DNA of 63,639 nucleotides, filler included, from Collodictyon triciliatum (taxonomy: Eukaryota), in assembly GCA_043381765.1 (NCBI GenBank). It is 3 parts of 3 records of this genome, joined end to end, with 100 filler letters (N's around TTAATTAATTAA, not from the genome) between each part and the next. Parts side by side here need not be neighbours in the genome. Positions count along the whole stretch, not along the records: positions 1 to 21,213 come from JBHJMP010001197.1; 2 more parts are not named here. One strand, written 5' to 3'. The notes under the pieces are model-generated. The model saw nothing but the letters and a program-made list of their open reading frames with translations, did no database searches and was not told where the DNA came from. The position numbers and the translations under genes were made by a program. The number at the start of each line of letters is the position of its first letter. Positions within the stretch are counted from its first letter, which is position 1. Of this stretch, positions 1 through 63,639 are shown piece by piece.

Positions 1-2
1 TT

Positions 3-90
<88 letters not shown>

Positions 91-262
91 TCCTTCCTTT
101 CCTTTCCCTTCCTTTCCCTTCCTTTCCCTTCCTTTCCCTTCCTTTCCCTTCCTTTCCCTTCTTTCCCTTCTTTCCCCTTCTTTCCCCTTCTTTCCCCTTC
201 TTTCCCTTCTTTCTTTCTTTCTTTCCTTACTTTCCCTTTCTTTTCACTTCTTTTCCCTTTTT
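1..262. repeat. (TTTC)n / (TTCCCTTCC)n pyrimidine microsatellite at contig start
   Basis: Directly visible tandem TTTC followed by degenerate CT-rich repeats. Confidence 0.95.
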
Positions 263-278
263 CTCGGAACACGTTCAG

Positions 279-3200
279 GTCCCCTTGTCAATGGATTCTT
301 TACCCTCTCCACTGAGGCGCATGACGATGATGGTTGTCCTCATACGTTGGAGCACCTGATTTTTTTGGGTATGTCTGAATGAAATGAACTCGTGAAAAGG
401 GGAAAAATATAAAAAGAACGAGTTTATTAATGGAGGATTATGTCGAATATCAAGCTGTGTTTCTTTCGACCTTTAATATCTCTCGAATGATGATCCATTT
501 TTATCACAAATATACTTACAAATCGGCACATTGAGTATGTATAATTCGTGTTAAATATTAGGTAGTGAAGAATACCCTTACAAGGTTTTGCTCTTTTATC
601 TGGCACATGGCCCTTTAGTGATGCGTCATTCTCCATAGATATTCAATATATCCGATAATAGATGTTAACTCAGATAAAAAACACACAACACATGTAATAA
701 ACTATTACATTTACCGAATATTCAAAAATTAAAAACTACATCAGGGTGTTCTCGACACATTAGCAAACAAGTGTCTGGCTCAAGGGACAAGTAAACTTCT
801 AATAACGAAAAAAAAAATCATTCTTATTTCTGCTGAATATAAACCTTTGAGAAATAGTGTGTCTATTTATTCATACATTTTATTCTCAGAACAATAAATT
901 GATGTACTGCATTCTTAATTTACAGATGCTTGGACTGGTATGTGAGGTTGACATGTTACTGGCTTACTAAATTCTATCCTACGCAAAACCTCAATCCCAT
1001 TATCTTTCCTATTATATGTAAATTAAAAGAGATGTTATATAAATAGAAAAGGGAAACGGAAATATACTTTGAATCTTTTACAATTGTGATTTCCTGTCAT
1101 CACTATACTTAAAATTAAATTTGTGTTAGCCACGGACCATACTTGCTACACAGTTAGCACAGTAAGTTGTAATGAAATACAGAATTTCGGTCTTAAATAA
1201 TTTTACATTCGTTCCTCTATGGCGACATGAATAGTAAAAAATTAATAAATATCCTCAAATGCATGAACAATTACCTAGGCTGGCAGTGAAGGGTTCCTGA
1301 CTCTTTTGCCAGGTGATATACACATACTTTACATACTTTAATAGTTTTATTGTGATATACTGAATTGGGTCAACAATTGACATCATGAAGAACTTTTTTT
1401 CTCAAAATTATTCCTATATTGCAAAACTCCTGACATGTGGTTCCCTACTTTTTCCTCATCTAGTGTATCTGGACCATATTCTATACCCTACCCTGACAGA
1501 ATCTGTAAATATATTGAAGCAAACGAAAAGAAAATGCAACCACACTACACTTTTATACATCAACAAACTCATATGTATTAGATGTTAGGATTTCCTACAC
1601 ATGCTTACCTTTGCTTCATTTATTGATTTTCTCTATCTTTCTTACACTTTAGAGCTTCCATACTGAAGTACATCATATCAACGGAGATGGAGTAAATGCA
1701 GGTGTCGTATATTCGGAAATGCAAGGTCGAGAAAACAACGTTGAATCAAGAATGTCGCTTTTGTAAGATTCATACCATACATTTATTAATTAATATATAT
1801 TTTTTGGAAACAAGTTTCAAATCGTTTCGGTTCATTAAAGAATCTTTGACATAAAGACTTGGCCGCCTTCTATATCCTGAAACTGGTTATGAATCAGAAA
1901 CAGGCGGACTAATGAAAAATCTACGCTCGCTGAATGCTGAAACGGGTAATATTATCATCTATAAATATACATGTAGTTGCTCATTCTTTTGTCTCAAACA
2001 TTACATCTGGTGTCGAAAACCAGAGAAAAGAAACATCATACAAATATGTAATACTTTACCAATATTATCTCTTGAGCTTAAAATGTTTATTTTTTAGTCA
2101 GACAATACCACCATGATTTCTACAGGTGAGAATACTTGTGATGCATTACAAAATACAAGAATGAAATAGCATATCAAGTTGAATAATTAATCATTCTAAT
2201 CATTTTGAAAACTTTTGCGAAGAGCCGAAAATTTATGTGTCATCGTGACGGGTGAGCTCGAAACAGAGTCTCTTCTGAAAGTCGTGGATTCATTTGACCA
2301 GAAAATTGCATCCAAAGGTCCACGTGTTCCTCATAAAAGGTACGTGTTGCCTCACTACATTTGAACGGTATAAACCATTCCCATATCGATTGGTTATATT
2401 TTGACACGGCCCAAAAATTCAAAAAAGTTTACTTTTAACAACTTTAATTGCAGACCTTGGTCGCATGAAATCCCACCTTTGCTCCAATCGCACTCTGAGA
2501 TAATCGAGTTCCCCACCGATGATGAATCTATTGGCTCTGTCTACGTCTCTTGGAGAGGTCCCTTCATCAACGACAACAAAAACTTGACATCTCTATCAAT
2601 TTTGTGGAAGTACCTCTCTGGTAATAGCATCTATATCATTCATCATCATTACATTACTGTCTCAAATAATCATTCTTTCCGCATGTTTCACCACTTTTAT
2701 GACACATTAATAATGCTGCATTTGACATAGAATCGGCTATATCGCCGTTAAGGCAAGAGTTTGTTGAAAACAGTAAGTAGTATTTTTTCTCCCCTTTTTA
2801 ATTGCCGCCCGGTACGTAGCCATTCTACTGACTTGAGTATATAGAATATAAGCACAACTCAAAGCATAAATTTATCAAATCTCTGCTTAAAATGCGCTAT
2901 TGTCGTCCCTAGATCCGGTTTGTGGCTCGGTAGAGTTTTCTGATTTTGACTACAAAGAGACAGGTTTGCCCCTATACCTCCTCATCTATTTAAATTTTAA
3001 TGATTTTGAGCATTCGTAAATCAAACAGAAAAACTAGAGTTAGTAGCACTCTACAAATGTCAATGATACCTTTCATTTTGTTTTAGCCTGGGTGGTTGAG
3101 TTTGGGGATGTCCTTACCGAGAAGCTAGATGAAATCCGACCTCGTCTCATGGATCTACTAAGTATTATTCATATTCTTTTAATCGAATAAAGTGGGGGAG

Positions 3201-6200
3201 GGGAGGGGGAGAAGTGTTTTTTCATATTTCTCCATTTATTCCATTTCCAAAACAAGTCAATGCAAGCTTGGTGATGACTTGTTCCTTGGAATCGACACTC
3301 ACAAATTCATCCGATTTCATTTCATTAATTCGAGTCCAAAAAATTTTCTTCATGTATTTTAAAATTGAATTGTTCAATTACAGCTAAAATCAGAAAAGAA
3401 GGTGTTGACATGTCCCGAATCAGGTAATTTTTGTTTCGCTTTTATAGCTTCAACAAACGAAGCTTCAAGCTATTCCTGTAACATGTACTGAGGTGACTTA
3501 CATACATATTCTTGCAGAGATCTGGTTGATAAAGCCATACTAGAGCATTATAACCAGCTGGAAGAGTCTCCTGCTGACCTATTTTCCGGTTGGACTCTTG
3601 ACAAGATTTCCCTCTATATATTTGACATATCCGATTTAACTCTGATAATCATATAAAGTACACAAATTCTTTGTAATGATAAAGAAAAAATCAATTGAAT
3701 TTTACTGTGATGTGCAAATAGGTGCTTTAATTGTGGATTTCTTATACTCAAATTCCCTCGACTGCTTGCCAGAGTCCATGAAAGTATAAATATTTTTATT
3801 CCTTTAATTTTAATCATGCTTCTAGCCGGTTAAGTTTGAGATTCATTTTTCTTATATTACAACAAAAAAAAAGTAAATAAATTAAATATCATGTAAGAAC
3901 CATCGCAATTAATATCTTATTAGATTATAAGTCGTCTTGAAGAACTGAAAGGGACAGAATCGCAGTACTGGACCTCACTAATCGATGAGTACCTCCTGAA
4001 GAGGCACTATGTCGAAATCAAGGTTTCCTTGGAAACCTTTCCGCTATTTAATATTTTCCACCCAGTATTCCTTTTTTTTTATTTTTTATTTTTATTCAGC
4101 GTAGATGTTAAATGAAAAATATCACTAGGGAAAGCCCAGCTCATCACTTTCGAAGAAAATAGCTGGTACATTAAAATCATATCATTCTGGTATTTGATAG
4201 AGTCTTACAAAAAAAAAAAAAAAACCACGCATTCGCTTTTAGATGAAGAGAAGGAGCGTATCCAAAAGCAAAAAGACAGTCTAGGTACTATATCACTTCT
4301 CTCAACTAACCAAATTATCCCCGCAATTTATTTGTCATTTCGTCTTATCAAACCCAAACTTATGTGGTTAATCAGGGGAAGAAAATCTGAAGCTCAAGGC
4401 CCTGGCCTTGGATGAAGCCAATAAAAAGAACAATACACCTGTCCCTGAGTCTCTCTTCTCTGCATTTCCAGCTCCAGACCCCAGCAAGGTGAGTCTTGAT
4501 TATCGAATATTTTTTTATATATTTTTCGCTCTAATGTCGGCTTTGATTAAGACTAAGATAACATCCATCAGGTTCCACTTTTTGAAGTTAAGACGAAGAA
4601 ATTTGATGTCGGCGAGTCAGTAAGTATATTTATAACTCATTTATAATTTATATATAATCAAGGTATGGCTATTAACATATTACCAAATTCATCAGGACGC
4701 TCCCGAAGATGCACTACCGTTCTACCTTCAGGCATTCAGCATCCTTATATAAATACATATTCACTTTTTTTCATTACTTTGACATAATACAATTATTCAT
4801 GTCCAAATACAACCATCGGTTGCTGTAAGAGAACCTGATTTTTGTCTACTAACAACATCAACTACCACCCTACCCCAGCTGGATGCAGTGGAAACGAAAT
4901 TTGTTACTGTATCCATATTCATCGATACTTCTAATATCTCAGCCGAATTGAGACCATACTTGGAACTGTATCTAGATGTCTGTGTTGTTTTACTCTGGTG
5001 CTTACCTTAAGCCCAGTAGCCACATTACCTTTATTATTCAACTTCAATATATCTTCTTTTTCTTTTTCTTTTTCTTTTTCTTTTTCTTTTTCTTTTTCTT
5101 TTTCTTTTTCTTTTTCTTTTTCTTTTTCTTTTTCTTTTTCTTTTTCTTTTTCTTTTTCTCCCTTGGTCTTTTTCTCAAACTGGTTAACGTGAGACTTACG
5201 GCTACACTCTCAAAATAGCTGATGTTTGAGCTTCCTATGCTGAGGGATGGAATCTTAGTTCCGTACGAAAAAGTTATCTCTGAACTAGAGGCAGATACAG
5301 TGGGCTACGAGAATTCTATCGGACTGTCAAGTTCTGGGTAAGAAAAGTTGATATTGTCGTCTATATCAGAAACATTAGCACACATGCTTTATTCTTCGCT
5401 GTTTTATTATTCATTCATCGCGTCCCTAATGATTGAATGTAAGATGACCACAGCTCCCTTTTAATTGCAGATCTTTTACATGCGGCTCATTCTCTCAGTT
5501 ATTGTCTTTGAAATTGAAAGCTCCAGAAAAAAAATATGATGCAATTTTGAAATGGACGCGTGACATTTTATTCAATTCTAAATTTACCATCGAACGTGTG
5601 AAAGTATCCCTCAGCAAGCTTTTAAATGAGGTTATATTCTTTTGTTTACCCTTTTAATTATTTATTAACTACACAAATATTAAATTTGGTTCATTTTCTG
5701 CACTTTGAATCGAATAAAGGAAAAAATTTTGGTTCATTTTGGATTACTCTTATCATATGATGCTTCGATTATTGAAGAAATAATTAATTATCCGCCTTGG
5801 GAAAATTAAATCTTATCAAACCAAATCAAGACCTTTTCATTCAGTATATATGATTAGGCAATCAGTTCGAAGCGAAATGGCTCTACTATGTCTCGCGCTG
5901 CCTTAAGAACTCTCCTATTCGATGAGAAGAAAAGTAATCTGAATGCTGTTAACGTCTTAAATCAAGTAACATTTTACTTCCCCCTCGATCTATAAAGTTG
6001 TGTTTTGTGACCATAACCATCCTGAAAAAAATAATAATACTCATCCCCTACTCTGTCGTTTGTCTCCTATCCCTTTCATCCTTTAGCTCGTATTTCTCCA
6101 AGGTCTCAAAGAGTCATCTGAATCCAACGCTGCTCGTATAACTGGTATTTTTTTATATTGAAAAAATGCAATCCAAACAATCCAATAATTTTCTCATTTT

Positions 6201-8782
6201 AAACTGGGTTTTATTAGAATTTTGGTATATGGTTTCTATATAATTTTGCCTTCGCTTTTGCTCTTGCTTTTGTTTGTTTGTATTTTTTTTTGTTTTTTTG
6301 TTTTTTTGTTTTTTTGTTTTTGTTTTTGTTTTTGTTTTTGTTTTTGTTTTTGTTTTTGTTTTTGTTTTTGTTTTTGTTTTTGTTTTTGTTTTTGTTTTTG
6401 TTTTTGTTTTTTGCTTGCTCTTTGATTTGCTTTATTTCATCACAATACTGGCCCATGTTAAAATTCTAGAAAAGCTGAACGAGCTTCGAGCTGCTCTACT
6501 ACAACCTTTAACCATGTATGCCCATGTGTCGGGGTCTTCGGATGTTATTGGACTGGGGACCGTATGAATATTTCTGAGAAAGAAGAAAAATGCATCAGAA
6601 TGCCTATATTTGAAAAGTCTAGAAACCATATTTAATTCATCTCTTATCCACACTTCTTATAAAAACAATTTAATCGGTTCAGAAACCTTGGGCTGCCATC
6701 TTTGGGGCATCTTGCATGGTTCGAGTGACAATTTATATGAGCGATATATTTGAGATTGAAGACAGCAATTCTTGATATCAGTATAACTATTATTTAAATT
6801 CAATGTACCTTCGAAATTTAGGGAGATGTGAAATACAATCACAAAGATTCTGTTCCATACTCGTATGCTTTACTCACGGACAAAGCTCTTGGTGGTTCAA
6901 AGAAGGCATCTAGCATAAATACTGACGACATTAATTTATTCATTTTTATATATGTGGAAGTGTCTTGTCCCTTCAAAGCTTTATTAACCAGATATTTCCA
7001 GTTGCAAGTATCGTATATAACATATTTCTAACCCCTATAATTTTTTACATGAATAGATTGGCTATGTTTTCCCAATACCCTCCATCGAAAGTGGGTTCCT
7101 CGCTAAGTCATGCACTGGGCCTCAGGGTTTTCAGAATCACGTATACACTCTACATAATTTTCTTTGAGTTAAATCACATCCTTTCTTTTATTAGCGCTCT
7201 GATACCCCATCTATCAATCACACAACCAGCGTACAGAGGGCACTCAAAAAACACAGACGATTCATTTACTTTTCTTTTTTATCGGAACTTGGTCGATTAA
7301 AAAATATCACAAATAACTAGGATACGCTCCCTCTGCGCGTCCTTATCGAATACTTAACAAACCTAGAGGGGCCTATGTGGAGGGAAATTAGAGGTCTAAT
7401 ACCATTTGTTTCGTTTCGCTCATTTATCGTAATTTCCTTCTTTCCTTCTTTCCCTTTTTCCCTTCTTTCCTTCTTTCCTTCTTTCCTTCTTTCCTTCTTC
7501 CCTTTTTCCTTTTTCATCTTCGTAGTATTTTGCCAATTTTTTTTCTCTTCAGTAAAGGTATGTTTTGACAGTTTATTGAATTATCACTACCGTTTCACAT
7601 ATGAATAAAATTGCCTTAGGACTTGGTTTGGCATACTCTTACTCTAGTTTTGTCAACCACGAGGATGGTCTTCTGTACTTCGTATTGTATAGAGCATCCA
7701 ATCTCCTACAGGCATACTCCCAAGCAAAGACTATCGTGAAGGAATTCTCCGAGGGAAAGGTAAATTTGAGACATTAACACCGAATTTTAGTCTTTTCGTT
7801 TGCTTTTTTTCACCCAATCAGATATGATGAACCAATATTTCGCTCTAAAATACATATGTGAAAAGGAAAAGGAACCAATTTTCTTTATTCCATTCTAGCG
7901 AGTCTTCAATGACACCGAAATAGGTGGAGCGAAGGCGTCCGTTATTTTCGAGATTATCTCTCAACAGGTTCAGTAAAGCTTTCTCATCATACAGTTCACG
8001 CAATCAACATCGTTATTTTTGTAATCTTGTCTAGCAACTCTAATCCTTTTCGAATATATTACTTTGCAGCTGAACTCCTTTATTCACTATATTTCTCTGT
8101 CATCGCGGCTGCTTATTTGTCTTTTAGGAAACTGTTGGCGCAGCCGCATCCCACTCCATGGAAAATTACTTCAAGCGCGTGCCTCTTACTCACGACAAAG
8201 AACTTCTCTCTCGAGTAAAGGTGCTACTTTTACATTTATATATATATATTTAATATCAGCCCCACTTCAAATTTCAGGCAATCCATAGTGTGCTGAGCTC
8301 TAGGTTCCGTTAATCGGATACAATTTTTTTTTGTATAATCAAAGCAAAACACCACCGCTTCTAGGCCATCAGACCTGGGGACCTTATGCTTTCTTTGAAA
8401 ACGTTTTATCTGCGACTTTTTGATGAAGACTCCAGCACGCTGACATTCTGCGTAAACCCGGCTGCTGTAGACTCAGTAACCTCAGGTAAATTACCGGAAA
8501 ACAAAGATTTTTCGTGCTATTTATTCTTCATATCTTTTGCTATGTAAATGGTGGGGTACCGATTTTACAACTTCCTGCTATATGGTTACGCACTCCATAG
8601 CCTTCCTTTCCGAGCACCAGTTGGAAGTAAAACTCCTTCCTGCTGCCGAGGGCATTGACTTTGAGAAGAAGAAAAAGAAGGACGAAGGGAGCTCAAGTGG
8701 TTCGGACAGTAGCGACGACGAAGACGAAGACGATGAAGGTGATGAAAGCGACGAAAGCGAGGATGATGGCGATGATGAGTAA
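279..8782 (+). CDS. Multi-exon M16-family (insulinase/PreP-like, SDD3/YOL098C-type) zinc metallopeptidase, 5' end missing
   Basis: Spliced translation GPLVNGFFTLSTEAHDDDGCPHTLEHLIFLG|SEEYPYK|GVLDTLANKCLAQGTN|AWT|ATDHTCYTVST|AGSEGFLTLLP|VYLDHILYPTLTES. Inverted zinc motif HxxEH (HTLEH) at 341-355. C-terminal LEGPMWREIRG|LGLAYSY motif. Acidic tail ending TAA at 8782. More than 30 small exons. Confidence 0.88.
5056..5160. repeat. (TTTTTC)n intronic microsatellite
   Basis: Visible tandem repeat within an intron. Confidence 0.95.
5685..5740 (+). mobile_element. Micro retro-insertion (CTTTGAATCGAATAAAGG + A tail) with target-site duplication
   Basis: Core at 5703-5720, flanked by direct repeat TTTGGTTCATTTT at 5685-5697 and 5728-5740. 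Confidence 0.65.
6283..6412. repeat. (TTTTTG)n intronic microsatellite
   Basis: Visible tandem repeat. Confidence 0.95.
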
Positions 8783-9404
8783 TTCAACAAAACAACGCTC
8801 ATCTATAGCCGGATACATCATCCCAGACTACCGGAAGGAAATGATTTCTCATGAGAGGGATGACCCTCCGGGCCTCCATCCCTATCACCTGCACTTGGAT
8901 AGAATAAACTATCCGCCCACATTCCACCCAAACTCACCACCATCTGCTCATGCACTCATTTGTCCACAAAAAAAAATGTGCTTGCTTTGTTGGTGCAACA
9001 ATGAATATAAATTCCAGAAAAAGATAAACTAAAAATAGAACATCATCGAATATCATCACATACAGCAATGTGGGTCCGATGTCGATAAAAGCCTGTTTGG
9101 TGCGGCCATTTAAACTCTCTCTTCACTAGCGCATCATGATGTTTCGAGCTTCCCGTGCGATTGCGGTTGTGTCTGTGCTCTGCCTCAAAGTCGCGGCGAC
9201 TGAATAGAGGCCTGGACACTGATACGGCACAGTCCCTCACGCGAATGAATGAGTAGTTTTGTCCTGATCTATATTCTGCCGGCTCTGTCCCTCCTGTTGG
9301 CTTTGGCGCAGATCATTTTTGACTCGCACATAACAGAGCCTCAATAAATGATCCTGGCCTACCTGAAATCAAAATATCGAAAAGAATATTGATCTATTGC
9401 CGAA

Positions 9405-9435
<31 letters not shown>

Positions 9436-9751
9436 NATTTTTTTTAGATTTTTATATTTTTTTTCTCAAACCTTTTTTTTTTTTTTTTTTTTTTTTTTTG
9501 AATAAGGTAGTCTGCTCCCATGTCGTGCTGAAAAAATCGTGCGCGCATTTTTCCGCGCCCAAGATCACCTCCACACTTGCGGGGGAAAAAAAACTCAACT
9601 AGACTACAATGATTTTTTTCCCCAAAAAACAAAAAACTGAATATTCTGACCTTAACACAATAGCAAATAGTCTGCAAGGAAGAAACCGCCTGTACCTCAG
9701 TCACAAACGTTGAGAACAGAACCAACGAGAGATACCCCCTGCCGAGCAAAG

Positions 9752-12700
9752 ATGCGTCCAACCCGCTTGGGCCAGACACTCGTGGGTATCATTGTCCTTG
9801 TCTTGCTTTCGTCTTATGCAACTGCACTGATTGATCAAACAGAGAAGGCATGCTCACAAGAGGTTAAAGTTACTCATACAGCGAGCCCGTCAGTGAGCGC
9901 AACAGATTTTCCGCATTACCCCGAAAATCACCATCCGATATTGGTTCACGAAGATAACCCCGTTCGTGCTGTTGTCTTTGCAGAAGCAGCTGATTCGAAA
10001 CCGGCCAAGAGAGACGAAGAAGATGCGAACAATCGCGCCCTCTTCTTGGTAGAGTCTGAGGCAGAGTCGCTGCTGGAGGCGTCCGAACCTTACTTGCCCC
10101 TAGCTAAACCCCCAGAAGCTTTGAAAGACTCAAATGAGGACGCATTCCCAGCTAGGGAAAACCAAGATTCTGACGCCGATGATAGCAAAGAAGAGGCTGG
10201 TCATAACAACAACGGCATTCTGTATCAAGAGAACGTCCAAAATAATGATGTTGTCACTGTATCTGAGTCTGAATCTGAATCTGAATCCCTGTCCACATCT
10301 GCTTCTATCACTGTTCCTGGGTCGATATCCACCTCCTCCTCAAACACTGAACTGAATGATGACGTGTCTGGCTCTAGTGCTTCGAGTCGCATGGAGTCAG
10401 TTGTGACTGCTCCTCACTCAGAATTACAGGATACTCAATCCGTCTGGAATTCAGCCTCCCTCACTACATCCAGTACACCCTCTGCCTCATTTTCAGTGAC
10501 CGAATCGTTCAGCGAATCTGAGAGCTCATCGCCAACTGCGACATTCTTTCCATCAGAATCCGGAACTAGCTCCCTCCTCGACCAAGCCTCGCCCTCGGAT
10601 GCCCGTCCCTCGAAAGAAGTGACTACAACCGCTAAAAGGTCTCGTGCTTCACCTTCTCAGCCTCCTTCGTCATCGAATGCGGTGCATCCTTCTACACATG
10701 AATCACAGTCACTCTCCATGTCAAAGACAGCATCACCTTATGTATGTACAGGAGATAGCTCAGAAAATTTATGTGGTTTTTGCGGCCCGATTCAACCCGA
10801 AATAGATGTCTCTCTTGAGTTTACTCATGCCTATGGTGGATTCAAACAACCTGATACTCATCGTTTGTCTCATTGGGTATATATCAGAAACATTACAGGC
10901 ACCACGGATATATATTCAGAAACCACAGTTGAGGTCTCAGTCTCAAGTGTAACATCTATTGCAGCCCAATTGAAGCCTTCCAAAATCGAGCCCTTCGCCC
11001 CAACTGGGATTACACTGTCTACAAACATATATAGCTCTTCCCCATCACTCGGCCTCCGTGTCTGGCTTACTGGACAAAACGGTGAGACAAACAACAAAGG
11101 CGGGGCTATTACAATCAGCACAGTCGAGATACCGTCCTTGATGTCTTCATGCATATACGATGGGTTGAACCCGTGTTTGGCTACTCTTACAGTTCCGGAG
11201 TCTGCATTCACAACCACAGATGTCACTATCACCCCTGTAGTATCATTCGCCACAAAGATTGTCGCATTGACACCAGCTACGCTCGTCGCCTTACCAACCT
11301 ATGGCTCCAATCCATCTGCAGGAATGAAATTGCAGCTGCCACAGAAACCCAACCTACCTTCATCCACTTTCACATCGACATTGACAGCGTACACAAACGG
11401 AAGAGTGCTCGAAGGCTTCAACGTTGTCATCAATATACCATCCTCTGTAGCGTCCATTGTCAGCATCAGCGGAGATGGCAAGTTCTCGGGTGCAACAAAC
11501 ATCCAACAAAATAGTGCATCGATAGTGTGGACACGCCAAAGTGGCGTCAGCGATTCATCTGCCACAGGAGCGATCAACGTCGCAACAATCACATGGAAGA
11601 TGAAGGATTCGCCCACACAGAGTAGTGGCGAAGTCAGCTTCGTAATCAAACAGATGACAGACGTCCAGAACATACCGATAGTCAGCGAGTCAACAAACGG
11701 AATTGTGTTTGATATAACACAGTCAAGCGAGACAGGATATATTGTTGTTGCTCAAGACTCTGTAAGAGGACATTTCATCACTTCTCTTCAGCAGCAAATC
11801 GTCAACACAGCCGTAATCACCAAGCAAAGTGTGGCCGTACCACTGAAAGTTGTAGAGTTCTACGAGTTTCAAACACCAAAAGACATTACGTCACAAGCAT
11901 CATGCACCAGCTCCGACCCACAAGTCGCACCCGTACAAGGCTGTACAATTGTCATGACAGGCAGTGAGACATCCGGCTCAAGCTTTGTGTCGCTCTCATT
12001 CAATGCTGCAACCACTGGTGTCCGCGTGTGGTATCCAGCAGCTCCTATTAACATAAGCACCCCCGACAGGATACTCAATCGAATATCCAACTTCAAGACG
12101 GCTGATTGCTCTGGTTATAGATACCAAAGCAGCAAAATCACTGCGACTGTATCATTTGTGAGCGGAAGTGACAGCTTCTTCGCCGATGTATCCAAGTTGA
12201 TTTCTCTAGAGGTATCTGACAGCAGCATTGTGAGTGTGGAAGATAACACAGTTATTACCGGTATTGCAGCAGGAGCTGTCAATGTCAATGTCGCCGGATT
12301 CCCATCAAACACAATATCATTGAGTGTGACCGACATCGAAGTCTCCGTGACGAAGCTGATGCCAATCGTGTTCACCGACGTATCGATAGTTTCAGTGACA
12401 CCAAGCGATGCATTGACACCCACATCCATCAGTAGCGTGAAGGCGTCCGTGTCTCAAAACCTGGACTTTGAAGGCAAGGTAGGACATGTTGTGGTGTACG
12501 CCTACTTTTCTGACGGCACACGAATGGAGGTACATGAGTCGGATGGTCTCGCCATTACATCAACCAACCCTTCCATTTCAGTCATGAGCTCGCCTCCAAG
12601 AGTGATATCCGTCTCCAACGGATGCGGGTACTATGTCAACGCACAGTGGAGCTCCTGTGGAAAGAGCCTGAGTGACGGACTCGGACTCGTCAACTTGAAT

Positions 12701-15700
12701 CTACCCAAGATTACTCAAATAGCAGTGACAGTCACAAATACTAAAATCACGAGTGCCAATGACCCTTCTACGACTGTTGGCATACCCACGAAGAGCAATC
12801 TGAAGGTAATGTGCACATTCGAGAATGGAAAACAGAGTGACTACACACTAGACTCCAGGACAAACTATGACGACATCACAGCTGATACAAGCAATATCAT
12901 TCAAATTGAGACGGCTACAGTGTCATCCAGCGTCACAGAGGTCTATGTGGTTGCAACAGGCAGTGGCTTCGGAACCGCGGCGATAGTAGTGACAGTCAAC
13001 AGCGCACCCAATTTACAGGGAAGCGTGGATGTCACCGTGATTGGATTTGCGTCACTGAGTGTCTCTTCCAGTCCATATCCGACATACACAGGCTCCACCA
13101 CAGTGTCGCTGACTAAGCTGACTCGCTATGAGTGCACACAGGTCTATCAAAGAGCGACGCTGGCATTGTCCATGAGACTGACAGATAGCTCTGTGCATGA
13201 CATCACATCAAAGTCATCGACTGTATTCTCTGTACCCACAAGTCAGCAAAGTATTTTGGTAATCAAAGACAAAAATATTCTTGAACCAACTGGCACACAC
13301 TTTGGAGCTGCTACAATCACAGCCTCTTACGGCGATGTGTCAGCTACAATAGACATCGTGGTCGCGGACGAAACAGTGAGCGCAACATCGCTAGCAACCG
13401 TATTTCCGTCAACATACACCGGTATCATCGGAACATCAACACAAAGCATCAAAGCGACTGCCGTATTCCAGGATGGAACAAAACATCCAACGGCCCACAC
13501 CATTACTGGGTTTTTATCTTACACCAGCGATGACCTGAGCTCAATAGCTATGGACACCGCAGGAACTGCAACAATACAAGCAAACTCACTCAGTATTGTA
13601 AAGCTTACATCATCAACATGCTATGGAGTCGTAGGAACGTTAAGCACCTATGCCAATCTGAGTCCGGATGTTGGCGATATCGATATTGGAAGCACGAGCG
13701 ACCTTTCATTGAGCAACATCGCAGTCGGGTCCAGCTTGACAGTTCCTGTCCGTGTCAACACGGGAACAAAGGCACTTGGAAGTCTCGATACTAGTCTTGT
13801 ATATGACGCAGACATATTCGATGTTATTTCATACTCCACTGGAAGCGGCTGGCCAGGCGGACAGTTAGAGATTACCCTGAACGACCCACCAGGGGTCATT
13901 CGCATTGTAGGAGCAACAAGCGCAACCAGCAACTCAAAAGGAACACTAGAGGTTGTCAAGCTAGTAATCAGAAGCAAACAGGACGGACTATCATACTTTA
14001 CTGGCTTCATCACTAAAATGCTAGCTAACGACGCAACGTCTTCACCAATCGGAAGCGCACTTGGGCAAGGAGAGACAAGAGCAATAGTAGCTGGTAATGC
14101 TCCAGTAAAGAGCGGAGCCGGAATCAATTCGAGAGCTTCGACGAGGAACGAAATGAATCTGACTGTGGGATATGAAAGCACTGCAGCCATCCGACTAGCT
14201 GGCAGGATATCGCCGACATGTGACCCGGCTAGTATTCTTGGAAATACAGACGGAGACTGCGAATTCTCAGTCGGAGATGTCCAGTTTACATTGAGGTATC
14301 TAGCTGGACTAGTCACGGCACCAGTCCAGTCCTACCAACTTCAATTTTTGGATGCGGACAGAAGTGGAAACATTCAAGTACAAGACGCGATATACTTGAT
14401 TCGGGTGTTGGCGAACAAATGGCGATTTTTCAATGTCCGCACTATTGAGCCGACCAGCTCCAGTTCCTATCTTCAAGTTTCTATAGACTCACGAACAGCT
14501 GATATGGCGTACTCATCGGCCAAGACGTCATATGACATAATTTTCTTGACAACGTTGAACGCAGATATGAGCATTATAGCAGGAACTAACAAACAAGCGT
14601 TAACTGAAGGATTCCAAGTATCGAGTAACGACTTGAATAATGGGACGTTCTCTGTATGTGGAAACACATACAGGTCAGAGATTATTGGGATTACAATCCA
14701 TCTGAAGACATATGATAGTCTTGGGCAATCATCCAACGACCGAGACGTGACATTCTATCAAGGAGTGGGAGGTACTTATGTGAGTTTTACAACAATAGTC
14801 GCTAGATTTGACACAACTCAATCGCAATCGCAATCACAATCTCTGTCTCAATCTCAATCTCAATCTCAATCTCAATCTCAATCTCAATCTCAATCTCAAT
14901 CTCAATCTCAATCTCAATCTCAATCTCAATCCCAATCCCAATNNNNNNNNNNNNNNNNNNNNNNNNNNNNNNNNNNNNNNNNNNNNNNNNNNNNNNNNNN
15001 NNNNNNNNNNNNNNNNNNNNNNNNNNNNNNNNNNNNNNNNNNNNNNNNNNNNNNNNNNNNNNNNNNNNNNNNNNNNNNNNNNNNNNNNNNNNNNNNNNNN
15101 NNNNNNNNNNNNNNNNNNNNNNNNNNNNNNNNNNNNNNNNNNNNNNNNNNNNNNNNNNNNNNNNNNNNNNNNNNNNNNNNNNNNNNNNNNNNNNNNNNNN
15201 NNNNNNNNNNNNNNNNNNNNNNNNNNNNNNNNNNNNNNNNNNNNNNNNNNNNNNNNNNNNNNNNNNNNNNNNNNNNNNNNNNNNNNNNNNNNNNNNNNNN
15301 NNNNNNNNNNNNNNNNNNNNNNNNNNNNNNNNNNNNNNNNNNNNNNNNNNNNNNNNNNNNNNNNNNNNNNNNNNNNNNNNNNNNNNNNNNNNNNNNNNNN
15401 NCAATCCCAATCCCAATCTCAATCTCAGTCTCAGTCTCAGTCTCAGTCTCAGTCTCAGTCTCAGTCTCAGTCTCAGTCTCAGTCTCAGTCTCAGTCTCAA
15501 TCAGAATCTGTATCAGAGACAAACTCTGTGTCACCTATGGGTACCCATGGATTCTCTCAATCGGAATCGACTCACAGTAACGCCCAATCGGGAACGGAAT
15601 CAATTAGTTGGTCCAGAAGCCTATCTGTTTCTGGTTCCATTGATTCTGATACACTCCAGGCATCAAAATCGAGTGTAGATTTAATAACTTCTGTCCTCGG

Positions 15701-18700
15701 GACTCAAACTCAGCCACAGATTTTAAGCCAAAGCTTATCTCTGAGCTATAGCTCGGCTCATTCCCTGTTGAATCCTACTACCAGTCATTCAGGGTCTGTT
15801 TCTATGATACATTCGCAGTCCTCCTCGAATGATGTGAATATGGCCACTGATTCCGTAAGTATGAGTCAAATCCAGTCGTCAGACACTGGACCCCCTTCCT
15901 ACACTGTAACTACCGGTAACGAGAAGTCAAACTCGAAGTCCCTTGGTGAAGTGAAATCCGTTTCTGAACCTCCATCACACACTGAATCCATTACACATTC
16001 TGAAACATCATCAGAGTCAAAATTCAAATTAGTCGAGACATATGAAACAAATCCCAACTCAAATGCTGAGACAGAGACAGTATCTGGATCAGAATCTTCC
16101 AACATTACCAAATCCATTATTAATGATAATGCCAGCCACTCTCGTATTCTGACAAGAAGCTCAACTAAAACATCCAAATATTCATCGGCTCAAATTAAGA
16201 GTCTCATCTACCCCACAAGCTCAACAAAATCTTCCATCGTCATAAAGTCCAACACCCAAGCCAGTCAAACGGGTAAAAATCTATCAAATAAAATGCAATC
16301 ATCTATATATTCAGATCGAATCTCAATGAGTAAGAATACTATCAAGCCTTCAGGCTATACTCCTTACTCTTCTTCCAGCTATCAAAATATCTCAGAGGAA
16401 CATTCTTCATCTGGTTCAAAGAGCAGCAGTTGTTCCGAATATATAAAAGTGTCACGCTCATTGTCCTATTCTGTTGGCTACCAAAAATCTCAGAGTATGG
16501 ACAATAATTCACCAAAGTTAGTAAGCTCTGGTCAACTTGTAACTCAATCAAGAAAAGATATACAGAGCTTATCTCAGTTAAAATCTCTTGGAAATGTGTC
16601 TAAGACATCTTCTGTCTCCAAAAATTACTCTCAGATAAAATCGGTATCATCTGTCTTTTCTCAAACAAGACTATCTACTGGTAATCCACGAGAGTCCCCG
16701 TCTATGTCTCAGAGCCTTCCGCTGGACTGCCCTCCCGGTACGTACCCCAATGAGTGTCGGCAGTGCGGCCCGAAGAAACCTGCAGTTCCCATTGAATTTT
16801 CTCTCATCCCCAGTGACGCTGGATTTACACTCGGTAAACCATATGCCGATATGAGGAACTCCTGGTCATCTTTCCAAAACTTCACTGGAATCCGCTACAA
16901 CCCTGACACTCGAATCGCTGCAACTGTAGCCAACCTGAACAGCAATGTTGCAACTCCTCACTCGAAGGTTGTCGCTGTTTCTCCTAAAGGATTTACTGTC
17001 ACTACATCAATTTACAAAGGAAAGTCCACCATCTTTGTTCGAGCTTGGCTTGTTGGTTCCAACGGAGAAACAGTCACAAGTGGCGGGCAAATCCAAGTTC
17101 ACATCAGAGAGTTTCCCTTGCTCTCTGCCAACTGCAATAACGATGGATTGAGTCCTTGCTTGTTAGGACTCCAGGTTGGGGATAGCGTCTTTTCAACCAG
17201 TCAAGACACTACTCTCACCCCGATTATCACTTTCGGCGCTCAATTTATGGAACTGGGTACAGTCATCGCCAAAAAGGTGCCAACATACAGCCCAAACCCT
17301 GTAAGAGGAATGGTGATGAATATTCCAATTCCCCCGGTAGTCCCAGGGAACAACTTCCAAACACCAATCACTGCATTAACTGGTGACTCCATCCTTCAAG
17401 GGTTCACTGTTTTGGTCTCATTTGATCCTTCTATTCTTCAAGTGGTATCAATTGATGGAGGAAGTAAATATGCTGTCACACCAAACCTCAACGACCAACC
17501 CATTTCCATAGTGTGTCTTAAGTTGGATTCATTTGACAACAACCAAGCCAAAGGAACAATTACAAATGCCATCACAATCACATGGAAATTTGTCTCATTA
17601 CCACAAAGTAATGAGGCACAAATATCCTTTACAATATCCGAAATGACTGACATCCAATCATACCCGATTCTTGACCCAAAGACCCCTGGGGTGGTTCAAG
17701 ATGGGAAAGGGTCTGGAACTGTTGGTTACATAACTCTTGCAGTCGACAGCATTCGTGGGTACTACATTACCTCGCAAAAACCAGAAGTATTTAATCTAGC
17801 TGTTCTCAATCTTCAAAACATCGCAATTCCGCTGATTGTTCATCAATTTTGGGAGTTCAAAGGAACGGTTGACGTTAGTGCCTCGTCCCAATGTTCACTA
17901 AACGATGGTACAATCGCCAAGGTGTCTGGGTGCACGATTACGTTCATAGGAAACGAAAGCAACGGGGGCTACCTTTCTGTTGCAACAAACGGTGTACAAA
18001 CTAGCATCCGTGTGTGGATTCCAGAGACGCCTGTTCAGTTGCTTATTGATGATACCACTCTACTTGCCATCAACGGAACGCTAGATGCTTCATGCCAGAA
18101 GCCCATGTACCAAAAGGCTCAAACCAGAGTCCAAACAAAGTTCAAGAGTGGTGCTGAATCATTCCTCGCCGATGTTACACCATTTGTCGCCCTAACATCT
18201 TCCAATAACGATATTGTTGTTGTGAATGGAAAGGAAATTCAAGGCGCAAATCCAGGCACAGCAACTATTTCCGCCAGCCAAGTCGCATCCAACAGCATCA
18301 CAATAACAGTATCTGATGAAAAAGTATATGCTACTCATCTTGAGGTTGCAGTAGTTACCGATCTGAGTGTTTCAACACGAGAAAATGGCCCATTCAGAAC
18401 ACAAGACTTGGGTAGTGCCATAGCAATCGCAACCCAAAATTTTGCAACGGAGAACAAGGCTGGTGGGGTCGTTGCATATGCTTCATTCTCAGATGGAAAG
18501 AAAATGGCCATCACTGAAAGCATGGGACTGTCGCTGTCTGCAGCTAATCCAACCATTTTGATTACCAGCAATCCCTTGACTGTCATCGCTAAAGATGCCG
18601 GATGTGGGTACTACGTATTGGCAGATTGGAGCGTTTGCGGACAGTCAGTTGCCTCTGGGAAAGGACTTGTGAATTTGAAGCTACCAAAAATTACTTCTAT

Positions 18701-21213
18701 CACCGCAAGCACAGTGGAGAGCCCGCGAATCACAAAGTCCACTGACATTTCTGCCTTGGCTGGAGTCTTCACTTCTCTAACGTTGTCTGTATATGTGAGA
18801 TTCGAGACAGGACAAGTCATGGATTACACTCTCGATTCTCGCACAATCTACACTATCCCAGAAGAATCCAAAGGCACCATCAAGATAATTGAATCTCAGC
18901 AAGATGGAAAGCGCACATCTATCAAAGTTCAAGTTATCGGCGACAAGGTTGGGCAAGCAACTATACGTGTCGGCATATCAACCGCCCCTGATGTTAGCCC
19001 CGCAACAGTTGTTGTGAATGTGGTGTCATTCAAGAAATTGAATTCGGACGCAAATCCATTCCCCACATTCAGCGGTTCAAGTTCAATATCAAAGCTTACC
19101 TTGAAAAAAATTGAGTGTACTTCCATTTACCAACAAGCAACACTTCGACTTTTCATGATTCTGTCCAATAACGACGAGCTTGATGTCACCTCAAGCCAAT
19201 ATACATCGTTTAATCTCCACAAAAATATTGGAGCAGACATCTCTGCAATCAGTGGAAGAATTGTATCACCCACCGGGGCCGCTTTTGGTCAAATCAATAT
19301 CGACGGAACATTCTCAACGGCAACGTCAGAACCCCTTATCATTACAGTGTCTGATACCTTAGTGAGCGTAACATCTTTGTCCACATCTTTCCCTACGACC
19401 TTTCGCGGAATTCAAGGCAAATCGACCCAAAAGATGGGTGTCTCTGCTAACCTTGGGGATGGAACAATATTCACTGATGCGACAGGATTAACGGGACTGT
19501 TATCTTACACTTCATCCAACACTGAAATCATATCGATAAATGCAGTGAGCGGCGTCGCAACTCTTCACGAAAATTCCCTCACAACTATAGCACTGTCTGC
19601 ATCGACATGTAAGGGTGTATCCAGTTTGTCAGCTGTATACCCCAACTTAGATGCTGATGTCGGCGACGTCGATATTGGCAAGGCTGATGGCGCTCAATTC
19701 AGTGTATTGCAAGTAAACTCACAATTTGTTATGAGTGTATTCATCAATACGGGGTCTCAAATCCTTGGTAGCATGGACCTTGTGGTGACATATGACGGGG
19801 ACTACTTGACTGCCATGAGCGCCCAGCAGGGAAGCAGTTGGCCAGGCGGTCAAATCGACATTTCATTAAATGACCCTATTGGGAAGGTGAAAATTGTCGG
19901 AGTTACAACACCAGGAACTTCGGCTAGTGGCACTCGCATTAACATCGCACAAATCACATTCCAAGTCACCAAAAATGGTCAATCTGTTGTCTCGGGGTAT
20001 GTGAACAAACTCCTTGGCTCAGATGTGTCGGCTACGCCCATCGGACCAGCACTTGGCGTGGGACAAACACGTATATTTGTTGCTGGTACAGGTTACATTC
20101 AGATTGGCAGTCAAAGAAGCATGAATCTGATGCGAATTGAGAGACAGAATATTCATACAGCACTTCAAATCGAGAACAGGAAGATAGGCCGGTGTAATCC
20201 CTCCACTATCAGAGGAAATGCAAACAACGACTGTGAATTCTCCGTCGCAGATGTCCAGTACACAGTGCAGTATATCGCTAATTTGATAAAGACGCCGATG
20301 ACAAACTCTCAAATGAGATGGCTGGATGCCAACGAAGACGGAAAAGTTGGTATACCTGACGCAATATTTCTGCTCCGTGTGTTGTCCGGAAAATGGAGAT
20401 TCATCGATACAAGCCTTACTTTCCAACAAGGTTATGCGTGCATACCTACATTCAAAGTATCACCGAAAGACATGACTGGAGCGATTCTCACAAGCCGAAC
20501 AAAGTTTGCCTTCGATATTCTCACTACAAACAACAAGGACATGACAAGCACGGTGGGGACAATACAGCATACAACTGCCGTTGGAGTGTATGCAATCCCT
20601 TCGCTGTTAGATTCAGATTATATGCTCCGCTTCCGCACCAAACATGCCGAGGAATCCATCGGAATTGCATTCACAATGACCACGTATGATGCTAATGGAA
20701 ATAGTGGACTGGACAGAGAAGTCACGATGTATAAAGGACTGAATGACGTAATCTTGCCATACAAATCGTTCAGCCCTTTGAACATGTCTTTGATGGCATC
20801 ACCAAAAATGGTCTCAGCCAACTTTGAGCCCCTTGGTCAGAACATCAGCGTTGTGTTCGATATGCCAACCGACAGAGCAGGGCTGTCAGACACTTTTGGT
20901 TGCGAGAAGTTGTTTGTAGGACTAGATGGAATCAGTTGTAATTGGGATGATGACAGCACCGCAGTCATTCAAGCCTCATGCAGCAATAAAATAACTAATG
21001 GGACTGTTATAACCCTAGTTGAGGGAAACTTGCGCATTAAGTCACCATGCGTTGGCGCCCCAGCAAGCTCAGGCTCGATAACAACCTCTATGCCTTCCAC
21101 GGTTGTATCCATAATTGTGGGGCTTTCTGGCCCTCAGAGAATCGGAAAGTGCTCGCAACTGGACGTGGATTCTTCTGCGACCAAACTCATATCGAACAGG
21201 TGCTTAAATCTAT
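9752..21213 (+). CDS. Giant secreted/surface protein: signal peptide, Ser/Thr-rich stalk, 2x [TMEM132-like cohesin + Ig domains, second cohesin, dockerin], REJ/polycystin-like segment; spans an N gap and is 3'-truncated
   Basis: ATG at 9752 followed by a hydrophobic signal (LVGIIVLVLLSSYATA). ORFs 9710-14942 and 15402-21213 both abut the gap with (SQ)n. TMEM132-like motifs VRVWYPAAPINISTPDRILNRI..C..YRYQ and IRVWIPETPVQLLIDDTTL..C..MYQ. Cohesin-like VGSSLTVPVRVNTG..LGSLDTSLVYD. Dockerin double Ca-loop motifs in both modules. Confidence 0.85.
13700..14115 (+). other. Cohesin-like domain (module 1, second cohesin)
   Basis: AVGSSLTVPVRVNTGTKALGSLDTSLVYDADIFDVISYSTG...GVIRIVG...GTLEVVKLVIRSK matches the cohesin beta-sandwich pattern (G-x-x-x-x-V-P-V, YD, terminal G-x-V). 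Confidence 0.75.
14240..14423 (+). other. Dockerin domain (module 1)
   Basis: GNTDGDCEFSVGDVQFTLRYLAG ... DADRSGNIQVQDAIYLIRVLANKW, a duplicated Ca-binding loop-helix. Confidence 0.85.
14816..15500 (+). repeat. Coding hexamer repeat (TCTCAA/TCTCAG)n encoding an (SQ)n linker, interrupted by N gap 14943-15401
   Basis: The same SQ-encoding repeat is present on both sides of the gap. Confidence 0.9.
19690..20110 (+). other. Cohesin-like domain (module 2, second cohesin)
   Basis: VNSQFVMSVFINTGSQILGSMDLVVTYDGDYL...WPGG...GKVKIVG...INIAQITFQV aligns with the module-1 cohesin. Confidence 0.75.
20214..20396 (+). other. Dockerin domain (module 2)
   Basis: GNANNDCEFSVADVQYTVQYIAN ... DANEDGKVGIPDAIFLLRVLSGKW. 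Confidence 0.85.
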
Positions 21214-21313
21214 NNNNNNNNNNNNNNNNNNNNNNNNNNNNNNNNNNNNNNNNNNNNTTAATTAATTAANNNNNNNNNNNNNNNNNNNNNNNNNNNNNNN
21301 NNNNNNNNNNNNN
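21214..21313. other. Artificial contig-joining spacer (N44-TTAATTAATTAA-N44)
   Basis: All-frame stop linker at 21258-21269. An identical 100-bp spacer lies at 42468-42567. Confidence 0.97.
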
Positions 21314-21435
21314 TTTGTTTTTTGTTTTTTGTTTTTTGTTTTTTGTTTTTTGTTTTTTGTTTTTTGTTTTTTGTTTTTTGTTTTTTGTTTTTTGTTTTTT
21401 GTTTTCTGTTTTTTTGTTTTTTGTTTTTTGTTTTC
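21314..21435. repeat. (TTTTTTG)n microsatellite at contig start
   Basis: Visible tandem repeat. Confidence 0.95.
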
Positions 21436-22759
21436 TTTCTCACGAAAGCCTAACAGCGCATCGTCCCTGTGAATTTTAGCATGTCTGTAGGTCTTTCACA
21501 GCCTAAAAATTATTATTATTAATATAATAGTCAGAAAGCCTGAGAAGGCCAGAGACAAGGCGAGTCGTCTCTTTGCAAGGTAGCATCAAGCTTGAATACT
21601 CCGTTGTCAGAGCTAACCGTAAGCGTTGCGACAGTCAACACTCGCGCCTCGCGTCCTTCTTGAAAGCGAACAAACTTTGCGAAGAGTCCATCCAACTGCG
21701 CTTACCGGACAGCGAAGGCCTTTGCCTGATCGCCTTTCTGCATCGCACAAAACGCCCGAAAGCTTCTGGAACTGAAGCAGGTAAGTTTGATCGATATTAC
21801 GATCAGCTTCGCTAGAACTAAACCAACAGAGACTTACATGATGCTCTACCAACTACCGCTGGACGTGTGGCCGCAACTCTTTCGTGAGGAGCTGAAGCCG
21901 TTCAGACCGACCCACGCGGAGATAAAAAAAAAAAAAAGGACAAAGGCTTCTTCACAGACACGGCTGTGGTGAAGCTTCTTTGTCACAAAAACCAGCGCCC
22001 ACCAAAGATAGTCCGTTTACCCTGCCCCAGCCTTTCGCACCCAGAACCAAGGAGCATGAGCAAACAGCACAAGTCGAATCCAAACTTAGAACTCCACACA
22101 CCAGAGACAGTCCGAGCAAGCAGGAGCGTATGTTTCTAAAACCACAAGTGCGTAACCATACTCCGGTTAAACAAAGACCACTGCCAGCTACGCATGGTTC
22201 CGAAACCAGGGGACGGTCAAGCGCCACTTCCGTGAATGCCAAACAAACAACGATGTATCGCTTTTTGTCTGAGTCGCCCAGCAAGAAACGCAAGGAAAGT
22301 AACCCGTTGTCCTCTCAAAAGACTCATCCAGTGGAATGAAAGAAGACGAAACCCTGTCTGAGATAGACGGTTGAAAGGACTCGTCGGAATCGATTTTTAA
22401 AGTAACAGCCATGTGCGTACTTTCATCGACCCGACAACTTTATCCGCTCTCCTATCAGTCTAGAACACAACCAGAAATCGCGTTGGAGCTGATTCACCTC
22501 GGTAGAACAGTCTGCGTGTGAGAACACTTGTCTCTTTTATATCTTGTTTCCTTTTTTCTTTGCCACCCAAAACACAAAAACTCCAACCACACAATCCGGG
22601 GTTTTCCACTGTCTTGTCCACAGCTCATTATTGTCCTAGAGGCGAAAGTCGTTTCCTCGGCTTTGTTTTCTCTCGATAAATTGTCGAAATAGGAACAAAA
22701 AAGTGCTCTGCTTTCTTTTATTGCACAGTTTTGATAGGGCCATGCCCTTAATTTTTTTA

Positions 22760-25700
22760 TCATGTTTTTTCGATGAGGCATATTTCAAGTGTCTTCGGAT
22801 ATCGGGTCAGGTGTGAGGATTCCATGTTCCTTCGTTCGCAATTGGTGCATTCGCTCCTTGAGCTCCGAAATCTTTTTCTTGTACCACTCAATTTCCTCCT
22901 TTGGCCTAATAGATATTGATTGATTTTTTTTTCAGTCGGTTCAGATGATTTATGTGCGGTTATTATAAAATCCATCAACAATCCTGCGAAACTAGATAAT
23001 AACACAGTTGGTATACTTTCCAAGTTTAGAGGCCAAAGAATATAAGCGAATGTAAATCAGCTCCACAGTAACTAGGTCTACTACATTTTGAATTCCTTCA
23101 TTTTAATATTTTTCTTCTTGGATTGCAGATCCCATATTATTATTTTAACGAATGTTGATTATTTGAAATAATGTAGCGATTCTTCGGTAATATTATTAGA
23201 AGCTAAAGCTATATCTACCCATATCCTCCATTCCTGCCTTGTCGGGGCTTTCCACCCATTTCAGTAGACATTCCTCCAGTAGTGCCCAAATAGATTTTTC
23301 AGCCTCGAGATAAACGGACAGATGAGCCGCAGCATATTTGGAACACTATGCATCGATTAAAAATAAGTGCGTGTAATTATCTAATACGATACCTTTCAAA
23401 TAAATCATCATCTCATTCAAGTTCATATCATATATAATATGTAAAGGGGATTACATGTTTGGATTTTTCCTTCATTATTGGATCCACTCACCGATAATAT
23501 TGCGCGCCATAACGCTCCGATATCCCCAAAATTATATTCTGTGGCTTCCTTGCAAATCCCATCGAGTAACCCGTTTCCTGTCAATTTTAATATCTCGACG
23601 ATTTTTTGTTTGCCCAAGTGAGCAACGAATGAAGATTCATGAGCATGAGCAGAATAAACACAACCGTTGCTCAACAGCTCCTTGTAGATTCGAAGCAGCT
23701 CATTCACAAGTCTAGCATCCATTTCTTGAATTTGTGGGCTTTCTTCGATTTCTGTAACTAGCAATTTGATGTACTCTCCCCACGCTCCTTGTTTTTGTGG
23801 CTCGCTTTTAAGATACCTCTCCACGAGAAAAGGATACAAGTTGTCGTCTTTCGCTAATTTGTATCTGAAAGATAAATATGACCACCAAAATAAGTTCGTT
23901 GTAATGAATAAAAGACGTAGGAGGTGATTTTTTTAGGCTTGAAATAGATGCAAGTCTACCAACCTGTTCTCACTAGAGTGAATAAATCCAAAATGCTCCA
24001 GCATCGAGAAGAAAGCCTCACTATAAACGATCCAATGAATCAAATTAGAATATAAAGTAAAAAATAATAATACTCATTGTTACCATTTAAATCTGTCCGA
24101 TTCGTCTTGACGACTCTCCAGCAGTATTTTTTGGTGGGTTTCCATTCGAATCCCAATATTCGTAACCAAGAAATTTGTGATTGTAAAATGCACAAGTTGA
24201 ATACCTGTAAGAATATCGATGAAAGTGGTTATTTGTAGCAACAGATATCACGCTTCATCTCATTAAAAAGATACTGCGTTTCGAATTATACCGTAGTGCT
24301 CTTCATATTTGCCGATTATATATGACAAGAGCTCATTATCGTCTTTTGAACTCGCCTTCAAAGTAATTTCCCGTAAAAAGACGTTCAGTTTCTCAAACAC
24401 ACCGAAATTAATGAGTTCTGACAAAACCAAACGCAGTAGAGAGGATTTACCTTTGAAAATAAAAAAGAACAGATTTGGTCAAACCGAGTCGGCGAGAAAT
24501 ATCGAACTTGAATGTTTGAGCTTACATAAAGACGACGTCTCCTTAATTCCATCTTCCAACATTCTGATTTGTTCTTCTGATAAAATCTTAAAATATCTTT
24601 CACAATAAGACTGAAAATATTTTATTACAGCGCCGGGCTGCAAGTTTTTGCTATCCATCTTTAAATTTGATGCAATTAACAAGGAAACTTGATTTTACTT
24701 TGAATCGAATAAAGGAAAGAAAAAAACAAGGAAACTTGATTTTTATCCAAACATTTGTCACTCGTCAAGATATATTTGAAAAAAAACTACATCGAACCTC
24801 ATATTCCAAATTTACATTATGGGGAACTTGTTCCTAGAGTGCATGATACAAAATTTACTAGGTATTATCTTACTAGAAAACAAACATAAATTACAGAAGA
24901 AAAATACGCACTTAATGTCTCGATGTGAATAGGAACATACACCAAAGTCTTTATTTAATGCGTTCACCACCTGGCACTTTGCCATTTCGACTAGTTTTTC
25001 TATATCTTTCTTTTCAAACACAAAAACTGGATAACGGTTTCTTATGTCAGAAATTAGTCCTTGTTGTTTTTCTCTGTCTTCTTGGTCCTTATTCTCTTCC
25101 TGTGTACCCACCCAAGTTAAAATTTCAGTTTCTTGGAAACTGAGTGATTCAATCCGTATGATAATGCCCAGAGATAACTTCAAAAGTATATATTCGCTCA
25201 ATATTTGATTACCCCTGTCCTCTCGTAAAAGAAAACACGGTGTGCATATGGATTTTCGATGAAGCCTGCAGCTCGAACCTTTTTTTTTTTTTTGGTTACA
25301 TTTTTTAGATGAACCACGGAAATTTAAAGCTTTTTTTCGGGTATGATTATTTACCTCAAGCTAAAAGATTGTTTGGCACGGGCGCCAACAGCAAAGTCTG
25401 TCGTGAATAAAAAAAATTGTTTACCTCAAGCTCTGTGGCACTCGCATTTTCATAATTATTGACCCATGTAAATTCATGATTTATTCTCCTATTCCACTCT
25501 CTTGGATCATTTCTCTTTGGAATCCACCCATACCTTGAATATAATTTCCAATCAATACCCAAAAAAGTCATATTTTATGTAATATTTCTTATACTAACAA
25601 TATGTCTAACCTTGAGCCCAGGAAACAAATAAAATACTTTGATTTTTTAACACCTTCAAGGCATTTATGTATTGTCTGTTTGTAATTTAGGAGTCTATCA

Positions 25701-28700
25701 AAACATGACATGCCAATTATGCGTTCATTTATTTATTTTTTAATTTTTACAAATTTTTAAGGGATATTATTATGAATAGGTTAAGGGAAAAAAGAAAACA
25801 CCTCTCCGTTTTCCGACTCCTCCCGTGAAACGCCCCATCTCAAATCGATGAATCTAATCGCAACTCCAAGCTTATGAGCGGCATTGATTATGCTATGAAG
25901 GAAATAATAACAAAAATTAATGAGGTTCTTTCTCAAGGATTGCTAATTGAATTTTTTCAACCTTGGTTGTGCGTATCTGCAGAAGCTCTCGCGAACCATC
26001 TTCATGTCCTTGAATGTGGAAGAGAGAAAAATGTGAATATCCTTCATACCTTCCTTTAATTTTTCCCTTTCTATAGGTTTTGTTCCCGGCATAATGAAAA
26101 CGCAAAGTGCTTGTTGGAAGCTTCAACCCCATGTATTCGGCCTGTTTGATTTCGTGCACTTCCCTACTGCTGCATTTGACGTTTGGATAAAACGGATTCC
26201 ATTTAATAGGAAAAGCAAGAAATTCGAGGTTTGTAAGTCGCTCTCCTTTGCTTTCAGGAACCAAGACTTCTGATTCAATCACATTTGCGAACTCTGGTCT
26301 GAGCAAGTGAATATGTTGATGAACTTTTCCTACTTGAAATTTCTCAATGCATTTTGGACAAATAATCCCTTCTTTTTGGATGGCAATATTTACCTTTGGT
26401 TTTATCAATTCATCCACAATGAATTTGATTGCTTTGTACGTACAACTTATACCGTTTAAGGTCTTAACAATAAGAATGATTTTTTGAGTGCTGGGTAGTT
26501 TGAGATACTTTGGTTGGTGTTGAGTCTCCTATTTATATTTAAATGCTTTGTTATTAGAAATGTACAAAGAGTTAAGAAAAGAAAATAATGACACTTTGTA
26601 TCCATCAAACACATATACCTGGAAAGTGGATGTTGGTAAAAAGTACAATAATGCAGCGAAATCGTTATTTTCATTCATCAGCATCCTGCCTTCCGAGTCT
26701 TCAGTCAATGAAAAGGGAAATATCATGCGTTGTTTGCTAAGAAATAAACTGGATGGTAATATCTTAGAGTAGGCATTCAACTTTGTCACAATATCACTGA
26801 TAATGTGGCTGATGCTATTTTTGGGAATTTCGTGTTGGTATTGAATAATGTAATGAACCGCTTCCTTAACCCCAGATAGGTCCGTAACCCAAACATCATT
26901 AGGTGTTTCATCATCCACAAGGATAGGAAAAATGATTTTCGTCTTATTAATATAATAAGCAAGTTTATAGTCACAAAATAGCTTTATGACCTGATTTGAA
27001 AATTCTGGTATCGAAGATGGTATTATTGATCTGCATTTTGATTTGATTACCATCTTTATTGCTTGTTTGAGCTCTGCTTCTTGGTAGATGCCTCTGATTT
27101 TGTTTCTTTGATTTTCTTTGAGAATTTGAGTTTTTGTGACGGCCTCAAGGTTAAAAACTTCACGGAAACATGATATCAATATGTCTGGGTCAAGAAAAAC
27201 TGCATCGCCCATTTTTTCGCCCTTTTCGTTCCAGACAATAATGCCCAAGTCGGCAAGGAATCGAAGAGCTGATTTAGTTTGCTCTGCATCTAAATCGAAA
27301 CTTCTGCCCATGTCAAGTGCATCTTTAATCGACACTGACGGAAATACCTGTCTCCACAGAATCAAAACGTCCTTGAGCTGATTGTATTTTCTTGGTATGT
27401 TTTGTCCGACATTCGGCAACTCTAATAACTCGCGGTGAATGTGCTCTTTCAGCTCGAATATGCCATCACCAGTATTGCTGCTAGTCATAAAATGACCGCA
27501 AAATATTATTTTACCCTTATAGTGTTCTAAGACTTTCAGTCTCTGATACGCTTGCTCACATGCTCCTTTGGCCTCATCCACATCCTTCTGGGCTTCGAAT
27601 GTGTCTAAGTGCGTTCCCACAAGGATAAGATGGGCTCCCGAGCAGATATTGGAAACCATATTAAGCCATTGAGCCACACTCGCCAGTTGCGGTTTTTCTG
27701 ACATATTGTAAACTACCAATGTTAGTGCGTTGCCAGCCAAGAAAAATGAATGAGTTGCGTGGAAAATATCCTGACCACCAAAGTCCCATATTTTTGTATT
27801 GATGCTTGGCTCTATATAATCCAGAAGAATACCATCTTTCTCAATTTCGATTCCATCCGTTCTTTTTCGTTCAGGGTCTACCGTTGAGATGAAACGTTCG
27901 GGTGTTCTGGGTTTGTCTTGCCTCAGCGACATTCTCAGTGTCGTTTTTCCTGCTTCTCCCTCACCAAGTAAAATGATTCTGCCTTCTCTGTTTGTGACTA
28001 CATCTCCAAGTGATGCAAGATAGTCATATATATCCGCAGAGTCTCTCTGAAGTACATTCAGAGGAATATTCTTGATAGTGTTCCCCTCAAAGCGGAGTCC
28101 AGTTCTTAATTTTTTTATATTTGCGAGGATAGTCGGGATTTCCGTTATCTGCATGATAAGAATGATTTTTCAAAGAATTGGATTGGTCTGTTGGCTTGGA
28201 AAGGAGAAGGCACTATTAGAAAAAGAAAATTACATGCGATTTTTTGTTATATACATTTGAATTGGATAAAACAAATGACCTTGTTGTGAGAGAAGTTCAA
28301 TTGTTCTAGGTTCGTGAGACCAGAGATAGAATCAGGGACTGCAGTCAGCTAAAATTGAAATTGTTTACAACAAAAAGCCTCATTCATATAATTCACTTCA
28401 AAAGAAAGTTTTCTATCATTTTTTACTTGACATTGCGATATATTCAGCCTTTTCATCCAAAACATGACACTGAAGCACGAAGGTATTGTTTTTATCTATT
28501 GTGTCACCAAAAAATTAATTCGAAATCTATATATTTAAATAACATTTCGGTCAATACGAGAAAAATAAATGATACTGAAATAATCGTGTATTATAAATAG
28601 AAACCTTGTTGAGTGACATATCCAAAAACTCGACCGCGTTCATGTAAGACAGATGTTCGGGGCATTCGGTAAACTATTTAAATCTTAATTTTAGACCTTA

Positions 28701-29987
28701 ATATCTATTGATATAGTTTTCATTATATAATATTTAAAACATAAGATGTTAAAATGAGTTACTTGATTATTACTGATGTTGAGATACGTCAATTTAGTCA
28801 AGCGTGTGATGTTACTTGGCAATTCAGATATTTCCATTCCGTAAAAATTAAGTGATTGGAAGCTAATTTGAATCTCACTTGGAATCCACCCGCCTACTAT
28901 CATCTCGTCCATCTTTTATTTTTATTTTATTTATTTATTTGGGTTTCTTCTTATTTTTCTTTCATGATTTTTAAATGTTTTCTAGTATATAAAATTTAGG
29001 TAACCACGGGAATTTCGAAGAGTTGCAGAGAACGGATGTGCTTGTGGTCTGAGCATCTCGTATTGTTCCACACCGGAAGTGTTGTGATGCCATTCGGTGC
29101 TCTCTGTATGGTTTGAGTACCGGATGTGCCTTTTATGACTAACTGCTTCAGATTTCTAAGTGCTGTAAATTGCGGTGGGAGTTCTTCAATCTGAACACAT
29201 TGGCATTAGTATAAATCTATTTTGTCTTCAATCAATCCGTGCGTCATTATAAAGGTACTATTTCATAAATACAAAAATCTGTAAATAATTCACCAAGTCT
29301 ACAAAAAAATTGTATATTATTTTAATGTCCTATAATGAAAAGGCATTTGATAAATATTTTCAAAAGCATTGTATATAAAAATTTTGTCGTCTAGAGTTAA
29401 TGCTAATCAAATCAGACAGGAATTATTCTATTGATATCTATTGTGACTGGTCTAAGCGTTTATGTAGATGTAGTTCTACTCACTTTGTTCTGGCTGATGT
29501 TAATAAAGCTCAGATTCACCAGGAGAGATATGTTGGCTGGGAGTGTAGATACCTATTTGCAAATTTCTTTTACAAAAGAGAGCATGAAATCCAAGCCAAA
29601 TACCAAAAAATGATACATGATAGTTGAAATTACTCTATTTGTGTTTATTTTAAAATTTTAATGGAATTATCATAATACCCTGTTGGTGGATACATCAAGT
29701 GACAATATTAGTGACAATGTACAGATGACTGTGGGAAAAAGATCAAACTAAAGTGCATGTAAATTTGTGAACACATTTTTATTCTGGATAGTCTTTATTT
29801 ATAGTTTCATCTAAAATAGTTTATGAATGTGTAACCATGTTGTATCTGAAGCTGATATTTGTGAGGTTCGTCAAGTTTGATATGTTTGCTGGAAGCGTAG
29901 ATATGCCTTTCTGTATGAAATTCAACGAGCGGAGTTGGACGTATGCGTCGTTTGGGGTCCATCCTGGCTTCATAATTTCATCCTCCT

Positions 29988-30043
<56 letters not shown>

Positions 30044-30714
30044 TGTTGATTAGCTTTTTTACGGGTAAGTATTTTATTTTTATTTAGCTTACTGGCTCGT
30101 AGAGCTGCAGGGCGTGTATACTTCTAATGTCTTTGTAAAAAGTGTCTGTGTTACTCCACACTGGAAGTGTTGTGATGCCACGCGGGGCCCTCTTTATGGA
30201 AATTTTCTCCTCGCTTTCGATGAAAAGGGTCTTCAGATTTGTGAGTGCTGTGATTTGTGGTGGGAGTTCCTCAATCTGAGTATATCAAAATTAGTGCAAG
30301 TATGCTTTATCTAAACTAGGATATACATTATAGCAAACGTAATGCTTTCTTGATTCAAAATCCTATGACTTATTTACCGTATCCACAACAATATTTTTCA
30401 TTTGTTTCAATGAAATAATAAAAAAATATTTTAAATAACCTTATTACAATGCATATTGTAGCCACAAACCATCACGTAGCGAGATGATTAGTTTCGAATC
30501 AGGTGAAATTTTATGTATCACATGATCTTCATTTAAATGTAAGGAGAGTGTCTTTTACGTACCTCGGTCTGACTGACGTCGATTGAACTCAGATTTACCA
30601 GGAGGGAGATATTGACTGGCAGCACAGACATATTTTTCCCCTTGAAATTTAACGAGCAGAGTTTGATGTATGCGTCGTTTGGGGTCCATCCTGGCTTCAT
30701 GATTTCAACCTCCT

Positions 30715-30773
<59 letters not shown>

Positions 30774-31576
30774 TTGATTAGTTATTTGTTATGTATAAGT
30801 TTTTTTTATTTGGCTTACCGGTTCGTAGAGCTGCAGGGTGCGAATATGTTCGTAGTCCTCACTGGTTTTATTCCAGCATGGAAGATTTTTAATACCATAT
30901 GGTGCTCTCTTTATGGTCTTACTGCCTGCGTTGCTTATCCCAAGTCTATGCAGATTTGTGAGCGTTATGACTTGCGGTAGAAGCTCTTCCATCTGCACAG
31001 ATAATGTTGTGAGACACTCTATGTTTTTAACATGAAACAAATAAGAAAATAATCAAATTAGTAAATAATCAAATGACTACATTGACACATAAACTCATAA
31101 ACTCATAAAAAATATTAATATAATACTGGGTTGCTTTGAACAGAAAGTTCTGAGAGTCTAGTTAAATAAGATATTTCTGGAGGTAGCAACGATAGCTTGT
31201 TGTCATAAACATTTAGATTTATGAGACCAGTTAAAAACGATATTAGTGGCGGCAATTCTGACAATTGGTTGCTACTAATTCCAAACCATGTGAGTTCAGT
31301 CAAATAAAATATTTCTGGTGGGAGTGACGAAAGTTGGTTTCCAGTTACATCAAGATATCTGAGACCGGTCAAACACGATATTTCTGGTGGCAGCGACGAA
31401 AGCTTGTTGTAATAGAGCTTCAATTCTCTCAGACTGTTCAGCAGAAAAATGCCAAGAGGCACAGTTGTCACCCCTTTGAATCCGAGGTGCAGTTCCGTGG
31501 AGATTTTTAGAGTGTGGATGAACCAATGCCCGGTGATTTTTGCGAGCTCCTTCAAAAGCGCAGCTTCATCAGCCAT
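22760..31576 (-). CDS. Roco protein: LRRs - Roc GTPase - COR - DUF4062 (TIR-like) - probable tandem SAM - C-terminal region (multi-exon; linkage of exons below ~24900 less certain)
   Basis: ATG at 31576 with LRRs (LSSLPPEISCLTGLRYLDVTGNQ). Exon 28148-~26620 has P-loop GEGEAGKTT, WDFGGQ, VGTHLD and COR motif ALRFLADLGII. Spliced IFLSSTFKDM...FIDLRWGV...FICFLGSRYGWIP...SATELE. Downstream exons splice in frame to a stop at 22760. Confidence 0.8.
24678..24743 (+). mobile_element. Micro retro-insertion with 19-bp target-site duplication
   Basis: AACAAGGAAACTTGATTTT at 24678-24696 and 24725-24743 flanks ACTTTGAATCGAATAAAGGAAAGAAAA. Confidence 0.75.
28762..30992 (-). repeat. Three tandemly duplicated two-exon LRR cassettes in the Roco gene
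   Basis: Exon A (xEELPPQ..L.NL..L.I...KRAPxGI..LP.W...LQLYEP) at ~30819-30992, ~30093-30275 and ~29025-29191. Exon B (EIMKPGWTPNDAY..L.SLNF...S.LP.NIS.L.NL) at ~30563-30713, ~29836-29986 and ~28762-28912. Confidence 0.85.
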
Positions 31577-32081
31577 GGTGGCGGAAAAGGAGTATTTTTT
31601 TTTTACGGGCTACAGGGATTGTGGGCGAGTGTACGGAGTTTCTAGTTAGTGTGCTGCATTGTTTTATTCTTTTTTGTGAGAACTGGTGACTGATCGCATG
31701 GATCAATGGTGCTCTATAGAGCTATAAAGGTGTTTACACATGCAGTAGGAAGCATATGGCGAAAGATTCCTGTCGAAGTTGCCCGGTAAAAATAACTCAA
31801 GAGAGTTGGGCTTCTGACAAGAGGATTGTCAAATGTCGCGCGAACGGTATCGAATTCCTCCACAAGTGGATGTGGGTGTGTATCTTATTTTGTATTTTCG
31901 ACATCATGGGTGGTAAGTCGTTCTTCTGTGTTGCCTGACACGGGCTAATCTGCAGTTATTCCCCGCGCACCACTATTGCAGCAGGTGCCTAGGCTCTCAT
32001 ATATGTACATGGTGCGCATTCCTGCTACAATATCGACGAATATATTAACATTTAGCAATATATTACTAAAAATAGGTTAAG

Positions 32082-33307
32082 GTGGTTGGTAATATCAAGT
32101 CCATAATCGCCTCTTGGAAAAGATTCCATCTGCCAGACATCGGAAAAGGAAGGCTATGGAACCAACTCATGCTATCGACCCTCATCCACAACATGAAGGG
32201 CTCTTACCTGCCACAAAAGTATCTCGACACACTGAAGAGTGTATGCCGCACCTTCATCACAAGAAAGAGACAGCAATACAAAATCAAAACACTGATTAAG
32301 CCACCCACAGAAGGAGGCATTGGACTCATCACACCTAAAACCGCATGGATATCACTGACCATGAAGTGGTGGACGTAGATGTTCATGCAGCCGAAAGGGT
32401 TTTGGCAAATTAGGATGTGGAAACTCATCGCCAAACTGTGTGCAGACTTCAAAACACAGTTGCAGCAAAGAACAATCCCACGACCACCTCCAAACACACC
32501 AGAGCCTTTGCTCTCGTGTTGGCAGATTCTGTATACTCATTGCGAAATGACAATACACCTGAACGAGCCATTGGCAGCAGGACAAATATGCTGGGACAAC
32601 CAGAAAGGCTTCTGCATCATCAAACAGATTCACGACATCCCCTTACACACCATCATAGAAATCTCATTCAAAGAAGACGGCGCATACATCACAACGCCAG
32701 GTTCCACCGCATTCTGCACACAAGATGCAAAGCCAACCACAGCCGTCCTGAATAACAAAGGAAAATGGCGCTCACGCAGACCAATTTATACGACATCCCG
32801 TCGCCATTCTTTTTCCGCCTCAAGAACGAACGCTCGTCTAACGGTGCGCAGTCTATTCAGTTCTCGATGGCTATGGCCTACTTCAAATTCTTTCGATACA
32901 AAATATAGCCGCCGACACCCTACAAAAAGTCAAAACATCAACGGTTAGGAGAAACACTGGGCATCACCCACACCCCGCTCACCGCGAGCTGGAGACAAGC
33001 GCGAACCCCGCAAGTCCTTCCAAATCACTGCTCTCTAATGCTTAATATCACCAATAGGGAGCTATGGATAGGCACACGCACAACAAAAGCTGTCAAAGTC
33101 TCCCAACAATGCACACTTTGCAGCAACGGTGATGAATCCATTGAGCACACATTTGTGCAATGTCCCTTCGCTCAAAACCTGCGCGAAACAGCCGGTGAGA
33201 TTCTTCGACTGACACTCAAGACGGCTGCGGCTGTTGGCCCAATCCAGGCGATATTTTTGCCTCTGCAACAGCTGCATCCAGATGCAAAAACATTCTGGGC
33301 AGTGACA
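32082..33307 (+). mobile_element. Degenerate, 5'-truncated non-LTR retrotransposon (L1/Tx1-like ORF2 C-terminus with zf-RVT)
   Basis: WKRFHLPDIGKGRLWNQLMLS...KPPTEGGIGL (post-RT motif) and CTLCSNGDESIEHTFVQC (CCHC zf-RVT). In-frame TAG at 32376-32378 and frameshifts. A/C-rich strand bias. Runs into an N gap. Confidence 0.8.
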
Positions 33308-36300
33308 NNNNNNNNNNNNNNNNNNNNNNNNNNNNNNNNNNNNNNNNNNNNNNNNNNNNNNNNNNNNNNNNNNNNNNNNNNNNNNNNNNNNNNNNNNNNN
33401 NNNNNNNNNNNNNNNNNNNNNNNNNNNNNNNNNNNNNNNNNNNNNNNNNNNNNNNNNNNNNNNNNNNNNNNNNNNNNNNNNNNNNNNNNNNNNNNNNNNN
33501 NNNNNNNNNNNNNNNNNNNNNNNNNNNNNNNNNNNNNNNNNNNNNNNNNNNNNNNNNNNNNNNNNNNNNNNNNNNNNNNNNNNNNNNNNNNNNNNNNNNN
33601 NNNNNNNNNNNNNNNNNNNNNNNNNNNNNNNNNNNNNNNNNNNNNNNNNNNNNNNNNNNNNNNNNNNNNNNNNNNNNNNNNNNNNNNNNNNNNNNNNTCA
33701 ATTAGTCATATCGATTCGCCTTTGGGAGGAACTTGGTCTCGATTCGAACCCATATCAAGGCACCTGGTAGTTGAAGCTCTTCAGAGTTGCAACTATTCCC
33801 AACCCTCTCGAGTGCATAGTGATGAGCCACGAAACGAGCTTCTGTACCCTGCTGGCCAGCACCCCTTAACTGACGTGCATCATAATCTTAATTTAGGCGG
33901 AAAAACTACGTTGGATTGTATAATAAAAATAAAAAGGAAACACCTTTCCTTGAATTATAAAGAAAGAGAGAAAATAATTAGTCACATCAGCCTTAGAGGT
34001 AGCAAAAAATGTATAAACTCCTACCAAAAAAAAAAGGATTTCCGACGGTAATCTGCTAATATATTGTTCCTTTTTTTAACACAATATTAAAGAATAAATG
34101 CATATTTAAAAAATAATAAAACATGAAAAGTAAAAAGTAAACTAGAAGCCATTGTGTTGCGTCAAGGTTTTGCAAGCCACCAAAACGAGTCAGATGAGAT
34201 ACTCGATAAGCAGCCCGCGTTGCTTTAGCCTGCACGAAGTATCAGCCATTTCTTTTAAAAATTCCCTAACACACATATAAAAGAATGGTAAATTTGTCTA
34301 TAACTATATTCAATAAACATGCATTTGGAAAAAAGTGGAAAAAGAGGGAGCAAGTTAACAAGCTATTAAGCTAGACTTTTAGCTCCGATATCGAATTGCG
34401 TCTGCAGTGCTCCCAAAGGCAACAGTCTGAAGTGAAAGGTACCAAAGTGCTGTGATTGGTTGCTTTGTGAATCGCGAACTACATTCCTTTCAACAAAATA
34501 TCTGGATGATACTGTCAACCACTGGTACATTTGATACACACGAACGTGCTTTTTTCTTCGACTAATGTGGAGCGATTATTATGGGCTTTCGTTTCTTATA
34601 ATGTGAATTTACATGTGTGAGGGTTCATGAAATCACCCATTGGCACGCATTCTATTATATGCAGTTGTAATATTTTCCCATCGTCGAAAGGGCGGTTACA
34701 AAAAAAAGAAACCACCAAAACTTGACTTATTTTCGGGGCAAATTATGTATAATTCATAAGAATTGTACATGTTAAGACATAATCACTGAATCTTTCTTTA
34801 ATTCGCGGCAAAAGCAGTCAAAATATTGCTGCACCTCGCAAAAAAGACACTTTTTCAAATACAATTCAAATGAAAGTAACGGAACGGGCAGTTTTGTTAG
34901 ACGTCATGTCCAGTCTTGGTCATTACCTTCAAGCCAATAGCAAGCCCGCTTCTTCATTCAGCAAAGACACTAACCCAGTTGTCGCTTTTGCCCTGTCTAT
35001 CACCATCTAATAATTTTTGCTTTGGATCACTTGTGCAACAAAAAAATTATTATAAAATAAACTTTACTTTCGTCTTTGTCGTATGACACATAAAATATTA
35101 TCAATTCCACAACAACAAAAAGTCACACACATCAATAATAGCTGTCACTTCACATTCCCAATTCCATCAACAAAATCGCAGTGTCCCTGAAGACCAGTAT
35201 CAAACACAGGCGCAGTACAGCGAGCGAATCTTTTTCGTGAGGAGCCTCATTTCTTTTTTTTTTTTTTTTACCACAACACAAAGCAATAAAAATAAAAGCA
35301 CTGATCAACATAAGGCCAAGCAAAATGAAAAACCTTGCACAAAAAGTCTTATTTTATGAATTAAAAAAGCTATAGCCCTATAAGCAAGTCTTTTACCTTT
35401 GTCAGAAAGCCAAAAGAGATGACCGAGAGTGGGGTAGTTTATCAAAAGTTGGCATATAACTCTAAGAATGGAAGACTCGAGTAGGAGCAGAGATGAGTAT
35501 GTTCAGCAATTTTTTTTAATTTTGTTCAACTCTGTCTTGCATTATCCCAGGGTCACGATGTTACTTGCGAACCAAAGCTAAAAACTTTCCAAAAAACTCA
35601 TTCACACATGCAAACACCTACTAATTAGACTATTATAATGGAATGTGCTAATGTTTTAGGGCCCTTATTATTACAAGTATTCGCTAGCCAAGATGAGCCG
35701 GGATTGTCTGGGCCGCAGAGCCTTACTATTACAGTGTATGATTTGCCACGCAACCATAATACCTGGGCTTTCACCTTTCCATGTCTTTTTGTTTATTCCC
35801 TCCATCATCATCGCTTGAGCTGAAGTATTTTTACATTAACAATGCAAAGTGGATTTTAGTCCCATATCATTTTGTGACGCTCCCAGTGGGAGTGGTGGCG
35901 ATCGGATCTATGGTCGCTGTGCTGCTCACATCACGCTCTTTTCGATGGATTTTGCACAGAGGCAGACTTAAATTACATATATTAGATACTACGTATTTGC
36001 TTTCAGATTAGTAGTTTGACCAGCTTTTCTTTTCTGTTTTGATATCAGCATTTTTCATAGAACTAATATATTGTTGGAGAAAAGATTGTTTATGCCTCGT
36101 TTCACTATTATAAATGCACTTGTTGTTTTCTATATTTGTTTCTTGATTATTTTCTATAAAGTGGTATCACTGCCGAAATAATATGCCAGGAGGATGATTA
36201 TCAGATTTAGACACCAGGCTCCTCATCGTTCGCTGTGCCTGGGAGATTGCTAATGAATAAGTAATAATAATCCACTTGTTGAAAGTTTTCTCTCAAATTG

Positions 36301-39300
36301 TTTAATAATATCAGCCACGGGTACATCAATATATATATATCGGTATTTCCTCTGTTTTTATCACTTATTTAAATACTAAATCATAGCTAAGTGACTCATA
36401 TTGCCAATAAGATAAACGAATTGCTTGGGAGATGGCCAAAAATAAGGGAAAATTTGAGCTTCGATGACTGCACCCTATATTCTTATATCTGTTAATTCGG
36501 AATAGGGTTGGTAATAATTAAAACTTTTTAACATGAAAATTGCTCCACTTAAAAGAAGCAGATTTTTTAAATTAGTCTGTTTGGCCTATGGTACACTATT
36601 GTAAAACAAAAAGAAGCTAACTGATCTGATCCAAAAATTACAAAGTTCACTTTATTACTAAAGAAAGATATTTTTTTTTATTCTTCCTTTCAATTTTGTG
36701 CAGGACCGTGGGGATGTTGGCTTTGGTTCGCTAGCCATCGTTTGTATGGGCGCTACTTGTTGGCCGGGTGGCGGAGAAGTAGTCGATACTCAGGATTGTG
36801 TCCTGCGGTTTGGCCTGTGGCCTGGGTGTTTCAAAGGGGTGTCTGGGGGGCATGGGGATTTTCCAAGAAGGGCAGACATGGAATAGAGGGGGGACAATTC
36901 CGTCGAGATGTGTTTTTGAGGGGTCGAAGCTCGGCGTAGATATGGTATCTCATTCCTCCCTCAAGGAAGCACTCTTTTGTTGACGTCATTTTCTTCGAAT
37001 GTTGTGGGGTGTGCTCCGTTGTCCGGCGAAGCACACCCCGTCTGCCTTGGATTGGGTATAACTAAGGACACAGGAGGAGGGCTCAGGGAATGCGTGGTAC
37101 AGGGCCGGAATCACACACACCGCGCACTCTGTGGGGTTCGAACCACGTTCGCGCAGGTCAGACGCTGTCCCATGCCAGCTGGACTACAACGTCTGCCCCC
37201 GACTAAAGAAAGAGAATATAAACGTGCGGTCGAAAAGCAGGCAATCTATCAACTGTTACTGATATTTACTATCACATTCTTTTTATTGATTCGCTTTGCC
37301 TAACTGTCAAGTTTGGGTTTTATTGACTAATGCACACCCAATATTCAACAGATTTAGTTAAAAGCTGATTAATCTATAGCTTCTACAACAAAAACACTGA
37401 TCAAATCGGCAAAACATTGATCTTGATTTGTTGGCCATAGCCTGAAGAAATATACTTGAACCTATTTTCCATTAGTAACAACAATATATATCTCCATCTT
37501 GGAAACATGAATGAATCGATGGCCATCAATTCAAGTGGCCCTGACGTGAATTCGATCCGAGGCCAAAATTTCCCCTCGAGGCGAATGACCACACGGCCAT
37601 ATCGACCTCCTTAAGTGTTGGCAACTTTAAAACAAAATCAATATTCTATTTAAAGGAAAGACATTCTTCACTCATTAAATTAAAACATAGTTATTACTTC
37701 CAACAGATGTTATCAAACGCCGTGTTCCAGATTAATATCATCCTAATTGTTCCTCTACGAAATCACTCGATGAAGTCGGGCAAACATATTCTTCTTTAAT
37801 AATTGAATATAGTTCAAGTTATCTAATAATATGACTATTTTGACAACTCTGATAAATTTCAATTGAATAATTATGCGTTTAACAATTATACGGTTTTAAA
37901 TAGAGGATATCTCTATTTTTTTAATGCAAATATACATATAATGATAGAAAATTAATTATATTTTGGTTAATTTTTCAATAGGCATCTATGAATCGAATAT
38001 TTGAATTTTTTATTGGTATATACTCAGATATTCATAGTTAAGGAATCAAAAGTATTATATCTGATTGCTTCATAATTTAGTTCAATAAATGAAGCAATAT
38101 TCAAAACAAACTAATCATTTTAAAATTGGATACTAATAAAATATTTTCTTTTTACTCTTATTTATTTGATTATATTCATTCGATAAATAATTCATTACAC
38201 CATGCAATTAAATAAAAAAAACACACAGATATTTTTCCAATTTGTAAACGTATTCTGTCAGACTTTTTATTTTAAATTAGAATATCAGTATATAAAGAAT
38301 AAAAATTTTTTTAGATACCATCAACAACTTCTCGTACATCGATTCCCATATCATCTGTTCACCCTGTATTTTGTAATGCTGATAAAAAAGAAATAATTTT
38401 AAAGCCATATATATTTAATATTTATCCATAAATTAAAATGAAAATTTGATATTTTGTAGATAAAGAAGCCTTTATTGAGAATACCTGATTTAATAGCCAA
38501 CTTTAGATTATTTCTTTATATAATATTTATATACACGTTATCTATGAACACAATCAAAGTAAATAGTCGACATATTTTCAATTGTAAGACGTTACATTCA
38601 TGATTTGGATACACATTAGGGTTTCTGGTACGCATTTGAACATGCAAATGTCTTGTCATATTGAATACCTTTAAAATCTCGTAAATAATTTAATAATTCT
38701 ATATTTTGTATTTATAGGTGTAGTTAACATTTTGATTGAAAATTAAATGTCATCTAATACAGAGATTCTTATATGGAATCATCAATTATTGTAGTTACTA
38801 TAATTTATTTTGATTGCGACTTAACAATCTAAATTTATGGGTCTCAAACTGAAACAATATGGAATTTATACATAAACTAAAGTTCAGATTATTTCTATGG
38901 TTTATTTCCATGCATTAATATATAAAAAGTATACTTTTTATATGTTTCGTATTTTTATATCATAAAATGCCTATATTTAACTATAAAATTGAATATATCC
39001 GAGAACAATTTTTTCACTACACTAACTCGCCAAAATCCGAGCATATACATTGAAACACAGTGAATTTTTGAGATATAATTTACAAGGCAACTCTAATATC
39101 TCTACAAGTCTATTATGATAATATTAAAAAAATATCAATTTATTTTGAATTGATAAAAAGTTTTTAATGCGTTTTCATGAAATAATCTGATTCAGTCACA
39201 CTATTATCAAATAAAATAGTTGAAGTTTATCAATCCATATTAATAAGAGTGCTTACGTATATATTAATATATATAAATTTAATTGATTCATACTTAATAT

Positions 39301-39446
39301 TAGATTTATAGCTATTTTTCTCTGAACCAATCAGAAAATTGAGTGCAGCAGTTAAATATTATGGAATAAAGATTTTTTTTATTGAAATTAAGATCATTTC
39401 ACCATTAAAATTTATCAACTTAAAATATGCATCAAACTATTTTAGA

Positions 39447-42269
39447 ATGAGATTGAATCTAAAGTCTTATGCGACTGTGTTGTTGTTGTTGGGTGAGTTG
39501 TTTAATTAAAAACATTTTTATTTTTATTACTGGCTTCGACATATGATTATGATTATGATAAATAAACTTATAGGATTAATAATACACTGCCAATTCTGTC
39601 TTGTTGAGGGAAATGATGGTTTAATCCGCACATTGACTGGCCATCTTGGCAGTGTTTACAGTGTTGCTGTTAATCTGGATGGTTCAAAAATTGTTTCTGG
39701 TGGCGGTGATAGAACAATCAAAGTCTGGAATTTCTCTGATGGAGCTTTGATTCACACACTGGACGGTCATACCAATAGTGTTTACAGTGTTGCTGTTACT
39801 CCTGATGGCTCAAAAATTGTTTCTGGTGGTGGTAGCAGCATCAAAATCTGGAATCTTACTGATGGAGCTTTAATTATCCAGCTGTATAGTCATACCAATA
39901 ATGTTAAAAGTGTTACTGTCACTCCTGATGGCTCAAAAGTTGTTTCTGGAAGTGCTGATAAAACAATCAAAATTTGGAATTTTTCTGATGGAGCTTTGAT
40001 TCACACATTAGGTGGTTATAATGGCGAGGTTTGCAGTGTTGCCGTTACTCCTGATGGCTCAAAAATTGTTTCCGGATATTATGCGAAATCAATCAAAATC
40101 TGGAATATCTCTGATGGAGCTTTGATCCGCACACTGGACGGTCATACTAATATTGTTTACAGTGTTGCTGTTACTCCTGATGGCTCAAATATTGTTTCTG
40201 GAAGTGGTGATAAAACAATCAATATTTGGAATCTTTCTGATGGAGCTTTGATTCGCACATTGACTGGTCATACTAGTATTGTTTACAGTGTTATTGTCAC
40301 TCCTGATGGCTCAAATATTGTTTCTGGAAGTAGTGATTCTACAATCAAAATTTGGAATCTCACCTATGGAACTTTGATTCGCACATTGATTGGCCATACT
40401 AGTATTGTTTACAGTGTTGTTGTCACCTCTGATGGCTCAAAAATTGTTTCTGGAGGTCTTGATAGAACAATCAAAATTTGGGATACTCCAGAGTTACTTT
40501 GTTCTGCTGGTCAGTTTTATGATTCAGTTTCAAAGTCTTGTCAAATATGCCCATCTGGAAGCTATAGTGCTGGGGGTGCTACATATTGTTCCTTGTGCCC
40601 TGTTGGTACATATAACCCGTTAACTGGTCAAGTTGCTTGTCACTTATGTGCAGCTGGTACATACAATCCATATACTGGTTCTAGAAATTCTACTGACTGT
40701 ATTTTATGTGCAGCTGGCACATACAACCCTTCTACTGGTCAAGAGTCATGTCCTTTATGTAAGTCTGGAACGTACAACCCTGCAACAGGCCAAAAGGAAT
40801 GCATATCATGTGGGAGTGGATGGAATGGAGATAAATTGGGGTCGACAACTATAAGCGACTGTTTGTGTCTTCGTTCAACTTATTTGGAATCAAGTTCTAA
40901 ACAGTGCAAAGACTGTCCTGATGGATTTATTTGTGACGGAAGCAGTCACCTTACCGTTAAAAACGGATACTGGCAATCCCCAACGTCTAGTGGGGCGTAT
41001 ATTGCATATAAATGTCTCAATGAAGATGCTTGCACCGGAGGAAACAACACTTGTGCGGAGGGTTACAAAGGAGTTTTGTGTGGAGTTTGTGAAGAAGGGT
41101 ATGGAAAAACAGGCGAATACTTTTGCATAAAATGCGTTTCAAAAGTATTGAATGGATTTTTCGTCCTTTTAAGCATCACTCTTCCACTTGCTTTTATTAT
41201 GTTCACAGTAAAGCAATCGAGGAAGCCAAAAACTGAGAGTATTCAAATACTAAAGACTCTTGCAACTCATTTTCAGATTTTGTCTTATTTGGGTAACTTT
41301 GATGTTGACTGGAGCTCGACTGTAATATCTGTAATGAAAATTCCATCCCTTTTTTCATTTTCACTCTCGATAGACAACTATACTATAGAATGCCAGTATG
41401 AAATATCTATCTATGAAAAAGTGTTTTTATCGATGGTAACACCGCTAATTTTAGTTTTTATATTATGTTTTATAATTTTCATTAAAGTTATATGGAAATT
41501 ATATACAAATCAGATGAAAAAAGCTGACATTCCTTTTTCAAAATTGAAAGAAGAGTTTGCATACTCAATACTGGTCATGCTGTTTTTTGTCCATCCAACT
41601 ATCACATCAACAACATCGAGTATATTTGGTTGTGAGGATTTGGGTGATGAAAGTTACTTGAAAGCTGACATGTCGATTAGTTGCAACGATAATGTTTATC
41701 TCACATGGAAAAACATTTCTCTGGCTTATGTAATGGTATACTGCTTTGGTGGACCGCTTATTCTTGGAGGGTACATGTTTTACAAAAGGACATCTCTTGT
41801 AAATTCGACTTCAAACACGTATAACTTGCTCAGGTTTTTAGTTGATGGATATACGGAGAAATGTTATTATTGGGAAATCATGACTATGATGCAAAAATTA
41901 CTGATTGTCATAATAGGTTCCTTCTTTTCTCCTACGTTACAAATTTATTTTGGTCTTTGGATACTGATACTGAGCATCGAATCATCAAATTACTTTGAAC
42001 CTTTCATGTCAAAAGTTTTACAGAAATTCCAGATTTGGTCGATGTATGTCCTCTTTTTTACGCTAATGACCAGTTTGCTATTCCGATTCATGGAATTGGC
42101 CTATCACTATGAGATTTTTCTTGTTATATTGGTAGTAATTCTTAATGGAATGATAGTAGTAGTCTCCTTGATGAAAGCAGGACCAAAGTTTATAAATTCC
42201 CTCTTTGAAAAAATCCAATATATTCGTATGAAACATAATCGGAATAGTTTTGAATTTATGGATAATTGA
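39447..42269 (+). CDS. Membrane receptor-like protein: signal peptide - 7 WD40 repeats - Cys-rich (GCC2/GCC3, ephrin-receptor-like) repeats - multipass TM domain
   Basis: Exon 1 at 39447-39492 (MRLNLKSYATVLLLL|gtgagt) splices in frame to 39574 (GLIIHCQ). Seven 42-aa GH...VYSVAVTPDGSKIVSG..DKTIKIW repeats, then C..GTYNP..GQ..C repeats, C.EGY.GVLCGVC, and several hydrophobic helices with GY..K.YYWE. Confidence 0.88.
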
Positions 42270-42360
42270 AAATGCTATGGAAAATTTTAGAAAAGGAAAA
42301 ATAATGAAAAATTTGAATGAGGATGACCTTCATTTCATCTCATCTCTAAAAATCCTATCC

Positions 42361-42467
42361 CACCTACCCACTCACCCACTCACTCACTCACTCACTCACT
42401 CACTCACTCACTCACTCACTCACTCACTCACTCACTCACTCACTCACTCACTCACTCACTCACTCAC
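42361..42467. repeat. (CACT)n microsatellite at contig end
   Basis: Visible tandem repeat. Confidence 0.95.
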
Positions 42468-42567
42468 NNNNNNNNNNNNNNNNNNNNNNNNNNNNNNNNN
42501 NNNNNNNNNNNTTAATTAATTAANNNNNNNNNNNNNNNNNNNNNNNNNNNNNNNNNNNNNNNNNNNN
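42468..42567. other. Artificial contig-joining spacer (N44-TTAATTAATTAA-N44)
   Basis: Linker at 42512-42523, identical in layout to 21214-21313. Confidence 0.97.
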
Positions 42568-42936
42568 CAAAAAACAAAAAACAAAAAACAAAAAACAAAA
42601 AACAAAAAACAAAAAACAAAAAACAAAAAACAAAAAAACAAAAAAACAAAAAACAAAAAACAAAAAAACAAAAAAGTAAATCACTCGCTCATAACAAATT
42701 AAAGGCCAATCAAAACACAAGACATTGGAGAGCCAGGAGTCCGATAATCTACTCATGTGTGACTATTCTCTCATGAAAGCATAATGATGACTGAAACAAT
42801 ACCCATCATTGTTCCTTCCCAGCTTTTATTTTCATAAAGTAATAATAATGATGATGTATGATATTTGAGAGAATTGTAAATCTAAAAAAAAAAAAGAAAA
42901 AAAAGGAGAAAATAGAAGCCTTTACGTGAATGATAG

Positions 42937-42995
42937 AGCAACCATGACTCTTTGAATCGAATAAAGGAAGAAAAAAAAATAAAGCAACCATGACT
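42937..42995 (+). mobile_element. Micro retro-insertion with 13-bp target-site duplication
   Basis: AGCAACCATGACT at 42937-42949 and 42983-42995 flanks CTTTGAATCGAATAAAGGAAGAAAAAAAAATAA. Confidence 0.7.
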
Positions 42996-45900
42996 GAGCG
43001 CCGACGACGATCAACGGTGGAATCACCCGGGAGATACAAAGATATTCGTACGTGGAATAGCTCATTGCTCAGCTCAAAGTCACCAGGCACACCAAAAGGA
43101 ACCACATCCGATTTTGCAGCGAACGGGCTAAGTCCAGTACTTCTTTAGCTTCATAAGATTGATTACCATTCAAATTATTCATAGGATTATGGCTTTACCG
43201 CTATTCATATAAGTATCCCACAGTTCGGCCATCTCGCAGAAAGATTTTTGTGAGTATACTCACGTCTATTTCCCTCCGCCAGCTCCAAAAACAAATGGTC
43301 GAGCAGATATTCGTCCCGGAGGAATATTCAGAGGATGTTTCTCCTACTATGCAGCGCGAAATATTCTGTAATGACCTGTGTAATGCTAGTTAAATCACTT
43401 CGATGTAAAGTTAATTTGCCTTTTTTTTTCTACCTTCAGTAAGAGGAGAAGGCGGATCTTCTATGAGAAGGAGAACTCTTCGTGGGAGTATTTCCTATCA
43501 GAATAGTGCCAGAGGGGAAAAGAGCTTTGAAATAGGAACACCTTCGCGTGGTTCCATCCATCCAGGACTTCTTCCTCAGCAATTTGGGAGTCACGTCAAG
43601 AACTGGGAAATTCTGAATGAGGCGGACGAAGCAGGTTTCGTGATGTTTTTTTTTTAGATTGTCGCCGAATGTATCTTAGCATCATAAGGTTCCAGAGTTT
43701 GAAGAAACACAAAACAACATCTAAACAACATCTAAACAACATCTAAAAACATCTAAACAACATCTAAAAAACACTTTAAAACAACAAAAAACGAAAAAAA
43801 AAACACAAAGTAAAGAAACAGCAAAATTATTTATTTTTAAGCAATTAAAATTATCATGTATTAATCGCCAAACCAGCATGACTCGAAAATCACAGCAGCG
43901 ATGTTTTTATTCATCATATAGGAGGTGGACATAGTTCCTCAAGGAATGTCGGGTCTCCTGTTCCTGGCGAAGGTAGGAAATTGGAAAGACCTCAATCAGC
44001 TCCAAAAATGATACCACCGAAGCAGGAAACTTTTATCCCACCCCCCAAAACGGAGCCTAGCTACGCTGCAAAGTACAATGCTCGATTTCAGGAGTACGCT
44101 GTTTTGTTAAAGCAAGAATTATATTAATTGAATAAAATATAGGGAAAAAGCAATAATTACAATAGGAGTCACGATGTTTTCTGAGATACAATTTCCACAT
44201 AAATTTCTTTCCCGCCTGAATATATCTTATTTATCAACCACAGATACCTTTTTAAAACTTTTTTTTGAAGTATGAGCTAATGCAAATTCCAATAGGAGAT
44301 TGGTCAATTTTCGGAATACCTTTGTTTCGTCGGGTATATCATTTTCACAAGAAAATCTGTTTAATTGTATATGCTATTTGTATAGAAAATAGATACAGGG
44401 ATTGCTTTTAAAATACATATTTTCAATTTTTTAAAGGAAATAAATTATTGCCGCTGATTTCTTACATACAAACAACAGTTTTTCTCTGATTCAAACTTGT
44501 TGATTTTACTCTATAATCTAAGCAGCCACAGCAGCAGCTTCAGAGGTGGCCATCAAATCCATTAAGTTAGGTGAAATATCACCAAACACTCTGCCTACCG
44601 AAGCAAAGCACACAGTTGATATTGAGATAGCAGAACTAGATGTAAGAAGCCAATCCCAGACTATCCATCTTCCGTGATGTTATTATACATGAGCAATTAA
44701 TCTAGCGAAAGAACAATATAACTACCAACAATATTAAATTCATAGGAGGATGCAATTTCGTTGTGCGACCAATTTATGGAGGAAGGAGATGACTTATCTG
44801 ATGACCATTTTATCGACTTGATAGAAAAGAAAAATTTCAAGGAAAGGCGTTCGATCATGAAAGATTTCTTTCGCCGCTTCAGACAGACTCGCGCTATACT
44901 GAAATCAATCATGACAATCAGTGGTAGATTAGATCAAGACGTATAAAATTATACCAAATGAAGATATTCTATTTTTTCAGTAGAGCACTAGCTATGAAAC
45001 GAAATTATTTTTATATTTATGATAAAGTCGTATGGTATCTTAATCTTAACAATTAGATCTCGACCCAAAAAATATTGGATGATGCTTGCGTCTTTACTGG
45101 CGCCGAGCGTGGTACTTTGTACATTTTAGACGATGCAAAAAAAGAGCTGACCAGCAAGGTTTCAACCACTTTATCCCTATTAATTTTAATATACATTTAT
45201 CCCAAAAACTTTTCGAAAAAAGAAAAGAAAAAATAAAGTTCAGGTTAAAGTTAAAATTGAAAAATAATGATTTGAAAGAAAGAAAAGAAGGAAAGAATGA
45301 AGAGTGATTAATATTTTCATATTGATGATTTATTTCTCTTAAAGTTCATCTAGAAACGAATGAGAATATAACATCATATTATAACTGTTCTTTTTTGTTT
45401 TTTTTATTCACTAACAATCCCCTTTATTCGATTCAAAGTCTGTATGCTCACCATACTTTTTGAAAGGTCTTTTCCACAGGTTCATCAAAAATAGAAAGCC
45501 GGGTTGCTGTTGGTAAAGGAATTGTAGGTTCTGCTGCAAGTTTTGGAGTGAATCTCAATATCACAGATGTCCGAGTGTAAGCATTTATCCATAAATTTGC
45601 CGTTTACTATATGTTGATGGATTATCTATCTTTTTGATTATAATAAACGCAATAGTAAGATTAGATGCTATTTTATAGAGACCCGAGGTTCGACCCAGAA
45701 TACGACCGGAAGGCAGGATATACAACCAGAAACATAATGTGTTCCTGTCTCAAAGATTTTGAGGGAAATAAAGTGGGAGTGATGGAGCTGGCAAACAAGA
45801 AAGGGGATGACAAATATTTCAGTAGAACTGACCAGATGAACTTGGAAATGTTTGGAACTATGGCCATAAATGCCCTTCGATACTCTAAACTTCGAAGCGA

Positions 45901-47115
45901 AGCCCAAAATGTATGTTTCATATATTCTAATCCTCATAGTCAAACGCTCTAATCCTTTGTATCAGACACTTCTCCTGATAATACGAATGGAGGTGGGGTT
46001 GGCCAATATCAATCTGACGTACTATGCGAAATATAGGTCATGAATAAAATCGTAGTATTGTCACAGGGCATAAAAGAGATATTCAAAAGTGATAGCAAAG
46101 GAGATTACCTCGAATCTGTTGAGGAAATGGCAAAGGATTTTTTAGAGGTTGAGGAGTCGGTAGTCTACTCAGGTATATGGTTTCATTTAATAGAAATCGT
46201 GGTATGCCACATAAATATATTAAAATCATCCGTTGATGCCAATCGGTAGCTCTCTTATCCACTGATGATGTCTAGTGAACCAGGAGTCCGGACAAATAAA
46301 AAGCAGAACAAAAATGAAAAACACAGGGGACACAGAAGCGCTCGTATCTATTGCGCAGCAGGTTGCGAATACAGGTGCCAACATTTGAAATATAATTTTT
46401 TTTCTCTCTCTCTCTCTATGGATTCATATTTCATCTGGACCCCAGTATTTCTAAAAAATACTCCACTGCGCTAATTCCTCTAAAATGAAAAGGTGAAACA
46501 ATCAGAGTTGAGGACTTGTATCAGGATTTGAGGTTTAATTCCATGTGTGGTTCTATGATAGTCTCTACTAAAAGGTCTAACAATTTTTTTCTTTTGTTGG
46601 AAAATGGGTTACAGATGTATATTTTCTTGATTTGTGAACACTGATAGATTTTATAAGCTGAAAGGTTGTGAAGGAACTTCAATTGGGGATATAGATTTAA
46701 TTTATGCTTCGCTTCTAGGTCAAAAGCTGTCCTGTGTGTCCCCCTGCCTGGTAAAAATGGAAAAGTAGTTGGGATAGTGCAAGCAGTCGATAAATCCGAT
46801 GGGACTGCATTTGATGATACAGATGAGGAGCTTCTTAACATCTTGGTATACTTTGTGCTTTTAATTACGAGCCCTGCTGACTAAATTCTCATGGCTGCAT
46901 TATTGCACACCATTTGGCAAAGTAAAATACCAGTCTGCGCTTTATGTGCACTCCCTTGAAAATTGATATTCTCTCTTTCCCTCTGTTAACTCGTTATATG
47001 TCTAGCCTCTATGTATTATTCTTCTGTAATGGAAAATACACATTCTTCAAATCGCCTTTGCCTGTGCCCTTCCCGTTTTAATGTTGCTTGTCAGATAAGA
47101 TATTTCGTCACGTAA
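42990..47115 (+). CDS. Multi-exon tandem GAF-domain protein (PDE/CyaB-type GAFs); start uncertain
   Basis: Exons encode TGAERGTLYILD, VGKGIVG, DPRFDPEYDRKAGYTTRNIMC...GVMELANKK...FSRTD (NKFDE-like) and a second GAF KAVLCVPL..GKVVGIVQAVDKSDGTAFDDTDEELL. Last exon ends at TAA 47113-47115. Confidence 0.75.
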
Positions 47116-47124
47116 AGGAATCAA

Positions 47125-47415
<291 letters not shown>

Positions 47416-47511
47416 CGTCACAATAAAATCTTATGTTTCTTTTTTCTTTTTCTTTATTTCCAACTGAGAATTCGACTTACTGGCCTTCAAATCATAAGAA
47501 TAATCCAATTT

Positions 47512-48687
47512 CTAAACAATATACTTGTAAAGTCGCCCAGTTTCTTGAGAAAGGACATAAAATTCATCATCAGTGCTAAAGCACACACCAGCTGGCATCT
47601 TGATATTCATCTCGTGCATCTTCGACCCGTTCCGATCAAAAAAATAGACTCTGTTGTTCGACCGAGATGAAAGAGTGAATCCATCATCAGGCCCGAATGT
47701 CATACAGCAGACGTCGCAATTAAATCGCATGGATATAGTGCGGAGCAGTTTGCCTTCAGTAGAGAACACAAACACACTTAATCTTTTTAAAGACAGAGCA
47801 AACACCTCACCCAATCGGTTCACAATTATGCAAGTGAAACCTGTGTCCTCCAATCCCGAAGGCGCTTCGAACTTTTCTACGCCATACAAAGATGACGCAG
47901 TTCCCGGCAGACTCGAGCTAAGTTTTATCTTCACTATGTTTGGGCTGTGAAGGTCTGATACGTAAATGTTTTCATTCGAATCAAAAGCTATCCCCATAGG
48001 CAACGAAAGTAGGTTTTCATTCATCACTGGGATTTTGCTTAAAATGTTGTCGTTTTCATCAAAGACTGTAACTCGTTTGGTTCCATAATCAGCCACAGCA
48101 ACCAAACCGGAGCATGAAACTGCAATAGCGGCCGGACTTTCAAATAATGGCGGAATATCAGAAGGTGAGTTCTTGATAGTTCGAATATATTGCAGTTTTG
48201 AATCCACAATAAAAACATGCTTTTTTGTAATCTCAGCGAAATATATATTCCCGTTCGGATGTGAGGCCATGCCCCAGGGACTTGAAAGCTTTCTTGTTAC
48301 AATAACCGGATCCATTATAGATGATACAAGCTTTAGACTCCGAACTTCCACAAAAACACAAAAAGGGTCCTCAAAGACCCACGGCCTTTCAGTCTCACTA
48401 TAAGAGGAAACCACCCTTTGCTCTCCAATCCTGTTGAAAATCCTAAACTTTGACAACCCTCTGATTTGGTCCACGAGTGTCACGTCTAAGTTTTGCCGCG
48501 TGAATTGCCACATATGTTGGAGTCCGTGAATGTGTCTGGAACATGAGTCCGCAGCACACTTTGCCATTCCTATGTTTTCCAGTGACTTCGAGAGTTTTGC
48601 AGCTGCCCAATCAATTGTACTTTTGATCCGTAGTAATTTCGGGATAAAATGCGATTCAGCCATGGAGAGTGTTTTGACCGGCTTCAT
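47512..48687 (-). CDS. NHL-repeat / six-bladed beta-propeller protein (intronless)
   Basis: 391-aa ORF with LSSPWGMASHPNGNIYFAE, FESPAAIAVSCSGLVAVADYGTKRVTVFD, LPMGIAFDSNENIYVSD. Confidence 0.8.
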   Translation of the reverse strand: MKPVKTLSMAESHFIPKLLRIKSTIDWAAAKLSKSLENIGMAKCAADSCSRHIHGLQHMWQFTRQNLDVTLVDQIRGLSKFRIFNRIGEQRVVSSYSETERPWVFEDPFCVFVEVRSLKLVSSIMDPVIVTRKLSSPWGMASHPNGNIYFAEITKKHVFIVDSKLQYIRTIKNSPSDIPPLFESPAAIAVSCSGLVAVADYGTKRVTVFDENDNILSKIPVMNENLLSLPMGIAFDSNENIYVSDLHSPNIVKIKLSSSLPGTASSLYGVEKFEAPSGLEDTGFTCIIVNRLGEVFALSLKRLSVFVFSTEGKLLRTISMRFNCDVCCMTFGPDDGFTLSSRSNNRVYFFDRNGSKMHEMNIKMPAGVCFSTDDEFYVLSQETGRLYKYIV

Positions 48688-49429
48688 TCGTACGTCATTT
48701 AGCTATTGAATGCCGGGGTGAGTAAATGACACTATTCCTGGCTCAAATACATTAACAATACTAAGATATCTACTCTTGCGATATTTCTCGATATCGTGTC
48801 AAATAAAAATACCATGCACTCATTGTATACAACAAGAGATATCATATATGCACTTTTGAATCGATTTTCAGTCATGTATGCAACCGCGTCTCCCTGAAAT
48901 CAGAGTTAAACTTATGACGCTTCTGTTTGCTCTCTTATCAACTCGCCTGCTTTATGACTTCATCTTGCTTCTGCTCAATGCGAGCCCTCAACGAAGCGGT
49001 CCTGTACTGGAGTGACTCGTCCACACTCTCGAAAAAGCATGAGCTATTATGTTTTTTTTTTTTATGAAGTATATTATTAACGGAAAAATGATGATGTCTC
49101 CTTGCATATTACACGCAAGACATATGTAAGAGCATTCGTTGATTTTTTTTTTTTTTTGTATGTACGAAAGTGAAGAAAGATGAATCATACGTTTGATAAG
49201 AGCACAATGATTGTGGCAAAAGAGCAACCTGGTCACAAGCATCGCTGAAGGCAGTCAAGGCCATGAGAATCTCAGTCTTGTGAGTGTTCATGTGGGTCTT
49301 TTAGATGGAGGCAGGGGATTAATACTGAAGGGTCTGTGAATCTGTGGGGAGCAGTGTACTTTAAGGCAACCTGTTTTCTTTTCTTTTTCCATAATGCGTC
49401 ACATTGAACCAAAGCAGTGCAATGAAAAA

Positions 49430-49600
49430 ACAAAAGTAAAAAAAAGTAAAAAAAAAGTAAAAAAAAAGTAAAAAAAAAAAGTAAAAAAAAAGTAAAAAAA
49501 AAGTAAAAAAAGTAAAAAAAGTAAAAAAAGTAAAAAAAAAGTAAAAAAGTAAAAAAAAAGTAAAAAGTAAAAAGTAAAAAGGTGAAAAAAAAAAAAAAAG
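49430..49600. repeat. (A)nGT degenerate microsatellite
   Basis: Visible AAAAAAAGT-type repeats. Confidence 0.9.
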
Positions 49601-50189
49601 AGGTACTTGGGTCAGAAATACAATTTTGTCCTGGTAACTTATTTCCGTTTCCTCTCGAGTTGGGCTTTGGGCGGAAAGAAAATACCATTGGGTAGAAGCT
49701 GTTTTTCTTTGGTGACTTAGAGTCCAGTCCCCAAAGGACAATTACAAGCACACGTAAGCTTCCATTATAATGACTCATAATTACGAATAAGCGCTGTGCT
49801 TTTATTCACCTTACACTTGATTAGTAATCTCGTGGGTTAACAAAACCCCAAATCCGCTCTTTAGTTTCTTAGCAGATTAACGTTTTTGAATAAACTCTGT
49901 ATGTATACAAATTATATATGAAAAGCAAATCACACAGATAGGCAGGCTCTATAATAAGGCGCATACTTATTTTATTCCATTAAAATCAGAAACGACTCCA
50001 GTGTCAGATACAGAAAAGCCTAGTCTTTTTTTTTTTTTTATAATTGACTTCTTTATTAAAAAAACTATGAATTATCCCAGACTTCGACCACCCTTTTGTA
50101 AGATGAAATCTCTTGAACTTTGTACCGAATAAAGAAAAAACCCATGCTCGCGCAGATACTTAGAAATGGAAGAAAAAAAAGATGTAATA

Positions 50190-51583
50190 TCATAGCTCAT
50201 CGCCTAATGAGGAGCTTTGTTGTTTTCGTTTGGATGAAGGGGCATAAGTAAATGTGTTCGGTACATCCCGGTGAACCTCCCAGTCATCTAGTTGAACGGG
50301 AACAAAAGAAGTTGTGACGGCTGCTTTTGGGAGACTCATTTCAAAGTTTCGGCATTCAGTTTGCTTTAACGCAAGATTATGATAAAGCTGACGAGTTTCG
50401 GATGAAAGGAGCTTCCACTCAGCGGATATGTCTCTAATGAACTGTTTGTTGTCAAAAACATGTCCTTGTTCTTTCCTGCTCGCTCGTTTGTGTGACATAT
50501 ATGCCATAAATCCATTGATTGGTCTTTTAGTCTTCTTCTTCAACAGGATTGAAAACATTGATGAGCGCTCGAGACATATGGTCCTTGGATTAGTAGGATG
50601 CATGGTGTGTTTGGAACAGACCGGCCTGGCGTGCGTTTGAACATAACCTATACGTCGAATTATACATCGTGGAATTCTCCAGGGAGTTTTCAACACATGT
50701 GTTTCAAGACATTTGAAAATGATTATAAAATATATGGAAAAAAATAGGTACCGTTTGTGGTCACGTGAGCATTCTGCGCTCTCTGCTCTCCCGATGCCAT
50801 TCGAGGACAAGATTGGTGAGATGAGTATTTTTCACTCTCATGTTGCGGCTCAGGCTGAAGATTTTCGCAGTAATGAGGCATATTAGATGAAATCAGCGCG
50901 GAAGTACTTGAATGTTCAGTCATGTCTCTTCCAGTAAGCGTTTTATCGCTGATGGGACTCAATTTGCGCGCACGTTTCTTTTTTATGGAGGGGTCGATAG
51001 ATATAAATTTCGTTGAGAATGCACTTTTCAATTTTGAGCGAGAAGGAATCGCCTTGGGTTCAACTGTATGCAATTCTCGACTATCAGATTGGTTTGTTTT
51101 TAAACCATGAGTCTCATTCCTCTCTTGAGTGCACCCATCACAAAATTTCGTATTACAGGGAGTACAGCAGGAGACACAAACTGTATAAGGTTTCCCAAAT
51201 AAATCAGAGTCTATTGACCACTCAGAAAACGTAAACAAGCTAGGATTAGCGCGTCCAGTTATTTGGTTGTTAGGTAATGGACAGATTTCACCCAGATTGA
51301 AAGATGAATCACTCTCTGTAGAATGGTATGATATATTTCCTTTTGGCATACCAAAATCATCACAGTGGTAGGTAGTAGAGCTGTTGGTTGCCGGTGTTCT
51401 TTGTCGATATGAATTTTTTTGAAATGCAGCCTCGTTGATTTTATCTTCATAGTCTTGTCCAATATGGTTACAAGGCAGCAGATCTGAATTCTGGTCCGTT
51501 CCCATAGAAAAAGAGCGTTCCAATGTGTCATGTCCGAAGACGTTAATGTTCGTGGTGTAAAACAGATCCGTGGAGACATCCAC
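50190..51583 (-). CDS. HMG-box transcription factor (sequence-specific MATA/SOX-TCF type); 5' end uncertain
   Basis: KKTKRPINGFMAYMSHKR...FDNKQFIRDISAEWKLLSSETRQLYHNLA at ~50370-50540. Intron ~50649-50750 joins the 51583 ORF in frame (TNG|YVQ). Confidence 0.78.
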
Positions 51584-52076
51584 AGTTCTTTGTATTTAAT
51601 TGTTAAGACGATTGATTGAATTGAGAGTGATTCAACTTGTGCGATGGATATTTTGATGGGAATGTTAAAAAAATGTGAAATGGTAAAAAGAGAGACAATA
51701 GTGGACACCCTGAATTACTATTTTAAAAAAACTTCAAAAGGTGATTTAGGTGTGGCTACAATTGAGTTAGATATGATTTTAAAACAGACTTTTCCAGAAT
51801 TGATCTTTCATCTTGTATCACGCGCCCGATTTGCATGCTTTCAGCTTTGTTAGTCGATGCCATCGACATATGAACCAAATTATTGGTAATTTATCACTTT
51901 CCGTCTATCTATACACAATATCTGCTATTAGCACATCATATATGTGAGAAGAGCCTTCTCATGGTAAACAATATTATTTTATTAGTAGCCACTTGTTCAT
52001 GCGTTACGGTGCCCAATTCGTGATGTGTGATTTTTAAGGGCAAGCATGGAAAAAACAGAGTAGGGATTTCCGTCTG

Positions 52077-52186
<110 letters not shown>

Positions 52187-54229
52187 GCATCTACCCCAGT
52201 ACGCCGACTAAAAAATGGATGACATTCAGAAGACCTTTGTTTCACCAATCACATATAATTAAGGAGCCGCCTGTAATTCTCAAAATGATTGGCCATAGAA
52301 GAGGAATTGCGGGTATAGTAGAATGTGGTGTTTTCTATCTCGCGATCCATCCTCTCCCAGTTATAAAGGGCCGAATAGGAGATGGTCTTGCGTATGAACT
52401 AGCCATAATACTTGGACACCATTTTTAAATGCTTTGGGCGAGCCAGACACCAAGCAGATTCAGATATGGACAGGCCTTCACCACTCGCAGCAGGAGATTC
52501 CTATTCAGGAATATCCTGTTCCTCAAGCCTCATATAATTTTCCTCTTTTTTTAAATGCTCGCTAGACCCAACCAAACAAAGACAAACAGCCGCTTTCTAG
52601 CGTCATGCGCCATCACATCAAAGACGAATCCGGGTAATCTGCGAGTGATTCATGTTCAACTTTGAAATATCTTCTACATATATGGAAATTATAATATTTA
52701 CAGTGTATTTTCACTAAATCAATTTGATAAGCAAGTTACATGATATAATGAAAACAATATATAATTTGAAATGCATAACCTAAATTTTTTTGGTGGGCGT
52801 GTAATCGCGCTGTCGACAAAGCTGGAAATGGAGCTTGCTCGTCTACCCACTCTGCCAGCGTTGTCATTCACTCCTAACCCCACAGCGCGATACTGTCATA
52901 TGCTTATCTTCTCGTTGATGCTTGGCGTGTTTCTGTGAAAGATAAGTACCAAATATGAACTGGTTGTGCGAGAAACTACAATCGATTTGCGCGATAGGCT
53001 TTGGATATCACCAATCAACACCCATTTATTCAGTGGAAAAGGTTACTGTTATTTTGAATCGATGACTTTTAAGAGAACAGAAGGTGCAGAATGAAACTTT
53101 GTGAGCAGTGAGGTTTATTTTTCATTAAACACCTCTTGGCGAATCATCCTCTGTTATTCTCTTCCAAAAATAAAGGACATGAGGTTAAAACATACTTGCA
53201 CATACCTGATTTCAAGAAAGTAAGAAAGAAAATATTATTAAGAGGAACCACAGCCAATACACATTTAAAGCGTGAATCTGTTCCATTCTCTATTACAGGA
53301 GCTGGTACCTCGGGAGTATGAAATCACTTTGTGTAATATACTTCTCTGATTCATTTCCCTGCTTCTTTTTCCTTTTTATCTTTATTTTAGCTAATTTGTT
53401 TTGTCAAAGTCACCGTGCTTCTGTGAGCGCCAATAAAAAGAAAAAGCTTGAAAATGGGGCAATAATAAACCAAGAATCATATTTGATTCACACATTCATC
53501 ATAAATTATCATTCCATCAACATCATTATTTTCTTTATCGGTACCGATGCATCCCACGCCAATAATGAAGTAGGCTTTATCATTCACAGCCAACACCACC
53601 CTCTGGGAAATCTTCATTCCTGCATCTTTTGAAGAAAGACCTGTCATTGCCCAGTGCGCCCTTTGTGGGCACCCCGGTCAGAACAACAAACAACCGTGTG
53701 ACAGGCGCAATTCCCCCTTTATTTGCTCCCACAACCACTCTGCTTGATCAGCCCTCCTCCACGCACACACCTGACATTTCAATCCGACCCAAAGGTTATT
53801 CCACAGCAACACACAATCATTTATCCACGGGCAACACTTTGCCACGCGCTGCCTCTTCTAAATTTCCCTTCAACCACGCCATTGACCCCCGCCATTGTCG
53901 CCGATCGAATTTCTACCCTTCTGAGTACACGAACAAGCGTTGGCTGGCCTTCCCTTTGATTCTGTTTGGGTTGCTTCGTGCAAAGTCTCAAGGGCGATTC
54001 AATCCCAAAAGGCCGCGCATTGAGTAATCAGCCGATCTTCTTTCTGTGCCAACGAGCGAAACAAAATATTCCGTCTCGGCTTGTCTTTTGAAGCCCACTC
54101 ATCTCGCAAAGTCCACCTTCTCAAAGCAAACACACAGCTTTTGGTTCCTGCTGAAACCTTCTCTCACAACTCGAAAGGACGCAACGCTGACACACTTCAA
54201 ATATATCCAAACAAACAAAAGCACTTCTT

Positions 54230-57200
54230 ATGCGCTCCTGTGCTCTGTTCTTTCTCGTCCTCTCGGCGACGTGTGCCGGTGTCATCGGATCTCCCGTGTT
54301 CGTTCCTGCCTTCTCTGCAGAGACTGCTCCGTGGAAACTGGAGACGGACTCTTCTGTCCTTGTTTCAAATAAGACAGATTTCTATGTAGACCTTGCCAGC
54401 GACGGAGCTTTGAGTATAGACTTCCAGGTCTTTTCTTTTTATTCTTCTTTACTCTTTCTCTTTCTCTTTTTCTGTTTCTCTTTCTTTTTCTTTTTCTTTT
54501 TCTTTTTCTTTTTCTTTTTCTTTTTCTTTCTTTTCCGATTCATATTCATGTTTTCTTTTTCTATTCTAACATTAGATCCTATATCTCTCAGCTTTTAATA
54601 TAACCACATCATCATTACTTCAAATATTGCTCAATTCATCATCATTATAATCAAGGCGGCAATCCTGTTTCGCATGGACGGCTGTATTAACAAGCTTTCT
54701 CTCTATGTGGATGCCATCCAGGTACCATTGCAATATGGCATGCAGTCGCTTCCTTTCTTCTTTTTTCCTTTCTTTTCTTTGTAAACTCTTGAAATATGAA
54801 GACTCAAGAATGCTGACTACACTCTTTCCGCGTTCAGTACAAAAGCTTCGAAAAGAGATGCGCATCCTCCCAACAGATTGTCTCATTCTCCTCAAAACTC
54901 GATGGCAGAGCAAAAGCTGGTGTCTCACATGTGGCGATGCTTGTGAGCCCACGTGATGAAGAAGCCTTTGCAGTCCGCGACATAACCTTCCGACTCAGCC
55001 TTGGTAAGTACACAAATACACACAGCCATGCATAAAATATCCGCTGAAGCTGTGCACCATGGCATGCCAAAGATATTACATCAATTATATATCACATCGA
55101 TTCACTTATGACCGTAAGCGACAAACTGTGCAATCGTTGCCTCACTGCACTTAATCACTCAACCTACCGCACGAAATCATATCCCATAATATTAATCATA
55201 GTAATTATCATAATAATGATAAAGGAGGACTCGCACACTCAGGGGCGCCTATCCACATCAAGGCTGGAGGCAGTGACGAGTGCAAGTCAATCAAGAGCCA
55301 GGACGGCAGCAAATGCACATTTGTGAAGGAGTTCTGTGAGCCGTTCGGAAGCATCGACTATTTGAGTATGCACTATTGCGACTTCGAAGGAGCCGAGGCC
55401 GGCAGCTTCATCATCCTGATTATGTGGCTGTGTGTGCTGTTCTATCTGCTGGGGTCGACAACGGAAGGGTTCTTTTGTCCGAGTCTGACAGTCATCTCAC
55501 AAAAGCTGGGTCTATCACCAGCAGTGGCGGGAATCACACTTCTTGCGCTTGGAAACGACGCACCGGACGTATTCTCTGTGATTGCAGCTGTGGGTAACGA
55601 TGCACTAGACCTCGCTTTTGGAGAAGTCGCCGGGTCTGGACTCTTTGTGACGTGTTTTGTACTAGGAGTGATTGTGTTTGTGAGTGACGTGCAACTGTCA
55701 CGCAGGACATTCCTACGAGACTCTATCATCTACATGTTTGGTGTTGTGCTGGTGATTCTGTTCTTTTTGAGCGAAGGGCTTTACCTTTACGAAGCGATTG
55801 TTCTTCTCCTATATTATGTAGTGTATGTCGTCATCGTGTTTGTCGAGCAATACAATTATCAAAGAGCTCAGATGGATAGCATGAATGAGTCCTTGGTTCA
55901 GTCTCCAACCTCTCCAACCTCTCCAACCTCTCCAAACTCCAGCGAACAGCGACCCCGTCTTACTCGAAAGTCATCCAAATCAGCTCTTAGAGAACGCACC
56001 ATGTCGGGCCGCATCAAGAGACACAAATCAGACGAGAATATCAACCGGACATACCTTGGAAAAATTGGAGTGTATCAACAAGTTAACAGTAACCGCGATG
56101 CTTTTTGGAGACAAACAGAAAACGTTATCATTGTGACTAAGTTACCGAAGCATAATTCGTCATCCAACTCTTTGAGTAGCGTCACCCAAATGAGCGACCC
56201 TGCACATCCAAGAATTCACGAAGAGCACCTATCAGGTTTTGGAAACGTGAACTCTGATGAGGTTCAAAAACTGTCTCCGCTGAAATCTATCACATCATCT
56301 TGGTTAGAGATTATGGATATGATTGAGTTTGACAAGAAGTCTACCTCAGAAAAGCTCACATATATCCTGGAGGCCCCTTTCATTTTTATCCGAGCATTGA
56401 CTATCCCTCTCGTCGAGGAGGGTGAATGGAACAGAATCTATGCGACAATCAACATCACTCTCAGCCCCCTTTTTTTCTTCTGGGCCTTTGATATCCACAA
56501 TGTCGAGTTCGGGTCGGGCTTTGTGTTTTGGCATCTTTTGCTGATAATTTTCTTACCCATGTCGCTCTACTATGCATACATTACTCGCGGACTGCCTTTG
56601 AGGACAGCACCAGAAGGCCGGTTGTTCCTCAGCTTTGTGGCTGCGGCATTCTTTATGTCGATGGCATGGATTTATGTCATTGCAAACGAACTTGTGGCCC
56701 TCTTGCAGGTAAATCCCCACAACTAACTCCATTTTGCACTATTCTCTTCTTCTTCATTTTCTTTGTGCCGGAAAGAGAAAATCCTGGGCAGTTGGTGCAT
56801 TTATGTTTGATGTTGTCACCTCTTATCATAATATGCAAAAAGCACACCCGAAAAGGACAACATTCTCCTTCTAACCACCTAAACAACCCACGCTATGTCT
56901 GCGACAGTCTTTCGGGCTCATTCTGCAGCTGTCCGAGTATATCCTGGGAGTGACGATTCTTGCGTGGGGTAACTCCATGCCGGACCTTGTAGCAGACGTT
57001 GTGATGGCAAAGCAAGGGTATCCGCAGATGGCGCTGGGTCACTGCTACGGCGGACCGCTGTTCAACATGTTTTTCGGACTGAGCGTGGCCCTTGTCTTGA
57101 AGGCCACAGAGACGATTCCGGACCCCATCGACATCAGCGGGATAGCAAACGAGGCGTTCTTTGTCCTGCTTGCTGTGGTTGTCGGGGTGCTTCTTGCGAT

Positions 57201-57342
57201 TAGCTTCGCGTTCTACTTTGACTTCTCGCCACCAAAGACATACTCGTATGTGATGATTGGGTACTATGTGAGCATCACGCTGTGCAACATCATGATGGAG
57301 GCCGGGGTCTTTTCATTCCCGAGCCTCAAGTTCAGCACATAG
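54230..57342 (+). CDS. Cation/Ca2+ exchanger, CCX/NCLX subfamily, with signal peptide and N-terminal extension (5 exons)
   Basis: Exons ~54230-54428, 54655-54721, 54838-55003, 55225-56708 and 56908-57342. alpha1 repeat AGITLLALGNDAPDVFS, alpha2 repeat GVTILAWGNSMPDLVAD, GGPLFN, and N-terminal KCTFVKEFC...IDYLSMHYC. Confidence 0.9.
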
Positions 57343-58080
57343 CAGTAGATTGCAGTGCGGAGGGGAGGGTGATGAGGACACAGACGGAGGACGGAACCAT
57401 CAATGATTCATCACGGTTTGGGAAAGAGCTGTGGATAGAATGGGTGGATGGGATTTTCAGTGTTTGAGGTTTGCGAGTATATGCTAAGCTGGAGCGGAGG
57501 GGGATAATGCATCCGTTTTGTTAGCTCCCAAGAATAAAACGAACGGGAGACGAGAGATAAAGAAAGAAAATACGAGCCATCGAAAAAGAAAGGAGTAATT
57601 GGAGTTGAAAAAAATTTACACAAAAAAGGGGTGATTACCTCATGCAATTCATTTTTCATAATTATTATTATTATTATTATCAAGGAAAGATTATGCAGAA
57701 TTTACAAGGATTACATTAATATCCAGTCCATGTGTGTCCTACGTATCACACTTTCAAGCAATCTCCTCGCTTTTTTTTAAAAAAAGGAAACACATTTCGC
57801 TATGATTAGGCGAAAAGGTGACAAGGACATCCTTTCATCGAATATGAGTTGGTGGTAACACTCTTTTTCTTTTAGATCACGATAACCGATGCAAAGAATG
57901 TGTTCTTCAAGTCTTTATTTTAGCTCCTTCATTTCTCACAATTTCTCATGACGGTTATGTAATTCACAATATAGTCTAATCTCAGTATCAACCAAAATCT
58001 CTCCGCCTTGACCTGAAGTATATTTTTTTGACAAATTAGTGAAATGTTATCTCATAAATGTGTCGATAAATCCGAATGCA

Positions 58081-61000
58081 CTACCTATTTCTGAAGGGTT
58101 CTGTTCTATTGACGTTGGGCAATGCTTGCATTACAACACCAGGTGGATACCTAGTGTAACTTACGGGGGATGTTTGCATTTGACCGGAAGCGGGTCTGAA
58201 AACTGGCGGGAGACTCTGGCGCAAAGCTCCTCTTTGTGCTATAGGGCCTAATTGTGTGGGCGTGCTGTTTGAATTTATAGAGGGTAAATGGGCAACTCCT
58301 CTCGTTGATGTTGTGTGTCTCATAGATGTGCCTGGTGGTGCTGTTTGATTGCCGTTGCCTGGCCTTGCCCTTTTTAAGTCATCGTCGTCCATCAATTTAT
58401 TTCTTATGACGGCTGCAGCCATTCTAATATCCTCCTCAGGGATTGAAAACTTTTCGTAGACTAGGGGCTGGTGGAGGTTTGATAGAGCATACCCATTGAT
58501 TCCAAGGGAAACAATTTTATCCATCAACCCTTGGCAGCCATGATTACCTTTTATCTTGACATAGTCTAAGAGTTCAAATGAATTCAAATCCTTTACATGT
58601 AGCTTGTTGCCTTTCATGAAAGGAACAGTAAGAGCATCTTGTGATAATTTTACCAGGTTGGGGACATCATTTTCTGAAATGTGATAATATTCCAGCATTC
58701 TACTCTCTACCATAATGTGCAAAACATCATCGTACGATTTCCAGAATTGATTACCGATTTTTTGTGCAATTTTTTCGCACCTCTGATCCACCAAAAACTC
58801 GACAAATTCACCCTTATACATTTGTATAAGAGGTGAGTATCTTATTGGCAACATGATATTCAGTTTCTCTGGGGTCAATTGGAAGCCGTTGGATTGCGCA
58901 TGACTTATAAATTCCATGACAGAAACCAAAGTAGGACGATGTTTGTAGTTCTGCCTCCAGCATGCTTTCATCAAGCGACTAACTTCACTTGGAATTCCTT
59001 TCGGTATTATGGGCCTTAAACCCTTAATGATGAAACTCTGTGGCTGATTTTCTCCCAAGAAAGGCTCGACGCCAGAAAACATATACCATAACAGCAAACC
59101 AAAAGCGAATACAGAGCTTTTCTCACCCCGATGGCCGATATTGACACCATCATAATCTTTGTACACAGATTCGTCATCAAAATAAGGCTTGCTAACAACT
59201 TCATGGATTTCCGGGGCTTGCCAGTTGGCAGTTCCTCCCTGAATCCATTCTCCATAATTGGTTGGGAGGTTGGAACCCACTTTTTCGGGGCCTCTTTTAG
59301 TTGCGATACCAAAATCTGCAATCTTTAAAACGCCCTTTACAACCATAATATTATCTGCTTTAAGATCTTCATGGTAAATATTTTTAGAATGCATGAAACT
59401 CAGTCCTTGGCATAATTGTTTTGAATATGATATTATCTGGTTCAAATTTGGTTTGGACTCTTTTTTACCCTCCATCATGCTCTTTAACGTTATTCCAGCG
59501 TATTCCATGAGCATGAAAAAATCATTTTCTTTACGGAATATACCAAAAAGCTTGACTATATTCTCACATTCTTTACATTCATTCAAAAGCAAGCACTCTG
59601 ATATTAATGATTTGATTATCTCATTAGACTCTAAATCCTCAAATTTATATATAGTCTGAATTTTGACAACAGAGTCTTTTCCTTTGAAAGATGTTCTATA
59701 AACACGTCCATATGACCCTTTTCCAAGATACTCAACCAACTCAATCCTATCGTCGAGATAGAGGCATTTCAGTTCTTTGTCTAAGTTATCCAACTCTATA
59801 CATTTTTCAACTGCCTCTTGACTAGTGCTTTTGCATTTTCTATGGGACTCGTGTTTCCTCGGTAACCCTATTATAATTCAAAAATTTGATCGATAACATG
59901 AGATATCCCAATTATTCCTCTATTTTATCAAAAATAATTTTTGTATTTGTAAAGAAAAAAACCTTCTTCCAGATACACACGCCCTCTCTTTAAAATATTC
60001 GAGTTTATGAGATGACCTTTAGAACATTTTTTCTGGTCCATCGGTTCATGGAAAGATATGAATCTTATGTAACCGCTCATATTTAATGACCGACATTCAT
60101 GACATTCCATTATAAAATATTTGATAAAATTTGGTCTAACAGATGTGACAATGCTACTCAGAATTTTCAGTGATTCAAATGCTATTGTAAATTGATTCAC
60201 TGAGGATATATCCTTGAACACTCGAACCACCAAAGTTACATTTCCGTCTTGGATATGTAGTAAAAATCTTAAATCATCTCCTGGTGCAAATTCTATTTCA
60301 TCATTATGAGGTGAACGTTTAACCTTTAAATGAAGCAAAGCAACGTTTGTGAAAAATATATCCTCGTATTTGCGAAGGATAAGCTCGCTATTGGCTAGTC
60401 TAATACATTTTGTTATCAAGCTGCTTTTATCAGAAATTTGAATTTCGCTTTCCGTTTTCATAGTAACTGATATTTCTGAAATGCAATCGGTTTCTGCTTT
60501 TTCATTCCATATTGCCGTTAAGTTTTCGCATTCCCCCATTAACGATGGAAATGCCAAGCACTCATTATTATACCTTACTCCAAGACAGAAGTGGTCAAAC
60601 ATATAAATTACAACAGAGAAAAAGTGGTTACTTGTGCTGCTCCCAAACTCAACATCCAGTTTTTGTCTTAACTTTGTACAAAGTATAATTCCGTTCGTAT
60701 TTTTTCCGGCACCTTTGAAACTAAATACACTTCTAAATGTAGTAATAAGAAAGGAGGGGTCTAGGATCACTGTATTCCTTATACTATTGTTTGATACATA
60801 CCACATTATTGAACCAAGGTCATGTAAAAATCTTAAAGCACTTTCGCATTGACCACTGTCCATTTGAAGTGATTGAAAGGCGAATACCATTACAGAATCG
60901 AGTGTTTCATACTTTGATATAGTCGACTTGGATGCAAGATATTCTTTTAGTCGCATGTAAGTATTGGGAACGTCATCCTTCATAACATCTAGTTGAATCA

Positions 61001-63433
61001 TTCCTTGGTAGATCGCCTCTTTCAATTGATGAAAACCTTCACCGCTCTTGTTGCTCACCTTTGAATGAATGCTCAGAAAAATATGTGATTTATTATCCAT
61101 CCTTATTTTCTCAAGCTCCCTTTTCATCTCCATCGCATATCTTGGCACTTCAGAGTCCAAAAATGTGCCTGCTATAATTATTTTGGATCCAGGAGAAAAG
61201 TCATCCAACATTTTAATCCAGCGTCCAATATTATTTCTGGACCTCCCGTAGTCAAGTCTATATAAAATCAAAACTAGAGCCCCAGCGGATAGAAAGAATG
61301 GATGTGTTACTTGGAATTCTTCCTGGCCCCCAAAATCCCAACAATTGATGCTGATTGAATCTCTGGGGTCTTCTAGAGATATGCCATGGATATTAACGTG
61401 AACTATTCCATCAGTTCTCGATTGACTCTTCTCCAAAGCCGGCCTAAATTCTTTCGTAGTTTGATTAAGGGATTTTACAAATGTGGTTTTTCCAGCTTCT
61501 CCTTCTCCTAGGACAAGTAGTCTGCCTTGTCTCCATTTGCTGGTGCCTCCGACGGATGCAGTAAGATAATCAAATACAAATGGAGATCCTTGTTTAATTA
61601 CATTTTGTGGGATATTCTTTATCGGATTATTGTGATACTTTAGCCCATCTCGAAGCTTTTTTATACTTGCTAGTATTGGAGGTATTACCTCTACCTAACC
61701 ATGACAATACAAATGTAGAAATTCCATGTATGATATATTTTAATAAATTATGAAGAAATTTGTAGCACAAAATAAGGATAATGAGAAAAAAATAATGATA
61801 ATAATAATAAAAATAAAAATAAAATAAAATGCAAAATAAGCAATCGTTTCTAAATACCTGATTTTCAGAGAAATCAAAAACTGTCAAATAGCGTAAATTT
61901 GCAATAATATCTGGAATTAGACTTATCTATTATGAAATTTTCTCATTTTTGATTATTCGGAACAGTAAAATGTGCGCTTAAAAATGTAACTTATTTTGAA
62001 GGACATAAAAAAGACTCGGATATTTATTTTATTTCTATGATAAATTGTAGTATTTTTTTTAGAAACCTTATTGTTTGAAATTTCTATCAATTCGAGGGAT
62101 TTTAACTCAAAAATTTGTAGAGGAATAGTGGGCAGCTGAATGATTTTTTTTATGTTGATCAGTAAAAGAATAATCAATATTTGTGTATATGTCAAAAATT
62201 GTCATAAGATTAAAGACAAATTACTTGAAGAAAATTCATTAAAAGTGTCCTGATGTTGAGAAAGGTACATATTCTATCCGAGTAATCTTGAATCTAATCA
62301 TAATAATCTCAAAATGATGGATGCTAAACCGTTTGAAATTCATTAAAATTTAAGCTTACCGGATTATTTGATATGTTAAGGTACTGAAGTTTTTTTAATT
62401 CATAGGTAAACTCTGGGATGCTTGAAATCTAAAAATTAATAAATAAAAAAAGGAATTAGACAGATTTTAAGGAATGGAAAAAATATAAAATATACTTTAT
62501 TATTAGATAAATTAATCTTCCAGGAAGAATCTGGTAATGATGAAAACTCTTTCGGGATATCTAGCAACCCCAAGTTAGAAAAATCCATTGATTTCGATTC
62601 AAAGTCAATCAAGTTCATAATTTTGTCGAGATGGCCAGGAATATTGTTATTCCTCATATTCAGGTAAATTAAATTTTCATGTCGTCTTAAATCTGGTACG
62701 GAAGATAGCTGCAGCAAAAAATATAAAAATTAAAATGCGAAATTTATGAAATAATATAGTTCTTAAATATATAAGTTACGAACTTGATTACAGGATACGT
62801 CTAGATATGTTATCCAGGTCATTTGCTGAATTGTTTTTGGGAAATTTCTCAACTTAAGGATAGATGTATCAGTTAGTGGAAGTTTTTTTTGAGAAAATTA
62901 AAAATAAAACCTTCAAACACCGTAAAGATAAATTTTGAAGCTTAGCCAAACAAGTTATTCCTTCGTCTATTTGATTTATCTAGTATAAATATTGAATGAG
63001 TTTATAGCGTCGAAATCAATATAAAGGTATCAAAATTATCTGATTTCAAATGGAGATATATCAGAAAACTTTTAAATCAGATATGTCGAGCGTGTGGAGC
63101 CTGGTGAATGCACATAAATACTCAGGAAACTCATCAATCTTTTCAGAGAATAAAGGTGGAAAACTTCATTTTAGAATCTTTTTCAGCTTTTGAAACTGTG
63201 ATTAAAAAACATATATTATTGATTCAAATTAAATGAACGTCAACCATATTAGAATTCATGATCAGCTTTGATAACGCAGTGCATTTTGAGAATTCTTTCG
63301 GTAAATGAGATATCTAATAAATATAACATAAATACTCAAGCCAATGAAAATTAAGTGACGATGCAATAACCTGGTTGTTAGAAATATCTAGAGTGTCGAG
63401 TGTGTTTATCTGTACAATGATTTCTGGAATCTC
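58081..63433 (-). CDS. Roco kinase: LRRs - Roc - COR - TKL-like kinase - SAM-like domain(s); 5' end missing at contig end
   Basis: Single-LRR exons from ~61856 to ~63433. P-loop GEGEAGKTT (~61480-61510), WDFGGQ, ALRFLHDLGSI. Kinase motifs GKGSYG, VVK, HEDLKADN, DFG, APE. C-terminal SAM-like LGINGYALSNL. Confidence 0.88.
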
Positions 63434-63534
63434 TGAGAACTTTTAGATTGAAAAAATAATTATTTTCTTAGAATGTATGCTTCTGATGAGACTAAATTCA
63501 GTAGTTCTCTGAAATTTTAATTATAGGTTAAACC

Positions 63535-63639
63535 ATACATACATACATACATACATACATACATACATACATACATACATACATACATACATACATACAT
63601 ACATACATACATACATACATACATACATACATACATACA
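63535..63639. repeat. (ATAC)n microsatellite at contig end
   Basis: Visible tandem repeat. Confidence 0.97.

Follow-up and report, generated by a model that had tools for sequence, protein, structure and literature searches.

A locus of the freshwater protist Collodictyon triciliatum raises the question of what the cohesin of TMEM132 proteins originally bound. The ligand of the animal TMEM132 cohesin has been left open, vertebrates having no dockerin (PMC6030884). TMEM132 as well as coherins, lefftyrins and hedglings have a conserved region, a cohesin and three Ig domains in that order, an adhesion role has been proposed and the layout has been given an early holozoan origin, and animal TMEM132 stops after the third Ig domain, with this first cohesin (Coh1) kept and no dockerin (PMC6030884). 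In this study, we analysed a window of 63,639 nucleotides, made of three joined contig parts, in which a large putative surface protein carries both cohesins and dockerins.

Extent of the gene and layout of its modules

ORF A starts at 9752 and enters a gap of 459 N at 14943-15401, and ORF B is open from upstream of that gap through to 21213. A Ser-Gln hexamer repeat, identical in kind, lies on both flanks of the gap, and no hydrophobic signal was found at the start of ORF B (best 19-residue hydropathy window 1.5, against 2.3 for residues 9-27 of ORF A), thus ORF A and ORF B likely form a single ORF, their reading frames being offset by 1 base across the estimated gap length. RNA contigs overran the end of the compared stretch in all four runs (two among those listed by 114 and 131 bases), in a comparison that was made without the Ser-Gln repeat and module A and proves neither transcription nor the joining of the two ORFs. 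The stretch described in the initial annotation ends at 21213; this position is the end of the contig, followed by an artificial join (Table 1), so the gene is truncated there and the protein continues beyond. Pieces of an upstream gene gave no Pfam match. At the N-terminus, the Ser/Thr-rich stalk that had been described was recovered, and the signal peptide is probable by hydropathy and by eye.

Modules A and B align over 1374 aa with 36% identity, and the suggestion of two diverged modules with two cohesins and a dockerin each is borne out. The order in each is conserved region, Coh1, six Ig domains, second cohesin (Coh2), dockerin and a beta domain (X), as annotated, with "several" Ig-like domains now exactly six between the cohesins. 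The cohesins and dockerins were revealed by a Pfam scan of 16 cut pieces, both having been missed by whole-ORF scans. PF16070, the fourth domain of TMEM132, exceeded its cut-off in both ORFs, and PF23486 and PF23487 fell below it, yet in the expected order; Ig domains 1-3 of module A, with boundaries taken from the structural model of module B, correspond to TMEM132 domains 4-6. Judged by sequence, the modules are of the TMEM132 type, a cohesin being followed by three tandem bacterial-Ig domains. A conserved domain ahead of Coh1 is found in both modules and may, by its position, correspond to the pre-cohesin region of TMEM132, with Atlas lead scores of only 0.79-0.80 and no Pfam match among the cut pieces of either. 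The model of the whole module reached pTM 0.63, and its Foldseek matches are generic Ig arrays. No carbohydrate-active domain was found by Pfam in the part of the protein present, in agreement with the initial annotation.

Table 1. Features of the locus, in positions of the window
Feature	Position	Strand	Basis
Probable signal peptide, aa 1-25	9752..9826	+	sequence by eye; hydropathy peak 2.3 at aa 9-27
Acidic region followed by Ser/Thr-rich stalk	9827..10738	+	S+T 24-42% in aa 101-300
Module A Cys motif and conserved pre-cohesin region	10739..11299	+	aligns with B; placed by TMEM132 layout; no Pfam match
Module A cohesin 1, TMEM132-type	11306..11752	+	alignment to B Coh1; Coh1-Coh2 family profile 98.3%; sub-threshold in Pfam
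Module A six Ig-like domains	11753..13666	+	PF16070 E 4.6e-15, PF23486 E 3.9e-5, PF23487 E 0.075
Module A cohesin 2	13667..14116	+	PF00963 42.8 bits, E 7.6e-11
Module A Coh2-dockerin linker	14117..14218	+	without dibasic site
Module A dockerin, two Ca-binding loops	14219..14422	+	PF00404 14.2 bits (sub-threshold); loop residues
Module A beta domain X, after dockerin	14423..14803	+	aligns with B; family profile
Ser-Gln repeat with 459-N gap, then ~440 aa Ser/Thr-rich spacer	14804..16724	+	sequence
Module B Cys motif and conserved pre-cohesin region	16725..17291	+	aligns with A; Atlas leads only, best 0.80
Module B cohesin 1	17292..17741	+	PF00963 21.7 bits, E 2.5e-4, sub-threshold; Coh1-Coh2 profile; all-beta in model
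Module B six Ig-like domains	17742..19655	+	PF16070 E 1.2e-6; AlphaFold2 pLDDT 88.8
Module B cohesin 2	19656..20108	+	PF00963 31.3 bits; Z 14.5, rmsd 2.4, 133 aligned to solved cohesin
Module B Coh2-dockerin linker, Arg-rich	20109..20192	+	one RxxR, no KR/RR; pLDDT 59-61
Module B dockerin	20193..20396	+	PF00404 18.3 bits (sub-threshold); PDB sequence matches; three modelled helices; docks on Coh2 in model
Module B beta domain X	20397..20777	+	nine strands in model
Start of stalk leading toward REJ domain, truncated by contig end	20778..21213	+	colinear with Diphylleia P0002
Artificial contig join (N44, six-frame stop linker, N44), not gene sequence	21214..21313	.	same join at 42468-42567

The initial annotation proposed a check against cohesin, dockerin and TMEM132 profiles. 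Coh2 of both modules and the fourth TMEM132 domain lie above the Pfam cut-offs, and both Coh1 copies and both dockerins below them (24.1 bits for cohesin PF00963, 22.9 bits for Dockerin_1 PF00404). Coh2 has the type I cohesin fold (Z 13-14.5 against solved cohesins), and by profile and fold it is a cohesin. Module A Coh1 gave only DUF5616 (E 0.064), and Coh1 is read as a cohesin because its family profile matches that of Coh2 at 98.3%. The dockerin cut-off is attained by the relatives P0019 and P0023. In the window, both loops of both dockerins have D/N at Ca-binding positions 1, 3 and 12, and position 5 is S in a single loop and D in the other three; the top two PDB sequence matches of the module B dockerin are dockerins (E 0.1 and 0.39), and its helices are modelled at 201-211, 221-227 and 237-247. 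The duplicated Ca-binding loop and helix of a dockerin are present.

The dockerin and its two candidate partners

Modelling of cohesin-dockerin complexes, which the initial annotation had put forward, was positive for the pair with Coh2, at 0.65 against 0.02 for the best of 3 controls; the runs share at least 97% of contacts with partner pLDDT of at least 64, and, among microbial pairs, 51 of 78 solved ones attain the mark, as do 2 of 108 mismatched ones. Cohesin-dockerin is a textbook pair, and the pass may reflect model memory; because no alignment entered the folding, covariation provides separate evidence. Among the top 25 Coh2-dockerin couplings, 8 lie on the predicted interface in 202 modules, against 5% expected, and 10 in 168 modules, including a small-large swap from G-F to V/L-A. 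The 25 best predicted contacts have a mean z of 1.65 in the direct register and -0.11 in the flipped one, and the direct register ranks first, none of 1547 shifted registers scoring as high. AlphaFold2 gave the Coh2-linker-dockerin-X segment a pTM of 0.89 despite a loose linker, and interface columns of Coh2 were not conserved above the rest (0.31 vs 0.37). Most likely, as model and covariation together indicate, the dockerin clasps the Coh2 of its own module.

Coh1, the cohesin retained by animal TMEM132, covaries with the same dockerin in a register flipped by 180 degrees, a relation new here: for 24 mapped pairs, the mean z is 0.09 in the direct and 0.97 in the flipped register, and only 1 of 1544 shifted registers scores as high. 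This signal, one of covariation, was first spotted in a control and tested afterwards. It recurs in disjoint subsets (9/1544 in cadherin-bearing rows, 6/1544 in other rows), in eight random halves (0-19 shifts as high), by Gaussian DCA (2/1544) and in 77 single-module proteins (0/1544). In 54 adjacent module pairs, own-module Coh1 is weak (162/1544) and the Coh1 of the next module does better (29/1544). When each dockerin was swapped for that of its nearest neighbour, the scores stayed at 1.08 (Coh2) and 0.65 (Coh1); independent changes are therefore few in this set, which comprises 168 modules, all related, taken from the top 150 among 1161 matches, and covariation within it is blind to cis versus trans. 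Coh1-Coh2 coupling showed no clear covariation pattern. These data suggest that one dockerin can snap into either cohesin of the module.

Some cellulosomal type I pairs have two binding modes related by a 180-degree turn, with helix 1 or helix 3 leading (bioRxiv 10.1101/2019.12.19.882373). The Collodictyon modules resemble them, as there described, in the cohesin fold, the two-loop Ca dockerin and this relation of the modes, but differ in that the partners lie in one chain, no enzymes accompany them, and the modes are apparently divided between two cohesins.

Relatives, linkers and the missing tail

The module was found in choanoflagellate, haptophyte, green-algal, collodictyonid and Myxococcota proteins. 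In 153 related proteins, which were picked by module similarity so that free dockerin proteins would escape the set, 202 of 210 dockerins lie directly behind Coh2; a dockerin follows 202 of 230 non-Coh1 cohesins and 0 of 194 Coh1 domains. Several Myxococcota matches end after the third Ig domain (profile positions 3-471), with Coh1 and no dockerin. Word-index protein searches gave only 1, 0 and 1 matches, and a genome scan with P0017 gave 66 loci, all matched on Cys repeats, with the module in none.

The furin motif R-x-[KR]-R is carried by 114 of the 186 long linkers between Coh2 and dockerin, whereas upstream windows give a mean of 0.46 and shuffled sequences give 23; two dibasic sites are present in 132 of the 186 long linkers, and the count for short linkers is 0 of 16. 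In most eukaryotic relatives, this linker looks to be excised by a furin-type protease. The two linkers of the window protein have neither furin motif nor KR/RR and may stay uncut, that of module B having 6 Arg in 42 aa versus 2.2% elsewhere; the linker of Diphylleia P0002 has one KR. Bacterial linkers are 3-18 aa as parsed (20 of 22 rows), partly the last cohesin strand.

The closest relative is P0002 of Diphylleia rotans (EukProt EP00002_P011346, unannotated), which carries a single full module; where this aligns with module B, the identity is 38%. It differs in having one module as assembled, no signal peptide, and a complete REJ domain (E 6.9e-50), GPS (E 8.8e-11) and one membrane segment downstream of the stalk. 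The stalk from 20700 is 38% identical over 172 aa to P0002 1466-1637, and this colinearity suggests a REJ-GPS-membrane stalk for the missing tail of the window protein; the likeness to polycystin-1-like REJ-GAIN receptors concerns the stalk of P0002, with its single membrane segment, in a region that lies outside the window. The N-terminus of ORF B showed no significant likeness to P0002. Window modules and P0002 form a group (100% SH-aLRT), which is joined by one bacterial clade (98% SH-aLRT). A transfer of the gene between this lineage and Myxococcota is not claimed, a single bacterial clade not being rejected (AU p 0.134, 30 rows, LG+G4).

Compared with the core of coherins, lefftyrins and hedglings, the window protein adds three Ig domains, Coh2, dockerin and X, and lacks cadherin repeats, which are carried by the relatives P0019, P0026 and P0028 and had no match in ORF A, ORF B (the 3' part of the gene being absent) or P0002. 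TMEM132 proper has a membrane helix directly after the third Ig domain and PP1/WIRS motifs in its tail, where the window protein has three more Ig domains, Coh2, dockerin and X. The work of Peer 2009 reportedly covers choanoflagellate cohesin and dockerin modules, so a publication on the dockerin itself may exist already. In the literature compared, with Peer 2009 and Nichols 2012 outside it, we found nothing on a dockerin ligand of TMEM132 modules, a layout beyond Holozoa or a cleaved clasp, and the passages of PMC12484212 compared held no mention of eukaryotic modules. The tandem repeat, which the initial annotation had singled out, is not special, since choanoflagellate and sponge cadherins also repeat the TMEM132-like module (PMC6030884).

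Competing readings and their meaning for TMEM132

We consider it moderately probable that the protein is a membrane-anchored adhesion-type receptor with two ancestral TMEM132 modules, whose dockerin binds its own Coh2 or, flipped, Coh1. Behind a signal peptide, a mucin-like stalk and two full-length modules there would be, to judge from P0002, a REJ-GAIN stalk like that of polycystin-1 and a single membrane helix. The Ca-binding dockerin would bind Coh2 of its own module with helix 1 leading, according to model and covariation, and covariation suggests that the same face may alternatively bind Coh1, turned by 180 degrees with helix 3 leading; both modes would use a groove on the two-fold axis of the dockerin, and thus should be mutually exclusive. 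By default, Coh2 would serve as clasp or cap. Coh1, separated from it by six Ig domains, would be the alternative partner, in the simplest case that of a second copy of the protein, so that molecules or cells would form self-matched contacts with one another. For most of the eukaryotic relatives, a furin-type cut would leave the clasp joining two chains non-covalently.

It is rather unlikely that the dockerin has its own Coh2 as sole partner, in a structural or force-bearing link, with Coh1 binding something else and its covariation reflecting shared ancestry. Shifted registers have the same ancestry, yet all but one fall short of the flipped score, and the Coh1 signal falls where the symmetry of the dockerin would place it, is absent from the direct register, and recurs both in non-overlapping subsets and by a second method; on the other side, the Coh2 signal exceeds it in every subset, Coh2 is the sole cohesin folded with the dockerin, the nearest-neighbour swap retains two thirds of the Coh1 score, own-module Coh1 is weak in multi-module proteins, and animal TMEM132 (PMC6030884) and several Myxococcota matches have Coh1 without dockerin. 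Chains or a coat, built by dockerins that mainly bind Coh2 or Coh1 of other copies, are improbable: a chain with two modules does have four cohesins for its two dockerins, covariation cannot separate cis from trans and the very short bacterial linkers (3-18 aa) may keep a dockerin from its own Coh2, but the model of a single chain stays rigid from one side of the linker to the other (pTM 0.89), a linker of 30-45 aa would give a high local concentration, and the paired cleavage sites of relatives are most easily explained by a cis complex holding the pieces together. The coat lattice of the initial annotation is also less likely than a membrane-anchored receptor because the tail leads to a REJ-GPS-membrane stalk in the closest relative. 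Its scaffoldin-like platform, recruiting separate dockerin-tagged enzymes or adhesins, appears very improbable, even with a type I cohesin fold in Coh2 and cohesins twice as numerous as dockerins, as the dockerin has a constant place in the module (in a set selected by module similarity), both cohesins covary with this built-in dockerin, and no catalytic domain was seen.

The adhesion or assembly role that had been suggested for a TMEM132-type surface protein is supported, and so, by the Coh1-dockerin covariation, is the idea that this protein reveals the binding partner of the ancestral TMEM132 cohesin. More tentatively, the receptor reading may extend to the family: the full ancestral TMEM132 module would be a self-capped switchable adhesin common to several eukaryotic supergroups and Myxococcota, in which Coh2 holds the dockerin, Coh1 of another molecule captures it flipped, and, in most eukaryotes, a furin-type cut makes the cap a releasable non-covalent link on top of a stalk of REJ-GAIN or cadherin type; animal TMEM132 would be the front half, with Coh1 kept and the dockerin lost. 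The layout extends past Holozoa to haptophytes, green algae, a collodictyonid-type protist and Myxococcota, the cohesin-dockerin pair is suggested as the clasp of a cleaved receptor, and the module supplies a testable candidate for the ancestral ligand of the TMEM132 cohesin, together with its binding orientation.

Module anatomy and gene structure

The initial annotation placed cohesins and a dockerin in each of two modules, and this holds. Coh2, the second cohesin, cleared the Pfam cut-off in both modules A and B, while Coh1 (the cohesin kept by animal TMEM132) and the dockerins stayed under it. The Coh2 fold is that of a type I cohesin (Z 14.5, rmsd 2.4, 133 aligned), profile-profile comparison of the Coh1 family with Coh2 gave 98.3%, and two Ca loops are retained in both dockerins. 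For module B (1162 aa), AlphaFold2 with 46 alignment rows reached pLDDT 88.8 and placed six Ig-like domains between Coh1 and Coh2, after which come a loose linker, the dockerin with its three helices, and beta domain X. The published TMEM132 module core comprises a conserved region, a cohesin and three Ig domains; cadherins of choanoflagellates and sponges carry it in several copies, and dockerins are undetectable in vertebrates (PMC6030884). While the text of that paper mentions neither a second cohesin nor a dockerin within the module, the window module has both besides. The protein belongs to the TMEM132-module superfamily; it is not TMEM132 proper, nor a cadherin as far as the sequence runs, and is probably not a scaffoldin.

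Modules A and B share 36% identity over a 1374-aa alignment. The gap between ORF A and ORF B, the frames holding them, falls within a Ser-Gln repeat. ORF A and ORF B likely form one gene with a single ORF, because hydropathy revealed no signal sequence of ORF B's own and the frames lie just one base apart across the estimated gap size. The contig terminates at 21214 in an artificial join; sequencing contigs from four runs of four studies (three freshwater RNA libraries and one guessed to be RNA) account for 18-29 of the 30 bins into which 15520-21212 was divided, most of them at ≥95% identity, and extend beyond its end. One contig of run X2 omits 698 bases of Ser/Thr spacer (15991-16690), and depth in this run is ~20-fold greater at the start of module B (16700-18110), which suggests length variants or close paralogues.

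No intron is apparent across the 11.4 kb of the giant gene (GC 42-48%), unlike its intron-rich upstream neighbour (GC 34-35%). By eye the latter looks like an M16 (insulinase-type) metallopeptidase; Pfam gave no match on three pieces of it. A protein kinase frame adjoins one of the two Roc-COR genes.

Features of the window (coordinates along the joined stretch)
Feature	Coordinates	Strand	Remarks
Intron-rich gene upstream of giant gene	260-8780	+	M16-like by eye
ORF A	from 9752	+	runs into 459-N gap
ORF B	to 21213	+	open from before 459-N gap
Roc-COR (Roco) gene	26529-28169	-	Pfam; other contig than giant gene
zf-RVT retroelement fragment	32909-34051	+	Pfam; with N gap
WD40 propeller and Ephrin-receptor-like Cys repeats	39510-42269	+	Pfam; 919-aa frame, cut near contig join
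NHL-repeat propeller	47512-48702	-	Pfam
Na/Ca exchanger	55155-56726	+	Pfam
Roc-COR (Roco) gene	58081-61694	-	Pfam; other contig than giant gene

Spread of the module

A profile built from both modules retrieved 1161 representatives at E ≤0.001 and 401 at E ≤1e-30, the best 150 of the 1161 being used for family analyses. Organisms could be named for 9 of 30 relatives looked up, namely Diphylleia rotans, Prymnesium parvum, a Pavlovales strain, Diacronema lutheri, Salpingoeca urceolata, Cymbomonas tetramitiformis (2) and Mesostigma viride (2). Many giant relatives combine cadherin repeats with two to four modules and would be coherin-type proteins. The module also matched in 22 of 401 genomes of the phylum of G004, labelled Myxococcota, and 16 of the 401 have the Coh2-dockerin-X part.

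Two matches of G004 (L067 and L083, contig C20) span profile positions ~3-470 and stop behind Ig domain three, where animal TMEM132 also ends; the same stop occurs in G294, G194, G314, G033, G344 and G239:C270, some of which may be contig ends. Beyond this point the G004 protein has Gly-rich, Cys-rich and beta-propeller-like parts. In the tree, modules A, B and P0002 (the Diphylleia protein) cluster with one Myxococcota clade; since the topology test did not reject a single bacterial clade, no gene transfer is claimed.

Proposed pairing of the dockerin with two cohesins

A scaffoldin-like docking platform had been proposed initially, and is disfavoured because dockerins sit behind cohesins within the module. 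Among 153 proteins (the 150 matches together with P0001, ORF A and ORF B; four members of clusters were excluded), a dockerin directly follows 202 of 230 non-Coh1 cohesins and none of 194 Coh1 domains; 202 of 210 dockerins are preceded by a cohesin, in a module-selected set outside which free dockerin proteins fall. The dockerin is thus part of the module.

Of the proposed cohesin-dockerin pairs, the one folded was that of module B: given as separate chains and with no alignment, its Coh2 and its dockerin are predicted to form a complex (score 0.65, best control 0.02; runs agreeing ≥97%, partner pLDDT ≥64). Among microbial pairs, 51 of 78 with solved structures reached the mark for this score, as did 2 of 108 mismatched ones, and a pair this familiar may pass because the predictor has memorised it. 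Covariation provides independent evidence, because folding used no alignment: across 202 modules, the 25 strongest couplings between the two domains include 8 on the predicted interface against 5% expected, and an Ig-domain control had no comparable enrichment. The three-domain single-chain model of Coh2, linker, dockerin and X reached pTM 0.89.

In the Coh1 control, top couplings reached positions 237 and 241 of the dockerin, which are related by its symmetry to the Coh2 contacts. In a test devised post hoc, after this signal appeared, 25 predicted contacts were transferred to Coh1 and the dockerin was flipped by its 36-residue repeat. Over 168 modules with all three domains, mean z was 1.65 direct and -0.11 flipped for Coh2, and 0.09 direct and 0.97 flipped for Coh1; of ~1545 shifted registers, none matched the real score for Coh2 and one for Coh1. 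The flipped Coh1 signal lay in the top 1.3% when the modules were split into two disjoint groups and in each of 8 random halves, and persisted under Gaussian DCA and among 77 single-module proteins. Against a Coh1 reading, swapping in the nearest-neighbour dockerin retains 0.65 of the 0.97, and 54 pairs of adjacent modules yield a weak own-module signal. The covariation points to putative binding of the dockerin by Coh1. While bacterial dockerins, as outlined in bioRxiv 10.1101/2019.12.19.882373, can dock on a single cohesin in either of two orientations related by a 180-degree turn, here the two modes seem to be divided between Coh1 and Coh2. In the predicted complex, Coh2 residue 87 contacts dockerin 204 and 240, as well as 208 and 244, which are symmetry-mate pairs, therefore the two complexes of the same dockerin should be mutually exclusive, and the dockerin might switch between Coh2 and Coh1.

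Possible linker cleavage and probable membrane anchoring

The motif R-x-[KR]-R is a mark of proprotein-convertase cleavage. It occurs in 114 of 186 long linkers (≥22 aa, between Coh2 and dockerin), against a mean of 0.46 (maximum 2) in upstream windows and 23 (maximum 35) in shuffles; 132 of the 186 carry two dibasic sites, whereas all 16 short linkers lack such a site. No dibasic site was found in the 20 of 22 Myxococcota genome linkers that parsed, all short, in a set partly duplicating the family search. Bacterial linkers (L068-L093) extend just a few residues past the final strand of the cohesin, a length that may not allow docking in cis, and several of these genes sit within open frames of 5,000-14,000 aa. 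Haptophyte and green-algal linkers (e.g. P0005, P0040, P0092) are often RRL-type in place of R-x-R-R (19 of 186 so classed), possibly recognised by another protease. In one group of cadherin-bearing giants (P0033, P0046, P0050-P0053, P0071, P0085, P0113, P0121, P0149), the long linkers of many modules carry no dibasic site, so that the cleavage motif may have been lost a second time.

KR or RR was not found in the linkers of modules A and B; that of B is Arg-rich with one RxxR, and that of A weakly Arg-rich. Judged from these motifs, linker cutting would be a family feature that the window protein may have lost. The best family match among the best 150 of 1161, P0002, carries REJ, GPS and a membrane segment downstream of its module, and the last 171 aa of ORF B (to 21213) track it at 38% identity. 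The source organism is probably related to collodictyonids. The window protein is thus probably membrane-anchored, and may have a role in adhesion.

Follow-up and report, generated by a model that had tools for sequence, protein, structure and literature searches.

A probable Roco-family gene of Collodictyon triciliatum with a DUF4062/NIR domain and the remnant of a STAND module

The window, a 63,639-nucleotide stretch of Collodictyon triciliatum DNA (GCA_043381765.1; parts of three records joined with filler), carries on its minus strand what is probably a single Roco-family gene, extending from approximately 31576 to 23196. Taken as a whole, the reading that best accounts for the sequence is a protein arranged as LRR, Roc, COR, a CxxC linker, a DUF4062/NIR domain, a STAND remnant made up of a helical domain and a winged helix, and a helical C-terminus. 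The domains, their order, an intact spliced frame and the conservation of the NIR active site are directly visible; the P-loop core of a STAND protein is absent, and no SAM profile gave a match. Such a eukaryotic gene would combine an LRR sensor and an LRRK2-type GTPase switch with a TIR-like domain from an NAD+-destroying family. In the window gene, this effector would be followed by what is left of an NLR-type ATPase, its helical part, the nucleotide-binding core having been deleted. The original prediction had proposed a Roco GTPase fused to DUF4062 and then to tandem SAM domains; the domain order and the conserved Glu stand and the fusion is probable, while the tandem SAMs are not supported.

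Gene structure and the Roc-COR module

On the minus strand, GT-AG introns allow the LRR exons to be joined to a Roc-COR exon of 1.5 kb and to four short exons for DUF4062. The first coding exon (31127..31576, with its ATG at 31576) was recognised as an ORF and encodes N-terminal LRRs (LRR_8, E 1.8e-18; LRR_4, E 1.1e-13). Further LRR exons occupy 28280..30992, as delimited by ORFs and by tblastn matches to the LRR region of P0001. This protein, of 2181 aa and with the order LRR-Roc-COR-DUF4062, belongs to the transcriptome of the protist Diphylleia rotans (EukProt EP00002). The further LRR exons include three tandem units of approximately 1.1 kb with the motif IKRAPxGITTLPxW, and the last of them is 28348..28280. 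Spliced alignments guided by four homologues all continue into the Roc exon. The two guided models that were printed both pick the donor at 31126 and have in common the introns 29483..29191, 29007..28904, 28762..28674, 28604..28349 and 28279..28149; LRR exon borders above approximately 29500 are uncertain. The spliced model that starts with the Roc exon and ends at the stop codon (23198..23196) has 14 exons, 13 GT-AG introns and an open frame of 1171 aa. Frame-compatible splicing into this open frame bears out the predicted order LRR-Roc-COR-DUF4062 on one strand, and the peptides quoted in the prediction were recovered from the minus strand where it had placed them.

The predicted Roco GTPase is confirmed by Pfam. 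The large ORF 28169..26532 matches Roc (PF08477, E 3.5e-18, 66.4 bits, cut-off 27) and a Ras profile (E 1.5e-13), and residues 259-417 of the Roc exon match COR-A (PF16095, E 2.1e-9, 37.9 bits, cut-off 35.3); the LRR, Roc and COR-A matches all exceed their cut-offs. Within the Roc-COR exon (26619..28148), Roc lies at approximately 27980..27603 and COR-A at approximately 27395..26919, followed by the start of COR-B. The translation contains GEGEAGKT (the P-loop), DFGGQ and THLD, which we take to be the G1, G3 and G4 motifs of Roc. A Roc domain with G1, G3 and G4, followed directly by COR, places the protein in the Roco family. The COR-B region can be aligned to P0001 and to two other D. rotans proteins, P0046 and P0048. 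Its end shares an exon (26168..26528) with a linker carrying CPKC, and this exon aligns to the same three proteins and to P0042. Upstream of it, an in-frame 90-nt intron (26618..26529) removes a TAG at 26531..26529.

A kinase-bearing paralogue

A paralogous Roco gene with a one-LRR-per-exon array occupies 58084..63442 on the minus strand, 32 kb from the DUF4062 gene in the same window, and was identified by Pfam, tblastn and a tree. Its Roc-COR exon (61694..59931; Roc 7.1e-18, COR-A 1.1e-11) is followed by a protein-kinase exon (59877..58084; Pkinase 4.7e-39). The DUF4062 gene had been described as carrying its effector instead of a kinase, and this framing is apt because the paralogue's LRR-Roc-COR core ends in a kinase exon.

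The DUF4062/NIR domain

Four short exons encode most of the DUF4062 domain. The first (MKDIHIFLSSTFKDMKMVRESFCRYAQP, 25962..26070) is supported by positions 2-21 of PF13271 and by spliced alignments, and the second (…FIDLRWGVSREESENGE, 25802..25892) by spliced alignments and invariant D, R and G columns. The third (…CLEGVKKSKYFICFLGS, 25611..25675) covers PF13271 positions 40-63, and the fourth (YGWIP…NASATELE, 25425..25533) has the codon for the catalytic Glu as its last (25427..25425); spliced alignments back both. Two further exons (25278..25213 and 25099..24908; …VFFYER…VVNALNKDF) complete the TIR-like domain in spliced and family alignments.

Searched singly, the exons give two collinear PF13271 matches, in ORF 26122..25946 (positions 2-21, E 0.0018, 18.9 bits) and ORF 25732..25592 (positions 40-63, E 0.0046, 17.6 bits), neither of which alone reaches the 24.7-bit cut-off. 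The homologues do pass it (P0001 with 38.8-42.2 bits, P0042 with 52.2 bits). The spliced window protein matches DUF4062 proteins in stretches with E values of 3e-40 (P0047, P0045) and 3e-39 (P0044). In a 40-sequence family alignment, it keeps 8/8 invariant and 24/27 nearly invariant columns. This similarity and column conservation, which lie far beyond chance, argue for the predicted DUF4062 identity, as do the collinear partial matches.

The catalytic Glu (SATELE, TE-L-E) is retained, as had been predicted. It corresponds to TEP1 E1008 by way of the homologue P0001, aligned to the TEP1 TIR crystal chain 11gz_A (E 7.6e-13), in which the second Glu of TE.E falls on E1008 and GSR.G on R976; the numbering offset of this chain was deduced from R908, R954 and R976. 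The equivalent of R976 is also kept; at R908, the window has K and P0001 has L. Neither TIR (PF01582) nor TIR_2 (PF13676) matched the exons of the window gene or residues 1590-2181 of P0001. A 2026 preprint treats DUF4062 as a family apart from canonical TIR, and the two are related at the fold and superfamily level only.

Three 2026 preprints describe DUF4062 (NIR) domains as TIR-like NADases, with activity demonstrated for bacterial systems and human TEP1, and with catalytic Glu residues at TEP1 E1008, PsAvs2 E108 and KpSwz E97. This gives experimental backing, in bacterial proteins and TEP1, to the earlier view of DUF4062 as a TIR-like, nucleotide-cleaving effector. Among four purified human DUF4062 proteins, only TEP1 is reported to have been active, and NWD1, NWD2 and NPHP3 inactive. 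The same architecture could then hold a non-enzymatic NIR domain, as may be the case in those three proteins, and act as a GTPase-regulated scaffold or interaction module and not as an NAD+-depleting effector. The substitutions at the R908 position are compatible with this, as is the loss of the ATPase core from a module that usually drives oligomerisation. However, the inactive human proteins may merely be without their activator. The catalytic Glu, all eight invariant columns and R976 are kept together in the window, and the closest non-Roco relatives of its NIR domain are TEP1-type, the top ones at 39% and 32% identity. We consider a scaffold of this kind unlikely, and favour an NIR domain that, judged by its conserved residues, may hydrolyse NAD+.

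Continuity between COR and DUF4062

The COR-to-DUF4062 junction is ambiguous, as 16 frame-compatible GT-AG introns can be enumerated; the preferred one (26071..26167, 97 nt, phase 1) comes from a P0042-guided spliced alignment. This ambiguity leaves room for two adjacent genes, namely a Roco gene ending after COR and a separate gene for the NIR domain and helical remnant. Read without splicing, the COR frame runs on to a stop at 25917, and in-frame ATGs (of MPGTK… and MKDIH…) lie just 5' of the NIR domain, from either of which the second gene could start. Against this, the last COR residues are only approximately 100 nt from the start of the NIR domain, and the CxxC linker is conserved. In addition, five D. 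rotans ORFs combine Roc-COR with DUF4062 in one frame and align in single stretches across the junction. A sixth, P0042, has DUF4062 behind the tail of COR-A and shares its C-terminus with the window gene.

Residues 979-2129 of P0001 align with residues 1-1158 of the window frame in one BLASTP stretch (31.8% identity over 1230 columns, E 2e-166). P0043, P0046 and P0048 are LRR-Roc-COR-DUF4062-AAA_16/NPHP3_N proteins in one ORF, and P0035 has the same arrangement, with a Walker A motif. Single phmmer stretches cover Roc-COR-DUF4062 in comparisons of the window with P0046, P0043, P0048 and P0035. These relatives all come from one de novo transcriptome, in which P0001, P0035, P0042, P0043, P0046 and P0048 are all Trinity ORFs. 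Contamination or mis-assembly within this transcriptome is possible, although the ORFs fall into six separate clusters and have several isoforms, which speaks against it.

Two adjacent genes thus appear decidedly improbable, and one gene is preferred. A single mRNA across that gene is suggested by homologous transcripts from another species, D. rotans, on which the proposal leans.

A probable STAND remnant in place of tandem SAM domains

The TIR-like domain is followed by four exons (24658..24526, 24450..24292, 24204..24084 and 24020..23964) that appear to encode the helical domain and winged helix found after the nucleotide-binding domain in STAND proteins. They were recognised through a second matched stretch and conserved motif columns. 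C-terminal helical exons (23864..23492 and 23345..23199) then align to P0001 as far as residue 2129 and to P0042 as far as residue 876. The second stretches include q856-1039 against P0046 1654-1828 (9e-10) and one that matches P0044 413-650 (7e-9). The post-core motif columns K.L..Q, L.EL..FG and GL are conserved in the window, where K248, L250, L273, G284 and G337 are kept.

The P-loop core itself is missing. Between alignment anchors, the window has 43 residues, P0001 has 45 and P0042 has 42, compared with 212-303 in the 37 P-loop-bearing proteins among the 40 aligned. Approximately 175 residues are absent from the window gene and its two D. rotans relatives, and the site of the deletion is directly after the exons that complete the TIR-like domain. 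The second stretch is shifted by approximately 180-200 residues in 131 of 154 matched proteins. The only Walker-A-like motif in the 1171-aa frame is the Roc P-loop, and tblastn with P-loop-bearing relatives (P0043, P0046, P0048) found no P-loop segment anywhere in the window. Of the features of STAND/NACHT proteins, the gene retains the post-core helical domain and winged helix, and has no P-loop core with Walker A and B; it is therefore a STAND remnant and not a STAND member.

Evidence on fold comes from an AlphaFold2 model of the homologue P0001 (residues 1590-2181; pLDDT 91.5, pTM 0.89). It has a beta/alpha domain of five strands, a disordered stretch (218-226), helices, a wing made of a beta-hairpin, and an array of helices. 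In P0001, strands alternate with helices in the first domain, as in a TIR-like fold. Foldseek gave no match at E<=0.001. Matches to Apaf-1 had probabilities of 0.98-0.99, and those to the plant TIR entries 4c6t_D (RPS4/RRS1) and 7xoz (RPPT-TIR) had probabilities of 0.98 and 0.93, with E values of approximately 0.1 and TM scores on target length of 0.50 and 0.45. No SAM family stands in the Atlas rows shown, whose named families are STAND winged-helix families, nSTAND3, DUF7791 and TPR; the winged-helix entries WHD_NWD1 (0.89) and WHD_TANC1 (0.87) serve as leads only.

The original prediction read two segments encoded by the four post-core exons as probable tandem SAMs, oligomerising and activating the effector as in SARM1. 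The region is indeed helical in the P0001 model, and SAMD9 chains have the lowest Foldseek E values (3.8e-3, probability 0.75), though these are whole-protein alignments of approximately 650-700 columns over chains of 1047-1121 residues and not SAM-domain matches. Pfam SAM families gave no match at E<=10 in P0001 1590-2181, P0042 or exons I, J, K and M of the window gene, a search in which HMMER filters drop most matches above approximately 0.1, and none at E<=1 in the window ORFs. Both quoted segments fall on columns that DUF4062-NACHT proteins conserve immediately behind the P-loop core. In the model, the region folds into a helical bundle and a winged helix that includes a beta-hairpin; five-helix bundles of the SAM type are not seen.

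The lack of a SAM profile match in these searches and the non-SAM topology of the P0001 model speak against the SAM assignment of the two segments, and make tandem SAMs, and SAM-driven activation with them, very hard to credit. On alignment and predicted fold, the segments instead correspond to HD1 and the winged helix left over from a STAND (NACHT-like) module. Because Foldseek returned nothing at E<=0.001, this label depends on alignment to regions that carry no annotation, on secondary structure, on the Foldseek probabilities and on Atlas scores below 0.9.

Proposed origin and mode of action

The ancestor probably arose when a Roco module was joined to the N-terminus of an intact NIR-STAND protein. 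The full LRR-Roc-COR-NIR-STAND form still occurs in D. rotans; one branch, which includes the window gene, would later have dropped the ATPase core. By analogy with related systems, the LRRs may sense a ligand, and the Roc-COR GTPase and the retained helical/winged-helix scaffold may control self-association. Clustering of NIR domains could then switch on NAD+ hydrolysis. The protein might thereby act as an immune or cell-death-type receptor, in the manner of bacterial LRR-Roc-COR-effector proteins and NIR-bearing NLR-like proteins.

Comparison with known systems

P0001 and P0042, for which no description was found in the literature searched, are most similar to the window gene. They share its domain order, the deletion of approximately 175 residues and the C-terminal helical region, and their Roc-COR is sister to that of the window (SH-aLRT 84). 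P0001 differs in its longer LRR region, with approximately 980 aa ahead of Roc, and in its linker, where the CxxC…HCxxxH motif is intact. P0043, P0046, P0048 and P0035 belong to the same Roco clade (SH-aLRT 99) and share the NIR domain and the helical C-terminus that follows the nucleotide-binding domain. They have kept Walker A and B beside Roc, and therefore carry two nucleotide switches, whereas the window gene has the GTPase only.

TEP1, NWD1, NWD2, NPHP3 and TPR-NACHT proteins likewise have an NIR domain with the catalytic Glu and a homologous helical domain after the NTPase. In these proteins, however, a working NACHT comes directly after the NIR domain, and the repeats that serve as sensor, WD40 or TPR, lie at the C-terminal end. 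The window gene has neither the P-loop core nor C-terminal repeats, and has LRR-Roc-COR at its N-terminus. SARM1, a SAM-SAM-TIR NADase, resembles the window gene in its TIR-type fold, catalytic Glu and expected oligomerisation-driven activation, but SAM is undetectable in the window gene, and domain order and regulators differ.

Kaur et al. (2021, eLife 10:e70394, PMC8195603) describe as predicted conflict systems bacterial proteins in which LRRs, an AP-GTPase (Roc) and COR are combined with effectors, among them TIR/DRHyd and over 20 others. Our set also contains Roco proteins, bacterial and marine, that carry Pfam domains of the TIR type (P0020, P0023, P0028, P0029). The bacterial LRR-Roc-COR-effector proteins follow the same logic as the window gene, from sensor repeats through Roc and COR to a C-terminal effector; they are, in contrast, prokaryotic, fall in another Roc-COR clade in the tree and have no STAND remnant after the effector. 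Finally, the Roco kinases (LRRK2, the Dictyostelium Roco kinases and the window paralogue, which shares a Roc-COR clade with the DUF4062 gene) have the LRR-Roc-COR core in common with the window gene, but their output is a protein kinase, whereas that of the window gene is an NADase-like domain.

Gene model of the Roco-DUF4062 fusion

The DNA of the window is eukaryotic, and its introns are short. The original prediction had proposed a Roco GTPase fused to a TIR-like DUF4062 domain (PF13271, also called NIR) and tandem SAMs, and all of its peptides could be located in minus-strand stop-to-stop ORFs. The centre of this gene, which spans approximately 31576 to 23196 on the minus strand, is an ORF of 546 aa (28169..26532) that carries a Roc domain (PF08477, E 3.5e-18) and COR-A (PF16095, E 2.1e-9, exceeding the cut-off). 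Upstream of the Roc exon is an LRR ORF (31609..31118, minus strand; LRR_8, E 1.8e-18) with an ATG at 31576. Downstream, PF13271 is matched collinearly by two short ORFs, one at profile positions 2-21 (E 0.0018) and the other at 40-63 (E 0.0046); taken alone, both fall below the gathering score.

Exons were joined using a protein-guided spliced aligner written for this analysis. The guides were P0001, which is the best homologue, and then P0042, both from the transcriptome of Diphylleia rotans. Positions 28348..23238 are collinear with P0001 residues 956-2129, and positions 27293..23238 with P0042 residues 1-876. With artefacts removed, the gene model comprises 14 exons from the Roc exon onward, separated by 13 GT-AG introns of 63-249 nt, and the spliced translation of this part is 1171 aa long, with a single, terminal stop (23198..23196). 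The TAG that closes the 546-aa ORF sits within a 90-nt in-frame intron (26618..26529). The LRR exons join the Roc exon in frame, and the five proximal introns are identical under two homologous guide proteins.

The junction between COR and DUF4062 is the weakest point of the gene model. A frame change is required here, and enumeration identified 16 GT-AG introns that could supply one. Among these options, the donor of the 97-nt intron 26167..26071 is the best, and the P0042-guided alignment picked this intron. The P0001-guided junction (26127..26071) is doubtful and was dropped after frame analysis and the P0042-guided run, which also ruled out two P0001-guided in-frame introns (27140..27072 and 26282..26243) as spurious. 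For exon K, one of the exons behind the DUF4062 domain, the P0042-guided run picked an alternative frame (VFNLCILQSQISWLRILGFEW…). This was rejected because the originally predicted frame alone keeps the phase needed for splicing onto the exon that follows, the conserved EAFFSMLEHFGFI.

The LRR region (28690-31060, minus strand) contains three tandem units of ~1.1 kb, each with an 'IKRAPxGITTLPxW…LQLYEP' exon and an 'MKPGWTPNDAY…' exon. The GIT.LPCW motif of these units is also present in P0001. Long A/T homopolymer tracts occur in the introns of this region, at about 29970-30083 and 30700-30781.

Distribution of the fusion

BLASTP aligns the spliced window protein with P0001 in a single stretch (residues 1-1158 against 979-2129; 31.8% identity, E 2e-166). 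Similarly, phmmer finds single stretches over Roc, COR, and DUF4062 to the D. rotans proteins P0046, P0043, P0048, and P0035. Pfam domains order P0001 as LRR-Roc-COR-DUF4062, and P0043, P0046, and P0048 as LRR-Roc-COR-DUF4062-AAA_16/NPHP3_N. In P0035, LRR-Roc-COR-DUF4062 is followed by a Walker A motif before the ORF ends, and P0042 has the tail of COR-A, DUF4062, and a C-terminus as in the window gene. Since all six proteins come from Trinity ORFs in a single EukProt transcriptome, the fusion occurs on single assembled D. rotans transcripts, in several paralogues and isoforms. This comparative support suggests that the window NIR gene is likewise a single gene, and its architecture as modelled is very probably correct.

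The Roco-NIR fusion was found in one data set, that of D. rotans, and in the window only. A word-indexed search with the COR-B-to-NIR region of P0046 yielded 46 proteins, among which the query alone was a Roco. Five further proteins in which DUF4062 is internal also proved not to be Rocos, and no fusion outside D. rotans appeared among the domain-scanned subset of the top 150 representatives.

The DUF4062 domain and its catalytic residues

Three 2026 preprints describe DUF4062, under the aliases NIR, Swarozyc, and Evangelion, as a TIR-like NADase. They report that bacterial DUF4062 proteins require a catalytic Glu, that human TEP1 hydrolyses NAD+ and NADP+ via E1008, and that NWD1, NWD2, and NPHP3 are inactive in the assay used for TEP1.

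Residues 1590-2181 of P0001 match the TEP1 TIR crystal chain 11gz_A (E 7.6e-13). The numbering offset of this chain (893) was inferred by placing the published R908, R954, and R976 on its Arg residues; it puts E1008 at the second Glu of T-E-x-E. The predicted retention of the conserved Glu is borne out: the window reads SATELE, and the equivalent of E1008 is the last codon of exon 25533..25425 (minus strand). R976 (GSRYG) is also retained, and the position of R908 is occupied by K in the window and by L in P0001. Of the columns in a 40-sequence family alignment, all 8 invariant ones and 24 of the 27 nearly invariant ones are conserved in the window protein. The chances that the window protein has the predicted NADase activity are about even. 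In a tblastn search, the 'ASATELE' region of P0001 DUF4062 also matched weakly at 46478..46398 (minus strand; E 3.6), which is probably due to chance.

A STAND remnant without its P-loop core

The segments that follow DUF4062 had been read as tandem SAMs. This reading did not hold, as no SAM family was found at E<=10 for P0001 1590-2181, P0042, or the window exons I, J, K, and M. The same P0001 segment served as the query of a library-wide phmmer search, in which 4908 proteins matched at E<=0.001. Local re-scoring of stored proteins revealed a second stretch, starting past query residue 200, in 131 of 154 matched proteins; among the proteins listed, it falls roughly within query residues 200-560, mostly about 230-340. 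In the targets, this stretch is displaced ~180-200 residues downstream of its collinear position and, by Pfam positions, lies just past the NACHT/AAA_16 core.

The interval between two alignment anchors is 45 residues in P0001, 42 in P0042, and 43 in the window. The same interval comprises 212-303 residues in 37 other proteins, which here contain G..G.GKS and the remainder of the P-loop core, and P0035 ends inside it, at 112. The first supposed SAM segment (…ETSSL|CKSSLLRLVLSELINFGVFEKL) aligns to the family motif K.L..Q…NPL.L…L.ELR.FG..E.L, and the second (GIQLVHFTITNFLVTNIGIRMETHQKIL) aligns to V…L..L..S..GL.E.EL. When P-loop-bearing relatives were searched against the 63.6-kb window (tblastn), no part of it matched their P-loop segments, and the largest intron near the deletion site is 249 nt.

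The AF2 model of P0001 1590-2181 (pLDDT 91.5, pTM 0.89) consists, in order, of a five-stranded beta/alpha domain, a disordered segment (218-226) that coincides exactly with the deletion site, a helical bundle, helices with a beta-hairpin (372-387), and a helical array to the end. A beta-hairpin with helices is typical of a winged helix. Foldseek returned no PDB match to this model at E<=0.001; the top probabilities were for Apaf-1 (0.98-0.99) and two plant TIR-domain entries, 4c6t_D RPS4/RRS1 (0.98) and 7xoz RPPT-TIR (0.93). SAMD9 also appears among the rows, through alignments over the whole protein rather than matches to a SAM domain. Atlas look-alikes of the P0042 C-terminus, which are leads only, belong to STAND winged-helix families (WHD_NWD1 0.89, WHD_TANC1 0.87, WHD_GPIID 0.85, and WHD_MalT 0.84). 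A PDB profile search with alignment A1 was dominated by TPR and LRR repeats and gave no label for the helical region. We conclude that the region after NIR is a STAND remnant, comprising a helical domain, a winged helix, and a helical C-terminus, and not SAM. If the protein has an oligomerisation scaffold, it would be this remnant, which corrects the SAM reading.

A kinase paralogue and a proposed history of the fusion

A paralogous Roco kinase gene (63442..58084) lies on a separate record, on the same strand of the window as the NIR gene. Its LRR array has ~9 exons, each encoding one LRR (~23 aa), with phase-0 introns. Next come a Roc-COR exon (61694..59931; Roc 7.1e-18, COR-A 1.1e-11) and an exon encoding the kinase, in which DFG and APE are present (59877..58084; Pkinase E 4.7e-39). 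There are 15 possible frame-compatible introns between COR and kinase. Spliced alignment downstream of the paralogue's COR end gave only noise and was set aside, the region being the kinase exon.

The Roc-COR parts used for a quick ML tree (23 rows) came from both Roco genes of the window, five D. rotans proteins (P0042 lacks Roc and was omitted), one oyster LRRK, and 15 hand-picked prokaryotic or metagenomic Rocos. The tree unites the D. rotans proteins with the two Roco genes of the window in one clade (SH-aLRT 99), in which P0001 is the sister of the window NIR gene (SH-aLRT 84). The simplest history would be that a Roco was fused ahead of a NIR-STAND protein and the P-loop core was lost once, before P0001, P0042, and the window gene diverged, with the kinase paralogue persisting alongside.

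A bolder proposal, which we consider rather unlikely, is that, within a single eukaryotic lineage, a Roc-COR GTPase was grafted onto a NIR-STAND immune-type receptor and then became its sole nucleotide switch. The 'double-switch' intermediates, with both GTPase and ATPase, would survive in D. rotans, and the end state would be represented by two other D. rotans proteins together with the window NIR gene, in which the ATPase core is deleted and the helical/winged-helix scaffold kept. One switch class would thus have replaced another over an NADase effector, giving the first eukaryotic Roco that destroys NAD+ instead of phosphorylating.

The end of COR-B in this Roco clade bears the motif CxxC…(about 21-27 aa)…C/HCxxxH, which may be a small element that binds zinc. 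It is located at 26340-26200 and 60110-59990 in the window (both minus strand), and in P0001, P0035, and P0042. The motif reads CPKC…HCTKGH in P0001 and C.EC…CSKGH in the window kinase paralogue; the NIR gene retains CPKC only (…PESKGERL), with a His-rich HQHIH close by.

Other features of the window

A very long and apparently intronless open frame (9671-21266, plus strand) is split by a 459-N gap into parts of 1757 and 1955 aa, each with TMEM132-type Ig domains (PF16070, E 5.4e-13 and 1.1e-6). GC content is ~0.41-0.48 around this frame, versus ~0.35 near the Roco gene. A 919-aa ORF (39510-42266, plus strand) combines a WD40 propeller with Ephrin_rec_like repeats. Among many WD40 families, the propeller matches the second propeller of TEP1 and the C-terminal propeller of NWD2; tblastn found no DUF4062 or NACHT beside this ORF. 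Further ORFs encode NHL repeats (47515-48702, minus strand), an HMG-box (50193-50831, minus strand), and a Na/Ca-exchanger (55155-56723, plus strand). The stretches 21214-21313 and 42468-42567 are alike, each being a pair of 44-N runs with 12 bases between them. Larger N gaps (14943-15401 and 33308-33697) are assembly gaps or masked stretches.

Proposed mechanism and significance

Roco research has been driven mainly by LRRK2 and, to our knowledge, the known output domain of eukaryotic Rocos is a kinase. A eukaryotic Roco with an output from the recently described NIR/DUF4062 NADases would tie the LRRK2-type switch to NAD+-depletion immunity. The series of forms (kinase paralogue, then NIR with STAND, then NIR whose STAND is gutted) gives a testable view of effector and switch swapping in modular immune receptors.

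According to the 2026 preprints, NIR and TIR NADases are activated through induced oligomerisation. In NLR-like NIR proteins, the STAND ATPase would drive this step. With the ATPase core gone from the window protein, the upstream Roc GTPase, which appears intact (GEGEAGKT, DFGGQ, THLD), and COR may take its place, with the LRRs as the likely sensor. The most likely mechanism is that of a GTPase-gated, LRR-sensing, NAD+-hydrolysing receptor. A putative role in immunity or cell death is proposed only tentatively.

Roc, Roco, LRR, and GTPase go unmentioned in the main texts of all three DUF4062 preprints, where 'leucine-rich' occurs once, within the expansion of 'NLR'; supplementary tables may list the D. 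rotans proteins. In particular, EukProt v3 was searched for Table S5 of 10.64898/2026.09.04.749371, which may already include D. rotans Roco-NIR proteins. A 2026 survey of eukaryotic NIR proteins describes the vast majority as NLR-like, with NIR at the N-terminus. Literature searches for 'Roco protein' with 'TIR domain' and for 'Roc-COR' with 'NACHT' returned just two Aravind-group papers and unrelated items. Therefore, the Roco-effector logic and the NIR effector are already known, the eukaryotic combination is new, and the gutted STAND module is unusual.

The link between Rocos and NAD+ depletion has so far been catalogued for bacteria only. Bacterial proteins that combine LRR, Roc, and COR with TIR, DRHyd, and >20 other effector domains were catalogued in 2021 as predicted conflict systems (PMC8195603), and it is with these LRR-Roc-COR-effector proteins that the window NIR gene shares its Roco-effector logic.
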